A stretch of DNA of 64,000 bases from the NCBI GenBank assembly GCA_965216605.1, contig CBDCGG010000002.1, positions 519,871 through 583,870 of the forward strand, read 5' to 3'. Positions 1 through 64,000 of the stretch are shown here, one piece after another (positions within the stretch are counted from its first letter, which is position 1; each line of letters opens with the position of its first letter). The notes beneath the pieces were generated by a model. It was not told where the DNA came from. It searched no databases and worked only from the letters and a program-made list of their open reading frames with translations. Source of the DNA: Alphaproteobacteria bacterium. Its GTDB lineage: Bacteria > Pseudomonadota > Alphaproteobacteria > JABAAW01. The position numbers were made by a program, and so were the translations under genes.

Positions 1-2
1 TC

Positions 3-827
3 TTTGCTTGCGCGCAAGATCGCATTTTGGAAAAATCCTTTTTCGCCAAATGCTCTGTTCCCAGCGTGGCGTGGCAAGCTGTCTCCAACCTCGTTGAGCT
101 GACACGCGCGGTAGAAAAAATCTCGCTGCCCGTCCTGTTGAAACGCGCACGCGGCGGCTACGACGGCAAAGGACAAATCGAGATCGTCGAACAACGGCAA
201 CTCGCAGAGGCTTGGCAGGAAATAGCGTCGGGGAAAAACGAAGTGCGCGCCATCGTCGAGCAAAAAGCAGACCTAGCATCCGAATTTTCGCTGATCGCAG
301 CGCGCAACATCCGTGGCGAGTGCGTCCTTTTTCCCGCAACCGAGAATCGGCACGAAGACGGCATCCTGCACGAGAGCCGCGTTCCCGCAACGCTGGATGC
401 GGCAAGGGATGCAACAACCCTGGCACGCGCGCAAGATTGGACGCGCATCCTAGCGGAGCGATTGGGCGTTGTGGGATTGCTTACGGTCGAGTTTTTCCTG
501 ACGAGCAATGGCGAAGTTTTGGCAAACGAGATGGCACCGCGACCACATAATTCGGGACACTGGACGCTGGACGCAGCCCCCGTAAGCCAGTTCGAGCAGC
601 TACTACGCGCCATTTTGGACTGGCCCTTGGCAAGCACAGAGCCTTTCTTGCCCGCGCGCATGGTGAATCTGCTGGGCGATTCGTGGCGCGACTACCACCG
701 CTTTCTTGCCGATCCTGACGCTGCGCTGCATCTCTATGCCAAACGCGAGACGCGCAAGGGGCGAAAGATGGGGCATGTGACCTTTCGCTCGCTTGCGCAC
801 AAAAACTCAAACGCGGGAGAGACCTAA
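3..827 (+). CDS. purK: N5-carboxyaminoimidazole ribonucleotide synthase PurK, C-terminal part (gene starts upstream of window)
   Basis: The reading frame is open from the window edge. It has the ATP-grasp motif 'LLKRARGGYDGKGQ' and the 'EMAPRPHNSGHWT' motif typical of PurK/PurT. Confidence 0.8.
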   Translation, partial: FACAQDRILEKSFFAKCSVPSVAWQAVSNLVELTRAVEKISLPVLLKRARGGYDGKGQIEIVEQRQLAEAWQEIASGKNEVRAIVEQKADLASEFSLIAARNIRGECVLFPATENRHEDGILHESRVPATLDAARDATTLARAQDWTRILAERLGVVGLLTVEFFLTSNGEVLANEMAPRPHNSGHWTLDAAPVSQFEQLLRAILDWPLASTEPFLPARMVNLLGDSWRDYHRFLADPDAALHLYAKRETRKGRKMGHVTFRSLAHKNSNAGET

Positions 828-850
828 GCGAGGCACAATGAGAATCGTCC

Positions 851-1681
851 ATGAGAATAGCTAAGCGCATCGCCGATAGCGGCATCGCCTCAAGACGCGA
901 GGCGGAGGCGATGATTTTAAGCGGGCGCGTTACCGTCGATGGCAAGCCGCTCGCCTCGCCTGCGTACAATGTTGAGGAGGGGGCTATGATCACGCTGGAT
1001 GGAGATCCTCTGCCGTGTTCCAAGCCGCTCCAACTCTACCTATTCTACAAGCCGCGCGAGGTTTTGACGGCACGCATCGACGATCGAGGGCGAAGCATCC
1101 ATCCGACCTACTCGGACGCTTATCCGCAAACTCACTCCTACACCCACACGCGCACCTGCTTACCCGATTTGCTGCCTCCTGCGCTCGCGCGTTTAAAGCC
1201 TGTAGGAAGGCTCGACTTTTTGTCCGAGGGGCTGCTGCTGCTCACGACATCGGGCAGGCTTGCGCGACATTTTGAGCTGCCGCAGAACGCATGGCAACGA
1301 CGCTATCGCCTACGCTTGCACGGAATTCAAGATGAACAGACGAGTGAGAAGATGGGCGAGCAGTCACTTTTGCGATTCGAAAACCTCAAACGCGGCATCG
1401 AGATCGAGGGCGTGCATTACCGCGCTGTCTCGGTCGTCGTGCAAAAATCTCAACAGAAACGCGCCACTGAACGAGCGAACTTTTGGGTAGAGGCGACCTT
1501 GAGCGAGGGCAAAAACCGCGAGCTCAGAAAAATCATGCGGGAGCTCGGCTACAATGTTTCGCGCCTGATCAGAACGCACTACGGACCCTTCGCCCTGGAG
1601 GGATTGGCGCAAGGCGCGCACAAGCGTGTTGAGGAAAAAGAGTTGCGCACGCTGTTGGGGGAAAAGTGGCAGACTTTTTAG
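851..1681 (+). CDS. rRNA pseudouridine synthase (RsuA/RluB family; S4 domain plus catalytic domain)
   Basis: It has an N-terminal S4-like segment ('ASRREAEAMILSGRVTVDG') and the catalytic motif 'VGRLDFLSEGLLLLTT'. Confidence 0.8.
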   Translation: MRIAKRIADSGIASRREAEAMILSGRVTVDGKPLASPAYNVEEGAMITLDGDPLPCSKPLQLYLFYKPREVLTARIDDRGRSIHPTYSDAYPQTHSYTHTRTCLPDLLPPALARLKPVGRLDFLSEGLLLLTTSGRLARHFELPQNAWQRRYRLRLHGIQDEQTSEKMGEQSLLRFENLKRGIEIEGVHYRAVSVVVQKSQQKRATERANFWVEATLSEGKNRELRKIMRELGYNVSRLIRTHYGPFALEGLAQGAHKRVEEKELRTLLGEKWQTF

Positions 1682-1692
1682 AGCTGCTACAC

Positions 1693-2418
1693 ATGCGACA
1701 CAAACAACTAGCCTCCGCATCTCGAACGATCCACAAAGCCCCGCGCTTGTTGGGCGGCGAGCGACGCGGCTTCGCGTTGCAAACAAGCGCAAAAGAAGGA
1801 AAAGGAGAGGGCAAAGGGGAAGGGAAAGCAATGCGTCCGACGGCGGTGCGGGCGCGCAAGGCATTGTTTGACGCGCTGACGCATCGCGCTTCTTTGCGTG
1901 TGAATTTCACGGCAGAAGAAAATTCTTGCGGAGAAAATTCTTTTTGGCTGTTGGATGCTTTTGCCGGGAGCGGTGCTTTGGGCTTGGAGGCACTCAGCCG
2001 ATGGCAAAGATCTAACAAAGGGGATAACGAAGGATGCGGTATTTTTTTCGAGGGCGACGCTGCCACGGCGCGAGTGTTGCGCGACAATATCGAGCGTAGC
2101 GGTTTGGGGGGGCGTGTTGTTTGTCGTGATGCAAGTGCGCCTGGCGAAGCAAGAGAACAGGGAGCGATTCGACTGGCTTTCTTTGATCCTCCTTACGCGA
2201 TGTCTGATGAGGAGGTTGCGCGCGCTCCTGCGGCATTTGCGAAAGGGGGATGGTTTGGCGAGGGTGCGCTCGTTGTTTTTCAGCGTGCGGCGGGGGGGGA
2301 GTCTTCGTTGTCGTTAGGGGAGGAGTTTGTTTTGCAGGGCGATTTGCTGTCTTCTTCTGCGCGCTTTTTCTTCTTTCGCTACAGGGGGCGAGGGGGCAGA
2401 GTAAGTGACAGGCTTTGA
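1693..2418 (+). CDS. rsmD: 16S rRNA (guanine966-N2)-methyltransferase RsmD, with a low-complexity KEGKGEGKGEGK insertion
   Basis: Motifs 'RPTxxRxRxALF', 'LDAFAGSGALGLEALSRW' and 'FFDPPY' are present. The start is uncertain; the ORF track begins at 1666, and 1693 (in-frame Met) is chosen here. Confidence 0.7.
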   Translation: MRHKQLASASRTIHKAPRLLGGERRGFALQTSAKEGKGEGKGEGKAMRPTAVRARKALFDALTHRASLRVNFTAEENSCGENSFWLLDAFAGSGALGLEALSRWQRSNKGDNEGCGIFFEGDAATARVLRDNIERSGLGGRVVCRDASAPGEAREQGAIRLAFFDPPYAMSDEEVARAPAAFAKGGWFGEGALVVFQRAAGGESSLSLGEEFVLQGDLLSSSARFFFFRYRGRGGRVSDRL

Positions 2419-2457
2419 GTGACAAAAAGGCAGATTGCAAGGTTGCGAGTCAGCTTG

Positions 2458-2600
2458 CGCACGACAAGTCGTGCGCTTTTGAATAAGAGGCTACGCGCGT
2501 AACCCTTCGGGTTGCGCGCGTAGAAAGCGCTTACGCGCTCGCTGACGCGGGGTCTTTTGTGGGGGGGCAAAGCCCCCCCACACCCCCACGCGCGCAAGCG
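2458..2600. repeat. Copy A of a ~140-bp dispersed intergenic repeat family (reverse orientation relative to copies B and C)
   Basis: The reverse complement aligns with 11835-11985 and 50640-50775. The shared core is AAAGACCCCGCGTCAGCG..GCGCGTAAGCGCGC..TAGCCTCTTATTCAAAAGCGCACGACTTGTCGT, plus a G7-loop-C7 hairpin. It lies between the convergent rsmD and purN. Confidence 0.8.
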
Positions 2601-2681
2601 CGCGTTCGTTTGCTCGTCAAAGCGCGAGTCCAGTTTTTTGGGTCTACACCGCTACCTGTTAAAATTAAGAAACAAAACCCG

Positions 2682-3266
2682 TCACGCGTTCGCACGCCCG
2701 CGCACATACTCCGCAAGCACACGCGGATAAAGCCGATGCTCCAACATAAGCACACGCGCCGCCAAACTCTCAGGCGAATCGCTTTCGTTAATATCCAACC
2801 GCTCCTGTCCCAAAACCTCCCCCCCGTCCAACTCCTCCGTCACAACATGGACGCTACACCCATGCTGGCGATGCCCCCCCTCAAGCGCACGGCGATGCGT
2901 CGCAAGCCCGCGCAACCTCGGCAATAACGAAGGATGAATGTTGAGAACACGATCACGCCAACGCGCCACAAACCATTTTGAGAGTAATCGCATAAACCCC
3001 GCCAAGCAGACGATCTCCACATCACGCTCCCCCAACATACGATCGATCACTTGCTCAGCTTGCTCTTTTCCCAGCGCGTCGTAGTCGACAACCTCGCTAG
3101 GAATACCTGCCTTTTTGGCGATCAGACAACCCTCTGCCGCGCGATCGGCAAGAACCAACACGATAGAGCAAGGAAACTTCGGCTTTTGAGCCGCCCGTAT
3201 CAAAGCCTCAAGGTTCGATCCTCGCCCCGAAATCAACACGGCGACACGACACTTCAAGGCAGACAA
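2682..3266 (-). CDS. purN: Phosphoribosylglycinamide formyltransferase PurN
   Basis: Motifs 'VAVLISGRGSNLEAL' and 'VCLAGFMRLL...VLNIHPSLLP' match PurN. It sits directly downstream of purM. Confidence 0.85.
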   Translation of the reverse strand: MSALKCRVAVLISGRGSNLEALIRAAQKPKFPCSIVLVLADRAAEGCLIAKKAGIPSEVVDYDALGKEQAEQVIDRMLGERDVEIVCLAGFMRLLSKWFVARWRDRVLNIHPSLLPRLRGLATHRRALEGGHRQHGCSVHVVTEELDGGEVLGQERLDINESDSPESLAARVLMLEHRLYPRVLAEYVRGRANA

Positions 3267-3277
3267 GTCGTTAGTCG

Positions 3278-4369
3278 TTATCCGTCCTGAAACTTGACGA
3301 CAGGCTTGGCGTTGGAATCGGAGTCGTCTGCCACCTCGACAACCCCAACCTCGACGACCTTCTCTCCTGCCGCCGTCGCCGCCGTAAGAAAATCCTCGCG
3401 CTTGGCAGGAGGAACAGCGACGATAAGCCCTGCTCCGCAGTTGAAGACGCGACGCATCTCACCCTCAGCAATGTTGCCCGCTTGTTGCAAGCGCACAAAA
3501 ACTTCAGGACGCACCACCGCCCGCATATCGACCAGCGCACGCTGTCCGTCTTGCAAGATACGCGGCAGATTGTCCTCGATCCCCCCACCCGTGATGTGCG
3601 CGATCCCCGAAACCAACCCTTTTTCAATCCACGGCGCACAAACCTTGTTATAGATACGCGTCGGCTCTAACAAAGCTCGGAGAAAATCTTTGTCTTTTTT
3701 AAGCGCGGGGCTTGATTCCAACACGGCACGCACGAGCGAAAAGCCGTTGGCATGCACACCACTGGAGGGTACGACAAAAAGCTTGTCGCCTACCTCTACG
3801 CGCGTCTTGCAAAAGGGAGCGTCGCGCTCGAACGCTCCGAGCACAAATCCTGCGAGGTCGAAATCTCCTTTACGATAGAAGCTCGGCATCTGCGCGGTCT
3901 CGCCGCCGACGAGCGCACAACCAGCCTGCGCGCATCCCGCGGCGATGGATTCCATCACTTGTTTTTGCAAGGTTGGCGAAATAGAGGCGTAGGCGAAATA
4001 ATCAAGAAACGCCAATGGCTGCGCGCCGTCTTTGAGCAGGTCGTTTGTGCACATGGCGACCAAGTCGATGCCTAGGTCGATAGTGATGTCTTCGCAAGAT
4101 TGCGCCTCGATAGCGAGACGCAACTTCGTGCCGACCCCGTCGCACGCCATCACGATGATAGGGTCGCGAAACCCCGCTGCTTTCAGGTCGAAAGGTGCGC
4201 CAAAGCCTCCAAGGGCGGAGACAGCGTGCGCAGGAAACGACGCGCCCTCGCTTGTCTGACGAGCCAGCGGTGCGAGCGTCTCCTCGACAAAGCGATTGCC
4301 TTCCTCGACATCGACCCCCCCATCGTCGCGGTAGTTTAAGCTTGAAGAGGGCTCGTATCTGTCTTCCAT
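3278..4369 (-). CDS. purM: Phosphoribosylformylglycinamidine cyclo-ligase (AIR synthetase) PurM
   Basis: It contains 'SLNYRDDGGVDVEEGN' (compare E. coli 'LSYKDAGVDIDAGN') and 'GGETAQMP'. The start is set at the internal Met corresponding to the conserved N-terminus; the ORF extends to 4435. Confidence 0.85.
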   Translation of the reverse strand: MEDRYEPSSSLNYRDDGGVDVEEGNRFVEETLAPLARQTSEGASFPAHAVSALGGFGAPFDLKAAGFRDPIIVMACDGVGTKLRLAIEAQSCEDITIDLGIDLVAMCTNDLLKDGAQPLAFLDYFAYASISPTLQKQVMESIAAGCAQAGCALVGGETAQMPSFYRKGDFDLAGFVLGAFERDAPFCKTRVEVGDKLFVVPSSGVHANGFSLVRAVLESSPALKKDKDFLRALLEPTRIYNKVCAPWIEKGLVSGIAHITGGGIEDNLPRILQDGQRALVDMRAVVRPEVFVRLQQAGNIAEGEMRRVFNCGAGLIVAVPPAKREDFLTAATAAGEKVVEVGVVEVADDSDSNAKPVVKFQDG

Positions 4370-4611
4370 ATCGTCTCTCTTGATTGACTCCCTTGATTGA
4401 CTCCCTTGCATGCGATTCGTTATGACATGCAACAAGCTCGTCCTATTCTAAAACCCAAAACTTCGTTGCGAAAGCCCAGCTTTTTCTGAAAAACAGAAAA
4501 AACGAGTCTTTACGATTCATTTTTGCATTTTAGCTGCTTGAAGTTATCCCCATCTTTTTTAGAAGCCTATTGTATTATAGTAGGCTCGCCCTCTCAATGG
4601 GAGATTTCTTC

Positions 4612-5883
4612 ATGCAGACAAATTTTCTTCGTTCTCTTTTTTTCTTCCTCTCGCTGTCGCTGCTGCCCGCAAACGCGCAAGCACAGCAGAACAGGCTGGA
4701 AGAAGCGTTGCTGGTCTCCCTGCCCGTCAGCGTCGAGGCTAGCGTCGAGCAGGAAGGCAAAAAGAAAGCCGCAAGCCTCGCGCTACGCACAACCTTCGCA
4801 GAAGTGCTGCACCGATTCGTCGTCGACGAGAATCGCGCGCGTGCGCTAGCACAAAGCTTGTCGGAAAAACACATCCGCGCGCTCAGCGAAACGCTGATCG
4901 TGGAAACTACAAGCTTCGACGGCAAGCTTTTCACAGGGCAAGCCAGCGTCCGTTTCATCTTGGAGAAACTTTTCGCGCGCCTGCATAAAGAAGGGCTGCA
5001 AGTCTCCTTTACCATAGCTCCTTCGTTCGTGCTGATTCCCGTCTTCGTGCGAGCAGAGAAAACAGAATTGTGGCCGCCGCAAAATCCATGGCTGAGCGCG
5101 TGGAAGACAGAAAGCACCGACAAGAGCTGGCTCGTTCCCATCACGCCGATCGAGGCGAACGCCGCCGAAAGGCTTGCTGTGCTTGATGCCGTCAAGGACT
5201 TGCAATCGATGCAGGCAGCCCTGCTCGCCAAGCAGTATCACGCGCAAGGAATCGCCAAGCTTGTGGCGACGCTCCACATCGATGCGGAAGATCCCTCTGC
5301 GCTCATGCTGAGCGTAAGCGGTCAGCTGAACCAAGCGGGGTTTCCTTCTGAGCTGCCTCCTTTTTCTGTCGTATCGAACAGCGCGAGCAAAAGCCAAAAC
5401 AAACAGCAGGGCGAGCAAGAGGAGAAACCGCAGGGCGAACAGCAGGGCGAGCAAGAGGAAAAACCGCAGGGCGAGCAAGAGGGCGAACAGCAGGGCGAGC
5501 AAGAGGACAAACAGGAGGACGAGAGCGTGCGCCTCCTTGCCACCCTGCTCTCGCAAGCGCGCACCGAGACGCTGTACCGTCTGAATCGTCTTTGGAAAGA
5601 GCAAACGGCGCACGAGGCAAAACGTCGCAGGTTGAGCCTCATCGCCGAGCTGCGCTCGCGCGAGGAGTGGACGGCTATCGAACGAGTGCTTTCTGCAACG
5701 CCGGAGCTCGTCGAATACGGCTTGCGTAGCCTCTCTGCGCGACAGGCGCATGTTGTCGCCTATCACTACGGCTCGCCAAGCCTATTGCGAGCAGCCTTGA
5801 CACGACGAGGGCTCATCGTCGGCAAGACGAAGGATGGCGATCTTATTGTAAACCTTGCCGCAAAGCTTTCTGTTGTGCCATGA
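4612..5883 (+). CDS. Secreted hypothetical protein with signal peptide and Q/E-rich tandem repeats (QGEQEEKPQGEQQGEQEE...)
   Basis: The signal peptide 'LSLSLLPANAQAQQ' is present and a GGGAGA RBS lies 8 nt upstream. A nucleotide-level tandem repeat spans 5395-5525. No family was recognised. Confidence 0.5.
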   Translation: MQTNFLRSLFFFLSLSLLPANAQAQQNRLEEALLVSLPVSVEASVEQEGKKKAASLALRTTFAEVLHRFVVDENRARALAQSLSEKHIRALSETLIVETTSFDGKLFTGQASVRFILEKLFARLHKEGLQVSFTIAPSFVLIPVFVRAEKTELWPPQNPWLSAWKTESTDKSWLVPITPIEANAAERLAVLDAVKDLQSMQAALLAKQYHAQGIAKLVATLHIDAEDPSALMLSVSGQLNQAGFPSELPPFSVVSNSASKSQNKQQGEQEEKPQGEQQGEQEEKPQGEQEGEQQGEQEDKQEDESVRLLATLLSQARTETLYRLNRLWKEQTAHEAKRRRLSLIAELRSREEWTAIERVLSATPELVEYGLRSLSARQAHVVAYHYGSPSLLRAALTRRGLIVGKTKDGDLIVNLAAKLSVVP

Positions 5884-7043
5884 CCGCCAAAGCTGAGCGA
5901 AGACGCTCTCCCGCAACCGAGTCTCACACACCGCGCTGGACGCGCGTCTTGTGGTGGGGCGCGTGGTGCGCAAGCCTGAGCTTGCTCTTCTTATTGCTAG
6001 GCAGCATTCTTGCGCCCTTCGTCTTCGCCTTCGTGCTGGCGTGGATGCTGAACCCCCTCTGTACGCGGATCGCAAAACATTTGGCAAGGATTGCAGTGCC
6101 TCTTCCCTTCTGTCGTGCGCTGGCAGCTTTGCTGTTAACGCTCGTGTTGCTAGGCTTGCTTGTCTTGTTGCTTTTAGCAACGCTGCCAGCCCTTCTGCGC
6201 GAGACGCTGCAGCTGGTCGCAGCCCTGCCGAGCATGACGACAACCCTGCAGGACAAAGCGCAACGACTAGCAGATACAATTCCTTGGGTAAACCAATGGC
6301 AGCAACTGCTGCTGCCCGCATGGGAGAGCGCGCGCGACCTCAATTCCAACGCTTTGCCGAATCTGTCGCCGAATCTGTCACAATGGCACGACCTTTCACA
6401 ACAAGCTTTGCGCTTGATCTCGCAAGCACTACAGACGCTGGGGCAACAGACCTCGTCGATCGTGGCGGTGTTGTCGTGGTTTGCGCTCGTGCCGTTTGCA
6501 ACCTTCTACATGCTGAAGGATTGGACGCAAGCGATGCAGGCTTGTCGCAAACGCATTCCTCGCGCCGAGCAACACTTGCTCGCGCTTTTTCGACGCATCG
6601 ACGAGACGCTTTCCGCACTGATTCGCGGGCAAGCTGCGGTGCTAGGCACGATGGCGCTCTTCTATGCAACCTTGCTCTCGATTGTGGGACTGCCTTACGG
6701 ATTTGCCATCGGCATCGCGGCGGGATTGCTGATGGTGTTGCCCTATGTCGGCACGCTGTTGGGGGCAAGCACCGCGCTTATCGTTGCCTATGCGCACGGC
6801 GGCTTCGATTTGCTTTTCTTGCTGACTGCGCTCGTCTTTGTTGTCGGACAATTACTCGAAAGCTATTTTCTCACGCCGCGCTGGGTAGGAAAGCGCGTTG
6901 GCTTGCATCCTCTGTGGGTTGTCTTCTTTGTGCTTGCGGGCGGCGAGATTGCCGGCTTTACGGGAATCCTGCTCGCTTTGCCGATGGGGGCTACGCTACG
7001 CGCTATCCTCGCGCACATCGACGCACAGGCTCGCAGCTCTTGA
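5880..7043 (+). CDS. AI-2E family transporter (PerM/YdiK-like)
   Basis: It is a polytopic membrane protein with the conserved C-terminal half 'LPYVGTLLGAS...GQLLESYFLTPRWVGKRVGLHPLWVVF..GG..AGFTG' characteristic of the AI-2E/UPF0118 family. Confidence 0.75.
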   Translation: MTAKAERRRSPATESHTPRWTRVLWWGAWCASLSLLFLLLGSILAPFVFAFVLAWMLNPLCTRIAKHLARIAVPLPFCRALAALLLTLVLLGLLVLLLLATLPALLRETLQLVAALPSMTTTLQDKAQRLADTIPWVNQWQQLLLPAWESARDLNSNALPNLSPNLSQWHDLSQQALRLISQALQTLGQQTSSIVAVLSWFALVPFATFYMLKDWTQAMQACRKRIPRAEQHLLALFRRIDETLSALIRGQAAVLGTMALFYATLLSIVGLPYGFAIGIAAGLLMVLPYVGTLLGASTALIVAYAHGGFDLLFLLTALVFVVGQLLESYFLTPRWVGKRVGLHPLWVVFFVLAGGEIAGFTGILLALPMGATLRAILAHIDAQARSS

Positions 7044-7071
7044 GTTGGATAACGCTTGATCTGCGCGACGC

Positions 7072-7848
7072 TTGATTGACGCAGATTTTGAAGGATCGGC
7101 GATGGCACAAGGTGCGCAACACAATCTTCCTCTGCCTGATACGCGCGGCGAGGGATTTGAGGAGAAACATTTCTTGCGCTTGCAAGCCAACAGCGAGGCG
7201 TTGGATGCGTTGCTAGCTTGGCAAGCTCTCAGTCAAACTCTCAGTCAACCTTGCAAACAAACTTCGAGCGTGCCGAGTGCTCCTCGTATCGAGGCTTTGT
7301 GTGGGGCTGCGAAGTGCGGCAAGTCGCACTTGGGAGAAATATGGTGTGCGCGCAATGGGGGACGTGCGGTCACGCCGTCTTTGTTGTTGCAGGGGTTAGG
7401 GGAGGTATCTGATAGGGCTTTGTGGCTTGATTTTTCTGCGGGCGAGGATCCTGCCGAGGTGGGCATGACGCAGGATTTGGAGCGTGCGTTGTACGCGCTT
7501 TACAACGAGGTGATGCATAGTGCTGGGGGTTCTTTGTTGATCACGGCGCGGAGCGAGCCTAGTCGATGGAGATTTTTGTTAGCTGATTTACGCTCGCGCA
7601 TGCGTGCGGTTGTTGTGCGGCGTATTGGGGATCCGAGCGATGAGGACAGCGCGCGATTGTTGGAGAGGATTTTCCGCACGCGGCAATTGGAGGTTGATCC
7701 GCGTGTTTATGCTTATGTGCATCGTCGAATTGAGCGGAGTTTTCGGGCGCATCATGCGATTGCGGAGGAGTTGGATACTTTGAGTTTGCTGCATAAGCGG
7801 AAGATCACGCTGCCTTTTGTGGCGCGTTATTTCGAGCGGGCGCACTAG
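7072..7848 (+). CDS. hdaA: DnaA-related regulatory inactivator HdaA-like protein
   Basis: A degenerate P-loop 'GAAKCGKSHL' and a DnaA domain III/IV-like C-terminus are present. It is about 250 aa, typical of alphaproteobacterial HdaA. Confidence 0.55.
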   Translation: MIDADFEGSAMAQGAQHNLPLPDTRGEGFEEKHFLRLQANSEALDALLAWQALSQTLSQPCKQTSSVPSAPRIEALCGAAKCGKSHLGEIWCARNGGRAVTPSLLLQGLGEVSDRALWLDFSAGEDPAEVGMTQDLERALYALYNEVMHSAGGSLLITARSEPSRWRFLLADLRSRMRAVVVRRIGDPSDEDSARLLERIFRTRQLEVDPRVYAYVHRRIERSFRAHHAIAEELDTLSLLHKRKITLPFVARYFERAH

Positions 7849-7978
7849 CGCAAGTGTTTTTTGCGGGGGATTACTCCCTCGCGCTCCCCGCGTGCTACGC
7901 GCGCGATGTTTTGCATCCGTAAAAACTACGCGCACTCGTAAAGGTTATCCACGCCCGTAAAAACTACGCGCGCCCGTT

Positions 7979-10900
7979 CTAACTACAGCCCGTCGTCTGT
8001 CCACAAGTCGTGCAAGCATAACAAGAACCACTGCGCACAAGCGTGATATGCCCACAAAAATCACAAGAATCCCCAATCCCCTCATCCATCGTCTGTGTCT
8101 GTGTCTGTGAAGACAACTCTTCTGCCTCGATCACGCTCTCGCCCGCAAGCGCAGTGTGACTCACACCGCTCCCGCCATTTCCATTCTTATTTTTATTGCC
8201 GTTGCCGTTTCCGTTACGTTTCACACTGAGCTCGCGGCGCACATAGCCGCTGCTGGTGAGTTTCGTCATGTGTTTTTTTAGGTGGTCGATAGCCGCCAAA
8301 GCCTCCTCGCTCAAACGCCCCTCGTCCTTACCCTTGCCAAGCCCCGTGAAGTCAGCCTCAGGCAACTCGATGTGTCCCAAGTCGTCGCGTCCCAAGTAGC
8401 TTATGGCAAGCTCGCGGAAGATGTAATCAAGAATAGAAGTGGCGTTGCGAATCGAAGCGTTCTCACGCACGATGCCGCTCGGCTCGAAGCGCGTGAAGGT
8501 GAAAGCATCGGCGAACTCTCTGAGCGGTACGCCGTATTGCAAGCCGATGGAAACAGCGATGGCAAAGTTGTTCATCATAGAACGAAAAGCCGCCCCCTCC
8601 TTATGCATGTCGATGAAGATTTCTCCCAACGATCCGTCCTCGTATTCACCCGTATGCAGATAAACCTTATGCCCCCCAACAACGGCTTTTTGCGTGTAGC
8701 TCTTGCGACGCGCGGGCAAACGGTCGCGCTCGCCTCGTATGCTCGGCTGTACTTGTGTCGAGGTTTTCTTCTCCTCTGCCGCAAGCGTCTGCTTGTACTG
8801 CTCGAACAGATCGCGCGCGATTTTCTCGGCGAGTTTGTGAATGTGCGCCTGCGTCTCTGCTACGGGCGATTCCTCCTTTTCGCCGCGTGAGGATGTCAGA
8901 GGCTGCGAGAGCTTCGAGCCATCGCGGTAAAGCGCGTTGGCTTTTAGTCCCAACTTCCAAGATTCCTCAAAGGCTTGTTGGCAATCTTCGATCGTGGCGT
9001 GATGCGGCATGTTGACAGTCTTCGATATAGCACCCGATATGAAAGGCTGAGCGGCTGCCATCATGCGAATATGACTTTCAAACGAAAGGCTGCGTTTTCC
9101 CTCGATCCCGCAGGAGGTTGCGCAGTCGAAAACAGCGAGGTGTTTCTCTTGCAACAAAGGCACTCCCTCGACGGTGAGCCTTCCGCAAATCTCCGCATTG
9201 GCATCCGCAATCTCTTGCGCAGAAAATCCCAACGCCGCCAGCACATCGCCATTGCGTACAACAAGACGCTGAAACGCCTTCGCGCCCAGCGTGTGCGGCG
9301 TGAAGGCGTTGCGAATGTGGAAGGCACTTTTCAAGGCACGCTCGATGGCTTGGACAGATTTGCTCGTTATTCCTTCGCGCTCCAAGCGTGCGCGCGACAA
9401 GCCCTTGTCGTTCGACGAAAGCTTGCCGCTACCCACGACGGCTTGCTCGATAGCAAGCGCGCTTTCCTCGATGTATCCCAGCGATCGCAAGGCTGCGGAG
9501 AGGGTGGGATTGACGATCTTGAGCATGCCTCCGCCGGCGAGTTTCTTCATCTTGACGAGCGCGAAATCGGGCTCGATGCCCATCGTCGCGCAATCCATGA
9601 CGATGCCGATCGTGCCTGTCGGAGCGATCACGCTAACTTGGGCGTTACGAAAGCCGTGCTGCTCGCCCTTCTCGATGACACGATCCCAAACCTCTCGCGC
9701 CGCCGCGGCGAGAGCCTTGTCGCTGCACTCTGAACTTTCAAACGCTACAGGAGGACGGCTCAACCCTTCGTAGTCGCCGTCCTTGCCTTGAGATTTGCCA
9801 TAAAAATTACCCTGAGATTTACTTTGATCTTTTCCTTGTGCGGCACGGCGATGGTTGCGCATGACGCGCAGCATAGGTTCTTTGTTTTCTGGAAAGCGTG
9901 CGAAAGCGCCGAGTTCGGCAGCCATCTCTGCGCTTGTCTCGTAGGCTGTTCCGCTCATCAGCGAGCTTATGGCGGCGCAAAAGCTTCTGCCCTCGCTGCT
10001 ATCGTAGGGGACGCCGAAACTCATGAGCGTGCCGCCCAAGTTGGCGAACCCAAGTCCCAGCGTGCGAAAGTCGTAGGAGTTGCGGGCGATGGCTTGCGAG
10101 GGAAACTGCGCCATGGCGACCGATATTTCCAAGGCGCAAGTCCACAAGCGCGTTGCGTGCGTGAAGGCTTCGGTGAGAAATCCTTCGTCGCTGCAGAATT
10201 GCAAGAGGTTGAAGGAGGCGAGGTTGCAAGCCGTATCGTCGAGAAACATGTATTCCGAGCAAGGATTCGATGCGTTGATGCGTCCCGAGTTCGGGCAGGT
10301 GTGCCATTCGTTGATGGTGGTATCAAACTGAATGCCGGGGTCGGCGCTTGCCCATGCGGCGTCGGCGATTTTTGTCCACAGCGTTCGAGCGGCGAGAGTT
10401 TTGTGCGTTTTTTCGTCAGTGCGGCGGGTGAGATGCCAGGGCTCATCGCGCTCGACGGCTTGGAGAAATCGCTCGCTGACGCGCACGCTGTTGTTGGCAT
10501 TTTGTCCCGATACGGTGAGGTAGGCGTTGCCCTGCCAGTCTGTATCGAAGGTCGAGAAGGGAATGCGTCGTTCGCCTTGCCGTGCTTTCAGCAGGGCTTT
10601 GACGAGAATCGATTCAGGGATACGCTCGCTGCGCGCTGCCTTGAGGGCGGAGGCGAGCAGGGGATTGGTAAGCTCATCGTAGCGTTGTTCTTTGGGGATG
10701 TCGTCGCTGTGCGCGGCGTCCAAGACATTGTCGAGGTGTTGTTGGCAACGTTGTGCGCCGACGACCAACGATGCGACTTTTTGTTCTTCAAGCACTTTCC
10801 AATCGATGAACTCTTCTACATCGGGGTGATCGATATCGACGACGACCATTTTGGCGGCTCGGCGGGTTGTGCCGCCCGACTTGATGGCACCGGCGGCACG

Positions 10901-11686
10901 GTCGCCGATCTTGAGAAACGACATGAGCCCCGACGAGTATCCTCCGCCAGACAGGGGTTCGTTTTCGCCGCGCAGTTGTGAGAAGTTGCTCCCTGTTCCT
11001 GAACCAAATTTGAACAGGCGAGCTTCGCGCACCCACAGATCCATGATGCCGCCTTCGCCGACTAGGTCGTCCTTGACCGATTGGATGAAGCAGGCGTGGG
11101 GTTGCGGGCGTTCGTATGCTGAGTTCGCCAGCGCGAGGTTATCGGTTTTCTCGTCTACATACCAGTGTCCTTGTGGCGGACCTTCGATACCGTAGGCCCA
11201 GTGCATCCCTGTGTTGAACCATTGGGGAGAGTTGGGCGAGGCGATTTGTTTAGCGAGCATGTAGCGCATTTCGTCGAAGAAGGCTTGTGCGTCTTCTTCG
11301 CTATCGAAGTAGCCGTTTTTTGCTCCCCAGTATGTCCAGGTGCCTGTGATTCGGGCGAAGACTTGTTTGGCGCTTACTTCGCCTGTTGTTTGCTCTTCTT
11401 TGGGGAGGGCGTTGAGTTTTTGTGTATTGGGGATGGATCGTTCGATGAAGGTTGGGATGCCTTCTTCTGGGACGGGTTGGAGGTATTTGGGGATACCTCG
11501 ACGGCGGAAGTATTTTTGCGCGAGGATATCGGTTGCGGTTGAGGACCAGGACTTGGGGACTTCCACATTTTTTTGTTGGAAGACGATATTGCCTGAGGCG
11601 TCTTGGAGAGAGGCAGAGACGCGGTGAAAGGGGATGGAGGCGTAGGGGCTTGCGCCGGCGCGTGTGTAGTGGCGGGGGATCTTCAA
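7979..11686 (-). CDS. nrdJ: Class II adenosylcobalamin-dependent ribonucleoside-diphosphate reductase NrdJ (1235 aa)
   Basis: Its length and motifs are typical of alphaproteobacterial NrdJ, with a C-terminal Cys cluster '[27 protein letters not shown]' and the internal RNR barrel motif '[18 protein letters not shown]'. Confidence 0.85.
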
Positions 11687-11834
11687 GGGAGCAGTAGGGG
11701 TTAGGGGGGGTCAATAGTAAGTAGCCGAAGGCAGTATAGCCTCTGATGGACGATGGTGGGCTACGATGGGCTATTCACCTAGATACTTATTGAAATGCTT
11801 TTTGGGTTGTCCACAAGTTTTTTTTTGTCTAACG

Positions 11835-11985
11835 ACGCGCACGTAGTGCGCGGGGGGGTGTGGGGGGATAAATTCCCCCCACGAAGACCCCGCGTCAGCG
11901 GAGCGCGCGTAAGCGCGCTTTAACTACGCGTGAGCGAAGCGAAACGCGCAGCCTCTTATTCAAAAGCGCACGACTTGTCGTCAAT
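11835..11985. repeat. Copy B of the ~140-bp dispersed intergenic repeat family
   Basis: It lies in the 700-bp divergent intergenic region upstream of nrdJ. It shares the core AAGACCCCGCGTCAGCG / GCGCGTAAGCGCGC / GCCTCTTATTCAAAAGCGCACGACTTGTCGTC with copies A and C, and contains the GGGGGGATAAATTCCCCCC hairpin. Confidence 0.8.
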
Positions 11986-12029
11986 ACGAAAAGCGCGTTA
12001 TTTTCCAAAAGCTCTGCTACACTCCCCCC

Positions 12030-12371
12030 ATGCCCACCGCCATCACCCTCCTCCAAACCCTCCTCCACGGTCGTCTCGTCGGACGCGACTCCCTCCATAA
12101 CCGATACTACCAAGACAAAAATCCCAAAAAAAACCGCCGATGGGTCATCTATAACAAAAAACCCGAAGACGCATCCCTCATTACCCCCGCCTGGCACGCC
12201 TGGATGCACCACACTACCAATATCCCCCCCTCCCAATCCCCTACCCCGCGACTCCAACACGCCTGGCAAAAACCCCATCAACCCAATCTCACCGGAACAG
12301 CCAAATCTCGACGCTCGACAAAAAAACAACCCCCCAAATCCTACGAAGCCTGGACACCTCCCGCCCGCTAA
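12030..12371 (+). CDS. NDUFA12 (complex I B17.2 subunit)-like protein
   Basis: Motifs 'GRLVGRDSLHNRYYQD', 'RRWVIY' and 'PAWHAWMHHTT' match the NDUFA12 family signature (xLVGxDxxGNxYYE ... RWV.Y ... PEWHxWLH). Confidence 0.55.
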   Translation: MPTAITLLQTLLHGRLVGRDSLHNRYYQDKNPKKNRRWVIYNKKPEDASLITPAWHAWMHHTTNIPPSQSPTPRLQHAWQKPHQPNLTGTAKSRRSTKKQPPKSYEAWTPPAR

Positions 12372-12399
12372 TCCCCAATCCCCAATCTGAAGCTCCGCC

Positions 12400-12942
12400 T
12401 TGACAACCCCAAAACCCTCGCCAATCTCCACCGCGAAAATGCTCGCACGGCGACAACGCATCCAACACCGACTCTACGGAGCCATCACGATCCTCTTCTT
12501 CTCCCTGTTGCTCGCTCATTCCTACCGCGCCGATAGAAGCAACGCCGCCAACCAAGCCATTACCCTCTTCGCCGACTTCCTCAAAGTTCAGGGGCTGCGC
12601 GTAGGAAATTCTGTCACACTGGGAGGCGTTACCATCGGAAAAGTAACGAAAGTCTCGCTGCAAAAGCCCTCGCTGAACGTGCGCGTGCAAATCGCCATAG
12701 GCAACACCCTCGCTATCCCCGCCGACAGCGCCGCGATCATCCGAGCCCAAGACCTGTCAGGAACCATGAACCTCGTAGTCGAGCCAGGCGGCGAAGAAGA
12801 ATCCCTGCAAGAAGGAGATTTCTTCACCTTCACGCGCGAACCCATCGAACTGCCCCAACTGATCACAACGATCGTCGAACGCGCCGAACGCAATGTCGCG
12901 CGTCCCGACGACACGCAACAAAACCACAGGAGCTCCCAATGA
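12400..12942 (+). CDS. MlaD/MCE-family protein (paralog 1)
   Basis: An N-terminal TM helix is followed by an MCE-domain-like segment 'NSVTLGGVTIGKVTKVSL'. The start may be the internal Met at 12439. Confidence 0.55.
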   Translation: MTTPKPSPISTAKMLARRQRIQHRLYGAITILFFSLLLAHSYRADRSNAANQAITLFADFLKVQGLRVGNSVTLGGVTIGKVTKVSLQKPSLNVRVQIAIGNTLAIPADSAAIIRAQDLSGTMNLVVEPGGEEESLQEGDFFTFTREPIELPQLITTIVERAERNVARPDDTQQNHRSSQ

Positions 12943-13385
12943 AACACAGCTGGTTTGAACTGATCGCAGGATTTGCCGCGCTCGCCTGCGCCGTCGTATT
13001 CTTCCTGTATGCAACGGCAGAAGAAACGGAAGAAGGCGAACAAACCTTTACCGCACACTTTACCTCCAGCCGCGGCGTCGTGCGCGGTAGCGAAGTGCGC
13101 CTTAACGGCGTGGTGATCGGCAAGGTCACGCGCGTCCATATCGACCAAGACGTCTTCGATGCCGTGATGACGCTCACCATCCAAGATTCTCTGCGCCTGC
13201 CCTTCGATAGCATGCTGGTAGCACAAAGCCCCCTGCTACTGGGCGAAGCCTACCTCAATGTAATCCCAGGTAAAGAAACTACCGCCCTGCAAAGCGGCGA
13301 TCGCATCGTCTCGACACGAAGCGAACCCACCTTCGAGGAAATTCTAGAACGCGCCGTCTTCGTTGTCGGAGAGCAAGCGCGATGA
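12939..13385 (+). CDS. MlaD/MCE-family protein (paralog 2)
   Basis: An N-terminal TM helix is followed by 'VRLNGVVIGKVTRVHI', an MCE-like motif. It overlaps the upstream paralog by 4 nt (ATGA). Confidence 0.55.
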   Translation: MKHSWFELIAGFAALACAVVFFLYATAEETEEGEQTFTAHFTSSRGVVRGSEVRLNGVVIGKVTRVHIDQDVFDAVMTLTIQDSLRLPFDSMLVAQSPLLLGEAYLNVIPGKETTALQSGDRIVSTRSEPTFEEILERAVFVVGEQAR

Positions 13386-13867
13386 CACCTCGCCCTGCGC
13401 AACCTTGCCCGCACAACCCCAACATCGCTGCTGTTGCGATGACTATGTCCATGATCATGGCCATGGCGATGGCGATGGTGATTGCGATTGTTTTCTCGCC
13501 TCCCCTAGCTTTCGGGCAAGATGTGCTCGACGACGAGGATGCTTCCTCTGCCGAGCCTTTCGCTTCCTCGCAAAGTCTGAAAGGAGGGTCGAGCGCATCG
13601 CTGATCGGCTTGAACAAACGCTCGGGACAGGCGCGTAAGCTGCGCGCTCCCGTCGGACAAAGCTTGCGCTTCGAAACGCTTACGATCAACCTGGTTTCTT
13701 GCACGCGCATCCTCTATCCGCGCTTTGAAGATTCGGCAGCCTTGCTGTCGATCTCGGAGCGGAAAGAAGGAGTCTTGTTTAAAGGCTGGATGTACGCACA
13801 ATATCCCTCGTTGAGCGCGATGGATCACCCGATTTACGATGTGTGGGTCGAACGCTGTCTGCCTTGA
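13382..13867 (+). CDS. Hypothetical secreted protein (contains an (ATGGCG)n-encoded MAMAMAM stretch)
   Basis: It has signal-peptide-like hydrophobic N-terminus and overlaps the upstream gene by 4 nt, as in an operon with the MlaD-like genes. It may be a DUF2155-type periplasmic protein; this is unverified. Confidence 0.35.
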   Translation: MTPRPAQPCPHNPNIAAVAMTMSMIMAMAMAMVIAIVFSPPLAFGQDVLDDEDASSAEPFASSQSLKGGSSASLIGLNKRSGQARKLRAPVGQSLRFETLTINLVSCTRILYPRFEDSAALLSISERKEGVLFKGWMYAQYPSLSAMDHPIYDVWVERCLP

Positions 13868-13957
13868 CAAGTCCACGACAAGGACATGACAAGGACATGA
13901 CACAAAGGTTGGGACACGATGGGTGCAACACGCGACACGCACAAAGTTCTCGTTCTC

Positions 13958-14031
13958 GGCGGAGTAGCTCAGTTGGTTAGAGCAACGGAATCATAATCCG
14001 TGTGTCGGGGGTTCAAGTCCCTCCTCCGCTA
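13958..14031 (+). tRNA. tRNA with CAU anticodon (tRNA-Met, or tRNA-Ile2/lysidine)
   Basis: A manual cloverleaf fits: acceptor GGCGGAG/CTCCGCT, D-stem GCTC/GAGC, anticodon stem ACGGA/TCCGT, loop ATCATAA (CAT anticodon) and T-arm GGGGG-TTCAAGT-CCCTC. A T-run follows. Confidence 0.8.
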
Positions 14032-14991
14032 TTTTTTGCGCTTTTTAGACCGCCCCCCTCCCTGAAAGACGGCGCGCACCACCCTGCCGTCGATGAGCGC
14101 AAGCCCAAAAGCAACGAGGGCAAAGCCCGCCCAAACCTGCAAGGTGAGAACCTCGTCCAAAAAAATAGCCCCCAAGGTGATGGCGATCGGCGCAATGATC
14201 AAGGTGCATAGCAGAAGGTTGGCAACGCCCGCCGCGCGTAGAAGGCTGTAGTAAAACAGATAGGCAACCGCTGTCGACACAACGCCCAGCCACAAAATCG
14301 CCGCCATCGAACGAATGTCGGCTGCCAAAAAGACTTGCAAGCCGTCGGGCTTTATCCCTATGAAGGGCACAAGAAACAGCGCGCCGCAAGTGGTCATGCC
14401 CGCCGCGTGGACGACGGGAGAACCCTCCCGTATCAGCATCTTGCCGCTCGCGCCGCCAAAAGCATAGCTTACAGCCGCCGCCAGCACGGCGTATTGCGCA
14501 AGGCTGGAAACATTGATCTGTTGCAAACTTTCAATCCCGATAACGACGACAACGCCGCAAAAGCCCGCGGCAACGCCGAGTGCTTTCGTCGTCGTCAACC
14601 TTTCGTCCTTGAAGAGAATCGCTGCCAGCAAGGTTCCGAAGATGGCGGTTGTCGCGTTGAGAACGGCGGCAAGCCCTGAATCGATTTGCTGCTGCCCCCA
14701 AGCGATGAGCGTGAAGGGTAGAGAGGTGATCAAAACGCCTCCCGCCGCCAAGCCACAAAGAAGACGAAGGCTTTTCGGCACGGCAAGCCCGCGAACAACA
14801 ACGATCGCCCAAAGAAGCACTGCGCCGATACTGATACGCAAAAAGGCGATCGCAGCGGGAGAAAAATTCTCCAGCGCAACATCGATCATAAGAAACGAGC
14901 TACCCCAACAGCAGCTTAACCCCAACAACAACAGCCAGCTACGCAAACTCATCACGATCCTTTTAAAAAAATTTGTCCCCCTTGTCCTCAT
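14029..14991 (-). CDS. EamA/DMT-family transporter
   Basis: It is a 10-TM protein with two EamA-like halves, glycine-rich helices, and a C-terminal basic tail. Confidence 0.7.
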   Translation of the reverse strand: MRTRGTNFFKRIVMSLRSWLLLLGLSCCWGSSFLMIDVALENFSPAAIAFLRISIGAVLLWAIVVVRGLAVPKSLRLLCGLAAGGVLITSLPFTLIAWGQQQIDSGLAAVLNATTAIFGTLLAAILFKDERLTTTKALGVAAGFCGVVVVIGIESLQQINVSSLAQYAVLAAAVSYAFGGASGKMLIREGSPVVHAAGMTTCGALFLVPFIGIKPDGLQVFLAADIRSMAAILWLGVVSTAVAYLFYYSLLRAAGVANLLLCTLIIAPIAITLGAIFLDEVLTLQVWAGFALVAFGLALIDGRVVRAVFQGGGRSKKRKK

Positions 14992-15050
14992 GCTAGCATG
15001 GGCGTAGGTTTTATCGACAACAAAGAGACTCTAACTAACCCACCAACCCC

Positions 15051-15818
15051 ATGCTTTACATAGCTTTCCTACGCTTCGTCTACAACCGCATTGTTTTAAA
15101 GTCTGGCGGCGTGATAAATTTCTTGTGGATTTGGAGCAAAAAGTCCTCTTCGTCAAAGGCATCCTCTGCTAGAAAAGGCGTTTTGTTTTGGCTTTTCTTG
15201 CCGTTGCGCTCCATCGTCAGCGTCGTGAGCGATTTCTTCTCTCGTGCGTTCGACAAACACTCGGAAGCAATCGCGCACGGGCGGTTGGCTACTCACTTAG
15301 GCGGACACTTCGGCTTTACGAATACCGACAAGGGAGCGTTAGTTTTTCTGAAAGAAACATTAGGCGTTGAATCGATGCTCGATGTGGGTTGCGGTCCCGG
15401 CAAGCAGGTGCGCCTTGCTCGTCGGCTCGGCATCGAGGCTTTCGGCGTCGACGGCGACTATACGCTGAAGTTTTCCGAACCCTATTTTTTCTTGCAAGAC
15501 TTCTCTAAGGGAAAGTTCTCTTGCGACAGAACATTCGATCTCGTTTGGTCGGTCGAATTTCTAGAGCATGTCGAAGAGCAATACCAGCCCTTTTACATGG
15601 CTACCTTTCGCTTGGCAAAAGCGGTTGTTTGCACAGCCGCTCTGCCAGGGCAGTTGGGCTTCCACCATGTCAACTGCCGCAAGCAAGCTTACTGGATCGG
15701 CGTGTTCAAAAAATACGGCTTTGTCTTCGACAAGACCAACACACAGAAGCTACGAGAACACAGCTCGATGGGACGCGACTTCATGCGCGATACGGGCATG
15801 CTTTTTATACGCAAATAA
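15051..15818 (+). CDS. Class I SAM-dependent methyltransferase (paralog 1; lower GC than surroundings)
   Basis: Motif I 'LDVGCGPG' and 'FGVDGD' are present, and it shares 'WSVEFLEHVEEQYQPFYM...VVCTAA.PG..G.HHVNC' with the 16899-17726 paralog. It is embedded in the cta cluster on the opposite strand. Confidence 0.55.
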   Translation: MLYIAFLRFVYNRIVLKSGGVINFLWIWSKKSSSSKASSARKGVLFWLFLPLRSIVSVVSDFFSRAFDKHSEAIAHGRLATHLGGHFGFTNTDKGALVFLKETLGVESMLDVGCGPGKQVRLARRLGIEAFGVDGDYTLKFSEPYFFLQDFSKGKFSCDRTFDLVWSVEFLEHVEEQYQPFYMATFRLAKAVVCTAALPGQLGFHHVNCRKQAYWIGVFKKYGFVFDKTNTQKLREHSSMGRDFMRDTGMLFIRK

Positions 15819-15942
15819 GCAAGAGAGCAGGCTAAGTAGCAGGCAATCGAGCGAGAAAGCGCTAGTCAGCCGCTCTGCTCTGTATTTTTTCCTGCTTTCT
15901 CTGCCTGCGGGCTACTGGCTGCTTTGTCAGTTGACCTAGGAG

Positions 15943-16770
15943 CTACGCGCCCCACCAATAGATGCATACGAAAAGGAATAGCCACACGGCATCGACGAAC
16001 TGCCAGTACCACGCGGCGGCTTCGAATCCGAAATGCTGTTGTGGAGTGAAATCCCCTTGCAAGGCGCGGTAGAGACATACGATCAGAAAGATCGTGCCGA
16101 TGATGACATGGAAGCCATGGAAGCCCGTTGCCATGTAGAAGGTCGAGCCGTAGATACCGTCTTTCAAAGCGAATGCGGCGTGCGTGTATTCGTACGCCTG
16201 CAAGGCGGTGAAGAGGATGCCCAAAGCGATCGTTATCGACAAGCCTTTGATGAGCCCTGCTCGATCACCCTCGATGAGCGCGCGATGCGCCCAAGTAGCG
16301 GTCGTTCCAGACAGCAACAAGACGACCGTGTTGGTGAATGGCAGTCCGAAAGCATCGAAGGGACGGATGCCTTCAGGCGGCCAGACGCCTCCGATCTGCT
16401 CGCTCGGAAAGAGCGACGCATTGAAGAATGCCCAAAAGAAGGCGAAGAAGAACATGACTTCGGAAAAGATGAAGAGCACCATGCCATAGCGCAACCCCAG
16501 CTGGACGACGGGTTTGTGGTCTCCCTTGTGCGCCTCGGCGATGACATCGCGCCACCAAAGCGCCACCGTCAGCAGAAGCAGAAAACTGCCGGGCAGTAGC
16601 AACCATCCTCCCCACGCCTCCAGCATCGAGGTGGGCGACTCTCCCAACAGGGAGGGATGCAGGTAGAGGATAAAACCCCCCATAAACATAAAGCCGGCAA
16701 GCGCGCCCAACGCAGGCCAAGGGCTAGGGTCGACCAAATGATAATCGTGCGAAGGTGTAGATGCAGACAT
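15943..16770 (-). CDS. ctaE: Cytochrome c oxidase subunit III
   Basis: It is a 7-TM protein with the conserved COX3 signatures 'FHGFHVIIGT' and 'WYWHFVDVVWLFLF'-like 'AAWYWQFVDAVWLFLFV'. Confidence 0.9.
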   Translation of the reverse strand: MSASTPSHDYHLVDPSPWPALGALAGFMFMGGFILYLHPSLLGESPTSMLEAWGGWLLLPGSFLLLLTVALWWRDVIAEAHKGDHKPVVQLGLRYGMVLFIFSEVMFFFAFFWAFFNASLFPSEQIGGVWPPEGIRPFDAFGLPFTNTVVLLLSGTTATWAHRALIEGDRAGLIKGLSITIALGILFTALQAYEYTHAAFALKDGIYGSTFYMATGFHGFHVIIGTIFLIVCLYRALQGDFTPQQHFGFEAAAWYWQFVDAVWLFLFVCIYWWGA

Positions 16771-16898
16771 GACATCCTCAAAACAAGTCTCGTGAAGTGT
16801 TGGATACCCCCCAACATCTCTATTGCGATTATAGACGACATGTCGGGCTAATGGTCAAAAATTTGTTTTCCTTTCCCTCCTCATGCTAGGATCACTCC

Positions 16899-17726
16899 AT
16901 GTTGTATTCCTTGAAAAAGTTCATCAAACACCTTTTGCGGCGGTTCCTACAATCTTTTTTGTATGTTGCTCTTAAAATAGGATTTTTGTCTTTTCTGTTC
17001 CATTCCCGAATACTAGGAAAACTTCACGATTGGGCGCAATTGCAAGAAAACAGAAAAAACCAAAAGAACGATGATGCTTCAAGGAAACCCTTAAGCGCTC
17101 TTCTGTCTTTGTTCCGCCTGTCGGCAACAAGAGCCATTCTCCATGCAAACAAGTTTTGCATGGGGCACTACGATGCTCTCAAAAAAACTGACTTGCCCTA
17201 TTACATGGGCGGTCACGGAGGAGTGACACACTCGGATGTCGGAGCCCTCGTTTTCCTGAAAAAAGAATTCTCTATACAATCGATGATCGATATCGGTTGC
17301 GGACCAGGAGGGCAAGTCGACGCAGCACGAAAAAACGGAATCGAATCTTTTGGTGTCGACGGCGACAAGAGCCTGAAATTCAACAAACCCTGGTTCTTTA
17401 TACACGATTTCACGAAGGGACACTTTGCTTGCAAACGACACTTCGATCTTGCCTGGTCGGTCGAGTTTCTTGAGCATGTCGAAGAAAAGTATCAACCCTT
17501 CTACATGTCTCTTTTTCAGCGTGCCAAAGTTGTCGTTTGCACGGCGGCACCTCCGGGCAAACCCGGATATCACCATGTCAATTGCCGTGAAATAGCCTAT
17601 TGGATCAAGGTTTTTAAAAAATACGGATTCGCCTTCGATACAAACGGCACCGAACAACTGAAAAAACACTCAAGCATGCAACGCGAGTTTATGCACGAGA
17701 CGGGCATGCTGTTCGTCAAAGCATAG
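16899..17726 (+). CDS. Class I SAM-dependent methyltransferase (paralog 2; markedly AT-rich 5' half)
   Basis: Motifs 'IDIGCGPGGQV', 'FGVDGD' and 'WSVEFLEHVEEKYQPFYM...VVCTAAPPGKPGYHHVNC' are present. It is paralogous to 15051-15818. Confidence 0.55.
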   Translation: MLYSLKKFIKHLLRRFLQSFLYVALKIGFLSFLFHSRILGKLHDWAQLQENRKNQKNDDASRKPLSALLSLFRLSATRAILHANKFCMGHYDALKKTDLPYYMGGHGGVTHSDVGALVFLKKEFSIQSMIDIGCGPGGQVDAARKNGIESFGVDGDKSLKFNKPWFFIHDFTKGHFACKRHFDLAWSVEFLEHVEEKYQPFYMSLFQRAKVVVCTAAPPGKPGYHHVNCREIAYWIKVFKKYGFAFDTNGTEQLKKHSSMQREFMHETGMLFVKA

Positions 17727-17756
17727 CACCCGACAAACCGCGCGTTTGGACGACTC

Positions 17757-18398
17757 TTATTGTTTCTCGTCGCCCAAAGCTTGCGGAAAAAAACTGTACG
17801 AAAGCGTCACCGTATCGAAAGTGTCCCATTCCTCGTGATCGCGCAGCGCGGGGTCGAGAAAAAATACTACCTTCATCGCAACCTTTTCTTTGCCCCGCAG
17901 CGTTTGTTCGACAAAGCAAAAACACTCGATCTTGTGAAAATAGGCGCCCGCCTTAGCAGGCGTCACATTGTAGGTGGCGACCCCCGCAAGCGCATGCGAA
18001 GACAAATTCTCCGCCGTGTAGAAGGTCTCGTAGATCTCGCCAAGGGCAACCTCCATCTCGACCTGCGAGGGACCAAACCCCCAGTCTAGACCGTTCACAT
18101 TGCCATCGAAACGCACCCTTATCGTCTGCGCATCGCCTCGCTTCGTCAAGCCGAGCAGCTCCCGCAAATTGCTTCGTTGTGTCGTACCGCCGAAACCCGT
18201 CGTGCGGCAAAAAAGATCGTACAGCGGAACAGAGGCGAAACTCAATCCCAGCATGAGGCTGCCGAAAAAAAAGATCCTCAACGCAAGACGACGGTTGCGA
18301 ACACTCAATTCTTCCCCTCTCCCTCTCCCCCTTCCTTTCTCTTTCCGCTCACCTCTCACCACTTGCTTGGTTGCTTGCTTGTTGAATGTTCTCGTCAT
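17757..18398 (-). CDS. ctaG: Cytochrome c oxidase assembly protein CtaG/Cox11
   Basis: It has an N-terminal TM helix and the Cox11 copper-binding motif 'CFCF' in 'HKIECFCFVEQTL'. Confidence 0.85.
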   Translation of the reverse strand: MTRTFNKQATKQVVRGERKEKGRGRGRGEELSVRNRRLALRIFFFGSLMLGLSFASVPLYDLFCRTTGFGGTTQRSNLRELLGLTKRGDAQTIRVRFDGNVNGLDWGFGPSQVEMEVALGEIYETFYTAENLSSHALAGVATYNVTPAKAGAYFHKIECFCFVEQTLRGKEKVAMKVVFFLDPALRDHEEWDTFDTVTLSYSFFPQALGDEKQ

Positions 18399-18568
18399 GA
18401 ATACTTGACGACCGACAAGGCATAGAGTGCTACGACGAGCAACAACATTAAAACTAACAAGGCTCTGTTCTTACGCCGCCTGCTCGAAGCCCAAATTTCA
18501 TCTTTGCGCTCCTCCTTGCGCTCGCCCTTGCGTTCAAAGTTTTTTTTGCCTGATGGCTTGTGTTTCAT
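18395..18568 (-). CDS. Small hypothetical membrane protein between ctaB and ctaG
   Basis: The 57-aa ORF (from the internal Met) has a basic N-terminal half and a C-terminal TM helix. Its stop overlaps the ctaG start by 4 nt. This is a weak call. Confidence 0.3.
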   Translation of the reverse strand: MKHKPSGKKNFERKGERKEERKDEIWASSRRRKNRALLVLMLLLVVALYALSVVKYS

Positions 18569-18587
18569 CGCATCGACTCCTTGTTTG

Positions 18588-19559
18588 TCAGATTGCAAGC
18601 CACTGCCAATTCTGCTGCTCCGCCACATGATCGACGATGCGCAAGGAGAACATCAGAATCATATAGACGATGGAAAACCCGAACAAGGCTCCTGCGGCGC
18701 GCAAGGAGGTTTCCTTTTTTCGGTTCAGCCAGAGCGCGTAGAAAATGAAGCGCAACGAAAGCACAAATGCGATGCCGCCGTAGATCCAGCTCGTGCCGCC
18801 GAGCCACGCGAAGGCGAGCGCAAGCGGCAAGAGCGTCAAGGAATAGAGGAGAATTTTCTGTTTTGTCTTTTTTTCTCCACACACGACAGGTAGCACAGGC
18901 ACCCCCGCGCGCTTGTAGTCGTCGCGACGCAAGAGTGCCAAAGCCCACGAATGCGGCGGCGTCCACAAGAAGATCAGCGCGCAGAGCAAGAGAGGCTCCA
19001 GAAAATTTGCCTGCGACGAAGGATTGGCGGCAAGCCACCCGATGAAAGGAGGAGCTGCGCCCGCCGCACCTCCGATGACGGTGTTGTAGACGGTGCGCCG
19101 TTTCAGAAACATGGTGTAGAAGACGGAATAGAAAAGAATCGTGCAAGCCAACAACGCCGCCGCCGCCCATCCCCCCGCAAGCCCCAACAGGGCGAAGGCA
19201 AACAACGAGAGGGTCATGGCGAACACAAACGCATCGGAAGGAGCAATCGTTCCACAAGCCACCGGTCTTGTGCGCGTGCGTAGCATGAGTCGGTCGATGT
19301 CGCGGTCGTACCACATGTTGAAGGCGGCAGCGCCACCTGCGCCCATGGCAACGCCGAGCAAAGCGATGATGTTCAAGACGATGTGGTTGTTGCCGTCCGC
19401 CAACACCATGCCGCAAAGGGCGGTGAAGGTTGTCAGCAGGAGAATTCGCGGCTTGGTGAGCGCGAGAAAATCTCCGACCTCGGAAGGTCTAGCGGCGACG
19501 CGAAACTCTGCGGTTGCGGTTGCGTGCGCCTGCAAGGAAGAACCGCGCGCCAAAGCCAT
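18588..19559 (-). CDS. ctaB: Protoheme IX farnesyltransferase (heme O synthase)
   Basis: It has the UbiA-family fold, the Asp-rich motif 'NMWYDRDID', and is located within the cta operon. Confidence 0.9.
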   Translation of the reverse strand: MALARGSSLQAHATATAEFRVAARPSEVGDFLALTKPRILLLTTFTALCGMVLADGNNHIVLNIIALLGVAMGAGGAAAFNMWYDRDIDRLMLRTRTRPVACGTIAPSDAFVFAMTLSLFAFALLGLAGGWAAAALLACTILFYSVFYTMFLKRRTVYNTVIGGAAGAAPPFIGWLAANPSSQANFLEPLLLCALIFLWTPPHSWALALLRRDDYKRAGVPVLPVVCGEKKTKQKILLYSLTLLPLALAFAWLGGTSWIYGGIAFVLSLRFIFYALWLNRKKETSLRAAGALFGFSIVYMILMFSLRIVDHVAEQQNWQWLAI

Positions 19560-19564
19560 TCAGG

Positions 19565-21226
19565 TCAGCGCGAGATGCGCGGCGGCGTCGAGAAGCTGTG
19601 GAAAGGCGGTGGTGTCGAGACCGTCCACTCCAAAGTGGTCGCGCCCGCACCCCAGTAGTTGTCGGCAACCTTCTGCTTGCCGCGACCGCGCACCAAAACG
19701 ACGACAACCGTAGCGACGAAGAACAAAGTGGAGGCGAAAGAAAGATAGCTGCCGTAGGAAGAGACCGCGTTCCAACCCGCGTAAGCTTCGTTGTAGTCGA
19801 TATAACGGCGCGGCATGCCTGCCAATCCCAAGAAATGCTGCGGGAAGAAGACGATGTTCACGCCGATAAAGGTTGTCCAAAAATGAAGTTTGCCTGCCCA
19901 GTCAGGGATGACGCAACCGCTCATCTTGGTAAACCAATAATAGAAGCCTCCGAAGATGGCGAACACCGCGCCGAGACTGAGCACATAGTGGAAATGTCCG
20001 ACGACATAGTAGGTGTCGTGCAGTTGCACATCGACACCTCCAAGCGCGAGGACGACCCCCGTCACGCCTCCGATGGTGAAGAGCCCGATGAAGCCGATCG
20101 CCCACAGCATAGGCACAGCAAATCTAATCGAGCCGCCCCACATGGTAGCGAGCCAGCTGAAGATCTTGATGCCCGTCGGCACAGCGATGATCATAGTACC
20201 AACGCTGAAGTAGAGTTTGAGCATAAAGCCCATACCGACGGTAAACATATGGTGCGCCCAAACGACGCTTCCCAAGAAACCGATGGCGATCATGGCAGAG
20301 ACCATGCCTAGGTAGCCGAAAATGGGCTTGCGCGAGAAGGTCGAGACGATGTGACTGATGATGCCGAAGGCGGGTAGAATCATGACATAAACTTCGGGGT
20401 GTCCGAAGAACCAAAATAGATGCTGAAACAAGAGCGGATCTCCTCCCCCCTCAGGCACGAAGAAGGATGTGGCAAAGTTGCGGTCGGCGAGCAGCATCGT
20501 GATGGCACCGCCGAAGACGGGCATGGTCATGACAAGCAGGAAGGCTGTGATCAACATCGACCAGGCGAACAGAGGCATGATGCGAAGTGTCATGCCTGGT
20601 GCGCGCATATTGAAGATGGTGACGATGAAGTTGATCGCACCCAGAACGGAGGAAGCACCTGCCAAATGCATGGCGACGATAGCGAGATCAACCGAAGCGT
20701 TCGCGTGTCCGAGCGTCCCAGACAAGGGCGGATAGAGCGTCCATCCCGTGCCTGCACCGCCAACAAAGAGGGAAAGCACCAAAAGCAAAAGGGAGGGAGG
20801 GAGAAGCCAAAAACTGATGTTGTTCATGCGCGGAAAAGCCATGTCGGGCGCGCCGATCATGAGGGGGACAAACCAATTGCCGAACCCTCCGATCAAGGCG
20901 GGCATGACGGTGAAAAAGACCATGATCAAGCCGTGCGCGGTGATGAAGACATTCCATATGTGTCCATCGGGAGCGCCCGCGTTGAGAAAATACTGCACGC
21001 CCGGTTCTTGCAACTCCAGGCGCATAAGAAAAGAAATGCCACCACCAACCAGTCCTCCCACAATGGCGAAGACCAAGTACATCGTTCCGATGTCCTTGTG
21101 GTTCGTCGAAAAAAGCCAGCGTCCGATACCGTAGGGACGATGCTCTGCGTGAGAGGGAGATTTCCTTGAAGCAGCCTTTGCTTTTTTCTTTCCGTTCATG
21201 GTGATGCTTGCCATGGGGTTTTTCAC
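19565..21226 (-). CDS. ctaD: Cytochrome c oxidase subunit I
   Basis: The 553-aa protein carries canonical COX1 motifs ('[14 protein letters not shown]', 'WAHHMFTVG', '[13 protein letters not shown]'). Confidence 0.95.
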
Positions 21227-22203
21227 TCCTGTGCGTTGTGCGTTTGTGTGGCGAGAAGGTCGCCTTGCCGATTATTGTCTATATTCGCGGCGAATTGTTT
21301 TTTGGCTTTTCTGAGCCATATGACGAACTCGGCTTTGGAGACGACACGCACTTCGACGGGCATATAGGCGTGTCCCGCTCCGCAGAGCTCCGTGCAGAAT
21401 CCGTAATAGACGCCTTTCTTTTCGGCGGTGAGCCAAGTTTCGTTCACGCGCCCTGGCACGCCATCGATCTTGACGGCGAAGCTCGGCACAGACCACGAGT
21501 GCAACACATCGGCGGCGGTGACGAGCACGCGCACCTTAACGCCGACGGGCAGGACGAGCGCGTTGTCGGTCTGCAGCAGGCGTTTGGATTTGTCTTTGAG
21601 ATCGTCTCCTTGGAGCAGGTTGGAGTCGAAGGTGAGTCCGTCGTGGTCGGGATATTCGTAAGACCAATACCACTGATGTCCCGTAGCTTTGACGGTGAGG
21701 GAGGCTTCTGACACATCTTCGATGGCGCGCATGAGGTTGAAGGAAGGCACGAAGAGCACAACGAGAATAGCGACAGGGATGAGCGTCCAAATAACTTCCA
21801 GACGAACGTTGTGCGTCCTTTTCGAGGGCTTGGGGTTTCGTTTCTCGGAAAAGCGCCAACAGATGAACCCTCCCAGCACAAAGACAAGGAGGCAGATGGC
21901 AGTGAGGACGGGCATCAGAAGGTTGTCGTGAAAGTCGAAGGCTTGACGAGCGAGCGACGAGGCAGGCTCTTGAAACCCAGTCTGCCAATTGTGCGAGGCG
22001 CCCACCGCCTCACCCTCTTGAGCAAGCGCTTGAGAAAACCCTTGAGAAAACGATTGGAAGAGCAGAAAAACGACAGCAATCACAAACGCTTTGGTAAACG
22101 TTTTTGCAAAAACTTGCGCAAGAACCCGCGCCTTTACGATACGGACAAGATAAACAAAACTCATGCCCCTATCATAGATACAACGACACGGTCTTTTCAA
22201 CAA
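21223..22203 (-). CDS. ctaC: Cytochrome c oxidase subunit II
   Basis: It has two TM helices plus a cupredoxin CuA centre '[12 protein letters not shown]' and 'HSWSVPSF'. Confidence 0.9.
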
Positions 22204-22236
22204 AAATTTCTGACCTGCTCGGCTTTAAGTTTTTTG

Positions 22237-23907
22237 CTAGGGTTTGCATAACATGAGTCCATAGAAGGGTTTTAGTTTCTCTGCTTTTTCAGGACATTGG
22301 GAGAGGGTAGGCAAGCGCACGCCACTCAAACCGCTGTCGTAATAATTGAAAAAGATCGGTATCGCCCAGTCTACTAGGCTCGTATCAGGCACGACAAACC
22401 ACCCCCCATGCTTCTCCGCCTGTCGCACATCGTATGAGCGCAAGAATGCATACTTGCCATCCTTTCTCATCCTTTGGACGGAGATATAAAGCAGGCAGGC
22501 AACAACAATAAACACGACGATTCTTTGAACGCGCGAAAAAGGAGGTTGCTTCTCGTCGGGCGCGAGCAGGAAAACAAGAAAGAGCACAGGTAGCCACCAG
22601 TTCTGCGGCGCATGGCGAAAAGAAAAACCCACATTGAACGAAAGTATCGAGACGGCGACCCCTGCCAAGACGAGCAACCCTCCTCGGTGTCGCACAAAAA
22701 ACACCAGTGTCAAACACAGAAGCAAGGCGCCGCTAAACAAAGAAGAAAAACCATGCAGAAACGATTGCAAGTTCAGAGAAGAAAACGGCGGTAAAGGAAC
22801 GGGAGTCCAATTGGAAGTTTCTGCCGTTTTTGAAAACAGCGCAATCCACCATTTCTCGTACTGCGACTTTCCTGAAAAGACGGGGCTTGATTCCTCCAAA
22901 AAAACTATCTCTTGTTTCTCTTCGCCGAACACGATAGCGGGATAAAAAGGATGGACAGGGTTTCCATGCAGGTAAGCGTTTGTCGAGTAAGGGAAGAAGC
23001 CGAATAAGACGACCCCCAAAATCGTAGCCGCACTCCCCAGCCCCGCCAGTTGCAAAAGCGTCTTTCGGCTTGCGCCTCGCCGTGCGCCGTAGGCAAGAGC
23101 CGTCATCCCCAAAACACCCCCAAAAACAAGCCCTGTGAACTTGATGTTGACAAGCAGCACGAGAAGACACGCGACATAAACAGCTGTCCTTAGTCGTATC
23201 GTTCGGCTTTGTGCTTTGCCCTCCGAGACAAAACAAAGCATGAGCAAGAAAGCGCTCAGCAGCGTCGAGACAAGCAAGCCGTCGTTGAGGTGGGAGAAAA
23301 AACACATGGCAACAATGGGGTTTGCCGCAAGCAGAGCAGCCAAAACATTGCGCCAAGAACGAGACAAGCGCGGCAGGGTTTCGAAGAAACGTCTTGCGCA
23401 CAGAAACGCTGCCAGAGCGGATAGAACCGAAAAGGCAAAGCTCGCCTCGAATGTTTGCGTCCATACAATCAGCGAGGCAGAAAGCAGCCAGTGCGCTGCG
23501 GGGTAAACATGAGTGACCCAACTGCTGGGTTGCCAGTAAGGATTGACATCCTCCAACAAATCAAGAATTGCTTGAGCATGGTAGCCGCGAGAATCCCATT
23601 CTCTGTCCAAGGTGAAACTCAAAGCCCATGCCGCGAGCGCAAAGACTGCCAAAAGCAGCAACAAGGTTGCAGCCAATCTCTGCCATTTTTCTTCTCGATG
23701 CAGTGCGACGACCGCTCCTCCCCACAGCAACAGCCCTGTCGGAAAGACCCAACGACCCCTCTCTATATCGATGCCTATATCGGCAAGCAGAGCAAATGCC
23801 GCCGTCATGTACAGAACGGGCAGAAACAACACCGCTGCTGTCAGCAACAGCTCTTCCACGAAAAAACTCCGTATTTTTCTGACCTGCTCGGCTTTCAGTT
23901 TTTTCAT
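22237..23907 (-). CDS. Paralog 1 of a 5-member tandem family of ~560-aa polytopic membrane proteins (putative GT-C-type glycosyl/arabinosyltransferase; function inferred from context only)
   Basis: It has about 13-14 predicted TM helices and a C-terminal soluble domain ending 'GGWFVVPD...NYYDSGLSGVRLPTLSQCPEKAEK'. Its start codon overlaps the stop of paralog 2 (TCAT). Family motifs are 'SFFVEELLL..VLFLP.LYMTAAFALL.DIGID.ERGRWVFPTGLLLWG', 'HWLLSASL.VWT' and 'NIKFTGLVFGG.LG.TALAYGARRGASRKT'. Confidence 0.75.
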   Translation of the reverse strand: MKKLKAEQVRKIRSFFVEELLLTAAVLFLPVLYMTAAFALLADIGIDIERGRWVFPTGLLLWGGAVVALHREEKWQRLAATLLLLLAVFALAAWALSFTLDREWDSRGYHAQAILDLLEDVNPYWQPSSWVTHVYPAAHWLLSASLIVWTQTFEASFAFSVLSALAAFLCARRFFETLPRLSRSWRNVLAALLAANPIVAMCFFSHLNDGLLVSTLLSAFLLMLCFVSEGKAQSRTIRLRTAVYVACLLVLLVNIKFTGLVFGGVLGMTALAYGARRGASRKTLLQLAGLGSAATILGVVLFGFFPYSTNAYLHGNPVHPFYPAIVFGEEKQEIVFLEESSPVFSGKSQYEKWWIALFSKTAETSNWTPVPLPPFSSLNLQSFLHGFSSLFSGALLLCLTLVFFVRHRGGLLVLAGVAVSILSFNVGFSFRHAPQNWWLPVLFLVFLLAPDEKQPPFSRVQRIVVFIVVACLLYISVQRMRKDGKYAFLRSYDVRQAEKHGGWFVVPDTSLVDWAIPIFFNYYDSGLSGVRLPTLSQCPEKAEKLKPFYGLMLCKP

Positions 23908-25586
23908 TGAGGTTTGCACAATGTCAGTCCACTGTAGAGTTCGCGCTTCGGAGCATTGTACGGACATTGGGACATCGTAGGCAAGCGCACGCCGCTCAAA
24001 CCGCTATCGTAGTAATTGAAAAAGATCGGTATATGCCAATCTACCAGCATATTTGTGTCGGGAACGACAAACCACCCTCCCTCTTGTTCCGCTTGTTGCA
24101 CAACCTGTGCAAGCCATAGTGCCTCCCTGTGACGGAACCTCAGCCTTTGGACGGAGAGATAAAGCAGGCAGGCAACAACAACGAACACCACGATTCTTTG
24201 GGCTCTTTGTGCGCGCAAAAAAGAAGATTGCTTCTCGTCGGGCGCGAGCAGAAAGACAAGCAAGAGCACAGGCAACCACCAGTTCTGCGGCGTGAGGCGA
24301 AACGCGAAGCTCACACGCGTCGAGATAACGGATACCATAACCCCTGCCAAGACGAACCACGCTCCTCGGTGTCGCACAAAAAACACCAGCGTCAGACACA
24401 GAAGTAGCGAGCCGCTAAACAAAGTGCCGAAGCCGCCATAAAAAGCCTCGTATTGACGCAAAGAAAACGGCGGCAAAGGAGCAGGAGTCCAATAATCTTT
24501 CCCTCTTTCCGAGAACAGCGAAATCCACCATTTCTCGTACGAAGACTTGGCGTAGAATTCTTTGTCAAAAAGCCTGCCGACGATGTCCTTTGTTTTATCT
24601 TTCTCGGCAAAGGAGATCGCAGGGTAGAAGGGGTTTTTATGCAGCGCCATGTTCGTCGCGTAAGGGAAGAAGCCAAATAGGGCGACCCCCAAGATCGCCG
24701 CACCGCTGCCAAGCCCCGCAAGATGTACAAGCGTCTTTCTACTTGCTCCGCGTCGCGCGCCGTAAGCCAGTGCCGTCAGCCCCAGTATGCCGCCGTAGAC
24801 GAGCCCCGTGAACTTGATGTTGACGAGGAAGATTAATAAAGACGCAATACAAAAGGCGGCTCGAAAGCGTATCGTTCGACTTTGTGCTTTACCCTCAGAG
24901 ACAAAGCACAACATGAGCATGGATACACTCAATAACGTCGAGACAAGCAAGCCATCGTTATAGTGGACGAAGAAACACCATGTTGCGACGGGGTTGGCAG
25001 CGAGCAGGAATGCCAAAACATTGCGCCAAACACCAGACAAGTGCGATAGGGTTGGCGTTGCCAAAAAACGCCTTGCGCACAGAAACGCCGCCACGACAGC
25101 AACGCCTGTCAAGGCAAAGCTTGCCTCGAAACTTTGCGTCCATACAATCAGCGAGGCAGAAAGTAGCCAATGCGCTGTGGGATAAGTGTAGGTGATCCAG
25201 CTTCTAGGCTCCCAGTAGGGATTGACTCCCTCCAACAAGCCAAGAATTGCAAGAGCATGGTAGAAGCGTGAGTCTTGTCCCCTATCCAAATAAAGACTCG
25301 TCGCCCACGCCGTGAGCGCGAATACCGCCAAGAACAACAGCAGCGTTGCCACCAACTTCTGCCACTTTTCTTCTCGATGCAGTGCCACGATCGCTATGCC
25401 CCACAGCAACAGCCCTGTCGGAAAGACCCAACGACCCCTCTCCATATCGATGCCTATATCGGCAAGCAGAGCAAATGCCGCCGTCATGTACAAGATCGGC
25501 AGAAACAACACCGCTGCTGTCAGCAACAGCTCTTCCACGAAAAAACTCCGTATTCTTCTGACCTGCTCGACCTTCAGTTTTTTCAT
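23904..25586 (-). CDS. Paralog 2 of the tandem polytopic membrane-protein family
   Basis: It has the same architecture. Its N-terminal ~60 aa are nearly identical to paralog 1 ('MKKLK.EQVRRIRSFFVEELLLTAAVLFLP'). Its stop overlaps the paralog 1 start, and its start overlaps the paralog 3 stop. Confidence 0.75.
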   Translation of the reverse strand: MKKLKVEQVRRIRSFFVEELLLTAAVLFLPILYMTAAFALLADIGIDMERGRWVFPTGLLLWGIAIVALHREEKWQKLVATLLLFLAVFALTAWATSLYLDRGQDSRFYHALAILGLLEGVNPYWEPRSWITYTYPTAHWLLSASLIVWTQSFEASFALTGVAVVAAFLCARRFLATPTLSHLSGVWRNVLAFLLAANPVATWCFFVHYNDGLLVSTLLSVSMLMLCFVSEGKAQSRTIRFRAAFCIASLLIFLVNIKFTGLVYGGILGLTALAYGARRGASRKTLVHLAGLGSGAAILGVALFGFFPYATNMALHKNPFYPAISFAEKDKTKDIVGRLFDKEFYAKSSYEKWWISLFSERGKDYWTPAPLPPFSLRQYEAFYGGFGTLFSGSLLLCLTLVFFVRHRGAWFVLAGVMVSVISTRVSFAFRLTPQNWWLPVLLLVFLLAPDEKQSSFLRAQRAQRIVVFVVVACLLYLSVQRLRFRHREALWLAQVVQQAEQEGGWFVVPDTNMLVDWHIPIFFNYYDSGLSGVRLPTMSQCPYNAPKRELYSGLTLCKPQ

Positions 25587-27292
25587 TGAGGTTTGCACAA
25601 TGCCAGCCCATCGAGGGGTCTCATTTTCTCTGCTTTGTCTGGGCATTGAAGCATCGTGGGCAAGCGCACGCCGCTCAAACCGCTGTTGTAGTAACGGAAA
25701 AAGGCTTCTGTGTGGTGTTTCATCTGCAGATCGGGCACGACAAACCACCCTCCTTGCCGCTCCGCCTGTCGCACAACTTGCGACAAGGCGACTGCCAGAT
25801 TGCCATGATACATCAGCCTTGCGACGGAGATATAAAGCATGCAGGCAACAACGACAAACACGATAGCTCTTTGCGCACGCGACAAAGAGCGCGACAAAGG
25901 AGATGACTTCTCGTCAGGCGCGAGCAGAAAGACGAGAAAGAGCATCGGCAGCCACCAGTTCTGTGGCGCGTGGCGAGAAGAAAGACCCACCCCGAACGAA
26001 AGAATCGAGACGCCAACCCCTGCCAAAACAAGCAACCCTCCTCGATGACGCACAAAAAACACCAGCGTCAGACACAGAAGTAGCGAGCCGCTAAACAAAG
26101 AGCCGAACCCGTCCAAAAAAGATATAGGGCTCAGCGAAGAAAACGGCGGCAAAGGAGCAGGAACTCTCCAATCTCCTTGCGTTTGTGAAAACAGCCCAAT
26201 CCACCATTCCTCGTATTGCAACCTTTCTAAAAAAACGGGGTTTGCTTCCTCCAAAAAAGCTATCTCTTGTTTCCCTTCGCCGAACACGATAGCAGGATAA
26301 AAAGGATGGACAGGGTTTCCATGCAGGTAAGCGTTCGTCGAGTAAGGGAAGAAGCCGAACAGAGCGACCCCCAAGAGAGCCGCACCACTGCCCAGTCCTG
26401 CAAGGCGGACAAGCGTCTTTCGGCTTGCGCCGCGCCTGACCCCGTAAGCCAGCGCCGTCAGTCCCAAAGCACCCCCGAAGACGAGCCCCGTGAACTTGAT
26501 ATTGATGAGAAATACAAGAAGACACACGATACAAAAGGCTGTCCGTCGCAAGCGTCGTTTGTTTTCCCTTTGAGAGCCTTCTTCGCAGACAAAGCAGAGC
26601 ATCAGCATAAAAACGCTCAAAAGCACGGATACCAAAAAGCCGTCGTTGTAGTTCATAAAAAAACAAGAGAACGCGATGGGGTTGCCAGCAAGTAACGCGG
26701 CGAGAAGATTGCGCTTCGAACGAGATGAAGCACGAGACAAGTGTGGCAGCGTTGCCAAGAAACGCCTTGCGCACAGAAACGCCGCCACGACAGCAATGAC
26801 GGTGAAGACAACGCTAGTCGTAAGGAGTTGTGTCCACACAACAAGCGAGGCAGAAAGCAGCCAGTGCGCTGTGGGATAAGTGTAGGTGATCCAGCTTCTA
26901 GGCTCCCAGTAGGGATTTCTTCCCTCCAACAAGCCAAGGATTGCACGAGCATGGTAGTGGCGAGAATCCCATTCAATATCCGCGAGGAAACTCGCCGCCC
27001 ACACCGCGAGCGCGAATATTGCCAAAACCAGCAATAGGGTTGCGAGCCGTCTCTGCCATTTTTCCTCTCGATGCAGTGCCGCGACCGCTATACCCCACAG
27101 CAGTAGCCCTGTCGGAAAAACCCAACGACCCCTCTCCATATCGATGCCGATGTCCGCAAGCAGAGCAAACGCCGCCGTCATGTACACAATGGGCAGAAAC
27201 AACACCGCCGCTGTCAGCAACAGCTCTTCCACGAAAAAACTCCGTATTCTTCTGACCTGCTCGGCTTTCAGTTTTTTTACTAGGGTTTGCAC
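25583..27292 (-). CDS. Paralog 3 of the tandem polytopic membrane-protein family
   Basis: It has the same architecture. The canonical ATG of paralogs 1 and 2 is replaced by GTA (Val), so a GTG 4 codons upstream is used as the start. Confidence 0.7.
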   Translation of the reverse strand: MQTLVKKLKAEQVRRIRSFFVEELLLTAAVLFLPIVYMTAAFALLADIGIDMERGRWVFPTGLLLWGIAVAALHREEKWQRRLATLLLVLAIFALAVWAASFLADIEWDSRHYHARAILGLLEGRNPYWEPRSWITYTYPTAHWLLSASLVVWTQLLTTSVVFTVIAVVAAFLCARRFLATLPHLSRASSRSKRNLLAALLAGNPIAFSCFFMNYNDGFLVSVLLSVFMLMLCFVCEEGSQRENKRRLRRTAFCIVCLLVFLINIKFTGLVFGGALGLTALAYGVRRGASRKTLVRLAGLGSGAALLGVALFGFFPYSTNAYLHGNPVHPFYPAIVFGEGKQEIAFLEEANPVFLERLQYEEWWIGLFSQTQGDWRVPAPLPPFSSLSPISFLDGFGSLFSGSLLLCLTLVFFVRHRGGLLVLAGVGVSILSFGVGLSSRHAPQNWWLPMLFLVFLLAPDEKSSPLSRSLSRAQRAIVFVVVACMLYISVARLMYHGNLAVALSQVVRQAERQGGWFVVPDLQMKHHTEAFFRYYNSGLSGVRLPTMLQCPDKAEKMRPLDGLALCKPQ

Positions 27293-28956
27293 AATGCCAG
27301 CCCATGGATGGGTATCATTTTCTCTGCCTTTTCAGGGCATTGGGAGAGGGTAGGCAAGCGCACGCCACTAAAGCCGCTGTCGTAGTAACGGAAAAAGGCT
27401 AAAGCCTTCCGTTTCATCAGCAGATCGGGGACAAGGAACCATCCTCCCTGCTGTTCCGCTTGTTTCACAACCCGCATTGTCTTGATTGCTGCCACGCCAT
27501 AAAAATTTGCGCTTTGGAAAGAGTCGTAGCACAAGCAAGCGACAACAGCGAACACCGCGATTCTTTGGGCTCTTTGCGCGCGCGACAAAAGATTTTTCTT
27601 CTCGTCGGGCGCGAGCAAGAAAACAAGAAAAAGTATAGGCATCCACCAGTTTTGCGGCGTGAGGCGGAAATGGAAACTGGCAGATGTCGAGAGAATGGAT
27701 ACCATGATACCTGCCAAAACGAACCACGCTCCTCTGTGTCGCACAAAAAACACCAAGCTCATACACAGAAGCCACGAGCCACCAAAAAGAGGTCCTAGGC
27801 TTGAGATGAAGGATGTGGGACGCAAAGAAGAAAAAGGCGGTAGAGGAGCGAGACGCCACTCGCCGTTCACCGGTTTGGAGAACAGCGAAAGCCACCATTT
27901 CTCGTAATGCGACCTTTTATAAAATTCTGGGGACACAAGGGGACGGGTTATGTCGCTTGTTTTCTTTCCCTTGTCAAAGAAGATTGCGGGGTAGAAGGGA
28001 TTTTTATGTAGCGCAGTGTTCGTCGCGTAAGGGTAGAAGCCGAATAGGGCGACCCCCAAAATAGCAGCCGCACTCCCCAACCCCGCCAGTCGCAAGAGCG
28101 TTGCGCGGCTTGCGCCACGCCGTGCGCCGTAAGCCAGCGCTGTCAGCCCTAAGATGCCGCCGAAGACGAGCCCCGTGAACTTGATATTGACGAGCAACAC
28201 GAGAAGACACACGATATAAACGGCGGCTCGAAGCTGTGTCGTTCGACTTTGCCTCTTGCCTTCCGAGACAAAGCAAAGCATGAGCAAGAAAACACTCAAC
28301 AGCGTCGAGACAAAAAAGCCATCGACACTGTGGACGAAGTAGCACCATATTGCGATGGGGTTGGCAGCGAGCAGGAACGCCAAAACATGACGCCAGAAAC
28401 GGGACAAGTGCTGTAGCGTTGCCAAATAACGCCTTGCGCACAGGAAGGCTGTCAGAACGGACAGAGCCGTGAAAGCAAAGCTCGCGGTGAAAAGTTTTGT
28501 CCATACAATCAGCGAGGAAGAAAGCAGCCAGTGAGCAGCGGGGTAGGTGTAGTAGACATAACGCGTGCCCCAAGTGTTGGGATGACGATAGGGATTTCCT
28601 CCATCCAACAACGCCAAAATAGATTGTGCATGGTAGGTGCGACCATCCCACCCTCTGTCCAAAAAGAAACTCGTAGCCCACGCCGCGAGCGCAAAGCCTG
28701 CCAATAACAGCAACAGCGTTGCCGCTTGTTTGTGCCACCTTTCCTCTCGATGCAGTGCCGCGACCGCAACTCCCCACAGCAGCAACCCCGTAGGAAAAAC
28801 CCAACGACCCCTCTCCATATCGATGCCTATGTCGGAAAGCAGAGCAAATGCCGCCGTCATGTACAAGACAGGCAGAAACAACACCGATGCCGAAAGCAAC
28901 AGCTCTTCCGAGAAAAAACGCCTTGCTCTTCCGATGGAAGCACCTATGGCTTGCAT
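27280..28956 (-). CDS. Paralog 4 of the tandem polytopic membrane-protein family
   Basis: It has the same architecture. A ~230-nt stretch of its 5' end (about 28680-28915) is near-identical to paralog 5 (about 30355-30595). It overlaps both neighbours by 13 nt. Confidence 0.75.
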   Translation of the reverse strand: MQAIGASIGRARRFFSEELLLSASVLFLPVLYMTAAFALLSDIGIDMERGRWVFPTGLLLWGVAVAALHREERWHKQAATLLLLLAGFALAAWATSFFLDRGWDGRTYHAQSILALLDGGNPYRHPNTWGTRYVYYTYPAAHWLLSSSLIVWTKLFTASFAFTALSVLTAFLCARRYLATLQHLSRFWRHVLAFLLAANPIAIWCYFVHSVDGFFVSTLLSVFLLMLCFVSEGKRQSRTTQLRAAVYIVCLLVLLVNIKFTGLVFGGILGLTALAYGARRGASRATLLRLAGLGSAAAILGVALFGFYPYATNTALHKNPFYPAIFFDKGKKTSDITRPLVSPEFYKRSHYEKWWLSLFSKPVNGEWRLAPLPPFSSLRPTSFISSLGPLFGGSWLLCMSLVFFVRHRGAWFVLAGIMVSILSTSASFHFRLTPQNWWMPILFLVFLLAPDEKKNLLSRAQRAQRIAVFAVVACLCYDSFQSANFYGVAAIKTMRVVKQAEQQGGWFLVPDLLMKRKALAFFRYYDSGFSGVRLPTLSQCPEKAEKMIPIHGLALCKP

Positions 28957-30701
28957 AGCACCAACCCATAGACGAGTCTGCGTGTCTCTGCTTTTTCAGG
29001 ACATTGGGGCATAGTAGGCAAGCGCACGCCACTCAAGCCGCTGTCGTAGTAATCGAAAAAGATTTGACTTTCGCTATTTTTAATCTGCGGATCAGGAACA
29101 ATGAACCACCCTCCCTGCCGCTCCACCTTTCGCACAACCCGCGCCGTCTCGATCGATGCCCCACCATAAAATTTGACGCTTTGGATTGAGGCATATAACA
29201 AGCAGGCGACAACGACTAAGATCACGATTCTTTGGGCTCTTTGCGCGCGCGACAAAAGGTTTTTCTTCTCGTCGGGCGCGAGCAGAAAGACGAGAAATAG
29301 CACAGGCAACCACCAGTTCTGCGGCGCGTGGCGAAAAGAAAAACCCACCTCGAACAAAAATATTGAGGCGGCAACCCCTGCCAAAACGAGCCAAGCTCCT
29401 CGGTGTCGCACAAAAAACACCAAGGTCAGACATAAAAGCAAGGCGCCGCTAAACAAAGAGCCGAACCCATAAAGAAAATCTCCGGGTCTAAGTGAAGAAA
29501 AAGGCGGCAAAGGAACGGGATCCCAACCACTTGCTGACCCACTTTTGGAAAACAATGAAATCCACCATTTTTCGTACTGCGATCTTCCTGAAAAGACAGG
29601 GCTTGAATCCTCCCAAAAAACTATCTCTTGTTTCTCTTCGCCGTACACGATAGCAGGATAGAAAGGATGGACAGGGTTGCCATGCAGGTAGGCGTTCGTC
29701 GCGTACGGGTAGAAGCCAAACAGCGCGACCCCCAAGATCGTAGCCGCACTGCCCAGCCCTGCAAGTTGTACAAGCGTCTTTCGACTTGCGCCGCGTCGTG
29801 CGCCGTAAGCAAGCGCTGTCAGCCCTAAGATGCCGCCGAAGACGAGCCCCGTGAACTTGATATTGATGAGAAACACGAGAAGACACGCGATACAAAAGGC
29901 GGCTCTAAGCCGTGTTGTTCGACTTTGCCTCTTGCCTTCCGAGACAAAGCACAACATGAGCAAGAAGACACTCAGTAGCGTGGATACAAGCAAACCATCG
30001 GTATGGTTGGTAAAGAAGCACCATGTTGCGATGGGGTTGGCAGCGAGCAGGAACGCCAAAACATTACGCCAGAAACGAGACAAGTGCTGTAGCGTTGCCA
30101 AATAACGCCTTGCGCAGAAAAACGCCGACAGAGTGGCTACGACCGTAAAGACAAAGCTTACCTCAAACATGTGCGTCCATACGATCAACGAGGCAGAAAG
30201 CAACCAGTGAGCCACAGGGTAGGTCAAAATGACCCACAACTTGAGCCAACTGTTAGGGTGCCGGTAGGGATTGACTCCCTCCAACAAGTCAAGGATTGCC
30301 TGAGAATGGTAGTCGCGAGAATCGTAGTTGTTGTCCAAAAGGAAACTCGTAGCCCACGCCGCGAGCGCAAAGCCTGCCAATAACAGCAACAGCGTTGCCG
30401 CTTGTTTGTGCCACCTTTCCTCTCGATGCAGTGCCACGACCGCAACTCCCCACAGCAGCAACCCCGTAGGAAAAACCCAACGACCCCTCTCCATATCGAT
30501 GCCTATGTCGGAAAGCAGAGCAAATGCCGCCGTCATGTACAAGACAGGCAGAAACAACACCGATGCCGAAAGCAACAGCTCTTCCGAGAAAAATCGCTCG
30601 CCACAAGACGACACGCTCCCTTCCCACGCCTTGACACGGCGTTGTAAAGACGACGAAAGGCGACAGCACGCATCGGCGATTGTTGGCAAAAGATGTTTCA
30701 T
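28944..30701 (-). CDS. Paralog 5 (first in transcription order) of the tandem polytopic membrane-protein family
   Basis: It has the same architecture and a longer N-terminal extension. It starts 48 nt from tRNA-Ser on the opposite strand. Confidence 0.75.
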   Translation of the reverse strand: MKHLLPTIADACCRLSSSLQRRVKAWEGSVSSCGERFFSEELLLSASVLFLPVLYMTAAFALLSDIGIDMERGRWVFPTGLLLWGVAVVALHREERWHKQAATLLLLLAGFALAAWATSFLLDNNYDSRDYHSQAILDLLEGVNPYRHPNSWLKLWVILTYPVAHWLLSASLIVWTHMFEVSFVFTVVATLSAFFCARRYLATLQHLSRFWRNVLAFLLAANPIATWCFFTNHTDGLLVSTLLSVFLLMLCFVSEGKRQSRTTRLRAAFCIACLLVFLINIKFTGLVFGGILGLTALAYGARRGASRKTLVQLAGLGSAATILGVALFGFYPYATNAYLHGNPVHPFYPAIVYGEEKQEIVFWEDSSPVFSGRSQYEKWWISLFSKSGSASGWDPVPLPPFSSLRPGDFLYGFGSLFSGALLLCLTLVFFVRHRGAWLVLAGVAASIFLFEVGFSFRHAPQNWWLPVLFLVFLLAPDEKKNLLSRAQRAQRIVILVVVACLLYASIQSVKFYGGASIETARVVRKVERQGGWFIVPDPQIKNSESQIFFDYYDSGLSGVRLPTMPQCPEKAETRRLVYGLVLCKP

Positions 30702-30749
30702 CGCTCGTCTATGCTAGGGTGGCGTGTGGCTGAAAGGCGAGGGGCTTGC

Positions 30750-30836
30750 GGAGAGGTGCCGGAGCGGTCGAACGGGACGGTCTCGAAAACCGTTGTGCGC
30801 GCAAGCGCACCGAGGGTTCGAATCCCTCCCTCTCCG
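30750..30836 (+). tRNA. tRNA-Ser (CGA anticodon), class II with long variable arm
   Basis: The fold fits manually: acceptor GGAGAGG/CCTCTCC, anticodon stem ACGGT/ACCGT with loop CTCGAAA (CGA anticodon), a variable-arm hairpin GTGCGCGCAAGCGCAC, and T-arm GAGGG-TTCGAAT-CCCTC. Confidence 0.8.
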
Positions 30837-30898
30837 TATCAACTCTCGCCTCAACCCTAGCACAAGAACCAGAGAAGCAAGAATCAGAGAGATAAGCG

Positions 30899-31684
30899 TC
30901 AAAGAGGCAAACGTTTGAAAATTTTCTCTGGAATATTGCGGATGATCGCCATGATCCCGACCCACAGCCACGGCACATAGAGCTGCTCGCGCTTTCGCTC
31001 GATGGCGCGCAAGATAACACGAGCGACATGCTCAGGACTGCTCCACAAAGCACCCTTGCGGAACGAGGCGGTCATCTTCGTAGCCACGAATCCTGGCTTG
31101 ATCGTCTGAATACACAAAGGCGAGCCTGCGCGCGCCAAACGATGACGCAACCCCTGCAAAAAGAGCGCGACCGCACCCTTGCCCGATCCATAGATATAGT
31201 TTGACGCGCGACCGCGATCGCCCGCGACCGAACCAAAAACAGAGATCACACCCCCCCTCTTCTCCATGCGTGCGCTCGCAGCATGAGCCAGCGAGGCAAC
31301 GCTGAGAAAGTTCGTCTCCCAGGCGATGCGCGCCTGTTCAAAGTTTTTCTCGGCGATTTTTTGGTTCGGCAAAACTCCTTGCGCAAGCACAACAACCCCC
31401 AATCCTCCCAAGGCTTTGTGCGCGTGAGCGAGCAAACCGTCGTGCGAGGCGAAGTTGCGCGCCTCGAAACCTTCGATCGCTACAAAACTAGCACCGCGCA
31501 GCGTCAAGTCCTTGGCAAGCCTTGCTAGTCCCTTCTTGTCGCGCGAAAAAAGGCAGAGGCGCGCGCCGCGCACAGCCCACAGGCGCGCCATCGCGCGTGC
31601 TATGTCGGCGTTCGCCCCGAAGATCGCTATATGTTCAGGGCTTTGGTGGTCGGATTTATGGCGCTTAAGATTCTTCGTTGTCAT
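30899..31684 (-). CDS. dprE2: Decaprenylphospho-2'-keto-ribose reductase DprE2-like short-chain dehydrogenase
   Basis: The 261-aa SDR has a Rossmann 'IAIFGANADIARAMA', the catalytic 'YGSGKGAV', and a C-terminus 'IMAIIRNIPEKIFKRLPL' that closely matches Mtb Rv3791 'VMMVLRHIPRSIFRKLPI'. An AAGGAG RBS is present. The track ORF (668 aa) is Arg-rich read-through of another frame; the true start is the internal Met at 31684. Confidence 0.85.
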   Translation of the reverse strand: MTTKNLKRHKSDHQSPEHIAIFGANADIARAMARLWAVRGARLCLFSRDKKGLARLAKDLTLRGASFVAIEGFEARNFASHDGLLAHAHKALGGLGVVVLAQGVLPNQKIAEKNFEQARIAWETNFLSVASLAHAASARMEKRGGVISVFGSVAGDRGRASNYIYGSGKGAVALFLQGLRHRLARAGSPLCIQTIKPGFVATKMTASFRKGALWSSPEHVARVILRAIERKREQLYVPWLWVGIMAIIRNIPEKIFKRLPL

Positions 31685-31719
31685 CGTTTTGCTCCTTTTA
31701 TGTTTGGATTGTCTTTCTG

Positions 31720-33036
31720 TTAAAGCCCGAGTCGCTGCGATTGCCGCGAGGCAAAAAGGGTGTCCGCTTCGACCTTGCGCCGTACGGCACAAAACTCTTT
31801 CCAGCGAGGATAGCCTTTGCGAAAGTTCTTTTTCGAGAGGCGTGCGTCTTTCGTCAGATAGACGCGCCCTCCGACAGCATGCACGAGCGCGTCCAAATTT
31901 TCCAGCAGCTCGAAGACGCGCGCGTTGTTTTGAAAGTCGAGCGCGAGCGTATATCCCTCCTGAGGAAAGGACAGAGGCGACAGCGCGATACCGCGCCCCA
32001 TCGTCTTCAACACGGCGAGAAAAGACCCTTGTCGAGACGCGACGACACGTTGCAAAATCTCTTCGAGCACATAGCACCCGTCTTTTTTTGGCACGACGCA
32101 CTGGTATTGCAAAAACCCGCGCTTGCCGTAAAGACGGTTCCAGTGTCGAATGCCGTCGAGCGGATAGAAGAACTTGTCGTATGCAACGATTCGCTCGATG
32201 GGCTTTGGGGCGCGACACCCGTAGTATAAGGCGTTGAAGGCGCGCACGGAGAGGGGGTTGAGCAGGAAGGAGGGAGCGTTGCAGGGAACAGAGACCAGTC
32301 CTTTTTCTTCGATGCGCCATCCCGCGCGCTCGGCGTGTTCGGCGAGGAAGAGAACACCGCGTCCCATATTTTTGCCTCGTGCGAGACAATCGAGCCACGC
32401 AACCGAGTAGGTTGTCTCGGCATGGTGTTCCAACAACTCGACGAGTTCCTGAAGGTTGCGCGCGCGTTGGCTTGTCTCCAGCATGTATGCGCTCGGCACG
32501 CGCTTCATGCGTAAGGTGAGGTCGATAACAACCCCGACAAGTCCCATCCCGCCGCAGACGGCGTGAAACAGCTCGGCATTCTTGCGCCGCGAGCAGGATA
32601 CGATCGTACCATCCGCGATCATCACGCGCATGTCTTGTATGTGATGAGCAAAGCTTCCTTCTTTGTGATGGTTTTTGCCGTGCACATCGCTGGCGACAGC
32701 TCCTCCCAGCGTCACATGCCTTGTGCCGGGCGAGACGGGCACCGCCCACCCTACAGGCAGGAAGACGCGCAACAGATCGTCGAGCGCAACGCCCGCCAGA
32801 CATCGAAGGTATCCTGTGCGCTCGTCGAAGGCGCTGAGCGTGTCGAAGGCGCGCATGTCGAGGCTGACGGGCGCGAGCGCACAATCGCCGTAGCCGCGTC
32901 CGCAACCCCGTGCGATCAAACGCTCACCGCGTGCACGCGCAGAGCGCAAAACCTCTCGCAAACCTTCCTCCGATGCGGGCGAGACAACCCGTGCCTCCAT
33001 CGAGGGATATCGCCCCCAACCTGCTATGCTCGTCAT
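31720..33036 (-). CDS. dprE1: Decaprenylphosphoryl-ribose 2'-oxidase DprE1-like FAD-dependent oxidoreductase
   Basis: Motifs 'GWGRYP', 'RGCGRGYGD' and 'SPGTRHVTLGGAVASDVHGKNHH' match the DprE1 signatures ('GWGR', 'RGLGRSYGD', '[23 protein letters not shown]'). It is 438 aa. An AAGGAG RBS precedes downstream dprE2 and the two are co-oriented. Confidence 0.9.
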   Translation of the reverse strand: MTSIAGWGRYPSMEARVVSPASEEGLREVLRSARARGERLIARGCGRGYGDCALAPVSLDMRAFDTLSAFDERTGYLRCLAGVALDDLLRVFLPVGWAVPVSPGTRHVTLGGAVASDVHGKNHHKEGSFAHHIQDMRVMIADGTIVSCSRRKNAELFHAVCGGMGLVGVVIDLTLRMKRVPSAYMLETSQRARNLQELVELLEHHAETTYSVAWLDCLARGKNMGRGVLFLAEHAERAGWRIEEKGLVSVPCNAPSFLLNPLSVRAFNALYYGCRAPKPIERIVAYDKFFYPLDGIRHWNRLYGKRGFLQYQCVVPKKDGCYVLEEILQRVVASRQGSFLAVLKTMGRGIALSPLSFPQEGYTLALDFQNNARVFELLENLDALVHAVGGRVYLTKDARLSKKNFRKGYPRWKEFCAVRRKVEADTLFASRQSQRLGL

Positions 33037-33053
33037 AACTTCCTCGCCATCTT

Positions 33054-33155
33054 GGGGATAAATTCCCCTTGGGGATAGATTCCCCTTGGGGATAAATTCC
33101 CCTTGGGGATAAATTCCCCTTGGGGATAGATTCCCCTTGGGGATAAGTTCTCTTT
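33054..33155. repeat. Six tandem copies of a 17-bp unit TTGGGGATA(A/G)ATTCCCC in the dprE1 / UbiA-like divergent intergenic region
   Basis: GGGGATA recurs at 33054, 33071, 33088, 33105, 33122 and 33139 with an exact 17-bp period. Each unit contains the palindrome CCCCTTGGGG and the hairpin GGGGATAAATTCCCC. Confidence 0.85.
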
Positions 33156-33226
33156 ACGCTCGTGCGTTGTCGCGCAACGCTTTTGCGCTTACTATAGGCA
33201 AAAGATAGAGGCAGGGTAGCCTGTTC

Positions 33227-34144
33227 GTGGAGGATGGAGAAAACGCGATGCCAACAACTTTAAAACCGCTGCAAGACAAAAAGACGCGATCCTTATCGCT
33301 CTCTGTGCTTGCGCTGTTGCGCCCTTTGGAATGGAGCAAAGGCGTTTTTGTACTTTTTCCTGCCTTGTTTTATGATATCTCGCTCGTTGTGTGGAAGCCT
33401 GCCTTGTGGGGAGCGGTGCTTGCAAGCTTTGTGCTGTTTTGCCTTGCTGCCTCCGGCGTCTATGTCTTCAACGATCTGTTGGATATTGAACAAGATCGCA
33501 AGCATCCGATCAAGAAACATACGCGACCTCTCGCTTCAGGAGAGATCTCGAAGTCTTGGGCGTGGGGCATTTTTGTTGCGCTGTCGTCTGCCTGCTTTCT
33601 GTTGTCGGCAGCATTTGTGCCTGCGGTGTTTCCCTTTCTTCTCATCTATTGGCTTTTGATGCTTGCGTACAGCGCGAAGTTGAAGCATTGGGCGATCATC
33701 GATCTTTTTGTAATCGCGTTCGGCTTCTGCCTTCGCGTCGAGGCGGGTGCGGCGGCACTCGACGCTCCTGTTTCGCTGTGGATGCTGGCGACGACCTTGT
33801 GTCTTGCGTTGTTCCTTGCTGCCTCCAAGCGAAGGCAAGAGACACTTGCCAACAAGGCGCGCGCGCGGCGGGTGTTGAGCGTCTATTCCGTTCCTTTGAT
33901 CGAACGTTATATGATGATCGCGGCGGTTTGCACGCTGATGTTTTACAGCTTTTTTGCAACCGACATTCGTCCGAAGCTGGGTTATACGATTCCCTTCGTG
34001 CTGTTCGGCTTCTTCCGCTACTTGCTGCTGATCGAGCGTAGCTCTGACAAGGATTCTCCTACTGATCTGTTGTTTTCGGACAAATCTCTTTTGGCGTGCG
34101 TCGTCGTATGGGCGATGTTGTCGATGGTGTTGTTGTGGCACTAG
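33227..34144 (+). CDS. UbiA-family decaprenyl-phosphate 5-phosphoribosyltransferase (Rv3806c/DPPR synthase-like)
   Basis: The 305-aa protein has 'FCLAASGVYVFNDLLDIEQDRKHPIKKHTRPLASG', paralleling Rv3806c 'FSLAASAVYLVNDVRDVEADREHPTKRFRPIAAG'. Further similarity occurs at 'LKHWAIIDLFVI' and 'SKRRQETL'. It is divergent from dprE1-dprE2. Confidence 0.85.
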   Translation: MEDGENAMPTTLKPLQDKKTRSLSLSVLALLRPLEWSKGVFVLFPALFYDISLVVWKPALWGAVLASFVLFCLAASGVYVFNDLLDIEQDRKHPIKKHTRPLASGEISKSWAWGIFVALSSACFLLSAAFVPAVFPFLLIYWLLMLAYSAKLKHWAIIDLFVIAFGFCLRVEAGAAALDAPVSLWMLATTLCLALFLAASKRRQETLANKARARRVLSVYSVPLIERYMMIAAVCTLMFYSFFATDIRPKLGYTIPFVLFGFFRYLLLIERSSDKDSPTDLLFSDKSLLACVVVWAMLSMVLLWH

Positions 34145-34785
34145 AGGAGGGCTGTGAAGCTGTCGCTGCAGAAGTTGCCGAAGAAGTTGCTGTAGCTTTG
34201 GACGAGATTAAAGGCGGCAGGATGATCGTCGTCTCCGACGATGCGCACAGGGAGAACGAGGGCGACTTGATTATGGCAGCGCAATACGCGACCGAGCAAC
34301 AACTCGCCTTTTTCGTGCGTTACACCAGCGGCATCGTCGCCGTGGCGATCTCTGCTGCGCGAGCCGCCTTGTTGCGCTGTCCGCCGATGGTACCTCTCAA
34401 CGAGGCGCCCTTAGCGACAGCCTTCACCGTCTCGCTCGACGGGCGCGAGGGACTGACGACAGGCATTTCTGCCGAAGAGCGTGCAAGAACGATTCGCACG
34501 CTCGCCTGCCCTAGTGCGAAGGCGGAAGATTTCGTCCGCCCAGGGCATGTCTTCCCTCTCATTGCGAAGGAGGGGGGCGTGATCGAGCGCGCGGGACACA
34601 CCGAAGCGGCTTACGACTTGGCGCGACTGGCGGGGGCAGAGCCCGTGGGCGTGCTTGCCGAGATCGTCTGCGACGACGGCAGCGTCGCCAAGGGGCAGGT
34701 GTTGGTAGACTTTGCCCTTGCGCATGGGTTAAAAAAACTTTCGATCGAAAATCTCATTCGCTGGCGGAGGCTCAATCAACGATGA
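34096..34785 (+). CDS. ribB: 3,4-dihydroxy-2-butanone-4-phosphate synthase RibB
   Basis: Motifs '[21 protein letters not shown]', 'RPGHVFPL' and '[14 protein letters not shown]' match RibB. The start is uncertain: the track ORF overlaps the upstream gene by 49 nt, and the true start is probably 34108 or later. Confidence 0.8.
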
Positions 34786-35849
34786 CGCACCCCTTAAAAT
34801 TTCTCATCCTCGCTACAACCCTTCTGTTCCTCTCATCGCCATTTCTAAACGCTAAAGCCAAATCCAAATCCGCACCCCTCAAAATCGTCTCAACCGCAGC
34901 CCCTATACACGCGCTGCTCGTACATCTGACGCACGGCGCACAAAAGCCGCATCTGCTCCTGCCGCCAACCATCATGCCGCACGGCGCAAGACTCACGCCG
35001 TCGCAAGCACGCATTCTGCACAACGCCAACCTGCTCGTGCTTATCGGAGAATCCTTCGCCGCGCTCGAAAGCAACATCAAGCCAAGCGCAACCCGCCACA
35101 TCGTCCGCCTCACAAAGCTGAAAGGAATCACAATCCTGCCCATCGTACCAAAACATGACGAAGAAGAGCATGGTGAAGAGGAGCACGAAGCAGAGGAGCA
35201 TGGAGAAGAGGAGCATGGAGAAGAGGAGCACGGAGCAGAGGAGCACGGAGCAGAGGAGCACGGAGCAGAGGAGCACGAGGCAGAAGAACATGAAGCAGGA
35301 GAGCATCTTCATGAGGGCAGCGTCGATCCGCATGTGTGGCTCGATGTGGAGAACGCTCGTGTGATCGTCAAGCGTCTTGCCGAGATTTTGGCAAAACGCG
35401 ACCCCTCCAACGCCGCGCTGTATCGCAAGAACGCACGCTTGCAAGAGCTCTCTCTGCGTGCGCTCGATCAAGAGGTGCGCGCGCTCGTGCGCGGGATTTC
35501 GACAAGTTCTGTTGCGGCAAAATTTCTCGTGCTTCACGATTCCACCGCCTACTTTACAGCGCGCTATGGCATTCGCGGCAAAGAGCGTCTCTACGCTGCG
35601 CGTCACAACGCCACGCGCGATGGTCTGCGACATACTTTGAATGTGCGCAAAAAGCTGCGTAGCGGAGACTATCGTTGTGTCATCGTGCAACCACAACTGC
35701 CGCGCGAGGTGCGTACACGGCTTTTAGGCTCTGATACGCGGGTTGTTGTCATCGATCCCTTGGGGGCAAAGTTGCCGCAGGACAAGAATTTTTACGCTAG
35801 CTTGTTGATGTCTGTTGCCGAGGGCTTCCGGGAATGCCTTGCTGGCTAG
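34782..35849 (+). CDS. znuA: Zinc ABC transporter substrate-binding protein ZnuA with an unusually long acidic/His-rich loop
   Basis: It has a signal peptide and the cluster A-I SBP fold. The loop 'HDEEEHGEEEHEAEEHGEEEHGEEEHGAEEHGAEEHGAEEHEAEEHEAGEH' is encoded by tandem 18-nt repeats. znuC and znuB follow. Confidence 0.8.
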   Translation: MTHPLKFLILATTLLFLSSPFLNAKAKSKSAPLKIVSTAAPIHALLVHLTHGAQKPHLLLPPTIMPHGARLTPSQARILHNANLLVLIGESFAALESNIKPSATRHIVRLTKLKGITILPIVPKHDEEEHGEEEHEAEEHGEEEHGEEEHGAEEHGAEEHGAEEHEAEEHEAGEHLHEGSVDPHVWLDVENARVIVKRLAEILAKRDPSNAALYRKNARLQELSLRALDQEVRALVRGISTSSVAAKFLVLHDSTAYFTARYGIRGKERLYAARHNATRDGLRHTLNVRKKLRSGDYRCVIVQPQLPREVRTRLLGSDTRVVVIDPLGAKLPQDKNFYASLLMSVAEGFRECLAG

Positions 35850-35871
35850 AATAAATCTGTAAAATGAAACG

Positions 35872-36615
35872 ATGATTCCACCCACAAACAAGCCGCGCAA
35901 AAAACCATCAGAAGTCCTGCTCTGCGCGGACAAGCTCTCTGTCTCGCGCGGCGGCAAACAACTGCTGGAAGAAGTATCCATCACGCTAAAACGCGAAGAG
36001 ATCGTAACGCTCCTAGGTCCAAACGGCGGCGGCAAAACAACCCTTCTACAAAGCCTACTAGGACTCTATCGCGCCTCGCACGGCAAGGTCTCACGCGCTA
36101 AAGGAATTCGTATCGGCTATGTTCCGCAAAAGCTGAACCCTAGCCCGCTCATGCCGCTCAGCCTTCGTCGTTTTGCGCATCTCGGCAACGATGCATCCGT
36201 CGATCGCGTCGAACAAAGTTTTTCAGAGCTGGGATTGTCTGCCCTAGCCTCGCATCCGTTGTACACGCTGTCAGGCGGCGAGTTGCAAAAAGCCTTGCTG
36301 GCACGCGCAACGGCAAAACAACCCGATTGTCTAGTGCTGGACGAACCCCTCTCCGGCGTCGACGAGGCGGGACGCATCCGTCTCTACGGCTGGCTGGAGA
36401 GTTACAGCCGTAAAAATCGCTGCGCCATCTTGATGGCATCGCACGATCTACACCTCGTGATGGCAGCGACCGATCGTGTCCTGTGCCTTGAGCGTCGTAT
36501 CTGTTGCGAGGGCAAGCCGCAAACCGTCTCGCAAAGCAAAGCCTTCATACAGCTTTTCGGTAGCAATCGCTACGCGCTGTATGCGCACAAACACAAGACG
36601 AACGAGCGGCAGTAG
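35872..36615 (+). CDS. znuC: Zinc ABC transporter ATP-binding protein ZnuC
   Basis: It has Walker A 'GPNGGGKTT', the signature 'LSGGELQKALLARA', and Walker B 'LVLDEP'. Confidence 0.85.
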   Translation: MIPPTNKPRKKPSEVLLCADKLSVSRGGKQLLEEVSITLKREEIVTLLGPNGGGKTTLLQSLLGLYRASHGKVSRAKGIRIGYVPQKLNPSPLMPLSLRRFAHLGNDASVDRVEQSFSELGLSALASHPLYTLSGGELQKALLARATAKQPDCLVLDEPLSGVDEAGRIRLYGWLESYSRKNRCAILMASHDLHLVMAATDRVLCLERRICCEGKPQTVSQSKAFIQLFGSNRYALYAHKHKTNERQ

Positions 36616-36637
36616 CCTTCACCCCCTTGTCCTTGCC

Positions 36638-37447
36638 ATGTTTTCTCTGTTGTCCGATCCCTTCCTTTGGAACGCGCTGAGCGCGGCGGTTTTGTTGGCG
36701 TGCATGTCCGGTCCTCTTGGCTGCATCACCGTTTGGAAGGGCATGGCGCGCTTCGGAGAAACCTTCGCGCATGTCGCACTCTTCGGCGCGGTGATCGCCG
36801 TCTTGGGCGGCTTGCTGCCAAGCGTCGGCATGGTGGCGGTCGCACTAGTGCTGTCGCTGCTCTTGCCGTTGCTCGCCGAGCGCACGCGGCTACCCATCGA
36901 CAGCCTCTTAGGAATATTAGCGCCTAGCAGCGTCGCGCTCGCGCTCGTCTTGGCGCAAGGGACAAACCTCTCCATAGACTTCGAGGCACTGCTGTTCGGA
37001 GAACTGCTAACAACGACAAAAGGCGACCTGACAACAATCTTCATCGGACTCGCAACGACAAGCATCCTGCTGGCTTGCGTGTGGCGCGCCGTACTGCTGG
37101 ACGTGCTCAGCCGAGACCTCGCGCTGAGCGAAGGATTGCCCGTGCGGCTCTACGATATTCTGACAACCGCCGCGTTGGGGATATTCATCGCCTTAGGCGT
37201 TCGGGTAGCAGGGTTGCTGTTGATCAACGCCTTTCTTGTTATTCCCGCATCCTGCCTCGTGATGCTTTCGCGCCGTAGCGTATTCTTGCAAAATCCCGAA
37301 CGCATGGCTTTGGGCGCGGTTGTCGTCAACATCGTCTGCGTGCTGGCAGGCTTTGCGCTGGCACTGGCAGCCGATCTGCCCGCAGGAGCGAGCATCTGTG
37401 CCGTGTTGTTCTTCGTCTTTTGCTTGATGTCGGTCTTAGCGCGCTGA
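36638..37447 (+). CDS. znuB: Zinc ABC transporter permease ZnuB
   Basis: It is a 7-8 TM protein of the ABC-3 family. The start is at the internal Met (MFSLLSDPF) just after the znuC stop; the track ORF starts at 36476 inside znuC. Confidence 0.8.
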   Translation: MFSLLSDPFLWNALSAAVLLACMSGPLGCITVWKGMARFGETFAHVALFGAVIAVLGGLLPSVGMVAVALVLSLLLPLLAERTRLPIDSLLGILAPSSVALALVLAQGTNLSIDFEALLFGELLTTTKGDLTTIFIGLATTSILLACVWRAVLLDVLSRDLALSEGLPVRLYDILTTAALGIFIALGVRVAGLLLINAFLVIPASCLVMLSRRSVFLQNPERMALGAVVVNIVCVLAGFALALAADLPAGASICAVLFFVFCLMSVLAR

Positions 37448-37549
37448 TAAAACGCGCGGGCAAAACGCGTTGGCGTTGCGCTCAAGCACGCTTGTTGGCT
37501 AGAGTAGAGAGAAAGCACGCGCGAGAAAATAACGAGAGAGAGAAACAAT

Positions 37550-38434
37550 GTGACCGTATCTGCAAACCCCGATCACAATAGAAGGCAAGACGGAACAAAG
37601 GACGAGCCTCCTGATTTCTCTCCCTATTCTACTTCGACCTTCGAGGTCTCCCTCGCTGCAAACGAGGAGGATATCGCCGCGGCGCAGGACTTGCGCTATC
37701 GCGTCTTCTACGAGGAGATGTCCGCCGAACCCACGGCGGAAGCGGCGCGCTGTCGGCGCGAGGTGGATCCCTACGACACGCAAGCCGAGCATCTGCTTAT
37801 CCGCGAGCGCAAACACGGCGCGCTGATCGCCTGCTATCGCCTTATGCGCCGCGCACGTCTGCCGGCAGGCACGCCCTTCTACAGCGAAAGCGAGTTCGAC
37901 CTTTCGCACATGCTGTCGCATCCTTTGGCAGCCGATTCGCTGGAACTTTCGCGCGCCTGCGTTGCCAAGAGTTTCCGCACGATGCGCGTGCCTGCGTTGC
38001 TTCTCAGCGCGATCGGCTACTATATCAAATATCACAACATTCGTATGCTTTTCGGTTGCGGCTCGCTTCAAGGCATCGACCCCGATGCCTTGGCGATGCC
38101 TTTGTCGTGGATGTGGCACCACCACCTTGCCCCTGAGCCCTTGCGCGGCAAAGCGTTGGAGCATCTGTTTGAGCCGATGAACCGCATTAAAAAAGACGAC
38201 CTGACCGCAAAGAAAGCCTTGCACATCATGCCGCCGCTCATCAAGGGCTACCTGCGCATGGGATGCTTCGTCGGCGACGGCGCCGTCATCGACCATCGCT
38301 TCAAGACAACCGACATCCTGCTGGTCTTGCCGATCAGCGACGACTTGATCGATCGCCGCTACTACCGCCGTTATGTTTTAAAGGATGCCGCGCGCAACGC
38401 AACTGCTCGCAACGCCATTCCTACGCAAACCTGA
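37550..38434 (+). CDS. olsB: Ornithine-acyl[ACP] N-acyltransferase OlsB-like (GNAT-like, hemolysin-like family)
   Basis: A 'LRYRVFYEEM' motif and OlsB-like length are present. It is immediately followed by a PlsC-family acyltransferase, the olsB-olsA arrangement known from rhizobia. Confidence 0.6.
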   Translation: MTVSANPDHNRRQDGTKDEPPDFSPYSTSTFEVSLAANEEDIAAAQDLRYRVFYEEMSAEPTAEAARCRREVDPYDTQAEHLLIRERKHGALIACYRLMRRARLPAGTPFYSESEFDLSHMLSHPLAADSLELSRACVAKSFRTMRVPALLLSAIGYYIKYHNIRMLFGCGSLQGIDPDALAMPLSWMWHHHLAPEPLRGKALEHLFEPMNRIKKDDLTAKKALHIMPPLIKGYLRMGCFVGDGAVIDHRFKTTDILLVLPISDDLIDRRYYRRYVLKDAARNATARNAIPTQT

Positions 38435-38460
38435 CCCCTTTTCAAAGGACAGGAGACCTA

Positions 38461-39357
38461 GTGTTCTGCGAAGCCGATCAGCGAACTCTGTCCTCTCTGT
38501 ACAGCAACGCGCGTTTTCGTGTCTCTTGGGGGAGAATCGTCGTCAAATTGACCTGCATCCTGCTGTTGCTTGTCGCGAACACGATCGTTTTTCTGCCCTT
38601 TGCTTTGTTACGCCGTCTGCCACCTATCGGCTTGCGATCGCTCTTTTATAAAATGTATACGCACATTTTAGGCATCTCGTTGCGCACGCACGGCGCGGTG
38701 GCGGATACATCGCATGTGCTTTATGTTTCGAATCACATTTCTTACATCGACATCGCGGCTCTGATGTCCTTGACGGGCGCACGATTCGTCTCGCGCGGCG
38801 ACATAGCGAGGCTTCCCTTCTTCGGCTGGCTGATGAAACATTACGGCACCGTATTCATCCATCGCACCCGCGTCGATGTTCGAGGACAAATCACCCTGCT
38901 GCATCGTCTTTTGGGCGAGGGCAGCCCTCTGTTGTTGTTCGGAGAAGGCACGACTAGCGACGGCAGAAGTGTCCTGCCCGTCAAGTCCAGCCTTTTTGCC
39001 GCCTTCGAATCGCTCCCCGCGAACAACCTCGCCCTACAGCCCATCAGCCTGCGCTACAGCCTGCTCGACGGAGTGCCGATGAGCACACACTGGGAACCCT
39101 TGTGCGCATGGCACGGCGAAATGTCCTTCTTGCCGCATCTCCGAGAGGTCTTGAGCCTGCATCGCATCACGATCGATGTCTATGTACATCCGTCCACGCC
39201 CATAGCGACAATCCCGACCACACAAAAAAACTTCAAACGAAAAAAAATGGGAAGAAAGGATATGGCACATTTCTGCCAAGAGGAAATTCAAAAGGGATGC
39301 GCGCTGTTGCGCTACTTTGGGCAGGAAGACGCGTCCCCCTTGCTGCCCAAGAAATAG
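38461..39357 (+). CDS. olsA: Lyso-ornithine lipid O-acyltransferase OlsA-like (PlsC/LPLAT family)
   Basis: It has an HX4D motif 'NHISYID' and 'FGEGTTSDG'. It starts at GTG 38461 with an AGGAG RBS 7 nt upstream, in frame with the track ORF 38263. Confidence 0.6.
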   Translation: MFCEADQRTLSSLYSNARFRVSWGRIVVKLTCILLLLVANTIVFLPFALLRRLPPIGLRSLFYKMYTHILGISLRTHGAVADTSHVLYVSNHISYIDIAALMSLTGARFVSRGDIARLPFFGWLMKHYGTVFIHRTRVDVRGQITLLHRLLGEGSPLLLFGEGTTSDGRSVLPVKSSLFAAFESLPANNLALQPISLRYSLLDGVPMSTHWEPLCAWHGEMSFLPHLREVLSLHRITIDVYVHPSTPIATIPTTQKNFKRKKMGRKDMAHFCQEEIQKGCALLRYFGQEDASPLLPKK

Positions 39358-40934
39358 CGCGCGTCGTAGAGTTTGAACCTCTCCCTTACTTTGCCCGCCG
39401 CCCGTCGCTGAATTTTATCCAACAAAACGACGCTGCAAAAGAGATTTTTCACATTTTTTTTGCGCACATAGGCGTGCATCAGCAGCAGGAAATTTTTTCC
39501 TTCCCACTTCTCCAACGAGGGGTAGGCGTAGTGGAACTGGTTAGGCTTGTCGTGCGTGATTTCAGGTGTCGGGTTGCAATCTCCTTGGACGCACGCGCTG
39601 TGCGCCAGCTTCGATACAAGCTGGTATGAGCGACCTGCGATCTCGTGTTGCGGAAAGGAAGCGCGTTGGATATCTACAACTTTTTGATAGACCTCGTCCC
39701 ACCCGTAGACTTGATCGAAGCTGCCCTTCGGCATCCACTTAGCCGATAGCAGCGAGGCTACGAACAGCACGACCAAAAGGCTGCTCGGCAACAAGGCGAG
39801 AAGAACGAGGGGCTTGCGAAAGGTTTTTCTCCATCCCGCGCTGCCCAAAGCGACACACCCCACAGCGAACAGCATGATCGGAAAGATGGCCCAATTGACA
39901 TAGACTCCTTTTTTCCACGCGGTGACCGAGAAGAAAGCCAACACGCACGCGCTGACGAAAAAAACATAGCGTTGTTGGATGGGCAAGCTGCTCCACCCCC
40001 GCTTGCCGCCCCAAACGGAGCGAACAAAGACGAAGCAGAGGGGAATACTCACTGCTATCACGATGGACGCGGCGTATTCCAGCAGGTGTAGCATCCTCTC
40101 TAGAATCGACAGGTTGGAGGTGTTGAGGTGTCGATAGGAAACAAATTGGAAGCTTACCCAGTCGTTGAGGAAGTTCCACGCCACGATGGGTAACAGAGCC
40201 GTGCAAGCGATGAGCAAAGCTCCCCAAGGTGCGAAGTGTCGCAGGCTTCTCCGCGCCTCTGCGTCGAAGAGAACGAAGAGGGCGGAGGCGGCGATCCACA
40301 GCCCTGCCGTGTATTTTCCCAGCAACGAGAGCGCCAAGCCCACTCCTGCGAGTAGCCACCAGCGTGTCTGTTCGTCTTTTTTGCCGTCTTTTTTGTTTGA
40401 AGCTTTTTCGTTTGAATCTTTCAGTGCTCTGACCGCCATCCAAACGGCGAAGAAGGCAAAGGCGGTGCAGCCAACATCGTGCGTCCAAAACGCGAACAAG
40501 GCCCAAAAAGGGAGCGTGCCAAGCAGAAAGACGCTGAAGAGTCCCAGCACTTCGTTCTCGGCTTCGTTTCCCGCCTGTTGAGAAAAAGGCTTGCCGCGTT
40601 CGGAGTGGAGGTCGCAGACGAGGCGCGCTGCGCAATAGGTTGCAAAGAGCCCGAACAATCCGGCTGCCAGTCGCATAACCCACGCCTCGTCGCCGAGCAG
40701 CCACAGAAAAGGAGCCAGAAACCATCCTGTGCCAGGCGCGTTCTCGTAGTAGGAGAGCCGCAACTCCCGTCCCCAAAACCAGTAGTAGGTTTCGTCGTGC
40801 AACAAGCCGCGCGGTAGCAGCAGCGCAAAACGAGCCATCGCCTGCGAAAGCATCACGCTCCAAAACCACAAGGGCAACGAGAGCCAACGTCGCTGTAGAA
40901 CGCTTGAAAAACTCCGCCGTGCAAAAATCGTCAT
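39312..40934 (-). CDS. ArnT/PMT-family (GT39/GT83-like) polyprenyl-phosphate-sugar glycosyltransferase
   Basis: It is a polytopic membrane protein with the first-loop motif 'DETYYWFWG...SYYENAPG' characteristic of ArnT/PMT_2. The start is set at the internal Met (MTIFARR) at 40934. Confidence 0.7.
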   Translation of the reverse strand: MTIFARRSFSSVLQRRWLSLPLWFWSVMLSQAMARFALLLPRGLLHDETYYWFWGRELRLSYYENAPGTGWFLAPFLWLLGDEAWVMRLAAGLFGLFATYCAARLVCDLHSERGKPFSQQAGNEAENEVLGLFSVFLLGTLPFWALFAFWTHDVGCTAFAFFAVWMAVRALKDSNEKASNKKDGKKDEQTRWWLLAGVGLALSLLGKYTAGLWIAASALFVLFDAEARRSLRHFAPWGALLIACTALLPIVAWNFLNDWVSFQFVSYRHLNTSNLSILERMLHLLEYAASIVIAVSIPLCFVFVRSVWGGKRGWSSLPIQQRYVFFVSACVLAFFSVTAWKKGVYVNWAIFPIMLFAVGCVALGSAGWRKTFRKPLVLLALLPSSLLVVLFVASLLSAKWMPKGSFDQVYGWDEVYQKVVDIQRASFPQHEIAGRSYQLVSKLAHSACVQGDCNPTPEITHDKPNQFHYAYPSLEKWEGKNFLLLMHAYVRKKNVKNLFCSVVLLDKIQRRAAGKVRERFKLYDARYFLGSKGDASSCPK

Positions 40935-40959
40935 GCTTGTCCTATGCAAGAGATAGTCT

Positions 40960-41610
40960 TTACCTCCCCTTTGCCTCCCCTTGCGTCCAAGGGGGGGTTG
41001 CCGCCAAAACACGCGCATAGACAGGGCAGGCGCGCGCGTGCGCGTCGGGAAGGTAGCCTGTGCCTGTAAGAAACTCGCCTACGATCTCAACGCCGACAAA
41101 GCGGAAGGTTTGACGAAAAAGCTTGACCCACGCCTCGCGTTCTAAGGGATGATGCTCGTCGAGCCACGCCTTGAACGAGCCGTGTGTCGAGGCAAGCTCG
41201 CTTATTCGCTGGGCGTTGAAAATGGCAGCCTCGATCTTGAGGCGATGGCGAATAATGCTCGCATCCTGCAGAAGACGAGCGATGTCTTGAGCGGCAAACC
41301 GCGCTACGCGCGCGACAGAAAAGTCGGCGTAGGCTTTTTTCAACGCCGCGCGTTTCTTCATAACCGTCAGCCACGAAAGCCCCGCTTGGTTGATTTCCAA
41401 AAGAAGATATTCGAACAGGCGATCGTCGCTCACCACAGGAAAGCCGTGTTCAAAGTCGTGGTGCTGCTGCAACAAAGGATGCGCACGCGCGGCAAGGCAG
41501 TAAGCAGACACAAGAGAAAATAGCCTTGTTAAATCAAGCGCGCGAGCGCAACCCACAACAAAGTCGTCAGCAGGATTGCCAACAACGAGACAACAAGTGC
41601 CTTGCGCCAC
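40960..41610 (-). CDS. tag: DNA-3-methyladenine glycosylase I (Tag)
   Basis: The motif 'DDRLFEYLLLEINQAGLSWLTVMKKR' matches the Tag core (DxxLFExLxLEGFQAGLSW). The N-terminus is atypical and the start is uncertain. Confidence 0.65.
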   Translation of the reverse strand: MAQGTCCLVVGNPADDFVVGCARALDLTRLFSLVSAYCLAARAHPLLQQHHDFEHGFPVVSDDRLFEYLLLEINQAGLSWLTVMKKRAALKKAYADFSVARVARFAAQDIARLLQDASIIRHRLKIEAAIFNAQRISELASTHGSFKAWLDEHHPLEREAWVKLFRQTFRFVGVEIVGEFLTGTGYLPDAHARACPVYARVLAATPPWTQGEAKGR

Positions 41611-41789
41611 AGCACCCTCGCGCTGTCGTAGCCTGCCTCGCCGTCGACATTTTTTTTTGTGACATTTTTTTTTGCGCCTTTCGCACGGGAGGGCTTCTCA
41701 AAGCCTGCGCGTAGCGGCAGGACGAGAAACCACAGCAATCCCCACACGAAAGCGTAGCTGAAAAGCCACAGGGAGAGAGATTGTGTCAT
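41529..41789 (-). CDS. Small two-TM membrane protein (DUF1467-like, commonly found next to methylmalonyl-CoA epimerase in alphaproteobacteria)
   Basis: It has two hydrophobic helices flanking a basic loop and overlaps the upstream gene by 4 nt. Confidence 0.35.
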   Translation of the reverse strand: MTQSLSLWLFSYAFVWGLLWFLVLPLRAGFEKPSRAKGAKKNVTKKNVDGEAGYDSARVLWRKALVVSLLAILLTTLLWVALARLI

Positions 41790-42274
41790 GCTTGCTCGGA
41801 GGAGGAGTCGATCCCCTCAAACTCGACGAGCGCACCGTCGAGCGCTTTAGGATGTAAGAAAAAGACGGGATTGTCGTGCGCACCACGCGCGATGCGCGCG
41901 TCGTTGGCGAACAGCACATTTTTCTGTTGCAGCCTTGCGTGCAGGGTCTCAAAGTTTTGCGTCTCGAAACAGATATGATGAATACCGCCGCGCGGATTTT
42001 TAGCAAGGAAGGAGGCAAGGGGCGAGCGATCCCCGAAGGGCTCCAATAGCTCAAGGCGGGTATTGTCGAGATCGAAGAAAACGACGCGCACGCCATGCTC
42101 TTCCAGCGTTTGGCAGGGCGACGGGGGGCGTTGCAGAACCGCTTGCCAACGCTGCAAGGCTGCCGCTAACGAGGGAACGACGATAGCCACATGCCCCAAC
42201 CTCAGCGCATCACAAGGGGGGGGCGGAGGGGGGTACGAAGGGCTTGCTGTCTGTTGCGCTTTTTTCATGGTCAT
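41786..42274 (-). CDS. Methylmalonyl-CoA epimerase (VOC/glyoxalase family)
   Basis: Motifs 'GHVAIVVPSL', 'EHGVRVVFF', 'LELLEP', 'GGIHHICFE' and 'VFFLHPKALDGALVEFE' parallel the MCEE signatures. There is a Pro-rich N-terminal extension. Confidence 0.7.
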   Translation of the reverse strand: MTMKKAQQTASPSYPPPPPPCDALRLGHVAIVVPSLAAALQRWQAVLQRPPSPCQTLEEHGVRVVFFDLDNTRLELLEPFGDRSPLASFLAKNPRGGIHHICFETQNFETLHARLQQKNVLFANDARIARGAHDNPVFFLHPKALDGALVEFEGIDSSSEQA

Positions 42275-42315
42275 GCTTTGCTAGTCGCCTCGACTTGTCG
42301 AAGGCTGTCTTGGAT

Positions 42316-42385
42316 TGCTATATTAGATTCTTGACTTGGATTCTTGGCTTGGATTCTTGGCTTGAATTTCTTGGCTTGAATTTTT
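42316..42385. repeat. Five tandem copies of a 13-14-bp unit (GATTCTTGGCTTG) upstream of a small ORF
   Basis: The directly readable sequence is gattcttgacttg gattcttggcttg gattcttggcttg aatttcttggcttg aatttttggcatc. Confidence 0.7.
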
Positions 42386-42458
42386 GGCATCATCCGTGTT
42401 ATACACGCGCGAGCGGCAAACGGGGATGCCTTTTATGCTTTTTTGGGAGAGTTCGTTC

Positions 42459-42842
42459 ATGACAAAAATTTTGTTTTCTTTTCTGCTTTGTTTTTTTAGC
42501 CTTGTGCTGCTGTCGACGGATGCCTCTGCGCATCATGTCTATGGCATCGAGGTCTCGCCTACCTTAGAGCTTGTTCATGGCTTGGCAGAACCTTTCCTCT
42601 TCGCCTTGAGCGGAGCATGCCTTGCCGCTTTCCTATCGCGGCGCGCACCCCTCAAACTGCTTCTCGCGTTGCTCGTCTTCAGCTTTGTCTTCGGCTTTGT
42701 TGGACTCGCCTTGGCGATCGCCTCTGTGATCGAGGAAGGGGTAGGCTTGTTCCTGCTGTGGGACGCGCTGGCAGGCGCGGGGTTTTTCGCGCTCGTGGGA
42801 CGCAGACGAGTGGGCGTGAAGCGTAACGCCAAGATTTTTTAA
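42459..42842 (+). CDS. Hypothetical small membrane protein with signal peptide
   Basis: 'MTKILFSFLLCFFSLVLLSTDASAHH' is followed by 2-3 TM helices. A GGGAGA RBS is present. It is flanked on both sides by tandem repeat arrays. Confidence 0.4.
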   Translation: MTKILFSFLLCFFSLVLLSTDASAHHVYGIEVSPTLELVHGLAEPFLFALSGACLAAFLSRRAPLKLLLALLVFSFVFGFVGLALAIASVIEEGVGLFLLWDALAGAGFFALVGRRRVGVKRNAKIF

Positions 42843-42905
42843 TCAAGATTTTTTGACCAAAATTTTTTGACCAAGATTTTTTGACCAAGCTTTTTTGACA
42901 AGGAG
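42843..42905. repeat. Four tandem copies of a 14-bp unit (A)AGATTTTTTGACC directly upstream of ppa
   Basis: The sequence is tcaagattttttgacc aaaattttttgacc aagattttttgacc aagcttttttgaca aggag. Each unit carries a TTGAC (-35-like) hexamer core. The array ends at the ppa RBS. Confidence 0.7.
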
Positions 42906-42915
42906 TTTCTGACGC

Positions 42916-43440
42916 ATGGATCTTTCCAAGGTTTCCTCTGGTAAAAATCCTCCCGAAGACGTTTATGTCGTCGTCGAGGTGCCGATGAACGCAGCACCCG
43001 TCAAGTATGAGATGGACAAAGATTCGGGCGCGCTCTTCGTCGATCGCTTCCTTTCGACCGCCATGTTTTATCCCGCCAACTACGGGTTCATTCCCCACAC
43101 CCTGTCTGGCGACGGCGACCCCTGCGATGCGTTGGTGTTGGGACAGATTCCTGTCTTGCCAGGCTCCGTCTTGCGCGCGCGTCCGATCGGCGCGCTCTCC
43201 ATGGAGGACGAAGGCGGCGAGGACGAAAAAATTCTCTGCGTGCCGCACGACAAGCTGCACAGCTACTACGAGGACTGTAAGAGCGTTGATGACTTGCCTT
43301 CGATCGTGCGCGAGCAGATCGTGCATTTCTTCGAGCGTTACAAGGATTTGGAAAAGAACAAGTGGGTCAAGATACGCGGCTGGGAATCCACTGAACGAGC
43401 GCGCGAACTGATCGTCGAGGCACTGAAGCGCGCCGCCTGA
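42916..43440 (+). CDS. ppa: Inorganic pyrophosphatase
   Basis: It is a 174-aa family I PPase with motifs 'DVYVVVEVP', 'NYGFIP' and 'DGDPCDALVL'. Confidence 0.9.
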   Translation: MDLSKVSSGKNPPEDVYVVVEVPMNAAPVKYEMDKDSGALFVDRFLSTAMFYPANYGFIPHTLSGDGDPCDALVLGQIPVLPGSVLRARPIGALSMEDEGGEDEKILCVPHDKLHSYYEDCKSVDDLPSIVREQIVHFFERYKDLEKNKWVKIRGWESTERARELIVEALKRAA

Positions 43441-43495
43441 CCCCGTTTTCCCGCCAAGGCGTCAGCTAGGAATCAAAGACCGAGAATCAAAGATA

Positions 43496-44257
43496 ATGGC
43501 AGGACATTCCAAGTTCAAAAACATCATGTTTCGCAAGGGCGCGCAGGACAAGAAGCGCGCTCGACGATTTGCCAAGCTATCGCGCGAGATCTCGGTCGCC
43601 GTGAAGATGGGCGGTAGCGATGCGGGCAGCAACCCACGCTTGCGAACCGCTATGCTCAGCGCACGCGGCGAGAACATGCCGAACGACAACATCACGCGCG
43701 CCATCGCCAAAGCCGCCGGGGAGGGGGCGGAGGTTTTGTACGAAGAGATTCGCTACGAAGGCTACGCGCTAGGAGGGGTTGCCGTGATGGTCGAGGTGCT
43801 TACCGACAATCGCAACCGAGCGAGCGCGCAGGTGCGCTCGTTGTTTTCCAAGTTCGGCGGCTCTTTGGGCGAGCCCGGAACGGTCGCGTTTCTCTTCAAA
43901 CGCTGCGGCGAGATTCGCTTAAAGCGCGAAAAGGCGAGCGAAGAAGCCCTATTCGAGGCGGCGTTGGAGGTGGGCGCGGAAGAGGTCGTCTCCGAGACGG
44001 AGGAACACAGCGTCATGTGCGACGCGAACGACTTGCACAAGATTACCTCGCATCTGCAACAGACTTTCGGCGAGATAACAGCAGCCCAGCTGATTTGGCA
44101 GCCTCAATCGACGACGCTGGTCGAAGACAAACACGCCGATACCTTGACAAAAATGCTCGAAGCCTTAGAAGAATGCGAAGATGTGCAACAGGTCTGGGCA
44201 AACTTCGACATGACAGAAGAAACCCTAACGCGCCTCTCTTTACAAGAAGAGGGGTGA
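43496..44257 (+). CDS. YebC/PmpR-family transcriptional regulator
   Basis: The N-terminus 'MAGHSKFKNIMFRKGAQDKKRA' is diagnostic of the YebC family. It lies upstream of ruvC, the conserved arrangement. Confidence 0.85.
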   Translation: MAGHSKFKNIMFRKGAQDKKRARRFAKLSREISVAVKMGGSDAGSNPRLRTAMLSARGENMPNDNITRAIAKAAGEGAEVLYEEIRYEGYALGGVAVMVEVLTDNRNRASAQVRSLFSKFGGSLGEPGTVAFLFKRCGEIRLKREKASEEALFEAALEVGAEEVVSETEEHSVMCDANDLHKITSHLQQTFGEITAAQLIWQPQSTTLVEDKHADTLTKMLEALEECEDVQQVWANFDMTEETLTRLSLQEEG

Positions 44258-44270
44258 GAGCTCGCGTCGT

Positions 44271-44825
44271 ATGCGCATTCTCGGCATCGACCCCGGTCTG
44301 ACGGCAACAGGATGGGGCGTGATCGAGCGCAACGGTAGCAACTTGCGCTATCGAGATTGCGGCACCGTAAAAGTGCCACAAACGCTCGCTCTCTCAGCTC
44401 GCCTTGCGCATCTTTTGGAATACCTATCTAGCGTCGTCTCGCTATGCTGTCCTGACGAGGTGGCGTTAGAAGCCGTTTTCTTGGGAAAAAATCCTCGCGC
44501 CGCCTTCGCGCTCGGACAAGCGCGCGCCATAGCCCTGTTGGCAAGCGTCGGTCGTCCTTGCGTCGAGTATGCACCGCGCACGGTGAAACGCGCCGTAAGC
44601 GCATCAGGAGCGAGCGACAAGCAGCAGGTGCGATTCATGATGACACGCCTCTTTGCCGAAAGACGTGCATCACTCGACGAAGCTTCCGAGCACGCAATCG
44701 ACGCGCTGGCAGTCGCAACATGCCATGCCTTGCAACCCGCAAGCAAAAATCTCGTCGAAAACACGGGCGAGAACATGAGCGAGAACATGAGCGAGAACAT
44801 GGGCGAAAAACGCGGTGTAGCATGA
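44271..44825 (+). CDS. ruvC: Holliday junction resolvase RuvC with a C-terminal ENMSENMSENMGEK repeat tail
   Basis: Motifs 'MRILGIDPGLTATGWGVIE' and the catalytic acidic residues are present. The tail is encoded by a 3x 12-nt tandem repeat at about 44768-44806 and overlaps the ruvA start. Confidence 0.85.
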   Translation: MRILGIDPGLTATGWGVIERNGSNLRYRDCGTVKVPQTLALSARLAHLLEYLSSVVSLCCPDEVALEAVFLGKNPRAAFALGQARAIALLASVGRPCVEYAPRTVKRAVSASGASDKQQVRFMMTRLFAERRASLDEASEHAIDALAVATCHALQPASKNLVENTGENMSENMSENMGEKRGVA

Positions 44826-45460
44826 TCGCCTTCTTGGAGGGACGCATAGAGACCCTCGACGATGGCGGCGTGGTGCTGCTGTGCGGCGGGGTCGGAATTG
44901 GCTTCCGCTTGCTATGCTCCGCACACACGCGCACGCGCTTGACGCAAGGCGAGGAGGCAAGACTTTTCGTCGTGTTGCAAGCGCGCGACGGCGACCTCAA
45001 ACTCTACGGCTTTTTTGAGGCTGCCGAACGCGACGCCTTTCAACTGCTGTTGAGCGTTCAAGGCATCGGCGGCAAACTCGCGCTCACAGTGCTCTCGCAC
45101 TTGGAGCGCACTGCCCTCGCACGCGCGATCACCGCGCACGACAAAGCATCGCTGCAAGCCGTTCCAGGCTTGGGCGCGCGCACGGCGCAGCGTCTGATTA
45201 CCGAGCTCGAAGGGAAAATGGGCGCGCTGCACGATGCCCTTGCCGCTAGCGCCAATACGCGCTTGGCGAACACGCCCCAACCCTCTGACGACGAGCGACT
45301 TTGGCTCGATCTCGCCGATGCACTAGAATCGCTGGGCTTCGATCGCACCGAGATAGGGCGAACCCTCCAAGCCTTGCGCCGCGAAGAAAAACCCGAAAGC
45401 CTGAACGAAGCCTTGCGAAAAGCCTTGAAAAGGCTGCGTCCATCCCCGCGAACACAATGA
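44822..45460 (+). CDS. ruvA: Holliday junction branch migration protein RuvA
   Basis: 'MIAFLEGRIE' is the typical RuvA N-terminus and HhH motifs are present. It overlaps both ruvC (ATGA) and ruvB (ATGA). Confidence 0.85.
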   Translation: MIAFLEGRIETLDDGGVVLLCGGVGIGFRLLCSAHTRTRLTQGEEARLFVVLQARDGDLKLYGFFEAAERDAFQLLLSVQGIGGKLALTVLSHLERTALARAITAHDKASLQAVPGLGARTAQRLITELEGKMGALHDALAASANTRLANTPQPSDDERLWLDLADALESLGFDRTEIGRTLQALRREEKPESLNEALRKALKRLRPSPRTQ

Positions 45461-46599
45461 CGGAAAAAAAACCAACCTCACGAATCGTCTCGCCCAAATC
45501 TATCGAGCAGCAGGAGTCGTCTCAAAAATCGTCGCAAGAAATGACGCAAGAGATAACACAAGAGTCTTCGCAAGGATCACGATCACATAGACCGACACAT
45601 TTTTCGGATTTTATCGGTCAGAAATCGCTCTGCCGCAACCTTTCGGTGTTTTTAGAATCGGCACGCTTGCGCGGAGAGCCATTAGATCATCTGTTGCTGT
45701 GCGGTCCTCCGGGCTTGGGGAAGACGACCTTGGCGCGCATCGTCGCCGCCGAGATGAACGCGCCCTTTCGTGCCACCTCAGGGCCTGTTGTGACGAAGGC
45801 GGGCGATCTCGCGGCGTTGCTGACGGATTGCGAGGCGGGAGAGGTGTTCTTTATCGACGAGATTCATCGCTTGCCGAGCGCGGTCGAAGAGCTACTTTAC
45901 GGAGCGATGGAAGATCGCAGCTTGGATATCGTGATCGGCGCAGGGGCTAGCGCGCGCTCGGTGCGTCTTTCGCTTGCCCCCTTCACGCTGGTGGGGGCGA
46001 CGACGCGCCCTGGCTTGATCGCGCGTCCGCTGCGCGAGCGATTCGGCATCCCGTTGGATTTTGTGTTTTACGAGACGCAGGAACTCGCAGAGATTTTGCG
46101 CCGTGCAGCCGTGCGTAGCGCGCTTCCCGTCCCGCTGAGCGAGGAGGGCGCTTTGACGATCGCAGCCCGCAGCCGTGCGACACCGCGCATAGCGTTGCGT
46201 TTGTTGCGCCGCATCGCCGACTTTGCCATCGTTGCGCGCACGCAAGAGATCGATCAACGCTGTGCTGAGCAGGCCTTGCAGCAATTGGGCGTAGACGAGG
46301 GCGGCTTGGATAGGCTGGATCGCGACTACCTCTCCCTGTTGGCGACGCGCTTCGGGGGAGGCCCTGCAGGTGTCGAGACGCTGGCAGCCGCCCTCTCGCA
46401 GGAAAAAGATGTGTTAGAGGAGGTCGTCGAGCCTTTCTTGTTGCAGCAGGGATTGCTGGAAAAAACAGCGCGAGGACGACAATTAAGCACCGCAGGGTGG
46501 ACGCGCTGCGGAATCAAACGCACGCGCAAAGATCAACGCTGTCATCAGCATGAGCCGCAAGAAGATATCTTCTCCGAAAACTCGCCTGAAAAATTGTAG
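45457..46599 (+). CDS. ruvB: Holliday junction ATPase RuvB with a Q/S/E-rich N-terminal insertion and a C-terminal extension
   Basis: It has Walker A 'GPPGLGKTTLA' and Walker B 'FIDEIHRL'. The inserted 'QQESSQKSSQEMTQEITQESSQ' lies before the conserved 'FSDFIGQ'. Confidence 0.9.
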   Translation: MTEKKPTSRIVSPKSIEQQESSQKSSQEMTQEITQESSQGSRSHRPTHFSDFIGQKSLCRNLSVFLESARLRGEPLDHLLLCGPPGLGKTTLARIVAAEMNAPFRATSGPVVTKAGDLAALLTDCEAGEVFFIDEIHRLPSAVEELLYGAMEDRSLDIVIGAGASARSVRLSLAPFTLVGATTRPGLIARPLRERFGIPLDFVFYETQELAEILRRAAVRSALPVPLSEEGALTIAARSRATPRIALRLLRRIADFAIVARTQEIDQRCAEQALQQLGVDEGGLDRLDRDYLSLLATRFGGGPAGVETLAAALSQEKDVLEEVVEPFLLQQGLLEKTARGRQLSTAGWTRCGIKRTRKDQRCHQHEPQEDIFSENSPEKL

Positions 46600-46606
46600 A
46601 GGCACG

Positions 46607-47062
46607 ATGACGCTACTCGATCAAAAAAATACTGCCACGAACGACAAAGTTTGGCGATATTCGTTGCGAGTCTATTACGAGGACACGGACGCAGGGGGTG
46701 TAGTTTATTACGCGAACTATCTCAAGTTTGCCGAGCGCGCGCGCAGTACGTTGTTGCGCGAGGCGGGCATGGCGGTTTCGCACATGGCAGCGACGCGCGG
46801 TATCCTTTTCGTTGTTCAGTATTGCAGCTGCCGCTATGCGCGTGTGGCGCGTCTCGACGATCTGCTAGTTGTCGAGACGCTTTGTCTCCAAGCGCGCGGC
46901 GCACGCTTAGAGCTGCTACAGAATGTTCTGTTGGAGAAAGACGCTACGCTGGTAGCTGAGCTCAAGGTCACGCTCGCGCTGGTCGATGCGCAAACGCACA
47001 AACCCTGCCGCATACCCTCCGATGTGGCAACCTTGTTTGGCGGGCATTGCGAAAGGAAATAA
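46607..47062 (+). CDS. ybgC: Tol-Pal-associated acyl-CoA thioesterase YbgC (4HBT family)
   Basis: It has 'YEDTDAGGVVYYANYLKFAERAR'. It lies immediately upstream of tolQ. Confidence 0.75.
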   Translation: MTLLDQKNTATNDKVWRYSLRVYYEDTDAGGVVYYANYLKFAERARSTLLREAGMAVSHMAATRGILFVVQYCSCRYARVARLDDLLVVETLCLQARGARLELLQNVLLEKDATLVAELKVTLALVDAQTHKPCRIPSDVATLFGGHCERK

Positions 47063-47142
47063 TTTGCTACACTATTTTTGTTGCGATGTTGCGACTTAAG
47101 ATTTTACTTTAACTTACACCCTCTACCTTTCACTCCCTGCTT

Positions 47143-47832
47143 ATGTCTCAAGAATCGTTCGGTTTTACCTCGCTATTGTTGTCTGCGCACTGGGTCGTGC
47201 AGCTTGTTCTCGCTTTGCTGGCGTTTGCTTCGGTTTTGAGCTGGGCAATCGCGCTGAAAAAGTACGCCGAGATGAAAACGACCGTTTTTCTGAATCACCG
47301 CTTTTGGCTGCGCTTTCATCACGAGAGCTCGATTCTGAAACTCTCGCAAGAGCTGCGCGAGGGCGATCGTTGTCCCTTGGTGCGCCTGTTTCTTTCGGCG
47401 ATGGAGGAATGGAAGATGTCTACCAAACACCGCCACGCGCAAAGGCAAACTTTGGAAGAGCGTATCGCGCGTATCTTGAGTTTACGCCTGCTGGAGGAAA
47501 ACGCACGAAGCGAACGTCTTTTGCCGCTCCTCGCTACGATAGGCTCGACTGCACCCTTCGTGGGGCTATTCGGCACGGTGTGGGGCATTATGAACAGCTT
47601 CCGCTCGATCGCGGCGACCCAACAATCTAGCCTCGCCGTCGTCGCGCCGGGCATCGCCGAGGCACTTTTTGCAACCGCGCTTGGGTTGCTCGCCGCCATT
47701 CCGGCGACGATCTTCTACAACCTGCTGCTGGTGCGCGCCAATCGTATTCACTTGGATTTGGAAGCCTTCGTCGAGCAACTGACGATAAAATTCTCGCGGC
47801 AGTTCGACGATATGGCAACTGCTAATCGTTAA
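47143..47832 (+). CDS. tolQ: Tol-Pal system protein TolQ
   Basis: It is a MotA/TolQ/ExbB 3-TM protein with 'LATIGSTAPFVGLFGTVWGIMNSF'. Confidence 0.85.
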   Translation: MSQESFGFTSLLLSAHWVVQLVLALLAFASVLSWAIALKKYAEMKTTVFLNHRFWLRFHHESSILKLSQELREGDRCPLVRLFLSAMEEWKMSTKHRHAQRQTLEERIARILSLRLLEENARSERLLPLLATIGSTAPFVGLFGTVWGIMNSFRSIAATQQSSLAVVAPGIAEALFATALGLLAAIPATIFYNLLLVRANRIHLDLEAFVEQLTIKFSRQFDDMATANR

Positions 47833-47867
47833 TCTCTGCTCGTCGATCGCCACACGCGACTTTTTTT

Positions 47868-48296
47868 ATGCCTGCCCCTCTTCCCTCCGTTCGTGCGCTT
47901 CGCTTTCGTCAGAGGACGCTGATCGATGCCATCAATGTCACCCCCTTCATCGATGTGATGCTGGTACTGCTCGTCATCTTTATGGTCACCGCACCCCTGT
48001 TGAGCGTCGGGTTGGAGGTCGAACTGCCGCAGAGCGACGCGAAACCCCTGCAAGCGAAAGAACAACCCCTCGTCGTCTCGATTCGCAAGGACGGCTCCGT
48101 CTTTCTGCAAGAAACGCGCGTGACAGAAAAAACGCTCGTCAAACACTTGACGGCACTCGCGGCGGGCAACAGCAATATCGCCATCTACATCCGCGGCGAC
48201 CGCAGGCTGCGCTACGCACAAGTCTTGCGGGTGATGGGACGCGTCAATCGCGCAGGATTCGAGCGCGTCTCGCTCGTCACCGACCAACTGCGATAA
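47868..48296 (+). CDS. tolR: Tol-Pal system protein TolR (ExbD family)
   Basis: It has a single TM 'INVTPFIDVMLVLLVIFMV' plus a periplasmic domain. Confidence 0.8.
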   Translation: MPAPLPSVRALRFRQRTLIDAINVTPFIDVMLVLLVIFMVTAPLLSVGLEVELPQSDAKPLQAKEQPLVVSIRKDGSVFLQETRVTEKTLVKHLTALAAGNSNIAIYIRGDRRLRYAQVLRVMGRVNRAGFERVSLVTDQLR

Positions 48297-48321
48297 GCTA
48301 ACCGCGTCTCTATCCTTCGCC

Positions 48322-49189
48322 TTGTCGTTTTCTCTTGCCATGAAAGGCTTCCTGCTACGCCCCTTCGACGAGCGTAGCATGTCGGAAACGCTAGCTTTCT
48401 CCGCGCTCGTGCACGCCATGCTGTTCTTTTCTGGCACGCTGCTCGCATGGCTTTTGCCGCGCTATATCGAGCCCTTCCCCTCGACGCGCGTCGAGATCAT
48501 CTCGGAAGCAGAACTGCAACAACGGCTAAAAACCTACCGCACCGAAGCGAAAACAACCCCTCGTGAAACTCTGCCGCAAGAGCAACCCGCAACCGAGCAA
48601 CCCACGACTGAACAGCAAAAAGCAGAGCAGCCCACGGCTAAACAGCCCACGGAACAGAGCGCGGCTGTTAAAAAGCCTCCTAAGGAGCGGGTTGGCGAAG
48701 CAACAACGCAAGAAAAGCCTAAAGATACGATCGATGGTCTGCTCACGGCTTTGGAGGAGACTTCGAACGAGGAAGCAAGTTTGGAGGAATCGTTGGGAAT
48801 CGTTGGACGCAGCACTGGCAGAATCGGAGATCGAGACATCTTTTCTGACCTCCGAGTCCGTCGAGTCCGTTCTAACGCAACGCGAGCTTGCCACCTTCCG
48901 CCGTCATATCACGCAATGCTGGAGTCCGCCTGTCGGCGCGCCTGCGTTGGAGAATCTTGTTGTGGATCTGCTGCTAACTATCGACGGCAATGCCTATGTC
49001 GTGGATGCGCTGGTGATGGATCGAGCGCGCATGACGAGCGATCCTTTTTTCCGTAGCGCGGCAGAGGCAGCTCTACGCACGCTTTCGGACGCAGCCTGCT
49101 CGCCGTTGCGCTTACCTTTGGAAAAACATGCCTTGTGGAAAAAAACGGTTCTGCGCTTTGACCCGCGCAGTCTGTTCGGAGGAAACTAG
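48322..49189 (+). pseudogene. tolA: tolA interrupted by a +1 frameshift caused by a 10-bp tandem duplication (GAATCGTTGG x2 at 48787-48806)
   Basis: The N-terminal TM plus Q/E/K/P-rich domain II reads in frame 1 (48322...), and the conserved C-terminal domain ('ATFRRHITQCWSPPVG...') reads in frame 2 to the stop at 49189. Deleting one copy of the duplicated decamer restores one continuous ORF ('...EASLEESLDAALAESEIETSF...'). Confidence 0.6.
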
Positions 49190-49196
49190 AGGAGGC

Positions 49197-50528
49197 ATGG
49201 CACGTCTTGTCTTCCTGTTGTTCGCAAACCTGCTGTGGCTGGGTATTGTTTCGAATCCTGCCTCGGCGCAGTTGCGCATCGACATTCAGGACGGGATTTT
49301 CCGTCCGATAAAACTTGCGATCACCGACATCGTGCGCGAGCGTGCGGGACGCAAGACGGCGAGTGTTGTGCGTAGCGTTTTAGAATCGGATCTGACGCGC
49401 GCGGGCTTGATCGAGATTGTCGAGCGCGATGCGCTCATTCAAACAGCCCTTGCTTTGAGCGAGACGCCTCCTTTTGCTGTCTTTCGTATTGCGGGTGCGG
49501 ACGCGCTCGCCACGATTTCGCTCAACAAGAGGGGCAGGGTTCTGACGGCTACCTTGCAGATTTGGGATGTCAACCTGGAGCGTCCGCTTGCACGCGAGAC
49601 GCTGAGCGCGCGTTCTGAGCGTGTGCTTGCGCATAAAATTGCGGATGCCATTTACAGCCGTCTGACTGGAGAGAAGGGATATTTCAACAGCCGTATTTTG
49701 TATGTCTCGGAGATCGTGCGCAAGAAGCGGCGTTGGAAGAGGCTGGAGGTCATGGATGCGGACGGCGCGAACGTACGCTATCTAACACGCGGACGGCGTA
49801 CTTTGGTGTTGAACCCCCGTTTTTCGCCTGACGGCAGCAAGGCGATTTATACGGCACTCACGCACAAGAGGAGTTCGATCCGTCTGATCGATCTGACGCG
49901 CAAGAGCCGCGAGCAGATTCTGCCTTTGGGGAAGGGACTTGTTTATGCGGCGCGTTTTGCGCCTAACAACCGCGGCATTGTTTATGCGCAGTCTTTGTCG
50001 GGCAACAGCGAGATCTTCACTTACGACCTTAGGACGCAGCGTCGTCGTCGTCTGACGGTGCATCCTTCGATCGACACTTCTCCTAGTTTTTCGCCGGACG
50101 GGGGTTATGTTGCTTTTGTTTCGGATCGCAGCGGCTCGCCGCAGATTTATGTGATGACGCGGCGCGGCACGCATGTTCAACGAGTGAGTTTTGACAAGGG
50201 ATCGTTTTCCACGCCGATATGGTCGCCGCGCGGCGATCGGATTGCTTTCACGCGGCAGCTTTACGGCAGGTTTGGGGTGGGTGTGATGCGTACGGACGGC
50301 AGTGATTTGCGTATTCTTGCTGAGGGATTTCGGGTGGAGGGACCCAGTTGGTCGCCGAACGGCAGGGTATTAGTTTTCTTTAACAAGCAGCGGACGCCTA
50401 AGGGGGCACGTGCGGGGCGGTCTCGATTGATGACGGTGGATGTAACAGGGCGGTTTTTACGGGAATTGCCGACGAGGCATAACGCTTATGACCCTAGTTG
50501 GTCGCACGCGCGCGAGGAGACGGAGTGA
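49197..50528 (+). CDS. tolB: Tol-Pal system beta-propeller protein TolB
   Basis: It has a signal peptide, an N-terminal domain and a WD-like propeller with repeated 'SP.FSPDG' and 'P.WSP.G' motifs. A GGAGG RBS is present. The start is at the internal Met 49197, just after the tolA stop. Confidence 0.9.
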   Translation: MARLVFLLFANLLWLGIVSNPASAQLRIDIQDGIFRPIKLAITDIVRERAGRKTASVVRSVLESDLTRAGLIEIVERDALIQTALALSETPPFAVFRIAGADALATISLNKRGRVLTATLQIWDVNLERPLARETLSARSERVLAHKIADAIYSRLTGEKGYFNSRILYVSEIVRKKRRWKRLEVMDADGANVRYLTRGRRTLVLNPRFSPDGSKAIYTALTHKRSSIRLIDLTRKSREQILPLGKGLVYAARFAPNNRGIVYAQSLSGNSEIFTYDLRTQRRRRLTVHPSIDTSPSFSPDGGYVAFVSDRSGSPQIYVMTRRGTHVQRVSFDKGSFSTPIWSPRGDRIAFTRQLYGRFGVGVMRTDGSDLRILAEGFRVEGPSWSPNGRVLVFFNKQRTPKGARAGRSRLMTVDVTGRFLRELPTRHNAYDPSWSHAREETE

Positions 50529-50639
50529 TTTTTACGGGCGCAAAACATCGTGCTCACGCGAAAGATACGGGCTTTGTTCAATTGGGGAATGCACGCAAGA
50601 CGAGCGAGCCTTAAAATTATTTTTGGGCGAAGTGAGTTT

Positions 50640-50775
50640 TGCGCACAGGGGGCGTGGGGAGTTTCCAACCCCCCGCAAAAGACCCCGCGTCAGCGGGGCG
50701 CGTAAGCGCGCTTTTCTAGCGCGTAGCCTCTTATTCAAAAGCGCGAGGGGGGATAAATTCCCCTCGCAGAAACGC
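50640..50775. repeat. Copy C of the ~140-bp dispersed intergenic repeat family
   Basis: It lies between tolB and a convergent downstream gene, where pal would be expected. It shares AAAGACCCCGCGTCAGCG / GCGCGTAAGCGCGC / TAGCCTCTTATTCAAAAGCGC and a GAGGGGGGATAAATTCCCCTCGC hairpin. Confidence 0.8.
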
Positions 50776-50905
50776 GCAAGCTGACTCGTAACGCGGTAGA
50801 GCGTCTTTAATTTTGCCTAGAAGATAGAGAGGAAAAGAATCGCATGTAGCGCGTCTCTTGCCATGCCGCGTTAGATAGAGGGTGTGGAGTGAAAACTGCC
50901 CTAGC

Positions 50906-51301
50906 CTACCCTGCGCCCTGCCCCAACAACAAAGTGGCAAGCCCAATCATTGTCGCCATGAGTGTCGCCATCACAGAAAACCCTATAACCATCATTTGTC
51001 GCAAACCCCTCATCTGCTCCTGCATCGCCTGATTCTCCGCCCTCAATGCCTGATTCTCCGCCTTTGTCTCTGTCCTCAACGCCCGAATCTCCGCCTTCAC
51101 CTCTTTAATGTCCGCCTTCAGCTCTATCTTTACCGCCTGAGTCTCCGCCTTCGTCGCAACAGCTCGCATAATCTCGCGCAAAACATCGCAAAGCGCACGA
51201 GCTTGCCCCTCGTCCCATCCCCCTTCTCGCAATCGGTCGACAACCCTTTGCGTGTCAAAATTCACCGTTCCATTCGACACTCTTTCCGTTTCCTCCAACA
51301 T
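50906..51301 (-). CDS. Coiled-coil protein with C-terminal TM anchor (DUF1640-like)
   Basis: It has heptad-like 'KIELKADIKEVKAEIRALRTETKAENQALRAENQAMQEQMRGLRQM' followed by the hydrophobic 'VIGFSVMATLMATMIGLATLLL'. Confidence 0.4.
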   Translation of the reverse strand: MLEETERVSNGTVNFDTQRVVDRLREGGWDEGQARALCDVLREIMRAVATKAETQAVKIELKADIKEVKAEIRALRTETKAENQALRAENQAMQEQMRGLRQMMVIGFSVMATLMATMIGLATLLLGQGAG

Positions 51302-51609
51302 AACGACAATCGCCCTTTTCCAAAGCCCCTAAAACAAATCTCCTGATTCGAACGATACCTACTACCCGTCCGAAAGTCAAGCCCGCACAGACGCACTTGT
51401 GCGTAGAAGGCGCACCAAATATCATGGACGCACACGGCAAGCCGTGCGCTATGGCACCTCGCTGACGCGGGATCTTTTGCGAGGGATTACTCCCGCGCGC
51501 TCCCGCGCACGCTTCGCGTGCGCATGTTTTGCGCCCGTCATCATACAAAGCAAGCCTGTTGCGCGAGCGCATGCCTTCAAAACAAACAAAAGAACCGGCG
51601 CGTAGCACA

Positions 51610-53055
51610 CTACTTGCCAATGCAAAAGTCGGCAAAAATCCTATCCAATAACGCCTCAATATCACGACCCCCCACAAGCCTCGCCATCGCCCCCTGCGCA
51701 TCCCGCAATCCCTCGCCAACAAGTCCCCAATCCGTCTGCTCCCTCGTCTCCTCCTCCAAAACCCCCCGCAACCCAACGATCGCCTCAAGCAATCCCTCCC
51801 TGTGACGCGCCCGCGTCGGAGCAACAGCCGAAAGCATCGATACTCTCTCCCCCAAAGCACATCCCAAAGCCTCAAGAAAAATTCCCATACCCTCCCCCGT
51901 CCGCGCCGACACAAGAAAAACCCCCGCAGGCAGAGAAAACCCACGCCGATTCGATCTAATCCTAACTTCCTCGTCAAGCAGATCGCTCTTGTTAAAAAGA
52001 AGTATGTCTGGCTTAAACCCCTCTTCCTCGCCATCATCAATGGTCTCTTTTTTCGCCCCGCTCGACAATCCCTCAAGCGTCTTCCTGCTTGCCAACTCCT
52101 CAAGCGTCTTCTCGCACGCCTCCTCGACGCGAACGACAAGATCTGCCTCCTTCGCACTCGCTTGCGCACGACGGATGCCCTCGGCTTCGACCGCATCCTC
52201 AGCACGCCGCAACCCCGCCGTGTCGAGAAGATCTACAGGCAACGACGCTATCTCCGTGCGCACACGCAACACATCGCGCGTCGTGCCAGGGGTCTCGGCA
52301 ACGATGGCGACCTCGCTCAAGGCAATGCTGTTCAACAACGACGACTTCCCCACATTCGGCGCACCCGTAAAAGCAACCGAAAGTCCTGTCCGCACACGCT
52401 CTGCACTCTCTCCAAGCGCGAGATGAGTCTCGATCTGCTCGACAAGATTTCGCAACTCTGCGCTTCGCAACTCCGCATCTTGTTGCGACGAAGGGAGGTC
52501 TTCATCGGCAAAATCGATGTGCGCCTCGCATTGGCAGAGCAAGGCAAAGATGCGCGCTTCCCACCCCCCGTAGAGCGTAGCGAGCACACCCTCGCTTTGC
52601 GCGAAAGCCTGCCTGCGCTGCGCCTGCGTCTCGGCGGCGACAAGGTCCAGCAACCCCTCGGCTTGCGTGAGCGAGATCTTTCCTGCTACAAGCGCGCGAC
52701 GAGTGAACTCGCCGCGTTTCGCTTGTCGCAAAGCCAGCTGCGGATGGCTGCGCCAAGCGTCCAGCACAGCTTCGACAGCAGCACGCGAGCCGTGACAATG
52801 GATTTCCACCATGTCCTCGCCGCTGTAGCTTTTGGGCGCGCAAAAGCGCACGGTCATCGCGCGATCGATCGGCTCGAAGGTGGAGGGATGCTTCAGCAGA
52901 CGCGGTAGCAACTGCGCGTGGGCTTGCAAGCGTCCCTGCAGACATTCGAGCGCGAGGAAAGCCTGCTCGCCCGATACACGCAACACAGAAATAGCAACGC
53001 GACCTGTGCCGCTTGCCAGCGCGTAGATGGTGTCGGCGTTATCGGTTGCGGACAT
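51610..53055 (-). CDS. mnmE: tRNA modification GTPase MnmE (TrmE)
   Basis: It has the N-terminus 'TIYALASGTGRVAISVLRVSG', a G-domain 'GAPNVGKSSLLN', and the C-terminus '...FADFCIGK'. The track ORF extends further upstream into Arg-rich read-through; the start is at the internal Met 53055. Confidence 0.85.
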   Translation of the reverse strand: MSATDNADTIYALASGTGRVAISVLRVSGEQAFLALECLQGRLQAHAQLLPRLLKHPSTFEPIDRAMTVRFCAPKSYSGEDMVEIHCHGSRAAVEAVLDAWRSHPQLALRQAKRGEFTRRALVAGKISLTQAEGLLDLVAAETQAQRRQAFAQSEGVLATLYGGWEARIFALLCQCEAHIDFADEDLPSSQQDAELRSAELRNLVEQIETHLALGESAERVRTGLSVAFTGAPNVGKSSLLNSIALSEVAIVAETPGTTRDVLRVRTEIASLPVDLLDTAGLRRAEDAVEAEGIRRAQASAKEADLVVRVEEACEKTLEELASRKTLEGLSSGAKKETIDDGEEEGFKPDILLFNKSDLLDEEVRIRSNRRGFSLPAGVFLVSARTGEGMGIFLEALGCALGERVSMLSAVAPTRARHREGLLEAIVGLRGVLEEETREQTDWGLVGEGLRDAQGAMARLVGGRDIEALLDRIFADFCIGK

Positions 53056-53063
53056 CGCGTGGT

Positions 53064-53654
53064 TCAACCGATTTTTTGTCGTGCTTCGATTGCCGTAGAC
53101 AGCGTTCCTTCGTCCATATAGTCGAGCTCGCCTCCCACCGGCACGCCGCGCGCTAGCCGAGAGGTTTTGACACCCAAGCGCGCCAAGCGTGCGGCGATGT
53201 AGTGGGCGGTCGTTTGTCCTTCTAGCGTGAGATTTGTTGCAAGGATAACCTCGCGCACCTCGAATTCTCTGACGCGCTGTTCGAGAGTTTTGAGCCTGAG
53301 ATCGTCGGGACCGATGCCGTTGAGCGCGGACAGAACGCCGCCTAGAACATGGTATTGCCCTCGGTAGCAATCGCTGCGCTCCAACGCCCACAGGTCGGCG
53401 ATTTGCTCGACGACGCAGAGCAGGCTACGGTCGCGCTTGCTATCCAGACAGAGGTGGCAGGGCGAGCGTTCGTCCCAATTGCCGCAAACGCTACACACCG
53501 CGAGAGTATCGGCAAGCTGCCGCAAGTCTTGAGCAAGTGGCAACAAAAGGGTTTCGCGCCGCGCTAAAAGATGTTGCACAACGCGCCGTGCCGAGCGCGG
53601 ACCCAACCCCGGCAGACGCGCGAGCAGACGGGTTAAATTTTCTACCTGCTTCAC
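53064..53654 (-). CDS. recR: Recombination protein RecR
   Basis: It has an HhH 'LPGLGPRSARRVVQHLL', a C4 zinc finger 'CSVCGNWDERSPCHLC', and a Toprim domain. Confidence 0.85.
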   Translation of the reverse strand: MKQVENLTRLLARLPGLGPRSARRVVQHLLARRETLLLPLAQDLRQLADTLAVCSVCGNWDERSPCHLCLDSKRDRSLLCVVEQIADLWALERSDCYRGQYHVLGGVLSALNGIGPDDLRLKTLEQRVREFEVREVILATNLTLEGQTTAHYIAARLARLGVKTSRLARGVPVGGELDYMDEGTLSTAIEARQKIG

Positions 53655-54496
53655 GGCGATGCCTCTGCCAGCAGCTCTTCTACGAGCTTGGGTATTTCAA
53701 GCGACGCCTTGCCGTAGCGATGCTCTTCGAACAGGGGAGAGATTTCGGTGGCTTCGATATTGACCTCCAGCGTCCGAGCAGCCTGCGCGTGCGAGACGAA
53801 TCCCGCCGCGGGATAAACCGCGCCCGCCGTTCCCACCGCGATGAACAGGCGGCATTGTTCCAACAACTTATAGACGAGCGGCAGCTTGTAAGGCACTTCG
53901 CCGAACCACACGACATCAGGACGCATCCCCCCCGCAGCCCTGCAGGCTTGACAGACGCTAGTAGCAGAGAGGTCTTCTTCGCAACGCGCCCGCGCATCGC
54001 AAAGCGAACAGAGCGAGCGCAAAGTCTCGCCGTGAATATGGACGATATTGCTATCATCTCGCCCTACCGCCTTCGTTGCTTTCGCTGCTTTCTTTGTCTT
54101 GTCGCCGAGAATTTTTTGTACTGCGCGTTCGTGGAGGTCGTCGATGTTTTGTGTCACAATAATGCAGGAGGCTTGCCAGCCTTGTTGCAATTTTGCCAGC
54201 GCGAGGTGGGCGGCATTCGGTTGAATATTGTCGTTTAACAGCTCCGCGCGTCGTTTATTGTAGAACTCTTGGACGAGGGCGGGATTTTTGCGCCAGCCCT
54301 CGATGCTTGCCACTTTTTGCGGATCGTAGCGATCCCAAATGCCGCCCTTGTCGCGAAAGGTATCCAGCCCCGATTCGCGCGAGATCCCTGCGCCCGTGAG
54401 AATAACGATGGGGCAAGAAGACCTGCAAGTAGCGCTCATCAAACGCTCATCGTTGGAAGAAGGGGTGTTCCGCTCGGTCGCCCGTGGCGAGCTCAA
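53651..54496 (-). CDS. cobB: Sir2-family NAD-dependent protein deacylase (CobB-like) with an internal Lys/Ala-rich insertion
   Basis: It has 'ILTGAGISRESGLDTFRDKGGIW', 'QNIDDLHERA' and a zinc-ribbon Cys pair. The insertion is 'GDKTKKAAKATKAVGRDDS'. Confidence 0.75.
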   Translation of the reverse strand: MSSPRATERNTPSSNDERLMSATCRSSCPIVILTGAGISRESGLDTFRDKGGIWDRYDPQKVASIEGWRKNPALVQEFYNKRRAELLNDNIQPNAAHLALAKLQQGWQASCIIVTQNIDDLHERAVQKILGDKTKKAAKATKAVGRDDSNIVHIHGETLRSLCSLCDARARCEEDLSATSVCQACRAAGGMRPDVVWFGEVPYKLPLVYKLLEQCRLFIAVGTAGAVYPAAGFVSHAQAARTLEVNIEATEISPLFEEHRYGKASLEIPKLVEELLAEASP

Positions 54497-55088
54497 AGCG
54501 CGAGACGCTGTTGGCGGAAAGTTCCAACACGGCGGAGATAGCTTGCGTTGATCTTATCCGTGTAAGCGACAGGGGAGTCGTCCTTTCGACGATTTGCACG
54601 ACCTTGCCCTCACGGTCGAGGAACAGCATGTCCAGCGGAAGGTAGGTATTCTTCATCCACATGACAACTCGCTGCGGTGGAGAGTGCAGGAAGAGCATGC
54701 CGTGCTTGGCGGCAAGCCTCGTGCGAAACATGAGCCCGCGGCTTTGCTCGGCGGGCGAGACGGCAAGCTCCACGCTGAACTTGTGGAGAGTGCCTGCGCG
54801 CGTGCGAAGAAGCAGCGTCTCCGAGCTTTGCTCCGATTCCGTCTCCGAGCTTTTTGTATCGCCTTGTGTTTGCGCGGAGGCGGCAGAAACAACAGAAACA
54901 ACAGAAACAGCTTGGACGACGAGAAAACTCGCCAAAAGCACGGGGAGGCTTGTTCGCAGGCAACGCGGCAGCGCAGCAAGGGCGGGGGGGCGGGGGGGCG
55001 GACAGGCGAACGAACAGAGAGGCGACGAAGGGGCGGGCGACGAAGGAGTGGGCGACGAAGGGGGGCTATGGTGCTCTTGGTCGGTCAT
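54447..55088 (-). CDS. DUF192-domain periplasmic protein
   Basis: The C-terminal 'GLMFR...GMLFL...PLDMLFLD..G.VV.I...T.P' pattern matches DUF192/COG1430. The N-terminus is S/P-rich low complexity and the start is uncertain (it overlaps cobB). Confidence 0.5.
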   Translation of the reverse strand: MTDQEHHSPPSSPTPSSPAPSSPLCSFACPPPRPPALAALPRCLRTSLPVLLASFLVVQAVSVVSVVSAASAQTQGDTKSSETESEQSSETLLLRTRAGTLHKFSVELAVSPAEQSRGLMFRTRLAAKHGMLFLHSPPQRVVMWMKNTYLPLDMLFLDREGKVVQIVERTTPLSLTRIRSTQAISAVLELSANSVSRFELATGDRAEHPFFQR

Positions 55089-55261
55089 GGCGCAAGCAGT
55101 ATAGCCTTGTTTTCTCGCTTTGTTTTCTTGACTTGTTTTATTGGGGCAGAGGCGGTTGTTAAAACACCTACTACTAGTGGTAGAAGTTAATTTTCATCTC
55201 TATTGCAAGGATTCTCTTTTTTGGCAAAATTCAATCCTATCCAAAAAAGGGAGGCGCATGT

Positions 55262-57080
55262 TTGGAGGAACACACCATGCAAAAGGATGAAAGGAGTTTG
55301 CGATGGCGATGGCTATGGCGATGGCGATTCAAATGGCGATGCCCGAAAAAATTGTCACGCTACCTGTGCCTAACCTTGTGGTTGGGTTATGGAATCTTGG
55401 GAACCCTAACTTGCACGCCGGCAAAGGCGCAGCAACCCGTTGATAGCGATAGCGCAGAGGAGACAGAAAAACGCTTTCGCTGGACAACTACGGGCAAGGT
55501 CTACCTACGCTACGGCGGCATTCGACCTCCGCAACCGACCAATCTGTTCGGCTTTAAACACGATGACGAAAGTGAGAATTATTTGCTAACGGAAGATGAA
55601 CGCAGAAGTTTTTTTCAATCTTACAACGCGCCTTCGTTAGAGACTGGCGATATTGGCTTGGATCTCTACGAGCTGCTTTTGGGGTTTGAGGCAAGCTCTG
55701 CCAAGGACAAGAAGTGGCAGGGCAAGGCACACGCGACGCTGGATGTTTTTGAACTGGGCGCGCGGCTTTCCGGCAACGACTGGGGTGGCAGGCTTGTTCA
55801 AGCCGACGACTTCGATTCGGTCGGTGTGCGCGAAGCCTTTCTCTCGCTCTCTCGTAAGAAGGTGGGCGAGTTGCGCCTCGGTATCACGGAGGGGGTGGTG
55901 CGAAGGTTGGACGCGGGCGCGAGCGAAATCAATGCGGGCAACGGATTCTTCGGCGATGTTTCACGAACGCCATGGCATATCCAACAGCTGGGTTGGCAGC
56001 TGGGAAGCACCGCGAGCGATAACTTCCCTAAAGTTCAATACCTTACCCCCAAGTTTGGCGGCGTATCCATCGGCGCAGAGTGGTTTTCCAACCTGCGCAC
56101 GCCCGACAACAACCTCAAGTCCTTCTCCCGCGACAGCTCCTCCTTCTGCTTTCCATCCCTCTTCTACGCCAAAGACAAAAAACTCTTTGAACCCAACTAT
56201 CCTTCCCAATTCACCCTGTACGACAATACACAAGCACAGTTTGGTCATGATGGTGATGGTGGATGTTAATTACTATCTACAGACGAATCTCCAGCCTGAT
56301 CTATCGCGTGATTCTAAGCTTGACCCTGGTTGCTGGCAAATCTCGCCTAGCGGCTCTTCTTGGCACGAAGACGCGCGCCCTTCGGTCATGGGCGGCAATG
56401 TCGCCATTGCCTACGAAAAGGATTTCCCTAAAAAAAAGCTGTCGCTGAAACTCGCCGCGCGCTACGGCATCCGTTCTTCCGAAGCCGAGGCTGTAGAATC
56501 CAACGATATTCTAAAAAGACTCTTTGTTTTTGAGAGTAAGGGTATGCATGAGAAAGCATCGCTAGATATTAACCACAAGGCAAGCCTGCTGGAACAGGCT
56601 GTGGGCTTCAGCACGGGGTTGGTTTGGCGCGGTTATAGCTTTTTCGGCGGCGTCACCTATCAATTTCCTAGCTCCATCCGCTTAGAAGAGGCGGGGGGAG
56701 AAACCCTTTCGGAAAAAGGTGCCGAGGCTCTTTTGTGGTCTGTCGGCATCAAGGCGGCGCAATTGATTCCGCACAAAAAAGGCGACGATGGTAAGCGTAA
56801 GAAAAAAGGAACGCTTTCGGTATCCTTCACGCAAGCCCTGACAAAAGACCCGCGCTACAAGGAAGGCGAGCAAGAGACAACCTTTTTACTCAATGTGCAA
56901 AGCCTCTACCCCATCACAAAAAACATCGTCGTCACCACCGACTACTGGTACGGCGAGGCAGCCGTTTCCGTGCCTTTCTTCGTAACTACAAAGATTTATC
57001 CCAGCCAAGGCGTTCTTTTCTTTGAACGAAGGCTTGTGCCAAGCCACGAGGTCGTCGTCGGCTTGAAGATGGTGTTCTGA
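55262..57080 (+). pseudogene. Outer-membrane beta-barrel porin-like gene split by an apparent +1 frameshift near 56255-56268
   Basis: Frame A (55262-56269) carries the signal peptide and the first half, ending 'FGHDGDGGC*'. Frame B continues 'VDVNYYLQTNL...' to the C-terminal '...VGLKMVF' (terminal Phe, typical of OMPs). Removing one G in the GGTGG run restores 'HDGDGDVNYY'. Confidence 0.5.
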
Positions 57081-57094
57081 CAAATGGGGAGGAG

Positions 57095-58216
57095 CTAGGG
57101 AGGCTGCGGAGCAAAAGCCTGCAACACCTTGAACTTTTCTCCCATCGCATCGCTGTCGGTCAAGCGACGCTCGACCTTTTGCGCTCCCCAAGATGGCGAA
57201 CAGCTAGAGACCGCCGCGCTCACCACACCCGCCCCGTGCAAGAAGTCGCGCTGGGTTTGCAACCCACACTCGCCGCCCTCCCCCAAACTTGAGGCAAAGG
57301 TTTTCAACAGCGCGTCGAAATCCACCTCTGCGCTGAGGTCGCACGCGCCAATATGCGTGAGCGGATCTACCGCCTTATGTCGGTAAAAAGCCTGCAGACT
57401 GCCCGCACGAGGAGCAAACTCTTGTGCCGAATAACCGTAATCGCAAACAAAGGCTGCTCCGCCGTTTTCTGCCAAGCTCCCTGCCACCGTCGCCGCCAAA
57501 AACTGCGCACGCGGCGATATCTCTATAATACGCTCCTCATCCGACCTTGACGCAAAAGCTGGCACAGGAGCTGGCACAGGAGCTGGCAGAGGAGCTGGCT
57601 CTCCGCGCACGAATCGCAATGCCGCCCCGCCTCTCTCCTCGTCGAGCGCGATGCGCCGTGTGAATGTTCCTCGCTCGTTTTGCAAGAACTGGCGTATCGG
57701 CAGCGCGTCGAAGAACTCGTTTGCAAAAAACAGCCACCTTCCCTGCGGCACTTCTTCCAGCGTCTCAAAGACTTTCAGCTCCCGTATACCAAAGGACGAG
57801 ATTTTTTGCGCCAAATCCTCCGCCGCACCCTCGCGAATCTCAACCACATGCACCGCCATCCCCTCCAGACTTTCAGGGGCGAGCTTGCGCATCACCCCCA
57901 ATACATCCCCCAAAAGCTCAAACCCCCCCGACCCCGCCTCAACTAGCATGACCTCACGCGGACAGCCCAAACGATGCCAGCACGCAACAAGCCAACTCCC
58001 CACCGCAACCCCCAACGCGCTGCCCAACATCGGTGCGGTGATAAAATCCTCGCCAAGTCGCGCGCGACGATAGTAACCAAATCTTCCCGAAAGACAATGC
58101 GCCATATACTCCTCTAGCGTCAAAGCACCAAAACGGCGCAAACGCGAAAACAACGCGCGCTCGCAACTAGAGGCTAAAGACGCTTGAGGCAAAACTTGAG
58201 CTGATGCTTGAAGCAA
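57095..58216 (-). CDS. MidA/NDUFAF7-family class I SAM-dependent methyltransferase (COG1565)
   Basis: 'RFGYYRRARLGEDFITAPMLGSALGVAVGSW' and 'MLVEAGSGGFEL' match the DUF185/MidA family. It contains an internal 12-nt tandem repeat (PAPVPAPVPA). Confidence 0.6.
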   Translation of the reverse strand: MLQASAQVLPQASLASSCERALFSRLRRFGALTLEEYMAHCLSGRFGYYRRARLGEDFITAPMLGSALGVAVGSWLVACWHRLGCPREVMLVEAGSGGFELLGDVLGVMRKLAPESLEGMAVHVVEIREGAAEDLAQKISSFGIRELKVFETLEEVPQGRWLFFANEFFDALPIRQFLQNERGTFTRRIALDEERGGAALRFVRGEPAPLPAPVPAPVPAFASRSDEERIIEISPRAQFLAATVAGSLAENGGAAFVCDYGYSAQEFAPRAGSLQAFYRHKAVDPLTHIGACDLSAEVDFDALLKTFASSLGEGGECGLQTQRDFLHGAGVVSAAVSSCSPSWGAQKVERRLTDSDAMGEKFKVLQAFAPQPP

Positions 58217-58267
58217 ATTTTAAGACGCTTGAAGCAAAGCTTTAAGCAAAACCCCGCTCCCCTTTGC

Positions 58268-59119
58268 TTACCGATGCAACGCTTGCCGCGCTGCTTTTGC
58301 TCGTAGCGAATAAACTAACAGAGCCACGCCGCACAGGAAAAATACCGTCGAAAGCAACTGCCCCTGCGACACAAACCCGAACAACAAGCCCAAGTGCGCG
58401 TCAGGCTCGCGGAAGAACTCGACCGTAAAACGCATCGATGCATAGCCCGCCGTGCACAAACCCGTCACCGCCCCCGCAAAACGCAACAAGCCGAACACGC
58501 GCGCTGCCAGCAACAACAGCAGAAACAACACAATCCCCTCCAAAAACGCCTCGTAGAGCTGGCTGGGATGGCGCGGCAGAGCGTCAACATGAGGAAAAAT
58601 CACCGCCCACGCCACAGAAGTCGGACGTCCCCAAAGCTCGCCGTTCGCAAAGTTGGCAAGTCTGCCGAAAAAAAGCGCACAAGGTGCTGCCAAGCATATC
58701 AAATCCGAAAAACTCCAAACTAGCAAACCTCTCCGACGACAGTACCACCACAACCCCAAAAACAAACCAATAGCACCGCCGTGAAAGGACATGCCGCCCT
58801 CCCATATCTTAAAAATATCCAGCGGGTTAGCGAAAAAATAAAACGGCTTGTAAAAAACGACATACCCCAACCTGCCCCCTAATAGCACTCCCCAGACGCT
58901 CCAAGAAAACACTTCAAAAAAGTATTCATTCTTGAGCGGCTGCTTCCGCCAGCCGTTGAAAAAACACGCCAGCGAAAGCGTCGCAACAAAACCCAAAATA
59001 TAGGCGAGCGCATACCAGCGTATCGTCAGAGGACCTAGCGAAAACGCGATAGGGTCGATGTTCGGAAAAATATAAGGACCAGAAAAAGGAAAAAATGACA
59101 CGATGCTTCCTCCGCACAA
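58268..59119 (-). CDS. lgt: Prolipoprotein diacylglyceryl transferase Lgt
   Basis: It has 'IDPIAFSLGPLTIRWYALAYILG' and the Lgt signature 'HGGAIGLFLGLWWYCRRRG...FFGRLANFANGELWGRPT'. Confidence 0.85.
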   Translation of the reverse strand: MCGGSIVSFFPFSGPYIFPNIDPIAFSLGPLTIRWYALAYILGFVATLSLACFFNGWRKQPLKNEYFFEVFSWSVWGVLLGGRLGYVVFYKPFYFFANPLDIFKIWEGGMSFHGGAIGLFLGLWWYCRRRGLLVWSFSDLICLAAPCALFFGRLANFANGELWGRPTSVAWAVIFPHVDALPRHPSQLYEAFLEGIVLFLLLLLAARVFGLLRFAGAVTGLCTAGYASMRFTVEFFREPDAHLGLLFGFVSQGQLLSTVFFLCGVALLVYSLRAKAARQALHR

Positions 59120-59222
59120 AAAGGGTTTGTTGTATTAGTTTGTTTGCGAAAGTGTCGCACAAAATCTATACTCTGTCCTGCCTTCGTCTCAGTGTTTATG
59201 ATGTTCTACGCATCCCAGTTCT

Positions 59223-59708
59223 ATGGCGCAAAACTCACAAGAAAACTTGCAACAAGAAGATTTGCCAGAAGCCTCGCTGTCCGAGCGCGCACAACGCTGT
59301 CTGGAAGACTTGGCATCCAGCCTTGTGCGTCCGACGCTGCAACGCCGTGCGATCGTTGCGCACATTTTCCAAAGCGATGCGCGCCACTTCTCCGCCGAGC
59401 GTCTGCACGCCGAGCTGCGGGCGCAGCAATGCTGTATGTCGCTCGCCACCGTCTACAACACGCTCCATTTACTCACGCGCCAGTGCTGGCTGAAAGAGAT
59501 CGTGCTGGAAAAAGGGCTCACCCTTTTCGACAGCAATGTCTCGTTTCACCACCACCTCTACAATGTCGAAACGCAGGAGCTCGAAGATATCGAAGCCGTG
59601 CCGATCGGCACCCTGCCGCCGCTGCCTTATGGACTTAGCGTGGAGCGCGTCGAGGTGGTCGTGCGTGTGCGCTCTTCGAAAAACGCCGAGCGCAAAAATA
59701 ACGCTTGA
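59223..59708 (+). CDS. Fur-family transcriptional regulator, probably Irr-like (HHH motif)
   Basis: It has the winged-helix 'SAERLHAELRAQQCCMSLATVYNTLHLL' and an 'SFHHHLY' triple-His motif resembling the Irr heme-regulatory HxH. It lacks the C-terminal Cys pairs of Fur/Zur. Confidence 0.55.
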   Translation: MAQNSQENLQQEDLPEASLSERAQRCLEDLASSLVRPTLQRRAIVAHIFQSDARHFSAERLHAELRAQQCCMSLATVYNTLHLLTRQCWLKEIVLEKGLTLFDSNVSFHHHLYNVETQELEDIEAVPIGTLPPLPYGLSVERVEVVVRVRSSKNAERKNNA

Positions 59709-60387
59709 AAGGCTCGCGTTCTCTAAGGGCGTAAAGATCCTCGAAAGAGCCGTCGAAACAAATCTGCTCGTTCGACAAAAAAAGCGAGCGATCCGTAAAA
59801 AAAGATGCCTCCTGCGGTGCATGCGTCGTGATGATGGCGCAACGGTTCTGCCGCTCCACAAGAAAGCGCAAGCGCTCAAACATCTCCAGCCGCCGCCCTG
59901 GGTCGAGCGCGCTGAACGGCTCGTCCAACAACAAAACTCGATTGTCCTTCTGTAACCACAGCCGTGCCAAGGCTGCCAGTTGCGCCTGCCCGAAGGAAAC
60001 CTCGTCAGGATAGCGCGCTTGCAAGGCGCTCAGTCCCATCGTCGAGAGCGCCCCTTCAACCTCCCTTTGAGCCTCAAACCTTCGTCCCCTACCCTCGTCG
60101 CAAGCCAGCGCGACATTCTCGTAGAGCGTCAGGTGCGGAAACAACACGCGCTGCTGAAACAAACTCGCCGTCGGACGCTGCTTTGAGGACAACGCGCCTA
60201 CAGAAATGCCATCGATCACAATGTCACCGCCGCAACTAGGATGAAAGCCCGCGATGCTTTGCAAAATCGTCGTCTTGCCGCTACCGCTCTCGCCGATCAG
60301 CTGCGCGATCTCGCCGCGCGCAAGAGAAAAGGAAACGCGCCACACCCGATCGCCATAAACAAAAGACATGTCTCTGACCTCAAGCAT
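59635..60387 (-). CDS. thiQ: Thiamine ABC transporter ATP-binding protein ThiQ-like (degenerate ABC signature motif)
   Basis: It has Walker A 'GESGSGKTT', 'RPTASLFQ' and 'LLLDEPFSALDP', which is identical to E. coli ThiQ. The signature motif reads 'VSFGQAQ' instead of LSGGQ. The start is at the internal Met (MLEVRD) just after the thiP stop; the track ORF begins at 60474 with GTG. Confidence 0.65.
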   Translation of the reverse strand: MLEVRDMSFVYGDRVWRVSFSLARGEIAQLIGESGSGKTTILQSIAGFHPSCGGDIVIDGISVGALSSKQRPTASLFQQRVLFPHLTLYENVALACDEGRGRRFEAQREVEGALSTMGLSALQARYPDEVSFGQAQLAALARLWLQKDNRVLLLDEPFSALDPGRRLEMFERLRFLVERQNRCAIITTHAPQEASFFTDRSLFLSNEQICFDGSFEDLYALREREPFKRYFCARRFSKSAHARPPRRAPR

Positions 60388-62182
60388 TTTGTCCTCGTTG
60401 CCTTGTAACACCTTGAAATTTTTGCGAAAAAAGACGAAAAACCAAAAAGTACAAAAGCACCAAAACAGAAACACAAACGCTCGCTTCCTGCCAGCGATAG
60501 CGACCCATCAGAAGGTAGGCGAGGTAAGGGAGCGTCTTGAGCTCGTCTCTGCCGAAGAGGGCGACGGCAGAAAGATCGCCGAGCGAAAAGCAGAAGGCGC
60601 ACGCCAACCCCGCCTTGAGACTTTTCGCAACGGCAGGTTTGTCAATTCTTCGCCATCGCCGCCACGGTGAAAGCCTCAGATCGTCCCACAGGTGTGCGCT
60701 GTCACGTGCAAGCGCGAAGAAAGCGTCGGCAAAAAAGCGGAGGACGATGGGCAGCGCGAGCATGCCGTTGATCGCAACAAGGCAGAGGAAGACTACAGGC
60801 AAAGGGAAGGCTTGGTAGAGAGCCGTCGTATGCAGGAGCAGGAAGAGGGCTGTGGCGATGACGACGGGGGAGAGGGCGAGCAGCGGATAGGCGGCAAGCG
60901 TGAGTAAAATCTTCGGCAGGACGGCATTTTTTTTGGCAAACATTCCTTCACGCACGCTCCACAGCAGAGGCACGGCGACGAGACAGCAGACGAGCGCAGA
61001 GCAGGCTCCCAACGCGAGGCTTGCCAGCAGAGCATCCAGAAAGACGGCTTCCGTAAGAATCGCAAACCCCTCAAATATATTTTGCTGGGAAACTCCTTGT
61101 TGAGCGATTCCCTGCACGATTCCCCACATAATTCCTTTGCCAACGACGAGCAGCGGCAGGAGCAAAATAGCGAGGGTGGCGAGGTCTCCGAGAAATCTCA
61201 CCGAGCGCGGCAGAAGTTGTTCCGCAAGCTGTGCCATGGGCTGTGCCATGGAGTGCGTCATGGTATGGGGAGTAGGGGGGGAAGATTGCGAGGCAACACG
61301 CGCAGAAGGCAATAGTCTCTGCCACGCGGCGGGGGCGAGCAGAAAGAGGGCTACGAAGGAGAGGAGGACTTGCAGCAAGGAGAGAAAGGCAGCGCGCGCG
61401 GGGTCAAAGTCGACGCGCACCGCCTCGAAGACGGCGAGCGGCAGGGTTGTCGCGCGCGGTCCTCCGCCGAGCATGAGCACGACGGTGAAACTCGTGAGAC
61501 ACAAGATGAAGACGAGTGCCGCCAATCCTCCGAGCGCGGGTTTCAAACAGGGCAATAGGACATGGCGCAAGGTTTGGGGAAAAGAGAATCGCAAGTCGGC
61601 AGCGAGCCGCAAGGGGACGCAACCCACAGCTTGAAGTCGCTGCAAGCATACATAGGCGACCAACGGAGCGTTGTAGAAAACATGGGCTACGACGATTCCT
61701 CCAAGCCCGTAGAGACTTTCGAAAAGGCGGCGTGAAAAAAGCGCGAGCGTGATCTTGTTGAGAACTCCGTTGTAGCCGAACAGATCGACGATGCCGAAAA
61801 CAACGACAAGGGGAGGTAGAACAAAGCAGAGGACGAGCGAATCGAGCAGAAAATCCGAATTTCTTGTCTTGAGCTTTCTTGTCTTGAGGTTTTTTGTTTT
61901 AAGGTTTCTTGTTTTGCCTACCCTACAAAGCAGGCTGAGGGCTATGAGCACTCCTACGACAAGACTTGCGAGGGTGGAGAATGTCGCCTGTTTCAGGGTA
62001 AACAGCGTGACATGCGAGAGGTATGGGTCTGCGTAGAGCTCGCGCAACGACCGCATGCTTGCGGCGGATTCAAGGTTGGGATCAAGGCTTTCGAGGTTGT
62101 ACAGCGTTCCAAAGACGAGGCTTGCCAACACGGCGATCCCCGGCATCGCGGCTGCCAAGCTCCAAAGCCACCATTTGGGCAT
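60380..62182 (-). CDS. thiP: Thiamine/iron(III)-type ABC transporter permease (ThiP-like, duplicated 6-TM domains)
   Basis: It is a 600-aa double-permease fusion with two EAA-like loops, located between the ThiB-like SBP and the ThiQ-like ATPase. Confidence 0.7.
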   Translation of the reverse strand: MPKWWLWSLAAAMPGIAVLASLVFGTLYNLESLDPNLESAASMRSLRELYADPYLSHVTLFTLKQATFSTLASLVVGVLIALSLLCRVGKTRNLKTKNLKTRKLKTRNSDFLLDSLVLCFVLPPLVVVFGIVDLFGYNGVLNKITLALFSRRLFESLYGLGGIVVAHVFYNAPLVAYVCLQRLQAVGCVPLRLAADLRFSFPQTLRHVLLPCLKPALGGLAALVFILCLTSFTVVLMLGGGPRATTLPLAVFEAVRVDFDPARAAFLSLLQVLLSFVALFLLAPAAWQRLLPSARVASQSSPPTPHTMTHSMAQPMAQLAEQLLPRSVRFLGDLATLAILLLPLLVVGKGIMWGIVQGIAQQGVSQQNIFEGFAILTEAVFLDALLASLALGACSALVCCLVAVPLLWSVREGMFAKKNAVLPKILLTLAAYPLLALSPVVIATALFLLLHTTALYQAFPLPVVFLCLVAINGMLALPIVLRFFADAFFALARDSAHLWDDLRLSPWRRWRRIDKPAVAKSLKAGLACAFCFSLGDLSAVALFGRDELKTLPYLAYLLMGRYRWQEASVCVSVLVLLYFLVFRLFSQKFQGVTRQRGQNA

Positions 62183-62230
62183 GCTGTTTGCGCCTAGAGG
62201 GGCAGGATCAGGGTTGGCGGAGGGGTGGGA

Positions 62231-63292
62231 TTAGAAGCCTGCGTTGCGCCATTCTGCAGTCCATGCTCGGCGATTTTGCAACACTGTCCCTGGGGGTATG
62301 GTGAGTGTGGGAATGCTTTTCATGCGCCCCCTGATAATGTCGAAGGCGGGGGGAGAAGGGACGTTTTGATCTTTGCCGAGAATCGGAAACATCCAGTTGC
62401 GCGTTGCCACAAGATTTTGCGCGGCGGGCGAGATGAGAAATCTGAGGAAATCTTTCGCCAAGTCGGGCTGTTGCGTTGTTTTGGCGATGGCGGCGAGTTC
62501 GATTTGCACGAATTGCCCTCTGGAAAAAAGCGCGGCTCGGTAGTTGGTGTTGTTTTCGACGAGCGTGTGATAGGCGGGGGAGGTTACATAGCTGAACACC
62601 ATATCGGCTTCGCCTTGCAAGAAAAGTCCGTAGGCTTCGCTCCAGCCTTTCGTTACGGTGACAACCTTGGGGAGGAGGCGTTGCCACGCTTCGGCGGCTC
62701 TGTTGCCGTAGACCTGCTTGACCCACAACAGCAATCCGAGCCCTGGCGAGCTTGTGCGCGGATCTTGGATGACGAGGCGCAGCGATGACCCCAGCAGCTC
62801 GGAGAACGACTGGGGAGGCAAGGGAACTTTTGTTCGGTCATAGACGAAGGCAAACCATCCGAAATCGAAAGGCACGAAGAACGAATCCGTCCACGGGACG
62901 GGCAGGTCGAAGAGGCGGCTGTAGTCTCTGCCGAGCCCGTGCGGACGAAAGAATTGTTTCGCTTCGGCGCTCATGTTGTTGTCGATACCGACAACAAGAT
63001 CGGCGGTGCTTTGGTTCCTTTCTACTTTCAGGGCGTTGAGAAGAACGCCGACATCTTCGAAAACGCGAAAGTCGATCGAGCAATCGCAACGTTCTTCGTA
63101 GAGCGGACGAAGGGCAGCGCCCAGCCCTCCGTCGGCGGCAAACGAGTCGTAGGTATAGATAGTGAGCGTTCTTTTCTGCGCCTGCGAGGGGTTGACGGTC
63201 AGTATTGTCAGCGCGAAGATTGTTGCAGCGAGGATTGTCGCCTTGAAGCTTCCTTCCCTCAGCGTTTGTGTTCCTGTGAACTTTCTTGTCAT
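62231..63292 (-). CDS. thiB: Thiamine-binding periplasmic protein ThiB (TbpA)-like
   Basis: It has a signal peptide and 'LTIYTYDSFAADGGLGAAL...ERCDCSIDFRVFEDVGVLLNALKVE...ADLVVGIDNN', paralleling E. coli TbpA 'LTVYTYDSFAADWGPGP...CNCELKLVALEDGVSLLNRL...ADVVLGLDNN'. Confidence 0.75.
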   Translation of the reverse strand: MTRKFTGTQTLREGSFKATILAATIFALTILTVNPSQAQKRTLTIYTYDSFAADGGLGAALRPLYEERCDCSIDFRVFEDVGVLLNALKVERNQSTADLVVGIDNNMSAEAKQFFRPHGLGRDYSRLFDLPVPWTDSFFVPFDFGWFAFVYDRTKVPLPPQSFSELLGSSLRLVIQDPRTSSPGLGLLLWVKQVYGNRAAEAWQRLLPKVVTVTKGWSEAYGLFLQGEADMVFSYVTSPAYHTLVENNTNYRAALFSRGQFVQIELAAIAKTTQQPDLAKDFLRFLISPAAQNLVATRNWMFPILGKDQNVPSPPAFDIIRGRMKSIPTLTIPPGTVLQNRRAWTAEWRNAGF

Positions 63293-63666
63293 CCTGACGG
63301 CAATGGAATTGTTTTGGGAACGATGGTGCGGCGGTAGGCTTCAAGGCAGTGTTCTTGGCAGTAGGGTCTTGTTTGGAAAGTGGGCTTTTCGCAAAAACGG
63401 AAATCGGCTTGGTCGGGGTGTCCGAAGGGCCACTGGCATTTTCTGCGAATCGGGGGCTTTTTCTGAGGCAGAATGTCTTTACCTGAAGATTTCGTTTTCG
63501 CGTTATTTCCAAAGACCCCAGACAATCCAAGGCGGTTGGCTTTGCCGATGACCGCGTTGCGGGTGAGGTCGCCGCCAATTTTGTAGGCGATATCGCGCGC
63601 ACTCACACCCTCGCGCCAGAGGGTTGTAAGGCGATGGGTGCGCTCAGGAGTCCATTCATACGGCAT
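63289..63666 (-). CDS. gcrA: Cell-cycle transcriptional regulator GcrA
   Basis: 'MPYEWTPERTHRLTTLWREGVSARDIAYKIGG.LTRNAVIGKANRLGLSG' matches the GcrA N-terminal DNA-binding domain. Its stop overlaps the thiB start. Confidence 0.7.
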   Translation of the reverse strand: MPYEWTPERTHRLTTLWREGVSARDIAYKIGGDLTRNAVIGKANRLGLSGVFGNNAKTKSSGKDILPQKKPPIRRKCQWPFGHPDQADFRFCEKPTFQTRPYCQEHCLEAYRRTIVPKTIPLPSG

Positions 63667-63821
63667 AGAGGGGTTGTAGCACGGGCAGCGCAAGACGACA
63701 AGCAAGACAGACAAGCAAGACCAGACAAGGAGGAGTAACTTAAGAAGGCGCGCCTTGAAGGAGGCGTTAAGCCCTTTGCCATCCGTTGCAATTTTTACCT
63801 CCCTCCCCTACCCTGCAACCC

Positions 63822-64000
63822 ATGAAACACGCTTCTCTGCCCGTCCGCCTTCTGCTTTCAACCGTCTGCCTCCTGCTTGCAACCGCTTGTGCAAACCCTC
63901 GTGCGACTCCTCCGCAAAATCATGCCTGCCCGCAAACCTTCGTCGCCCTTCCTTTCGCGCAACTCACCCTCATCGACGACCTGCTAGACACCCGAAACAT
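63822..64000 (+). CDS. Putative lipoprotein, N-terminal fragment (continues beyond window)
   Basis: It has 'MKHASLPVRLLLSTVCLLLATACANP' with a lipobox-like 'LLATAC', and it is open to the end of the window. Confidence 0.3.
   Translation, partial: MKHASLPVRLLLSTVCLLLATACANPRATPPQNHACPQTFVALPFAQLTLIDDLLDTRN

Follow-up and report, generated by a model that had tools for sequence, protein, structure and literature searches.

The decaprenyl-phospho-arabinose (DPA) pathway of mycobacteria includes, as its fourth step, the action of an Rv3807c-type 5-phosphatase, and it also needs a flippase. In Mycobacterium tuberculosis, the DPA/arabinan locus comprises Rv3806c, Rv3807c, dprE1 (Rv3790), dprE2 (Rv3791), Rv3789 and aftA-embC-embA-embB, and dprE1-dprE2-aftA-embCAB are clustered (bioRxiv 2020.04.19.049825). 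Comparable pentofuranosylation systems have already been described and occur widely among Gram-negative bacteria. In the three-component systems of Citrobacter youngae O1/O2, a polyprenyl-phosphate 5-phosphoribosyltransferase (PPPRS) uses PRPP to make polyprenyl-P-Ribf, an epimerase in the cytoplasm optionally changes the pentose, and a GT-C enzyme performs the transfer in the periplasm (Kelly et al. 2024, PMC11127046). DprE1/E2 homologues are already described as auxiliary epimerases of this widespread periplasmic pathway; they are carried by loci for Araf-containing glycans, and some of the systems have several GT-Cs (PMC11127046). In Pseudomonas aeruginosa, a lipid-linked D-Araf donor is used by the GT-C TfpW for pilin arabinosylation, and the phosphatase and GtrA-like protein are not strictly required (bioRxiv 2020.04.19.049825). 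In rhizobia, NoeC, NoeH and NoeO correspond to steps on the way to polyprenyl-P-arabinofuranose, and D-Araf is attached by a dedicated transferase; deletion of the phosphatase NoeN merely lowers arabinosylation (PMC5080398).

The locus described here belongs to an alphaproteobacterium known only from metagenome-assembled genomes, with a genome of about 1.6 Mb. The whole 64-kb stretch of DNA that was analysed (the window) encodes TolQ, TolB, a porin and Lgt, which confirms the Gram-negative context. An initial annotation had read three ORFs at 30899-34144 as a DPA-type biosynthetic trio lying between a tandem membrane-protein array and ribB; all three ORFs and their placement were confirmed. 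In this study, the locus is considered likely to be a polyprenyl-phosphate ("three-component") periplasmic pentofuranosylation system, consisting of this donor trio and five GT-C proteins.

The DprE1-like protein (438 aa; 31720..33036, minus strand) was identified as an FAD-dependent polyprenylphospho-beta-D-ribofuranose 2'-oxidase from NCBIfam, Pfam, PDB and residue comparisons. It matched NF053785 from end to end (410 bits, E 1.4e-122, cutoff 500); the runner-up NCBIfam family reached 82 bits, and none of the GlcD, lactone oxidase and xylitol oxidase models exceeded that value. A FAD_binding_4 domain was found with Pfam, and the DprE1 structures of M. smegmatis and M. tuberculosis matched over the full length with 255-260 bits, the next family in PDB reaching 43 bits. 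The signatures GWGR, ARGCGRGYGD and PGTRHVTLGGAVASDVHGKNHH, which the initial annotation had pointed out, are all present. H132, K134, Q334, Q336, K367, Y415 and the catalytic K418 of the M. tuberculosis enzyme are kept, and C387 is replaced by Ala, N385 by Thr and Y314 by Phe.

The DprE2-like SDR (261 aa; 30899..31684, minus strand), a predicted 2-keto-pentofuranose reductase, starts with MTTKNL and ends with IMAIIRNIPEKIFKRLPL; its gene follows dprE1 at a distance of 35 nt and is preceded by a separate AAGGAG ribosome-binding site. A 668-aa ORF at 30899-32905 in the mechanically generated list was rejected as an over-extension through dprE1 in a different frame. The best NCBIfam match was the SDR model PRK07102 (260.7 bits, cutoff 267), and the DprE2 model NF053786 gave 151.6 bits (E 2.9e-44, cutoff 250). 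In PDB, M. tuberculosis DprE2 (21gq_C) ranked first with 80.6 bits over the full length, the next SDR having 57.7; the alignment includes the C-terminal motif and displays the Rv3791 C-terminus VMMVLRHIPRSIFRKLPI. The Ser/Tyr/Lys triad is kept as S152, Y165 and K169.

The third member is a PPPRS of the Rv3806c/UbiA-like type (305 aa; 33227..34144, plus strand), assigned from NCBIfam, PDB and residue evidence. Its gene points away from dprE1, and its sequence includes VYVFNDLLDIEQDRKHPIKKHTRPLASG; the earlier description of a divergent UbiA-family protein resembling Rv3806c holds. Translation may instead begin at an ATG at 33248, which would yield 298 aa; the exact 305-aa sequence was absent from the protein collection, and gene callers therefore probably chose another start. 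The top NCBIfam match was decaprenyl-phosphate phosphoribosyltransferase NF008977 (185 bits, E 1.7e-54, cutoff 234), compared with at most 58 bits for quinone and haem prenyltransferase models (UbiA, MenA, CtaB-type), and Rv3806c (8j8j/8j8k, E 1.3e-25) was the only PDB match. The PRPP- and Mg-binding residues of Rv3806c are known (PMC10994848). In its numbering, R22, K28, Y70, N73, D77, K87, R90, Y138 and K143 are kept, and Q135 and Y157 are changed to Met and Phe. The binding residues are likewise kept in all Gram-negative PPPRS homologues examined; Gln135, a ribose O3 contact, is variable across all of them, which counts against the main reading.

For each enzyme of the trio, the mycobacterial DPA enzyme is thus the top solved structure and the top or near-top curated family. 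Judged from sequence, with similarity far above chance, the three are genuine relatives of the mycobacterial enzymes that make the lipid-linked D-arabinofuranose donor. All three scores are below the NCBI equivalog cutoffs, which also counts against the main reading. These sub-cutoff scores are the sole point in favor of regarding the trio as generic paralogues, namely a GlcD/alditol-oxidase-type flavoenzyme, a housekeeping SDR and a quinone/haem prenyltransferase. Such a trio is extremely improbable considering the wide gaps to the alternative oxidase models (82 against 410 bits), the prenyltransferase models (58 against 185 bits) and the next PDB family for DprE1 (43 against 260 bits), the exclusive match of the UbiA-like protein to Rv3806c, the presence of a separate and distinct CtaB in the window (18588-19559), and the linkage of the trio across many phyla. 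Best matches to GlcD or alditol oxidases, generic SDRs and UbiA, MenA or CtaB had been named in advance as evidence against the assignments; the NCBIfam and PDB searches clearly gave a different picture.

The divergent intergenic region between dprE1 and the PPPRS gene holds a 17-bp tandem repeat of 5.9 copies, CTTGGGGATAAATTCCC (33051..33150; TRF score 179), 15 bp upstream of the dprE1 start codon, and each unit contains the palindrome GGGGA-N5-TCCCC. The motif occurs as five exact copies in the array and as single copies at 11864 and 50749 (chance expectation 0). It was found in none of the 33 related loci searched, and relatives have other repeats or none at the corresponding position. As RNA, the repeat is predicted to fold with -52 kcal/mol (z -3.3). 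The repeat may modulate expression.

The family matches and the kept functional residues support the chemistry proposed in the initial annotation, in which polyprenyl phosphate and PRPP are converted to polyprenyl-P-D-arabinofuranose. PPPRS would act first, on a lipid that in a Gram-negative host is presumably undecaprenyl-P, and the 5-phosphate would be taken off by an unlinked or non-specific phosphatase. The cytoplasmic DprE1-like flavoenzyme would then oxidize C2' of the lipid-linked ribofuranose, and the DprE2-like SDR would reduce the 2-keto intermediate to polyprenyl-P-D-arabinofuranose; after flipping to the periplasm, D-Araf would be moved by the five GT-Cs onto one or more putative envelope glycoconjugates. 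The description of the pathway as "complete" did not stand, since the 64-kb window has neither a 5-phosphatase gene nor a flippase gene. A phosphatase and flippases of the GtrA, SMR or MATE type were all missing there, which counts against the main reading, as does the finding of no glycan-backbone genes near the locus that would hint at the acceptor. Phosphatase and flippase functions are dispensable or redundant in P. aeruginosa (bioRxiv 2020.04.19.049825) and rhizobia (PMC5080398).

The DprE1/DprE2-like pair might also give a sugar other than D-Araf, such as a modified 2-keto sugar or another epimer, or act on a different substrate. The scores under the equivalog cutoffs and the altered substrate-pocket residues (N385 to Thr, C387 to Ala and Y314 to Phe) are consistent with this, and differing epimerases are known to yield differing pentofuranoses (Kelly et al., PMC11127046). 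However, the epimerase that gives Xylf is a lone SDR (ORF13) that is unrelated, and DprE1/E2 homologues track Araf-containing glycans (PMC11127046). The P. aeruginosa pair, which is needed for D-Araf on pilin, is about as distant from M. tuberculosis DprE1 (33% identity; bioRxiv 2020.04.19.049825) as the present protein is from mycobacterial (M. smegmatis) DprE1 (about 34.5%). With the catalytic residues also kept, a different product is quite improbable, and D-arabinofuranose is the expected sugar.

The tandem membrane proteins had served the initial annotation merely as a landmark. They are five GT-C-fold membrane glycosyltransferases on the minus strand, members of a large family without Pfam coverage; ArnT, AftA and AftD were among the top structural matches, and AftB, EmbB and EmbC were also among the matches. 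Paralogue 5 (585 aa; 28944..30701), a candidate for a transferase dependent on polyprenyl-P-pentofuranose, lies closest to the donor genes. Paralogue 4 (558 aa; 27280..28956; 72% identity to paralogue 5) keeps every family-invariant residue, and its start overlaps the paralogue 5 stop by 13 nt; the start of paralogue 3 (569 aa as the longest ORF; 25583..27292; 69%) overlaps the paralogue 4 stop by the same length. Paralogue 2 (614 aa as the longest ORF; 23904..25748; 67%) probably starts with MKKLKVEQ at 25586, giving about 560 aa and a distance of 2 nt from the paralogue 3 stop, and paralogue 1 (576 aa as the longest ORF; 22237..23967; 72%) probably starts at 23907, giving 556 aa (P0122) 2 nt after the paralogue 2 stop. 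A cytochrome oxidase operon (COX2, COX1) follows downstream. All five copies are intact and tightly packed, with 13-nt overlaps or 2-nt gaps, and dN/dS values of 0.26-0.37 indicate net purifying selection. We infer that these proteins are most likely the transferases that consume the donor of the trio.

The DprE1-like protein was matched by 7673 of the 8000 scored candidates (E<=0.001), including Methylococcus, Vibrio, Kiloniella and Spirochaetota. UbiA, DprE1 and DprE2 genes stand side by side in about 19 of 25 loci drawn from a variety of Gram-negative groups (Alpha-, Beta- and Gammaproteobacteria, Legionella, Bdellovibrionales, Flavobacteriales and Desulfonatronospira). Thus, while the gene identities and chemistry given in the initial annotation were upheld, its view of the pathway as confined to actinobacterial cell walls and a small number of Gram-negative glycoconjugates is out of date. 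In these loci, the phosphatase is present as a HAD fusion or a DUF212/PAP2 neighbour, and a PMT_2-type GT-C is often found alongside.

The trio could make polyprenyl-P-D-Araf while the five GT-Cs use another lipid-linked sugar, the arabinosyltransferase being encoded elsewhere; candidates would be the PMT_2-type GT-C encoded at 39312-41018 or some gene beyond the window. It is the PMT_2 type that stands beside the trio in other phyla, and the PMT_2 protein of the window is only 5 kb away. Moreover, a tRNA-Ser(cga) gene (30749..30837, plus strand; ARAGORN, Rfam), opposite in strand to the flanking genes, parts dprE2 from the array. This conserved landmark, found at the same position in three relatives (L001, L002 and L026), probably separates transcription units, so that dprE2 and the GT-C array are probably not on one transcript, which counts against the main reading. 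The region comprising ols, znu, ribB, PPPRS, GT-C and cox is syntenic throughout the lineage, which likewise counts against it: adjacency may be merely inherited, and within the lineage adjacency alone is no proof of functional coupling. PPPRS and GT-C genes are neighbours in every lineage relative examined (L001, L002, L026 and L029-L033), and the GT-C lies directly beside PPPRS even in relatives that have no dprE1-dprE2 at the locus. Remote GT-C relatives (23-34% identity) in unrelated metagenomes again lie no more than about 2 kb from a PPPRS-like gene in 8 of 18 loci, and in six of the seven with flanks on both sides; one of the remote loci (L040) has DprE1/E2 too. Use of another sugar by the array is thus rather unlikely, and use of the donor of the trio is preferred.

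GT-C copy number in this alphaproteobacterial lineage ranges from 1 to at least 8. Because some relatives have no dprE1-dprE2 at the locus, switching between ribofuranose and arabinofuranose is suggested. Across these genomes, dprE1-dprE2 acts like an optional module of two genes and the GT-C array like a multigene family with rapid turnover, a pattern that fits surface glycan diversification.

Compared with known systems, the rhizobial noeCHOP (+noeN) operon of Azorhizobium caulinodans and Rhizobium sp. IRBG74, likened here by description, is an alphaproteobacterial parallel. The rhizobial genes are part of nod gene sets and act, via NoeP, on lipo-chitooligosaccharides, whereas the present locus is set among chromosomal housekeeping genes (cox, ribB, znu), and the window contains no nod genes. 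The C. youngae systems share the same logic (Kelly et al. 2024, PMC11127046). However, their PPPRS (ORF15) carries a fused HAD-type phosphatase and adjoins a MATE flippase, neither of which is found here; their epimerase (ORF13) is a single SDR giving Xylf; and their GT-C ORF12 (GT136), compared by description, is a single copy with a C-terminal carbohydrate-binding module. The present system is also not within an O-antigen cluster. The P. aeruginosa Pa5196/PA7 cluster (PsPA7_6245-6251) similarly has a stand-alone PPPRS (6246) and DprE1/DprE2 (6248/6249). Unlike the present locus, it contains a phosphatase (6245) and a GtrA-like protein (6247), and its one GT-C gene, tfpW, is unlinked and beside pilA, compared with five copies and no nearby pilin gene here.

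The trio is only about 27-35% identical to that of M. tuberculosis, the benzothiazinone-target Cys387 of DprE1 is Ala, the linked Rv3807c-type phosphatase and Rv3789-type GtrA protein are both absent, and in this Gram-negative host undecaprenyl phosphate presumably takes the place of decaprenyl phosphate as the lipid. Unlike Emb/Aft proteins, the GT-Cs are about 560 aa long without large C-terminal carbohydrate-binding domains, and their sequence similarity to Emb or Aft proteins is not detectable. Like M. tuberculosis, the locus has the same three enzyme families with catalytic and PRPP-binding residues kept, a stand-alone PPPRS of about 300 aa without a phosphatase domain, and dprE1-dprE2 followed by several same-strand tandem GT-C-fold transferases.

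The 438-aa product of the dprE1-like gene (31720-33036, minus strand) was assigned by comparison with NCBIfam and the PDB and by residue mapping. It aligned end to end with the DprE1 model NF053785 (residues 2-438 on positions 3-449 of 449) at 410.2 bits, a score that does not reach the curated equivalog cutoff of 500, and the next family scored 82 bits. The protein contains a PCMH-type FAD-binding domain (PF01565, E 3.7e-24); in the PDB, the DprE1 enzymes of Mycobacterium smegmatis and M. tuberculosis (Mtb) matched with 255-260 bits and the next family with 43 bits. In a HMMER alignment to M. smegmatis DprE1, all seven positions equivalent to Mtb H132, K134, Q334, Q336, K367, Y415 and K418 are kept, and the equivalent of Mtb Cys387 is Ala365. 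Cys387 of DprE1 is the covalent target of benzothiazinones; it sets drug sensitivity and is not needed for catalysis. Because this cysteine is replaced by alanine, the DprE1-like protein is predicted to be naturally insensitive to BTZ-type inhibitors. We take the protein to belong to the wider DprE1 family, outside the presumed actinobacterial equivalog, and its predicted activity is C2' oxidation of polyprenyl-P-ribofuranose.

The gene of the 261-aa DprE2-like SDR (30899-31684, minus strand) begins 35 nt downstream of dprE1 and has an AAGGAG ribosome-binding site; the mechanical list also gives a 668-aa ORF (30899-32905), in which the SDR frame has been carried on too far, through dprE1. The SDR scored 151.6 bits with the DprE2 model NF053786 (cutoff 250), and first among its NCBIfam matches came PRK07102, an unnamed SDR model whose cutoff of 267 was narrowly missed (260.7 bits). 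Its best PDB match was Mtb DprE2 (21gq_C; residues 15-261, 80.6 bits), followed by another SDR at 57.7 bits, and the alignment with 21gq_C takes in the C-terminal IPxxIF+KLP motif common to the window protein and Rv3791. The SDR triad is kept as S152, Y165 and K169, equivalent to Mtb S147, Y160 and K164. By inspection, neither DprE1 nor DprE2 carries a signal peptide.

Divergently from dprE1, the plus strand encodes a 305-aa UbiA-family protein (33227-34144, with an alternative ATG at 33248) related to the polyprenyl-phosphate 5-phosphoribosyltransferase (PPPRS) Rv3806c. The public protein collection contains the 438-aa and 261-aa proteins but no exact copy of the 305-aa sequence. The model NF008977 gave 185.3 bits (cutoff 234), two more phosphoribosyltransferase models of the same name gave 163.8 (cutoff 207) and 118.3 bits (cutoff 474), and the best true prenyltransferase model reached 58 bits; the only PDB match was Rv3806c. 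In Rv3806c, PRPP, its 5-phosphate and Mg2+ are contacted by R22, K28, Y70, N73, D77, K87, R90, Q135, Y138, K143, Y157 and K208 (PMC10994848). Nine of these twelve residues (R22, K28, Y70, N73, D77, K87, R90, Y138 and K143) are identical in the window protein. As for the other three, Y157 is replaced by Phe, which also occurs in some mycobacteria, K208 by Arg, and Q135 by Met; position 135 is not diagnostic, because Q, M, N or T is found there across all the Gram-negative homologues aligned.

Since all three proteins score under the NCBI equivalog cutoffs, they are placed in the wider families and not among strict equivalogs; we assume that actinobacterial sequences form the core of the NCBIfam equivalog models. 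The low scores are all that could be said for the view that the three genes are generic paralogues, a view that we find scarcely credible. Every motif quoted by the initial annotation, which had recognised here a trio of decaprenyl-phospho-arabinose (DPA) type, is present in the three genes, and generic oxidases, SDRs and quinone prenyltransferases clearly failed to appear as the best matches (410 versus 82 bits for DprE1, 185 versus 58 bits for PPPRS). The mapping of catalytic and substrate-pocket residues further supports the predicted activity of the trio enzymes.

The same annotation had presented the trio as rare in Gram-negative bacteria, which overstates the case. The DprE1-like protein was matched at E<=0.001 by 7673 of 8000 scored candidates. 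Among the 120 matches listed, all of at least 475 bits, those outside the lineage are about 48-54% identical (the nearest 54%) and include Endothiovibrio, Methylococcus, Vibrio, Kiloniella, Halioglobus and Spirochaetota. In 25 loci recovered from one-genome-per-species contigs, dprE1 and dprE2 are paired in 20, and genes for PPPRS-, DprE1- and DprE2-like proteins are adjacent in about 19. The trio-bearing loci come from Alpha-, Beta- and Gammaproteobacteria (including Legionella), Bdellovibrionales and Desulfonatronospira; in a Flavobacteriales locus, the PPPRS and DprE1 genes are present up to the locus edge. The neighbour of the trio in these loci is often a PMT_2-type GT-C enzyme. For the 5-phosphatase, they have one of two solutions: fusion of a HAD domain to the PPPRS, or a divergent PAP2 (DUF212) protein encoded alongside. 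The route has already been published as widespread: "three-component systems" of a PPPRS, a flippase and a GT-C carry out periplasmic pentofuranose addition, and DprE1/E2 homologues occur in loci for glycans containing arabinofuranose (Araf), some of them with several GT-Cs (Kelly et al. 2024, PMC11127046). In Pseudomonas aeruginosa Pa5196/PA7, PsPA7_6245-6251 and the GT-C TfpW arabinosylate pilin (bioRxiv 2020.04.19.049825), and rhizobia use noeCHOP (with noeN) for Nod factors (PMC5080398). The trio of the window is one more instance of this known kind.

The pathway had also been called complete, a description that does not hold for the locus, in which neither a phosphatase nor a dedicated lipid-sugar flippase was found. 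The 305-aa PPPRS has no HAD domain, and phmmer searches of all window ORFs with Legionella DUF212/PAP2 proteins and a HAD domain identified no PAP2, DUF212 or HAD protein in the 64 kb. The one weak phmmer match (E 7e-4), an ORF at 12391-12939 (or 12400-12942), was discounted as a PAP2, since by its sequence it looks like a small membrane-anchored periplasmic protein. No MATE or GtrA/SMR flippase was detected in the locus by a Pfam scan that covered the small window ORFs in part, and within the window only an EamA/DMT transporter (14029-14991), 16 kb from the locus, qualifies as a flippase candidate. Phosphatase loss merely lowers arabinosylation in P. aeruginosa (bioRxiv 2020.04.19.049825) and in rhizobia (PMC5080398), and a GtrA-like protein is dispensable in some hosts for the P. 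aeruginosa system (bioRxiv 2020.04.19.049825). Because these components are dispensable, or partly so, in those organisms, their absence is not counted against function.

On the same strand as dprE1-dprE2, five intact membrane-protein genes lie in tandem (22237-30701), 67-74% identical to one another; neighbouring genes overlap by 13 nt or are 2 nt apart. An AlphaFold2 model of the paralogue nearest dprE2 (paralogue 5, 28944-30701) had a pLDDT of 87.2 and a pTM of 0.89, and the best 15 Foldseek matches of this model were all GT-C enzymes, EmbB and EmbC among them. On the evidence of the predicted structure, the tandem proteins are GT-C glycosyltransferases, with the multi-spanning fold common to ArnT, PMT, STT3 and Aft/Emb. 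Hydropathy and charge suggest a topology of 13 helices that starts on the cytoplasmic side and ends in a small periplasmic domain with two conserved cysteines. An early loop, which follows the third helix, holds the family-invariant residues D127, Y131, H132, N144 and P145; D235, K282 and R457 are invariant too, and D123 of that loop nearly so. From hydropathy and the positive-inside rule only, we infer that the loop with D123 and D127 is periplasmic. In enzymes of the GT-C fold, conserved acidic residues of an early periplasmic loop act as the catalytic base.

A word-indexed search returned 72 relatives of these GT-Cs, nearly all within the lineage; the idea of a lineage-restricted family was dropped after an exhaustive profile search gave 3,482 representatives of 50%-identity clusters at E<=1e-3 (2,108 at E<=1e-30). 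Only the close relatives (at least 38% identity) are confined to the lineage. DUF2142 was matched by 5 of 36 family members, at sub-threshold scores near 20 bits (cutoff 30.1), the family profile had no sequence match in the PDB, and no GT-C Pfam match was found in ten remote members scanned. This is thus a large, uncharacterised family without Pfam coverage. One of the ten remote members, P0212 (1062 aa), is fused to an N-terminal Acyl_transf_3 domain, a typical domain of the O-acetyltransferases that modify surface polysaccharides; the fusion is consistent with envelope glycan modification by the family.

The PPPRS and GT-C genes are neighbours in every relative of the lineage examined, which is weak evidence because the whole region is syntenic. 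Linkage was therefore weighed in 18 metagenomic loci whose GT-C proteins are only 23-34% identical to those of the window. A PPPRS-like gene (32-35% identical to that of the window, E down to 1e-33) lies within about 2 kb in 8 of the 18, and in 6 of the 7 loci that have sequence on both sides; DprE1/E2 homologues are also present in one of them, L040. The CtaB-type UbiA gene of the window and its homologues gave no such matches, so the signal is specific to the PPPRS subfamily. The remote linkage supports the use of the PPPRS product by this GT-C family. It also bears on the main rival explanation, that the donor is used by another GT-C: PMT_2-type enzymes are the frequent partner of the trio elsewhere, and with the recurrent adjacency of PPPRS to the present family set beside this, we consider the rival distinctly unlikely.

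Within the lineage, the epimerase genes are present in some loci and absent from others. In four related loci (L026, L029, L030 and L031) whose GT-Cs are 43-49% identical, ribB-PPPRS is followed by one to three GT-C genes and then by cox, and dprE1 and dprE2 are absent at the syntenic locus. In the window and in L001, L002, L032 and L033, the order is PPPRS, dprE1-dprE2, GT-C genes. A tRNA-Ser gene follows dprE2 in the window, L001 and L002, and in L026, where tRNAs were scanned, it lies between PPPRS and the GT-C genes. The dprE1-dprE2 pair thus behaves as an optional module, in line with the published view that pentose diversity is generated by epimerases (PMC11127046). Because the pair is missing from L026 and L029-L031, ribofuranose (Ribf) rather than Araf donors would be expected there; for the clade of the window its presence implies, as far as gene content can predict, Araf donors. 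A sugar product other than D-Araf in the window is considered very unlikely.

The number of GT-C copies varies from one (L002) and three (L001) to five (window) and at least eight in each of L032 and L033, two related genomes of one sample (ERZ25069837) whose arrays (8238-21638 and 8186-21656, respectively) reach the end of the locus. One L026 copy (8013-9712) is broken into two ORFs, possibly by a frameshift or a sequencing error. Between the window and L001, flanking genes have dS values of 0.18-0.31 and 91-96% amino-acid identity, and the best-matching GT-Cs have a dS of 0.58 or more and at most 71% identity. The five window copies, which form one clade in a neighbour-joining tree without bootstrap support, differ among themselves by dS 0.54-0.94, more than the flanking genes do between the window and L001, and recent duplication alone was rejected as their origin. 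Their whole-gene dN/dS of 0.26-0.37 speaks against gene-wide positive selection and shows relaxed or partly diversifying selection. In our reading, net purifying selection acts on an array shaped by birth-and-death turnover, by conversion or by allelic exchange. Such a pattern is common for surface-glycan genes. In paralogue 5, sequence entropy peaks at residues 346-375, a low-confidence loop, and at 511-555 in the C-terminal domain; both regions are predicted to be periplasmic, which would fit differing acceptor recognition.

The divergent intergenic region between dprE1 and PPPRS contains 5.9 copies of a 17-bp tandem repeat, CTTGGGGATAAATTCCC (33051-33150), which starts 15 bp upstream of the dprE1 start codon and has the palindrome GGGGA-N5-TCCCC in each unit. 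Other repeats occupy the same spot in relatives: a 12-bp unit, CTTGTCTTTTGA, in four copies in L032 and in one to two copies in L033, and two copies of AACAATCTTG in L001; L002 has no repeat. The PPPRS-proximal element TTTTGCGCTTACTATAGGCAAAA is kept in the window and in all four of these relatives, one base off in L033. Epimerase expression might be tuned or made phase-variable by these repeats. A promoter scan of 30600-33400 found no sigma-70 consensus, and terminator-like sites in this interval showed no excess over shuffled sequences. Outside the repeat, single exact copies of its 15-bp motif, GGGGATAAATTCCCC, occur between genes at 11864-11878 (upstream of a class II ribonucleotide reductase gene) and 50749-50763 (downstream of tolB), each within a G/C-rich palindromic context and against a chance expectation of 0. 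The motif is missing from all 33 related loci; it may represent a regulator site, or else a palindromic element dispersed in this genome specifically.

The surroundings of the trio are ordinary chromosome. An aa3 cytochrome oxidase operon forms one flank of the locus; the other consists of ribB, znuABC, an OlsB/OlsA-like pair, a PMT_2-type membrane protein and tag, and TolQ, TolB, a porin and Lgt are encoded elsewhere in the window. The closest genomes are metagenome-assembled chromosomes of Alphaproteobacteria of 1.6-1.9 Mb. The ZnuA-like gene (34782-35849) carries an in-frame 15/45-bp tandem repeat (35160-35306) encoding a His/Glu-rich (EEHG)n stretch; His/Glu-rich metal-binding loops are typical of ZnuA proteins. 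The Acetyltransf_5 (OlsB-like) and Acyltransferase (OlsA-like) genes lie side by side (37550-39357, plus strand), in a position kept in all relatives examined, and the pairing suggests ornithine-lipid synthesis. The PMT_2 family protein (39312-41018, minus strand; E 1.3e-15) adjoins the OlsA-like gene in L002 too. A 437-aa ORF (4570-5883, plus strand) with a faint Dpy19 match (E 0.008) is, like the PMT_2 protein, possibly a further GT-C-type membrane protein. Two class I SAM-methyltransferase-like ORFs (15051-15818 and 16899-17726, both plus strand), with matching domain positions, flank the opposite-strand cox3; a single such gene is found at this site in L026 and L029.

We regard the following five-step explanation, taken whole, as probable. 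Polyprenyl-P-ribose-5-P would be formed from PRPP by PPPRS, and its 5-phosphate would be taken off by an unlinked phosphatase. Cytoplasmic C2' epimerisation by DprE1 and DprE2 would then yield polyprenyl-P-D-Araf, the donor would be flipped into the periplasm, and the five GT-Cs would move Araf onto envelope acceptors. Family assignments, residue conservation, fold and linkage are shown by the analysis; the lipid, product, flippase and acceptor of the pathway are what we infer. More tentatively, and on balance rather unlikely, the GT-C array beside dprE1-dprE2 may go beyond the addition of single side-chain sugars and build an arabinofuranan (oligo- or poly-D-Araf) or arabinosylated epitopes in a mosaic. 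Its sugar would then switch between Ribf and Araf as strains gain or lose dprE1E2, and possibly also through the variable repeats upstream of dprE1.

In sum, one more Gram-negative lineage, uncultured, alphaproteobacterial and of small genome size, is predicted to make a lipid-linked D-arabinofuranose donor. D-arabinofuranose is known above all from the cell wall of mycobacteria, which is built with it, and as a drug target in tuberculosis. The wider GT-C context is a more useful result than the trio, as the recurrent PPPRS adjacency leads to a testable assignment of the family as pentofuranosyltransferases. The features that stand out are the amplification to at least five GT-C copies, the presence/absence polymorphism of dprE1E2 and the strain-specific tandem repeat upstream of dprE1. 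The relatives with and without dprE1-dprE2, and with one to at least eight GT-C copies, form a natural comparison series that can show how surface glycans diversify by epimerase-module swap and transferase amplification. Unlike the three-component systems of Kelly et al. 2024, the locus has no phosphoribose 5-phosphatase and no dedicated flippase; like them, it holds PPPRS and GT-C genes together, with an auxiliary epimerase (DprE1/E2 for Araf). As in the mycobacterial dprE1-dprE2-aftA-embCAB cluster, dprE1-dprE2 is followed by several tandem GT-Cs, which in the window belong to an unrelated family. If the arabinofuranan reading is true, the array would be a Gram-negative counterpart of that mycobacterial machinery, derived from an unrelated, uncharacterised GT-C family and decorating the envelope of an uncultured alphaproteobacterium with a small genome.

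Follow-up and report, generated by a model that had tools for sequence, protein, structure and literature searches.

The stretch of DNA analysed here (the window, 64,000 nucleotides in all) contains a tandem array of short, hairpin-forming units in the spacer that separates a divergently transcribed dprE1-dprE2 pair from a UbiA-family gene. The genes and signals surrounding the array are the following:

30899..31684, minus strand: DprE2-like short-chain dehydrogenase (SDR) gene (NF053786, 152 bits, cut-off 250)
31720..33036, minus strand: DprE1-like FAD oxidase gene, 438 aa, with FAD_binding_4 and ALO domains
33029..33051, minus strand: start codon (ATG 33036-33034) and leader, GATGGCGAGGAAGTT, of the DprE1-like gene
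33158..33206, no strand assigned: conserved block of the dprE1-ubiA spacer, defined by an alignment of six spacers
33248..34144, plus strand: UbiA-family gene, decaprenyl-phosphate phosphoribosyltransferase-like (NF008977, 185 bits, cut-off 234)

The product of 31720-33036 finds its best NCBIfam match in DprE1 (NF053785, 410 bits against a cut-off of 500) and that of 30899-31684 in the generic SDR model PRK07102 (261 bits); the assignment of the three flanking genes, all below the NCBIfam equivalog cut-offs, to the arabinose-donor pathway was already made in an earlier sequence-only reading of this DNA and may, with that caveat, be regarded as plausible. The UbiA-family gene has an alternative GTG start at 33227. 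The leader of dprE1 contains a Shine-Dalgarno-like GAGGAAG, and the array, which begins 15 nt upstream of the dprE1 ATG and has its edge 5 nt before the Shine-Dalgarno, is located between the ribosome-binding site and the conserved block. The other genes of the window are of the housekeeping type (pur genes, hda, nrdJ, the cox operon, ribB, znuACB and ppa, and furthermore ruvCAB, tolQRAB, mnmE, lgt and gcrA). No regulator gene was seen near the array in the window, no transposase or RAYT among the ~55 window ORFs scanned with Pfam, and no sigma-70-like promoter at the scan threshold between 32800 and 33500. Rfam, applied to the whole window at gathering thresholds, returned two tRNAs only, and its permissive use on the array and on the two dispersed-repeat regions described below gave sub-threshold chance matches only.

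Direct reading of the letters shows that 33052-33153 consists of six contiguous 17-bp units arranged head-to-tail, which have the form TTGGGGATA(A/G)ATTCCCC on the plus strand and GGGGAAT(T/C)TATCCCCAA in the sense of dprE1. The individual units, and the two larger blocks that they compose, are:

33052-33068: unit 1, A type, TTGGGGATAAATTCCCC
33069-33085: unit 2, G type, ...ATAGATT...
33086-33102: unit 3, A type
33103-33119: unit 4, A type
33120-33136: unit 5, G type
33137-33153: unit 6, degenerate A', TTGGGGATAAGTTCTCT, with 3 mismatches
33052..33102: first 51-bp block, unit types A, G, A
33103..33153: second 51-bp block, unit types A, G and degenerate A'

Five of the six units are intact, the A-type units 1, 3 and 4 being TTGGGGATAAATTCCCC and the G-type units 2 and 5 TTGGGGATAGATTCCCC. 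Tandem Repeats Finder (TRF) delimits the array at 33051-33150, with a period of 17, 5.9 copies, 93% matches and a score of 179. The period and the count given in the sequence-only reading are thereby upheld, but the sixth of its units is degenerate and its coordinates are 2 nt off register; its description of CCCCTTGGGG as a perfect palindrome is incorrect, the reverse complement being CCCCAAGGGG and complementarity being found only in the C4/G4 arms. The actual symmetry of each unit is that of an inverted repeat, GGGGA-N5-TCCCC, with 5-bp arms and a TT linker. A CRISPR array, which the same reading had rightly dismissed, is ruled out by the contiguity of the units, between which there are no unique spacers.

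The array is real and statistically secure. When up to 2 mismatches are allowed, the 15-mer GGGGATARATTCCCC is found 7 times in the window, where 0.10 occurrences would be expected; none of 100 shuffles reaches this count, and every occurrence of GGGGA-N5-TCCCC within the window belongs to the array-unit family. Superimposed on the 17-bp period is a higher-order repeat of 51 bp (33051-33101 against 33102-33152, 96% identical), in which the unit order is A,G,A / A,G,A'. In the array of the window, as in those of a sister genome to be described below, the edge units are degenerate and the interior ones uniform; the edge unit of the former, which reads AGAGAACTTATCCCC as its reverse complement, is similar to that of the array lying near ndk in the sister genome.

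The family extends beyond the array, and the earlier statement that its motif recurs inside dispersed repeats holds, single copies being located at 11864-11878 and 50749-50763 within the following structures:

11860..11882, plus strand: single unit capping the 9-10-bp-stem hairpin GTGG-GGGGATAAATTCCCC-CCAC, in a GC-rich dispersed repeat upstream of nrdJ
50743..50767, plus strand: single unit capping the hairpin GCGA-GG-GGGGATAAATTCCCC-TCGC, in a dispersed repeat downstream of tolB

The window shares with the sister genome, at 85-90% identity, the composite GC-rich dispersed repeats in which these single units are embedded. At the site orthologous to the 50749 single, the latter genome is without the unit and carries GCGAGG-CTTTG-CCTCGC.

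Among the more than 26 copies compared (26+), the arms GGGGA and TCCCC are invariant in all non-edge copies, whereas the 5-nt centres vary (TAAAT, TAGAT, TGAAC, the latter found twice, and CAAAT). The consensus of the unit is the same in two genomes whose DNA has diverged by ~10%, and one spacer position differs in a relative whose DprE1 is 80% identical. In the single units the stems are extended to 9-10 bp, over 23-27 nt, by compensating flanks (GTGG/CCAC, GCGG/CCGC, GCGA/TCGC). The predicted folding energy of a unit is -8.4 to -9.0 kcal/mol, that of the extended singles -18 to -22 kcal/mol; for the whole array a fold of -54.7 kcal/mol is predicted (z = -3.3), and folds predicted to be stable are obtained on both strands (z = -3.3 and -4.2). 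Neutral decay would not be expected to yield a pattern of invariant arms and shared consensus, which would fit about equally well a constraint on the hairpin, a dimeric binding protein or ongoing propagation and homogenization; it is because these three readings account for the pattern about equally that the rival explanations discussed below are kept alive. Conservation of the consensus across genomes would be equally expected if the units were sites of a global DNA-binding protein.

Several other structural roles were considered and discarded. The units are not intrinsic terminators because they lack U-runs, the one "terminator-like" match in the array being a unit junction without a real T-tract; a G-quadruplex is rejected because 13 nt separate the G4 tracts, each of which pairs with a C4 tract; and the GANTC (CcrM) sites, which occur only in the two G-type units and in none of the units of the sister genome, have the appearance of a coincidence. 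None of the Fis-like, IHF, CtrA, alphaproteobacterial LexA and sigma-54 consensus sequences finds a convincing match in the unit.

Look-ups for exact protein matches, made with the DprE1 of the window, with DprE2 and with two further proteins, returned nothing that would represent a second strain. A search for DprE1 homologues yielded relatives with 94, 89, 88, 85, 85 and 80% identity, and the divergent arrangement of ubiA and dprE1-dprE2 is kept in all five for which contigs were available. Their spacers, L005 (94%), L006 (88%), L007 (85%), L008 (85%) and L010 (80%), together with that of the window constitute the six-spacer alignment. In this alignment the 17-bp array is absent from the orthologous position in L005, L006, L007 and L008, being present in the window only, and the empty spacers display no remnants of the unit. 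The flank of the dprE1 leader (CATAAC..) is kept in the relatives, and the array occupies a hypervariable stretch between this ribosome-binding-site flank and the conserved block; in the 94% sister genome the stretch consists of 48 nt with AACAATCTTGCTCG twice, and in the 88% and 85% relatives of unrelated short sequence. The window and the sister genome are colinear over 21 kb with 88-92% identity, the array being among a handful of breaks (window 33048-33153 corresponds to 42 nt in locus L021 of the sister genome). In the 80% relative a variant unit, GGGGAATTTGTCCCCAA, is present in 2.8 + 1 copies beyond the conserved block and beside the ubiA start, in the orientation opposite to that of the window array; this is an independent acquisition. 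The absence of the array in close relatives having the same genes suggests that whatever effect it has on expression is dispensable.

What has been conserved in the spacer is a different element. The core of the conserved block, TTTGCGCTTACTATAGG.AAAA, is invariant in six genomes, and an inverted repeat, CTTTTGC-N11-GCAAAAG, surrounds TACTATAG at 33180-33204 and is unique in the window; upstream of it lies a palindrome, GCGTTG..CAACGC. The block also contains weak promoter matches, read by eye: TTGTCG-N17-TACTAT on the plus strand and TATAGT on the minus strand. The block is the real candidate for a shared promoter or operator, and CTTTTGC-N11-GCAAAAG is a better candidate than the array for the shared control of dprE1 and ubiA; attention shifts accordingly from the array to this element as far as control of the two operons is concerned.

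An exact scan with GGGGATARATTCCCCTTGGGGATA, corresponding to 1.4 units, of 185,579 species, each represented by one genome, matched a single genome, OZ244186.1, at four places. This genome ("MAG: Alphaproteobacteria bacterium", 1.9 Mb) is the aforementioned sister genome, with a DprE1 94% identical, and none of its four arrays is at the dprE1 locus; all are intergenic and have unrelated neighbours. They contain 3.2, at least 2.9 (at a locus end), 4.1 and 3.1 copies, with the proviso that copy numbers in long-read MAG assemblies can be slightly off. Their positions, and those of the single units, are:

L001: array 4 nt past a stop codon, between co-directional genes
L002: array 37 nt upstream of an ndk-like gene
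L003: array 14 nt past the stop of a 1503-aa RTX-like ORF, between convergent genes
L004: array in a divergent spacer, 37 and 38 nt from the two start codons
L002:7212, L003:1824/7191, L004:697/1021, L021:18597/18873: single units

Loci of the unit family number 3 in the 64-kb window and at least 13 in ~60 kb of the sister genome, the picture of dispersal being drawn from ~64 kb of the source genome and ~60 kb of the sister genome. The six arrays found in three genomes have 2.8-6 copies, are all head-to-tail with period 17, and are all intergenic at 4-38 nt from an ORF boundary, in divergent, co-directional and convergent spacers, three of the six lying in divergent promoter regions; this variety of contexts is what would be expected of an element tolerated wherever it is harmless. 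Both arrays that abut a start codon are in the sense orientation, GGGGAAUUU(A/G)UCCCCAAG, which could hint at a leader function, n=2 being not significant. Beyond these genomes the array pattern had 0 matches in the JGI metagenomes and 0 in viral contigs, while the 19-mer single-unit pattern matched 10 single copies in JGI, on low-GC unrelated contigs and at chance level; BLAST searches of plasmids and phages with the array plus the conserved block matched nothing.

Some indication of how a unit is gained comes from a repeat family consisting of GTCAGCT followed by TGCGCGAGG or by TGCGCGAGGCAAGCC.., of which five copies are empty and two, adjacent to each other, are filled. The filled copies have exactly 17 extra nt, (T/C)GGGGAT(A/G)AA(T/C)TCCCCT, at CTTG, so that the gain amounts to a single unit-sized event, which may have occurred by enzymatic insertion, gene conversion or template switching. 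One 17-nt filled/empty pair at CTTG is compatible with a duplication of TT or CTTG; at the ends of the arrays the flanks are ambiguous as to a target-site duplication, CAAG being present on both sides in L001 only. Other short tandem arrays have also changed in this lineage, which is prone to slippage or unequal exchange: in the leader of ppa a 14-mer is repeated ~6 times in the window but is found once in the sister genome, and a 13-mer array in the spacer on the glyoxalase side has 4.8, 2.8 and 0 copies in three relatives. These other arrays arose out of sequence already present at their sites; the 17-bp unit, whose orthologous sites are empty without trace, would need seeding.

Taken together, these data make it fairly probable that the array is a recent local expansion of a lineage-specific dispersed palindromic repeat that behaves like REP and STRR elements. 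The basic module would be a 15-nt hairpin-forming sequence, GGGGA-TAAAT-TCCCC, spread through the intergenic DNA of an uncultured alphaproteobacterial clade, either singly, capping GC-rich hairpins, or in head-to-tail arrays of ~3-6 units joined by TT (with CTTG/CAAG junctions). One seeding event would have brought the module into the hypervariable part of the spacer, which the dprE1 ribosome-binding site bounds on one side and the conserved block on the other, and where replication slippage or unequal exchange, to which the 51-bp higher-order structure, the degenerate edges and the uniform interior point, would have amplified it, the last step duplicating a 3-unit (51-bp) block. Slippage as the mode of origin is supported by the arrangement of the units. 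Indeed, the slippage-prone spacer that the sequence-only reading had offered as an alternative fits better than operators in view of the 51-bp duplication, the hypervariable stretch and the copy-number variation of the other arrays; reversible phase variation at this locus would be conjectural. Different genomes share one unit consensus even at loci that are not orthologous, so that the hairpin or its half-sites are presumably recognized, as with REP-type elements, by a trans-acting factor or by a process homogenizing the copies. At dprE1 the array would lengthen the leader or the promoter spacer by ~60 bp compared to the sister genome. If dprE1 is transcribed from the conserved block, the array lies in its 5' leader, which is probably the case, and, if transcribed, would constitute a ladder of 5-bp helices a few nt upstream of the Shine-Dalgarno; its effect on dprE1 expression is most likely incidental.

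The sequence-only reading had favored iterated operators through which a dedicated dimeric regulator would co-control dprE1-dprE2 and ubiA. Although the palindromic nature of the units and their position between divergent genes of one pathway speak for such sites, four loci of relatives (94, 88, 85 and 85%) that keep the gene arrangement lack the array in their orthologous spacer, arrays of the same unit stand at unrelated genes (ndk, the RTX-like giant ORF and others), the array has no regulator gene beside it and the conserved element of the spacer is another one, that at 33180-33204; furthermore, the motif is restricted neither to the locus nor to a regulon, single units being near nrdJ and tolB. 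On account of the absence in relatives, the arrays at unrelated genes and the lack of a nearby regulator this reading is unsupported, and the comparative data largely refute it, leaving it very improbable. Hardly more credible is the possibility that the arrays are clusters of weak DnaA boxes titrating or recruiting DnaA in the manner of datA/DARS or of DnaA-regulated promoters. On the minus strand the unit includes TTATCCCCA, which agrees with the DnaA box TTATCCACA at 8/9 positions, and four of the six units have one mismatch only, a possible resemblance to weak DnaA boxes that would depend on the exact W-box consensus. Weak DnaA boxes are in fact used in alphaproteobacterial origins (PMC4468827). 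However, an after-the-fact 8/9 match to one of many consensus sequences is a weak argument, the G-type units and those of the 80% relative have two mismatches (7/9), a 17-bp spacing and palindromic arms are foreign to DnaA-box arrays, and neither a rep gene nor origin features are found in the neighbourhood.

More room is left for functions that are not tied to the pathway. The units may be sites at which dimers of a clade-specific global DNA-binding protein, either nucleoid-associated or a global regulator, recognize GGGGA-N5-TCCCC, the arrays recruiting several dimers and modulating the flanking promoters, with a function that would be genome-wide. This would account for the half-site-like architecture, with invariant 5-bp arms and a variable 5-bp spacer in 26+ copies, for the identity of the consensus in genomes ~10% diverged and its one-position difference in the 80% relative, and for the three of six arrays found in divergent promoter regions near start codons; nevertheless, arrays 4 and 14 nt past stop codons in co-directional and convergent spacers have no promoter to modulate, presence or absence at the same promoter in close relatives sits badly with an important regulatory role, with a period of 17 bp neighbouring sites do not face the same side of the helix and no candidate protein has been identified, so that this explanation is unlikely. 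A role at the RNA level, in which transcribed hairpin arrays in leaders and trailers would shield messages against exonucleases or RNase E or adjust their translation, as has been proposed for REPs, and in which the array would stabilize or attenuate the dprE1-dprE2 mRNA, draws on the stable folds predicted on both strands, on the compensatory stems of the extended singles and on the closeness of the arrays to ORF ends (4-38 nt, with the dprE1 array 5 nt before the Shine-Dalgarno). It is rendered quite unlikely by the mixed orientation of the arrays relative to neighbouring genes, by the absence of the array at the same gene in close relatives, by the weakness of individual 5-bp stems, and by the failure to place a promoter in 32800-33500 or to match an Rfam family. 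Finally, the 15-nt hairpin with its CAAG/TT junction could itself be a minimal self-targeting mobile or enzyme-propagated unit or, in a variant of this idea, the sequence recognized by a new global protein of this lineage that binds hairpins or DNA. A clade-specific enzyme (of the HUH/Y1 type or another hairpin-recognizing nuclease or recombinase) would insert copies beside CAAG and, because the units end in CAAG, insertion would recur there and give exact 17-bp head-to-tail arrays; the proposal is a long shot, which if true would make the unit the smallest known propagating DNA element.

If the local expansion of a dispersed repeat is the correct interpretation, the array says little about the regulation of arabinose-donor synthesis. 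It would rather be of value as an example of the remodelling of gene leaders, in an uncultured alphaproteobacterial lineage with streamlined genomes (1.6-1.9 Mb), through small hairpin repeats and tandem expansions of 13-17 bp, and the array itself is a possible strain-typing (VNTR) marker. Its importance would be greater if the unit were propagated or bound by a dedicated protein, a possibility with which the strict head-to-tail architecture, the maintained consensus and the one unit-sized insertion are compatible.

Comparison with known repeat systems helps to place the unit. With phase-variable promoter repeats and with operator or iteron arrays it shares tandem identical units in a promoter-proximal spacer and operator-like palindromes; unlike these, the array is not between the -35 and -10 of any promoter recognized in 32800-33500, is neither locus-specific nor conserved and is accompanied by no rep or regulator gene. 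A MITE has terminal inverted repeats, a target-site duplication and a length of ~50-500 bp, whereas the unit has 5-bp inverted arms and its 15 nt are, to our knowledge, far below any known MITE; slippage, moreover, explains the arrays. The array is probably neither an iteron set nor a recognizable MITE. The MIRU/VNTR loci of Mycobacterium are dispersed intergenic tandem arrays in housekeeping operons, with lineage differences in copy number driven by slippage, and their units are 40-100 bp long, non-palindromic and often endowed with a small ORF or translation signals. Dispersed tandem intergenic arrays are thus common to both systems, but the present unit is 17 bp and palindromic.

The likeness to REP, BIME and REPIN elements is more extensive, all being short GC-rich intergenic hairpin palindromes that are multi-copy, lineage-specific and present or absent between relatives (PMC3733652, PMC3116915). 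The consensus is, likewise, kept across non-orthologous copies, and the clusters are mosaics with other hairpin modules, CGTC-containing modules adjoining some singles. REPs are, however, imperfect palindromes of ~20-40 nt, against 15-17 nt for the present unit and 23-27 nt for its extended singles, and the unit is without a GTAG/CGTC tag of its own (PMC3733652), its flanks being only TT / CTTG and the CGTC that lies ~14 nt from some singles belonging to a neighbouring module, off the foot of the hairpin. Moreover, REPs form head-to-head and tail-to-tail dimers, head-to-tail arrangements being "negligible", whereas in the unit arrays all copies, joined by 2-nt linkers, strictly follow one another head-to-tail; most REPs lie downstream of genes, whereas half of the unit arrays are in divergent promoter regions; and the RAYT (Y1/HUH) transposase associated with REPs has no counterpart among the ~55 window ORFs. 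The unit fails the REP-defining features tested: it carries no tag, shows no inverted-dimer organization and is often found in divergent promoter regions.

As in the STRR heptamers of cyanobacteria and the GGGNATC arrays of Xanthomonas and Nostoc, the same repeat is found in tandem at many intergenic loci (PMC4692102), with a copy number that varies from locus to locus (2.8-6 for the unit), with arrays within ~50 bp of ORF starts or stops, and with no association with contingency genes or IS elements. Those repeats are G-quadruplex formers of 6-9 bp, whereas the present one is a hairpin former of 17 bp that also occurs singly inside other repeats. What the unit has of a dispersed short tandem repeat is its occurrence in tandem at multiple noncoding loci, in variable copy number and near the ends of ORFs.

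In the spacer between the divergent operons, dprE1-dprE2 (minus strand) and the UbiA-family gene (plus strand), one element is conserved among relatives:

33158-33206, core 33180-33204: inverted repeat CTTTTGC-N11-GCAAAAG around TACTATAG

This inverted repeat, preceded in the spacer by a GCGTTG..CAACGC palindrome, is invariant at this location in six related genomes and occurs only once within the window; the element is a better candidate for a shared promoter or operator of the two operons than the array of six 17-bp hairpin units located in the same spacer.

Further short tandem repeats are found in gene leaders and spacers, as well as within coding sequences:

42829-42913: 14-bp array CCAAGATTTTTTGA, 5-6 copies, continuing into the ppa ribosome-binding site and ATG
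42326-42388: 13-bp array GATTCTTGGCTTG in the spacer that separates a glyoxalase-family gene from a divergent unknown ORF
63690-63729: 13-bp array, ~3 copies, upstream of gcrA, directly 5' of the start codon
4375-4408: 13-bp array, ~2.6 copies, upstream of purM, directly 5' of the start codon
12370-12387: AATCCCC heptamer run, 2.6 copies, near an NDUFA12-like gene
35160-35306: 15/45-bp coding repeat in the ZnuA gene, encoding a His/Glu-rich stretch
5401-5523: 12/24/36-bp coding repeat within a 437-aa ORF

A single copy of the 14-bp motif is present in the ppa leader of both the sister genome (MAG OZ244186.1, DprE1 94% identical) and an 87% relative, the intergenic gap before ppa being only ~18 nt in these genomes. 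The copy number of GATTCTTGGCTTG is 4.8 in the window vs 2.8 in the sister genome and zero in 87% relatives, and CTTG/CAAG is present in many of the short arrays of this clade. The position of the gcrA and purM arrays, both immediately before the initiation triplet, suggests that tandem duplication of 13-17 bp in gene leaders is a general tendency of this genome. As to the coding repeats, that of ZnuA differs in length between the window and the sister genome, giving rise to the colinearity break at 35201-35257. The 437-aa ORF is without a Pfam match.

Among the other genes of the window are the following:

22237-30701, minus strand: tandem series of five paralogous membrane-protein genes, ~1.68 kb each, 63-85% identical in DNA, downstream of dprE1-dprE2
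30749-30837, plus strand: tRNA-Ser(CGA) gene between dprE2 and the first of these paralogues, both of which lie on the opposite strand
39312-41018: PMT_2-family (GT-C type) glycosyltransferase gene

The products of the five paralogues (558-614 aa) display a weak match to DUF2142 and are possibly GT-C-type glycosyltransferases. Judging from the loci compared, the relatives appear to carry fewer of these genes; at least two are found in the locus with 94% DprE1 identity (L005) and one, directly followed by a COX2 gene, in that with 88% (L006). The PMT_2 gene is missing at the syntenic position of the sister genome and is found in an 87% relative, on a 10.8-kb contig (L022) whose entire gene order is mirrored about its centre (acyltransferase, PMT_2, tag, glyoxalase, ppa and yebC, followed by this set in reverse), a layout that looks like a fold-back assembly artefact and not real biology.

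Finally, composite dispersed repeats, assembled from GC-rich hairpin modules such as gcgcgcGTAAgcgcgc and ccccGCGTCagcgg, occur at several places:

11830-11990, 50640-50800, 7850-7980, 2440-2560 and 51460-51575: copies in the window
18550-19290 of L021: copies in the sister-genome locus colinear with the window

These repeats, possibly relatives of the CGTC-type REPs known from Alphaproteobacteria, are common to the two genomes, with 84-94% identity and clusters of unequal size.

Follow-up and report, generated by a model that had tools for sequence, protein, structure and literature searches.

The tol cluster and the identity of its interrupted gene

The 64-kb window (the whole stretch of alphaproteobacterial DNA analysed here, 64,000 nucleotides) contains a tolQ-tolR-tolA-tolB cluster on its forward strand, in a gene order identical to that of the closest relative. 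Its tolQ (47143-47832; Pfam MotA_ExbB, 8.4e-36; TIGR02796 tolQ, 8.9e-65), tolR (47868-48296; Pfam ExbD, 4.8e-31; TIGR02801 tolR, 132.8 bits, above its cutoff) and tolB (49197-50528; TIGR02800 TolB, 8.1e-104, above its cutoff) are intact, and these Pfam and NCBIfam matches put the gene between tolR and tolB in the position of tolA. This gene, also on the forward strand, is split between two frames: a 5′ part in frame A (48340-48796), encoding an anchor (domain I, with S21...H25) and a charged, disordered linker (domain II), and a 3′ part stranded in frame B (48803-49189), assigned to the end of the linker and domain III from a structural model, Foldseek matches and omega values. The tolB gene has a Shine-Dalgarno sequence of its own, GGAGG, which overlaps the tolA stop codon just 5′ of the ATG at 49197.

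No pal gene was found 3′ of tolB in this clade, as inspected in the window and in the closest relative. The place after tolB is occupied by a conserved CCDC90-like (PF07798) coiled-coil membrane protein, encoded on the opposite strand (50906-51301), and past it lies repeat-rich non-coding DNA (region 50529-51605 of the window, 8192-9836 of the related locus L001). In L001 the DNA after tolB is about 500 bp longer and contains a roughly 150-bp element three times; fragments of this element occur in the window at 7859-7920 and 50667-50709.

Restored to a single frame, as described below, tolA encodes a protein of 279 aa, which general family models recognize poorly: no Pfam family, TonB_C included, matches it at E ≤ 0.01, and TIGR02794 (tolA_full) aligns to residues 17-126 only, with 34.2 bits, short of its cutoff of 59.45. 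Because the query was the repaired protein, these sub-cutoff scores are due to how far the clade as a whole has diverged and not to the frameshift. A database search gave 25 relatives, 24 of them full-length or near-full-length. Across 25 aligned sequences S21 and H25 of the anchor are nearly invariant (of the classical SHLS motif, the S...H portion alone can be recognized), and the homologues also show strong conservation over the C-terminal 100 residues. Compared with the PDB, a profile of the family matches the TonB anchor region of 9ddo (E = 1.4e-4) and, marginally, the domain III entries 6s3w and 1lr0 (E about 1.2-1.5).

An alignment-based AlphaFold2 model predicts the anchor helix at residues 14-38 (pLDDT about 90) and a confidently folded region at residues about 170-279 (pLDDT 80-95); the linker, at residues about 70-168, is enriched in E/K/Q/P/T, with pLDDT below 50 and a length that differs from one homologue to the next. 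Foldseek searches of the PDB ranked TolA domain III structures first (1lr0, 6s3w, 2x9a, 3qdp, 4g7x, 3qdr, 1tol and 1s62), with probabilities of up to 1.0 (0.95-1.0 for the first five), target-normalised TM scores of about 0.6 and RMSD of about 3.5 Å over about 97 columns; TonB C-terminal domains scored below these. An earlier note, made from the sequence alone, had described the C-terminus as TonB_C-like, which is loosely right, but the Pfam TonB_C family does not match it and the predicted fold is closest to TolA domain III.

Gene order, the S...H pair of the anchor and the predicted domain III fold together identify the gene between tolR and tolB as what is, on the structural model, a divergent yet real TolA with the three-domain architecture described for that protein (PMC7391070). 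With the TolA proteins of Escherichia coli and Pseudomonas aeruginosa (1lr0, 6s3w, 1tol, 3qdp) it shares the position between tolR and tolB, a single N-terminal transmembrane helix, the Ser...His pair, a long charged linker and, by prediction, a C-terminal alpha/beta domain of about 100 aa. It differs from them in being very divergent in sequence, in having no pal after tolB and in being frameshifted, and its linker is short compared with that of the E. coli protein (279 aa in total, as against 421 aa).

A derived duplication and two reading frames

The decamer GAATCGTTGG occurs twice in tandem on the forward strand, at 48787-48796 and 48797-48806, within a perfect period-10 run of 21 nt (48786-48806). 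It is found nowhere else in the window, and the 20-mer, with up to two mismatches allowed, is expected 0.00 times (100 dinucleotide shuffles). The second copy shifts the frame by +1. From the ATG at 48340, frame A encodes the anchor and the Q/E/K/P/T-rich linker as far as ‘...EESL’, then 86 out-of-frame, non-homologous residues (48797-49056), and ends at the stop codon 49054-49056; frame B has no stop between 48563 and the TAG at 49187-49189 and from 48803 encodes ‘LDAALAESE...ATFRRHITQCWSPPVG...’. Homology to intact relatives passes from frame A (‘...EESL’) to frame B (‘DAALAE...’) inside the repeat, and a codon-usage scan finds the 3′ end of the frame-A ORF out of coding phase, the coding frame there being +1. 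Deletion of either copy in silico yields the 279-aa ORF, with ‘EESLDAALAE’ at the junction in place of ‘EESLGIVGRSTG’. The duplication falls where domain II ends, some 18 residues ahead of domain III. The earlier note had proposed that tolA is disrupted by a 10-bp tandem duplication, that the anchor and Q/E/K/P-rich domain read in one frame and the C-terminal domain in the +1 frame, that the switch coincides with the duplication, and that removing one copy leaves a clean ORF; each point is borne out. The same truncated TolA (238 aa, P0011) is annotated in the deposited genome, a public contig of 1,625,166 bp, and the window is therefore faithful to the deposited sequence.

Could the gene work despite the shift, through programmed +1 ribosomal frameshifting or in the form of two polypeptides, each functional by itself? 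Frames A and B are both open from 48563 to 49056, such that any shift in that interval would give a fused product, and a GGAGG lies upstream of the TTG at 48803. The chance that either arrangement operates is nevertheless close to nil: two-frame use is seen in no homologue or related locus, the two-frame layout is not conserved, and neither a stop codon nor a recognisable shift site lies close to the junction, frame A running on for 250 nt to its next stop. A separately made C-terminal domain, having neither signal nor anchor, would remain cytoplasmic.

Comparison with relatives indicates which state is ancestral. In the closest relative, a metagenome-assembled genome (MAG) with a 1.90 Mb chromosome (OZ244186.1), tolA is intact and encodes 281 aa (P0001; 90% identical protein); the tolA DNA of the two is 94% identical, and the 10 bp are an insertion in the window. 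The second copy is likewise absent from the two nearest species (L082 and L003), where the junction is single-copy and reads TTGGA(C/G)GAATCGTTGGACG. All 24 homologues are continuous through the junction, reading ‘ESLD(A/E)AL’, and tolA is one unbroken frame in six of six related loci; P0026 and P0027, which complete the closest protein cluster, are intact and come from the closest relative's species. Because the 94%-identical relative carries one copy, the second decamer copy is, as judged by sequence comparison, a derived, lineage-specific insertion. A short TolA call in the relative L005 (P0016) was considered as a recurrent break and rejected: the frame is continuous, and the call merely starts late. 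Searches of a contig index with the truncated TolA product and the exact TolR and TolB of the window returned no record, and none of the TolA peptide patterns, nor the junction DNA pattern in one, two or three copies, was found in JGI metagenome contigs; no other assembly of this lineage turned up.

As in slipped-strand frameshifts, the insert is identical to the adjacent sequence, is not a multiple of three in length and is absent from orthologues. With slipped-strand duplications such as those at the lacI CTGG hotspot it shares a perfect head-to-tail copy, a length not divisible by three, inactivation and, in principle, reversibility; unlike typical cases, the ends of the duplicated unit share a microhomology of 1 bp only, and there is no pre-existing repeat tract. 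Gene inactivation by replication slippage has been described in nascent symbionts, in work on Sodalis (PMC4948707), although that work concerns deletions between direct repeats and the tolA event is a duplication. This is most likely an ordinary slipped-strand frameshift, of a mutation class and in a gene family already well known.

A second perfect tandem duplication lies in the same gene 47 bp downstream of the first: CGAGTCCGT, 9 bp, is present twice at 48853-48870 on the forward strand. It is in-frame, inserting ‘SVE’ in the linker (‘SESV’ becomes ‘SESVESV’), and is likewise lineage-specific, being absent from all 24 homologues. In another relative, P0009, 12 bp are independently duplicated in-frame (‘LDDALDDA’), at the point of the TolA linker where the window has its decamer repeat. 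The linker evidently tolerates and accumulates short in-frame duplications at this spot, and the junction appears to favour or tolerate short duplications.

Sequence quality, a second broken gene and the age of the break

Perfect tandem duplications with units of 8-30 nt number 19 in the window, as against about one in shuffled sequence, and their density (0.27 per kb) compares with 0.13 per kb in 74 unrelated alphaproteobacterial tol loci. The idea of a genome-wide storm of tandem duplications was dropped: ordinary alphaproteobacterial loci have half the density of the window, an enrichment of about two-fold. Repeats whose units are multiples of three lie inside ORFs, and the others are intergenic or at gene edges, the pattern that would be expected from selection. 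A structural hotspot at the tolA junction was also rejected (DNA fold z = +0.46), as was a further frameshift at an 8-bp repeat at 27616, where the ORF is intact and conserved among five paralogues.

These paralogues, head to tail on the reverse strand at 22237-30701, are polytopic membrane proteins of about 560-615 aa, 64-74% identical to one another and all intact; the family is locally amplified, and its sole domain match is a weak one, to DUF2142. Elsewhere in the window a 15-bp in-frame tandem array of about 10 copies (35160-35306, forward strand) within the ORF at 34782-35849 encodes a His/Glu-rich loop, (E-E-H-G-x)n; from its sequence this ORF looks like a periplasmic metal-binding protein, the loop being probably copy-number-variable and metal-binding. 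Intergenic arrays include one with a 17-bp unit, CTTGGGGATAAATTCCC, at 33051-33150 (5.9 copies, 93% matches), 5′ of a gene starting at 33227, and two with units of 13-14 bp, GATTCTTGGCTTG at 42326-42388 (4.8 copies) and CCAAGATTTTTTGA at 42829-42913 (5-6 copies), placed on either side of a small gene that lies upstream of the one for inorganic pyrophosphatase. The last of these arrays exceeds its counterpart in the 94%-identical relative by 55 bp.

About 19 kb of the window was aligned to the relative, with every indel listed, and all 64 kb were scanned for codon-usage phase. Coding indels are multiples of three with two exceptions, the tolA decamer and a net change of +7 nt in a porin gene; the remaining indels that are not multiples of three are all intergenic. 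The phase scan flagged the N-terminal ORF of tolA alone among real genes, its other flag being a spurious antisense ORF. The assembly looks otherwise clean: two of about 60 genes in the window are broken, tolA and the porin, both of which encode envelope proteins.

The porin gene (55277-57080, forward strand) lies 6 kb downstream of tolA, and the two breaks are within 8 kb of each other. Its N-terminal half, which matches Pfam Porin_4, stops at 56267-56269; its C-terminal half runs in another frame from about 56262 and ends ‘...KMVF’. Its homologues are unbroken proteins of 588-686 aa; in the public genome the annotated product is a 330-aa fragment (P0039). The break, near 56262 and around ‘GATGGTGATGGTGGATGTTAA’, falls in a variable loop. 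Omega is 0.48 downstream of it and 0.23 upstream, in a protein class whose loops evolve fast. The porin break is separate from the tolA event.

Between the stranded, frame-B C-terminal domain of tolA and the relative there are 18 synonymous differences and one non-synonymous difference, distributed 2/0/17 over the three codon positions, giving an omega of 0.016 at dS = 0.28. The intact neighbours give 0.079 (tolQ), 0.076 (tolR) and 0.114 (tolB), and the stranded domain is thus at least as constrained as they are. One change over about 229 non-synonymous sites would leave room for a neutral period of roughly 0.02 substitutions per site at most, and at most about 7% of the pairwise divergence could have been neutral. 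Because omega in the stranded downstream frame is 0.016, the break is, by this estimate from sequence divergence, very recent; tolA was functional until very recently, or still is. Such youth is equally compatible with a mutation newly arisen in a small, host-associated population, with a minority haplotype and with a consensus error.

The last two possibilities, in which the true or dominant tolA is single-copy and the second copy arose by polishing error or strain collapse, make up the foremost alternative, although an unlikely one. A perfectly preserved downstream domain in an otherwise intact tol cluster is what an intact gene would show; the genome is evidently a metagenome-derived single contig, its relatives being all MAGs; and the porin frameshift falls in a hypervariable loop, a place where a mixture of strains could yield a chimeric consensus. 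Against this, only two of about 60 genes are broken and the other coding indels are multiples of three, while the perfect in-frame duplication of 9 bp, 47 bp away, indicates that such events happen here. The usual behaviour of platforms and assemblers also speaks against an artefact: typical sequencing errors are homopolymer or 1-2 bp indels, repeats so short are easily resolved by assemblers, and a perfect 10-bp tandem duplication would, to our knowledge, be atypical as an error on any current sequencing platform.

Another possibility is that the duplication is an adaptive, reversible ON/OFF switch of TolA, useful for escape from Tol-dependent phages or bacteriocins or for vesicle production, and reset by slippage. 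Short tandem duplications do revert, through RecA-independent slippage. Filamentous phages and group A colicins classically gain entry through TolA domain III and porins (PMC7391070), and here tolA and a porin are both broken within 8 kb; P0009, with its independent 12-bp in-frame duplication, shows a change at the same linker spot. Simple-sequence-repeat contingency loci likewise have a repeat in the coding region of an envelope gene, with copy number setting the frame. The tolA repeat differs from them in having only two copies of a long, 10-nt unit without a repeat tract; the relatives are all single-copy, leaving no conserved multi-copy structure; neither strain polymorphism nor any copy-number variant was found in public collections; the DNA structure at the junction is ordinary; and two broken envelope genes are a sample of two. 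We consider a switch quite improbable. Such phages and bacteriocins enter via a porin and TolA, and the joint loss of the two could therefore reflect selection by them; in its full form, with tolA and the porin both lost to that selection, the tolA lesion readily reversible, letting the population turn the system on again, and Tol-Pal dispensable in this lineage, the proposal is highly doubtful.

Probable consequences for TolA and for the organism

The reading that we favour, and hold to be probably correct, is a recent loss-of-function frameshift in tolA, caused by the tandem duplication. Replication slippage would have created the 10-bp duplication at the boundary of domains II and III, and the duplicated allele would be the majority state in the sampled population. 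Ribosomes starting at the ATG at 48340 would make the anchor and linker, continue through 86 out-of-frame codons and stop at 49056, and domain III would not be produced within an anchored periplasmic protein. This domain pairs with the TolB N-terminus through beta-strand augmentation, and the force from TolQ-TolR is applied there (PMC7391070). The allele would thus be a Tol-Pal null, and the system may be expected to be non-functional in cells that carry it. Internal starts in frame B, the ATG at 48734 and the TTG at 48803, would not rescue it, since their products have no hydrophobic signal or anchor segment (maximum Kyte-Doolittle value 0.62, as against 1.89 for the real anchor). Translation now ends 141 nt upstream of tolB, compared with 8 nt for intact tolA; because tolB retains its own GGAGG, it is probably still translated. 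As with any short tandem duplication, exact loss of one copy could revert the lesion.

Counting against a loss-of-function frameshift are the intact and constrained tolQ, tolR and tolB, and the lesion is so extremely young that an error or a transient deleterious variant would explain it equally well. The earlier note had spoken of an essential envelope system, which holds for Caulobacter crescentus, Sinorhizobium meliloti and P. aeruginosa, where Tol-Pal has been reported essential, but not for E. coli K-12 (PMC7391070, PMC7327166). Because the system is reported essential in the alphaproteobacteria tested, a fixed tolA null in a member of this class would be somewhat unexpected. A literature search found nothing relevant on tolA pseudogenes or on these MAG accessions.

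If the duplicated allele is a minority variant or an error, its interest lies in annotation: the public 238-aa ‘TolA’ would be restored by a one-copy correction. If it is real and dominant, this is an alphaproteobacterium living without a functional Tol-Pal system. The bacterium, which is uncultured, is probably host-associated, and a true loss of Tol-Pal would suggest that it lives in a protected, host-associated niche or has recently been under selection by phages or bacteriocins. Such a loss would also show gene decay at its very first step, with the stranded domain still undamaged.
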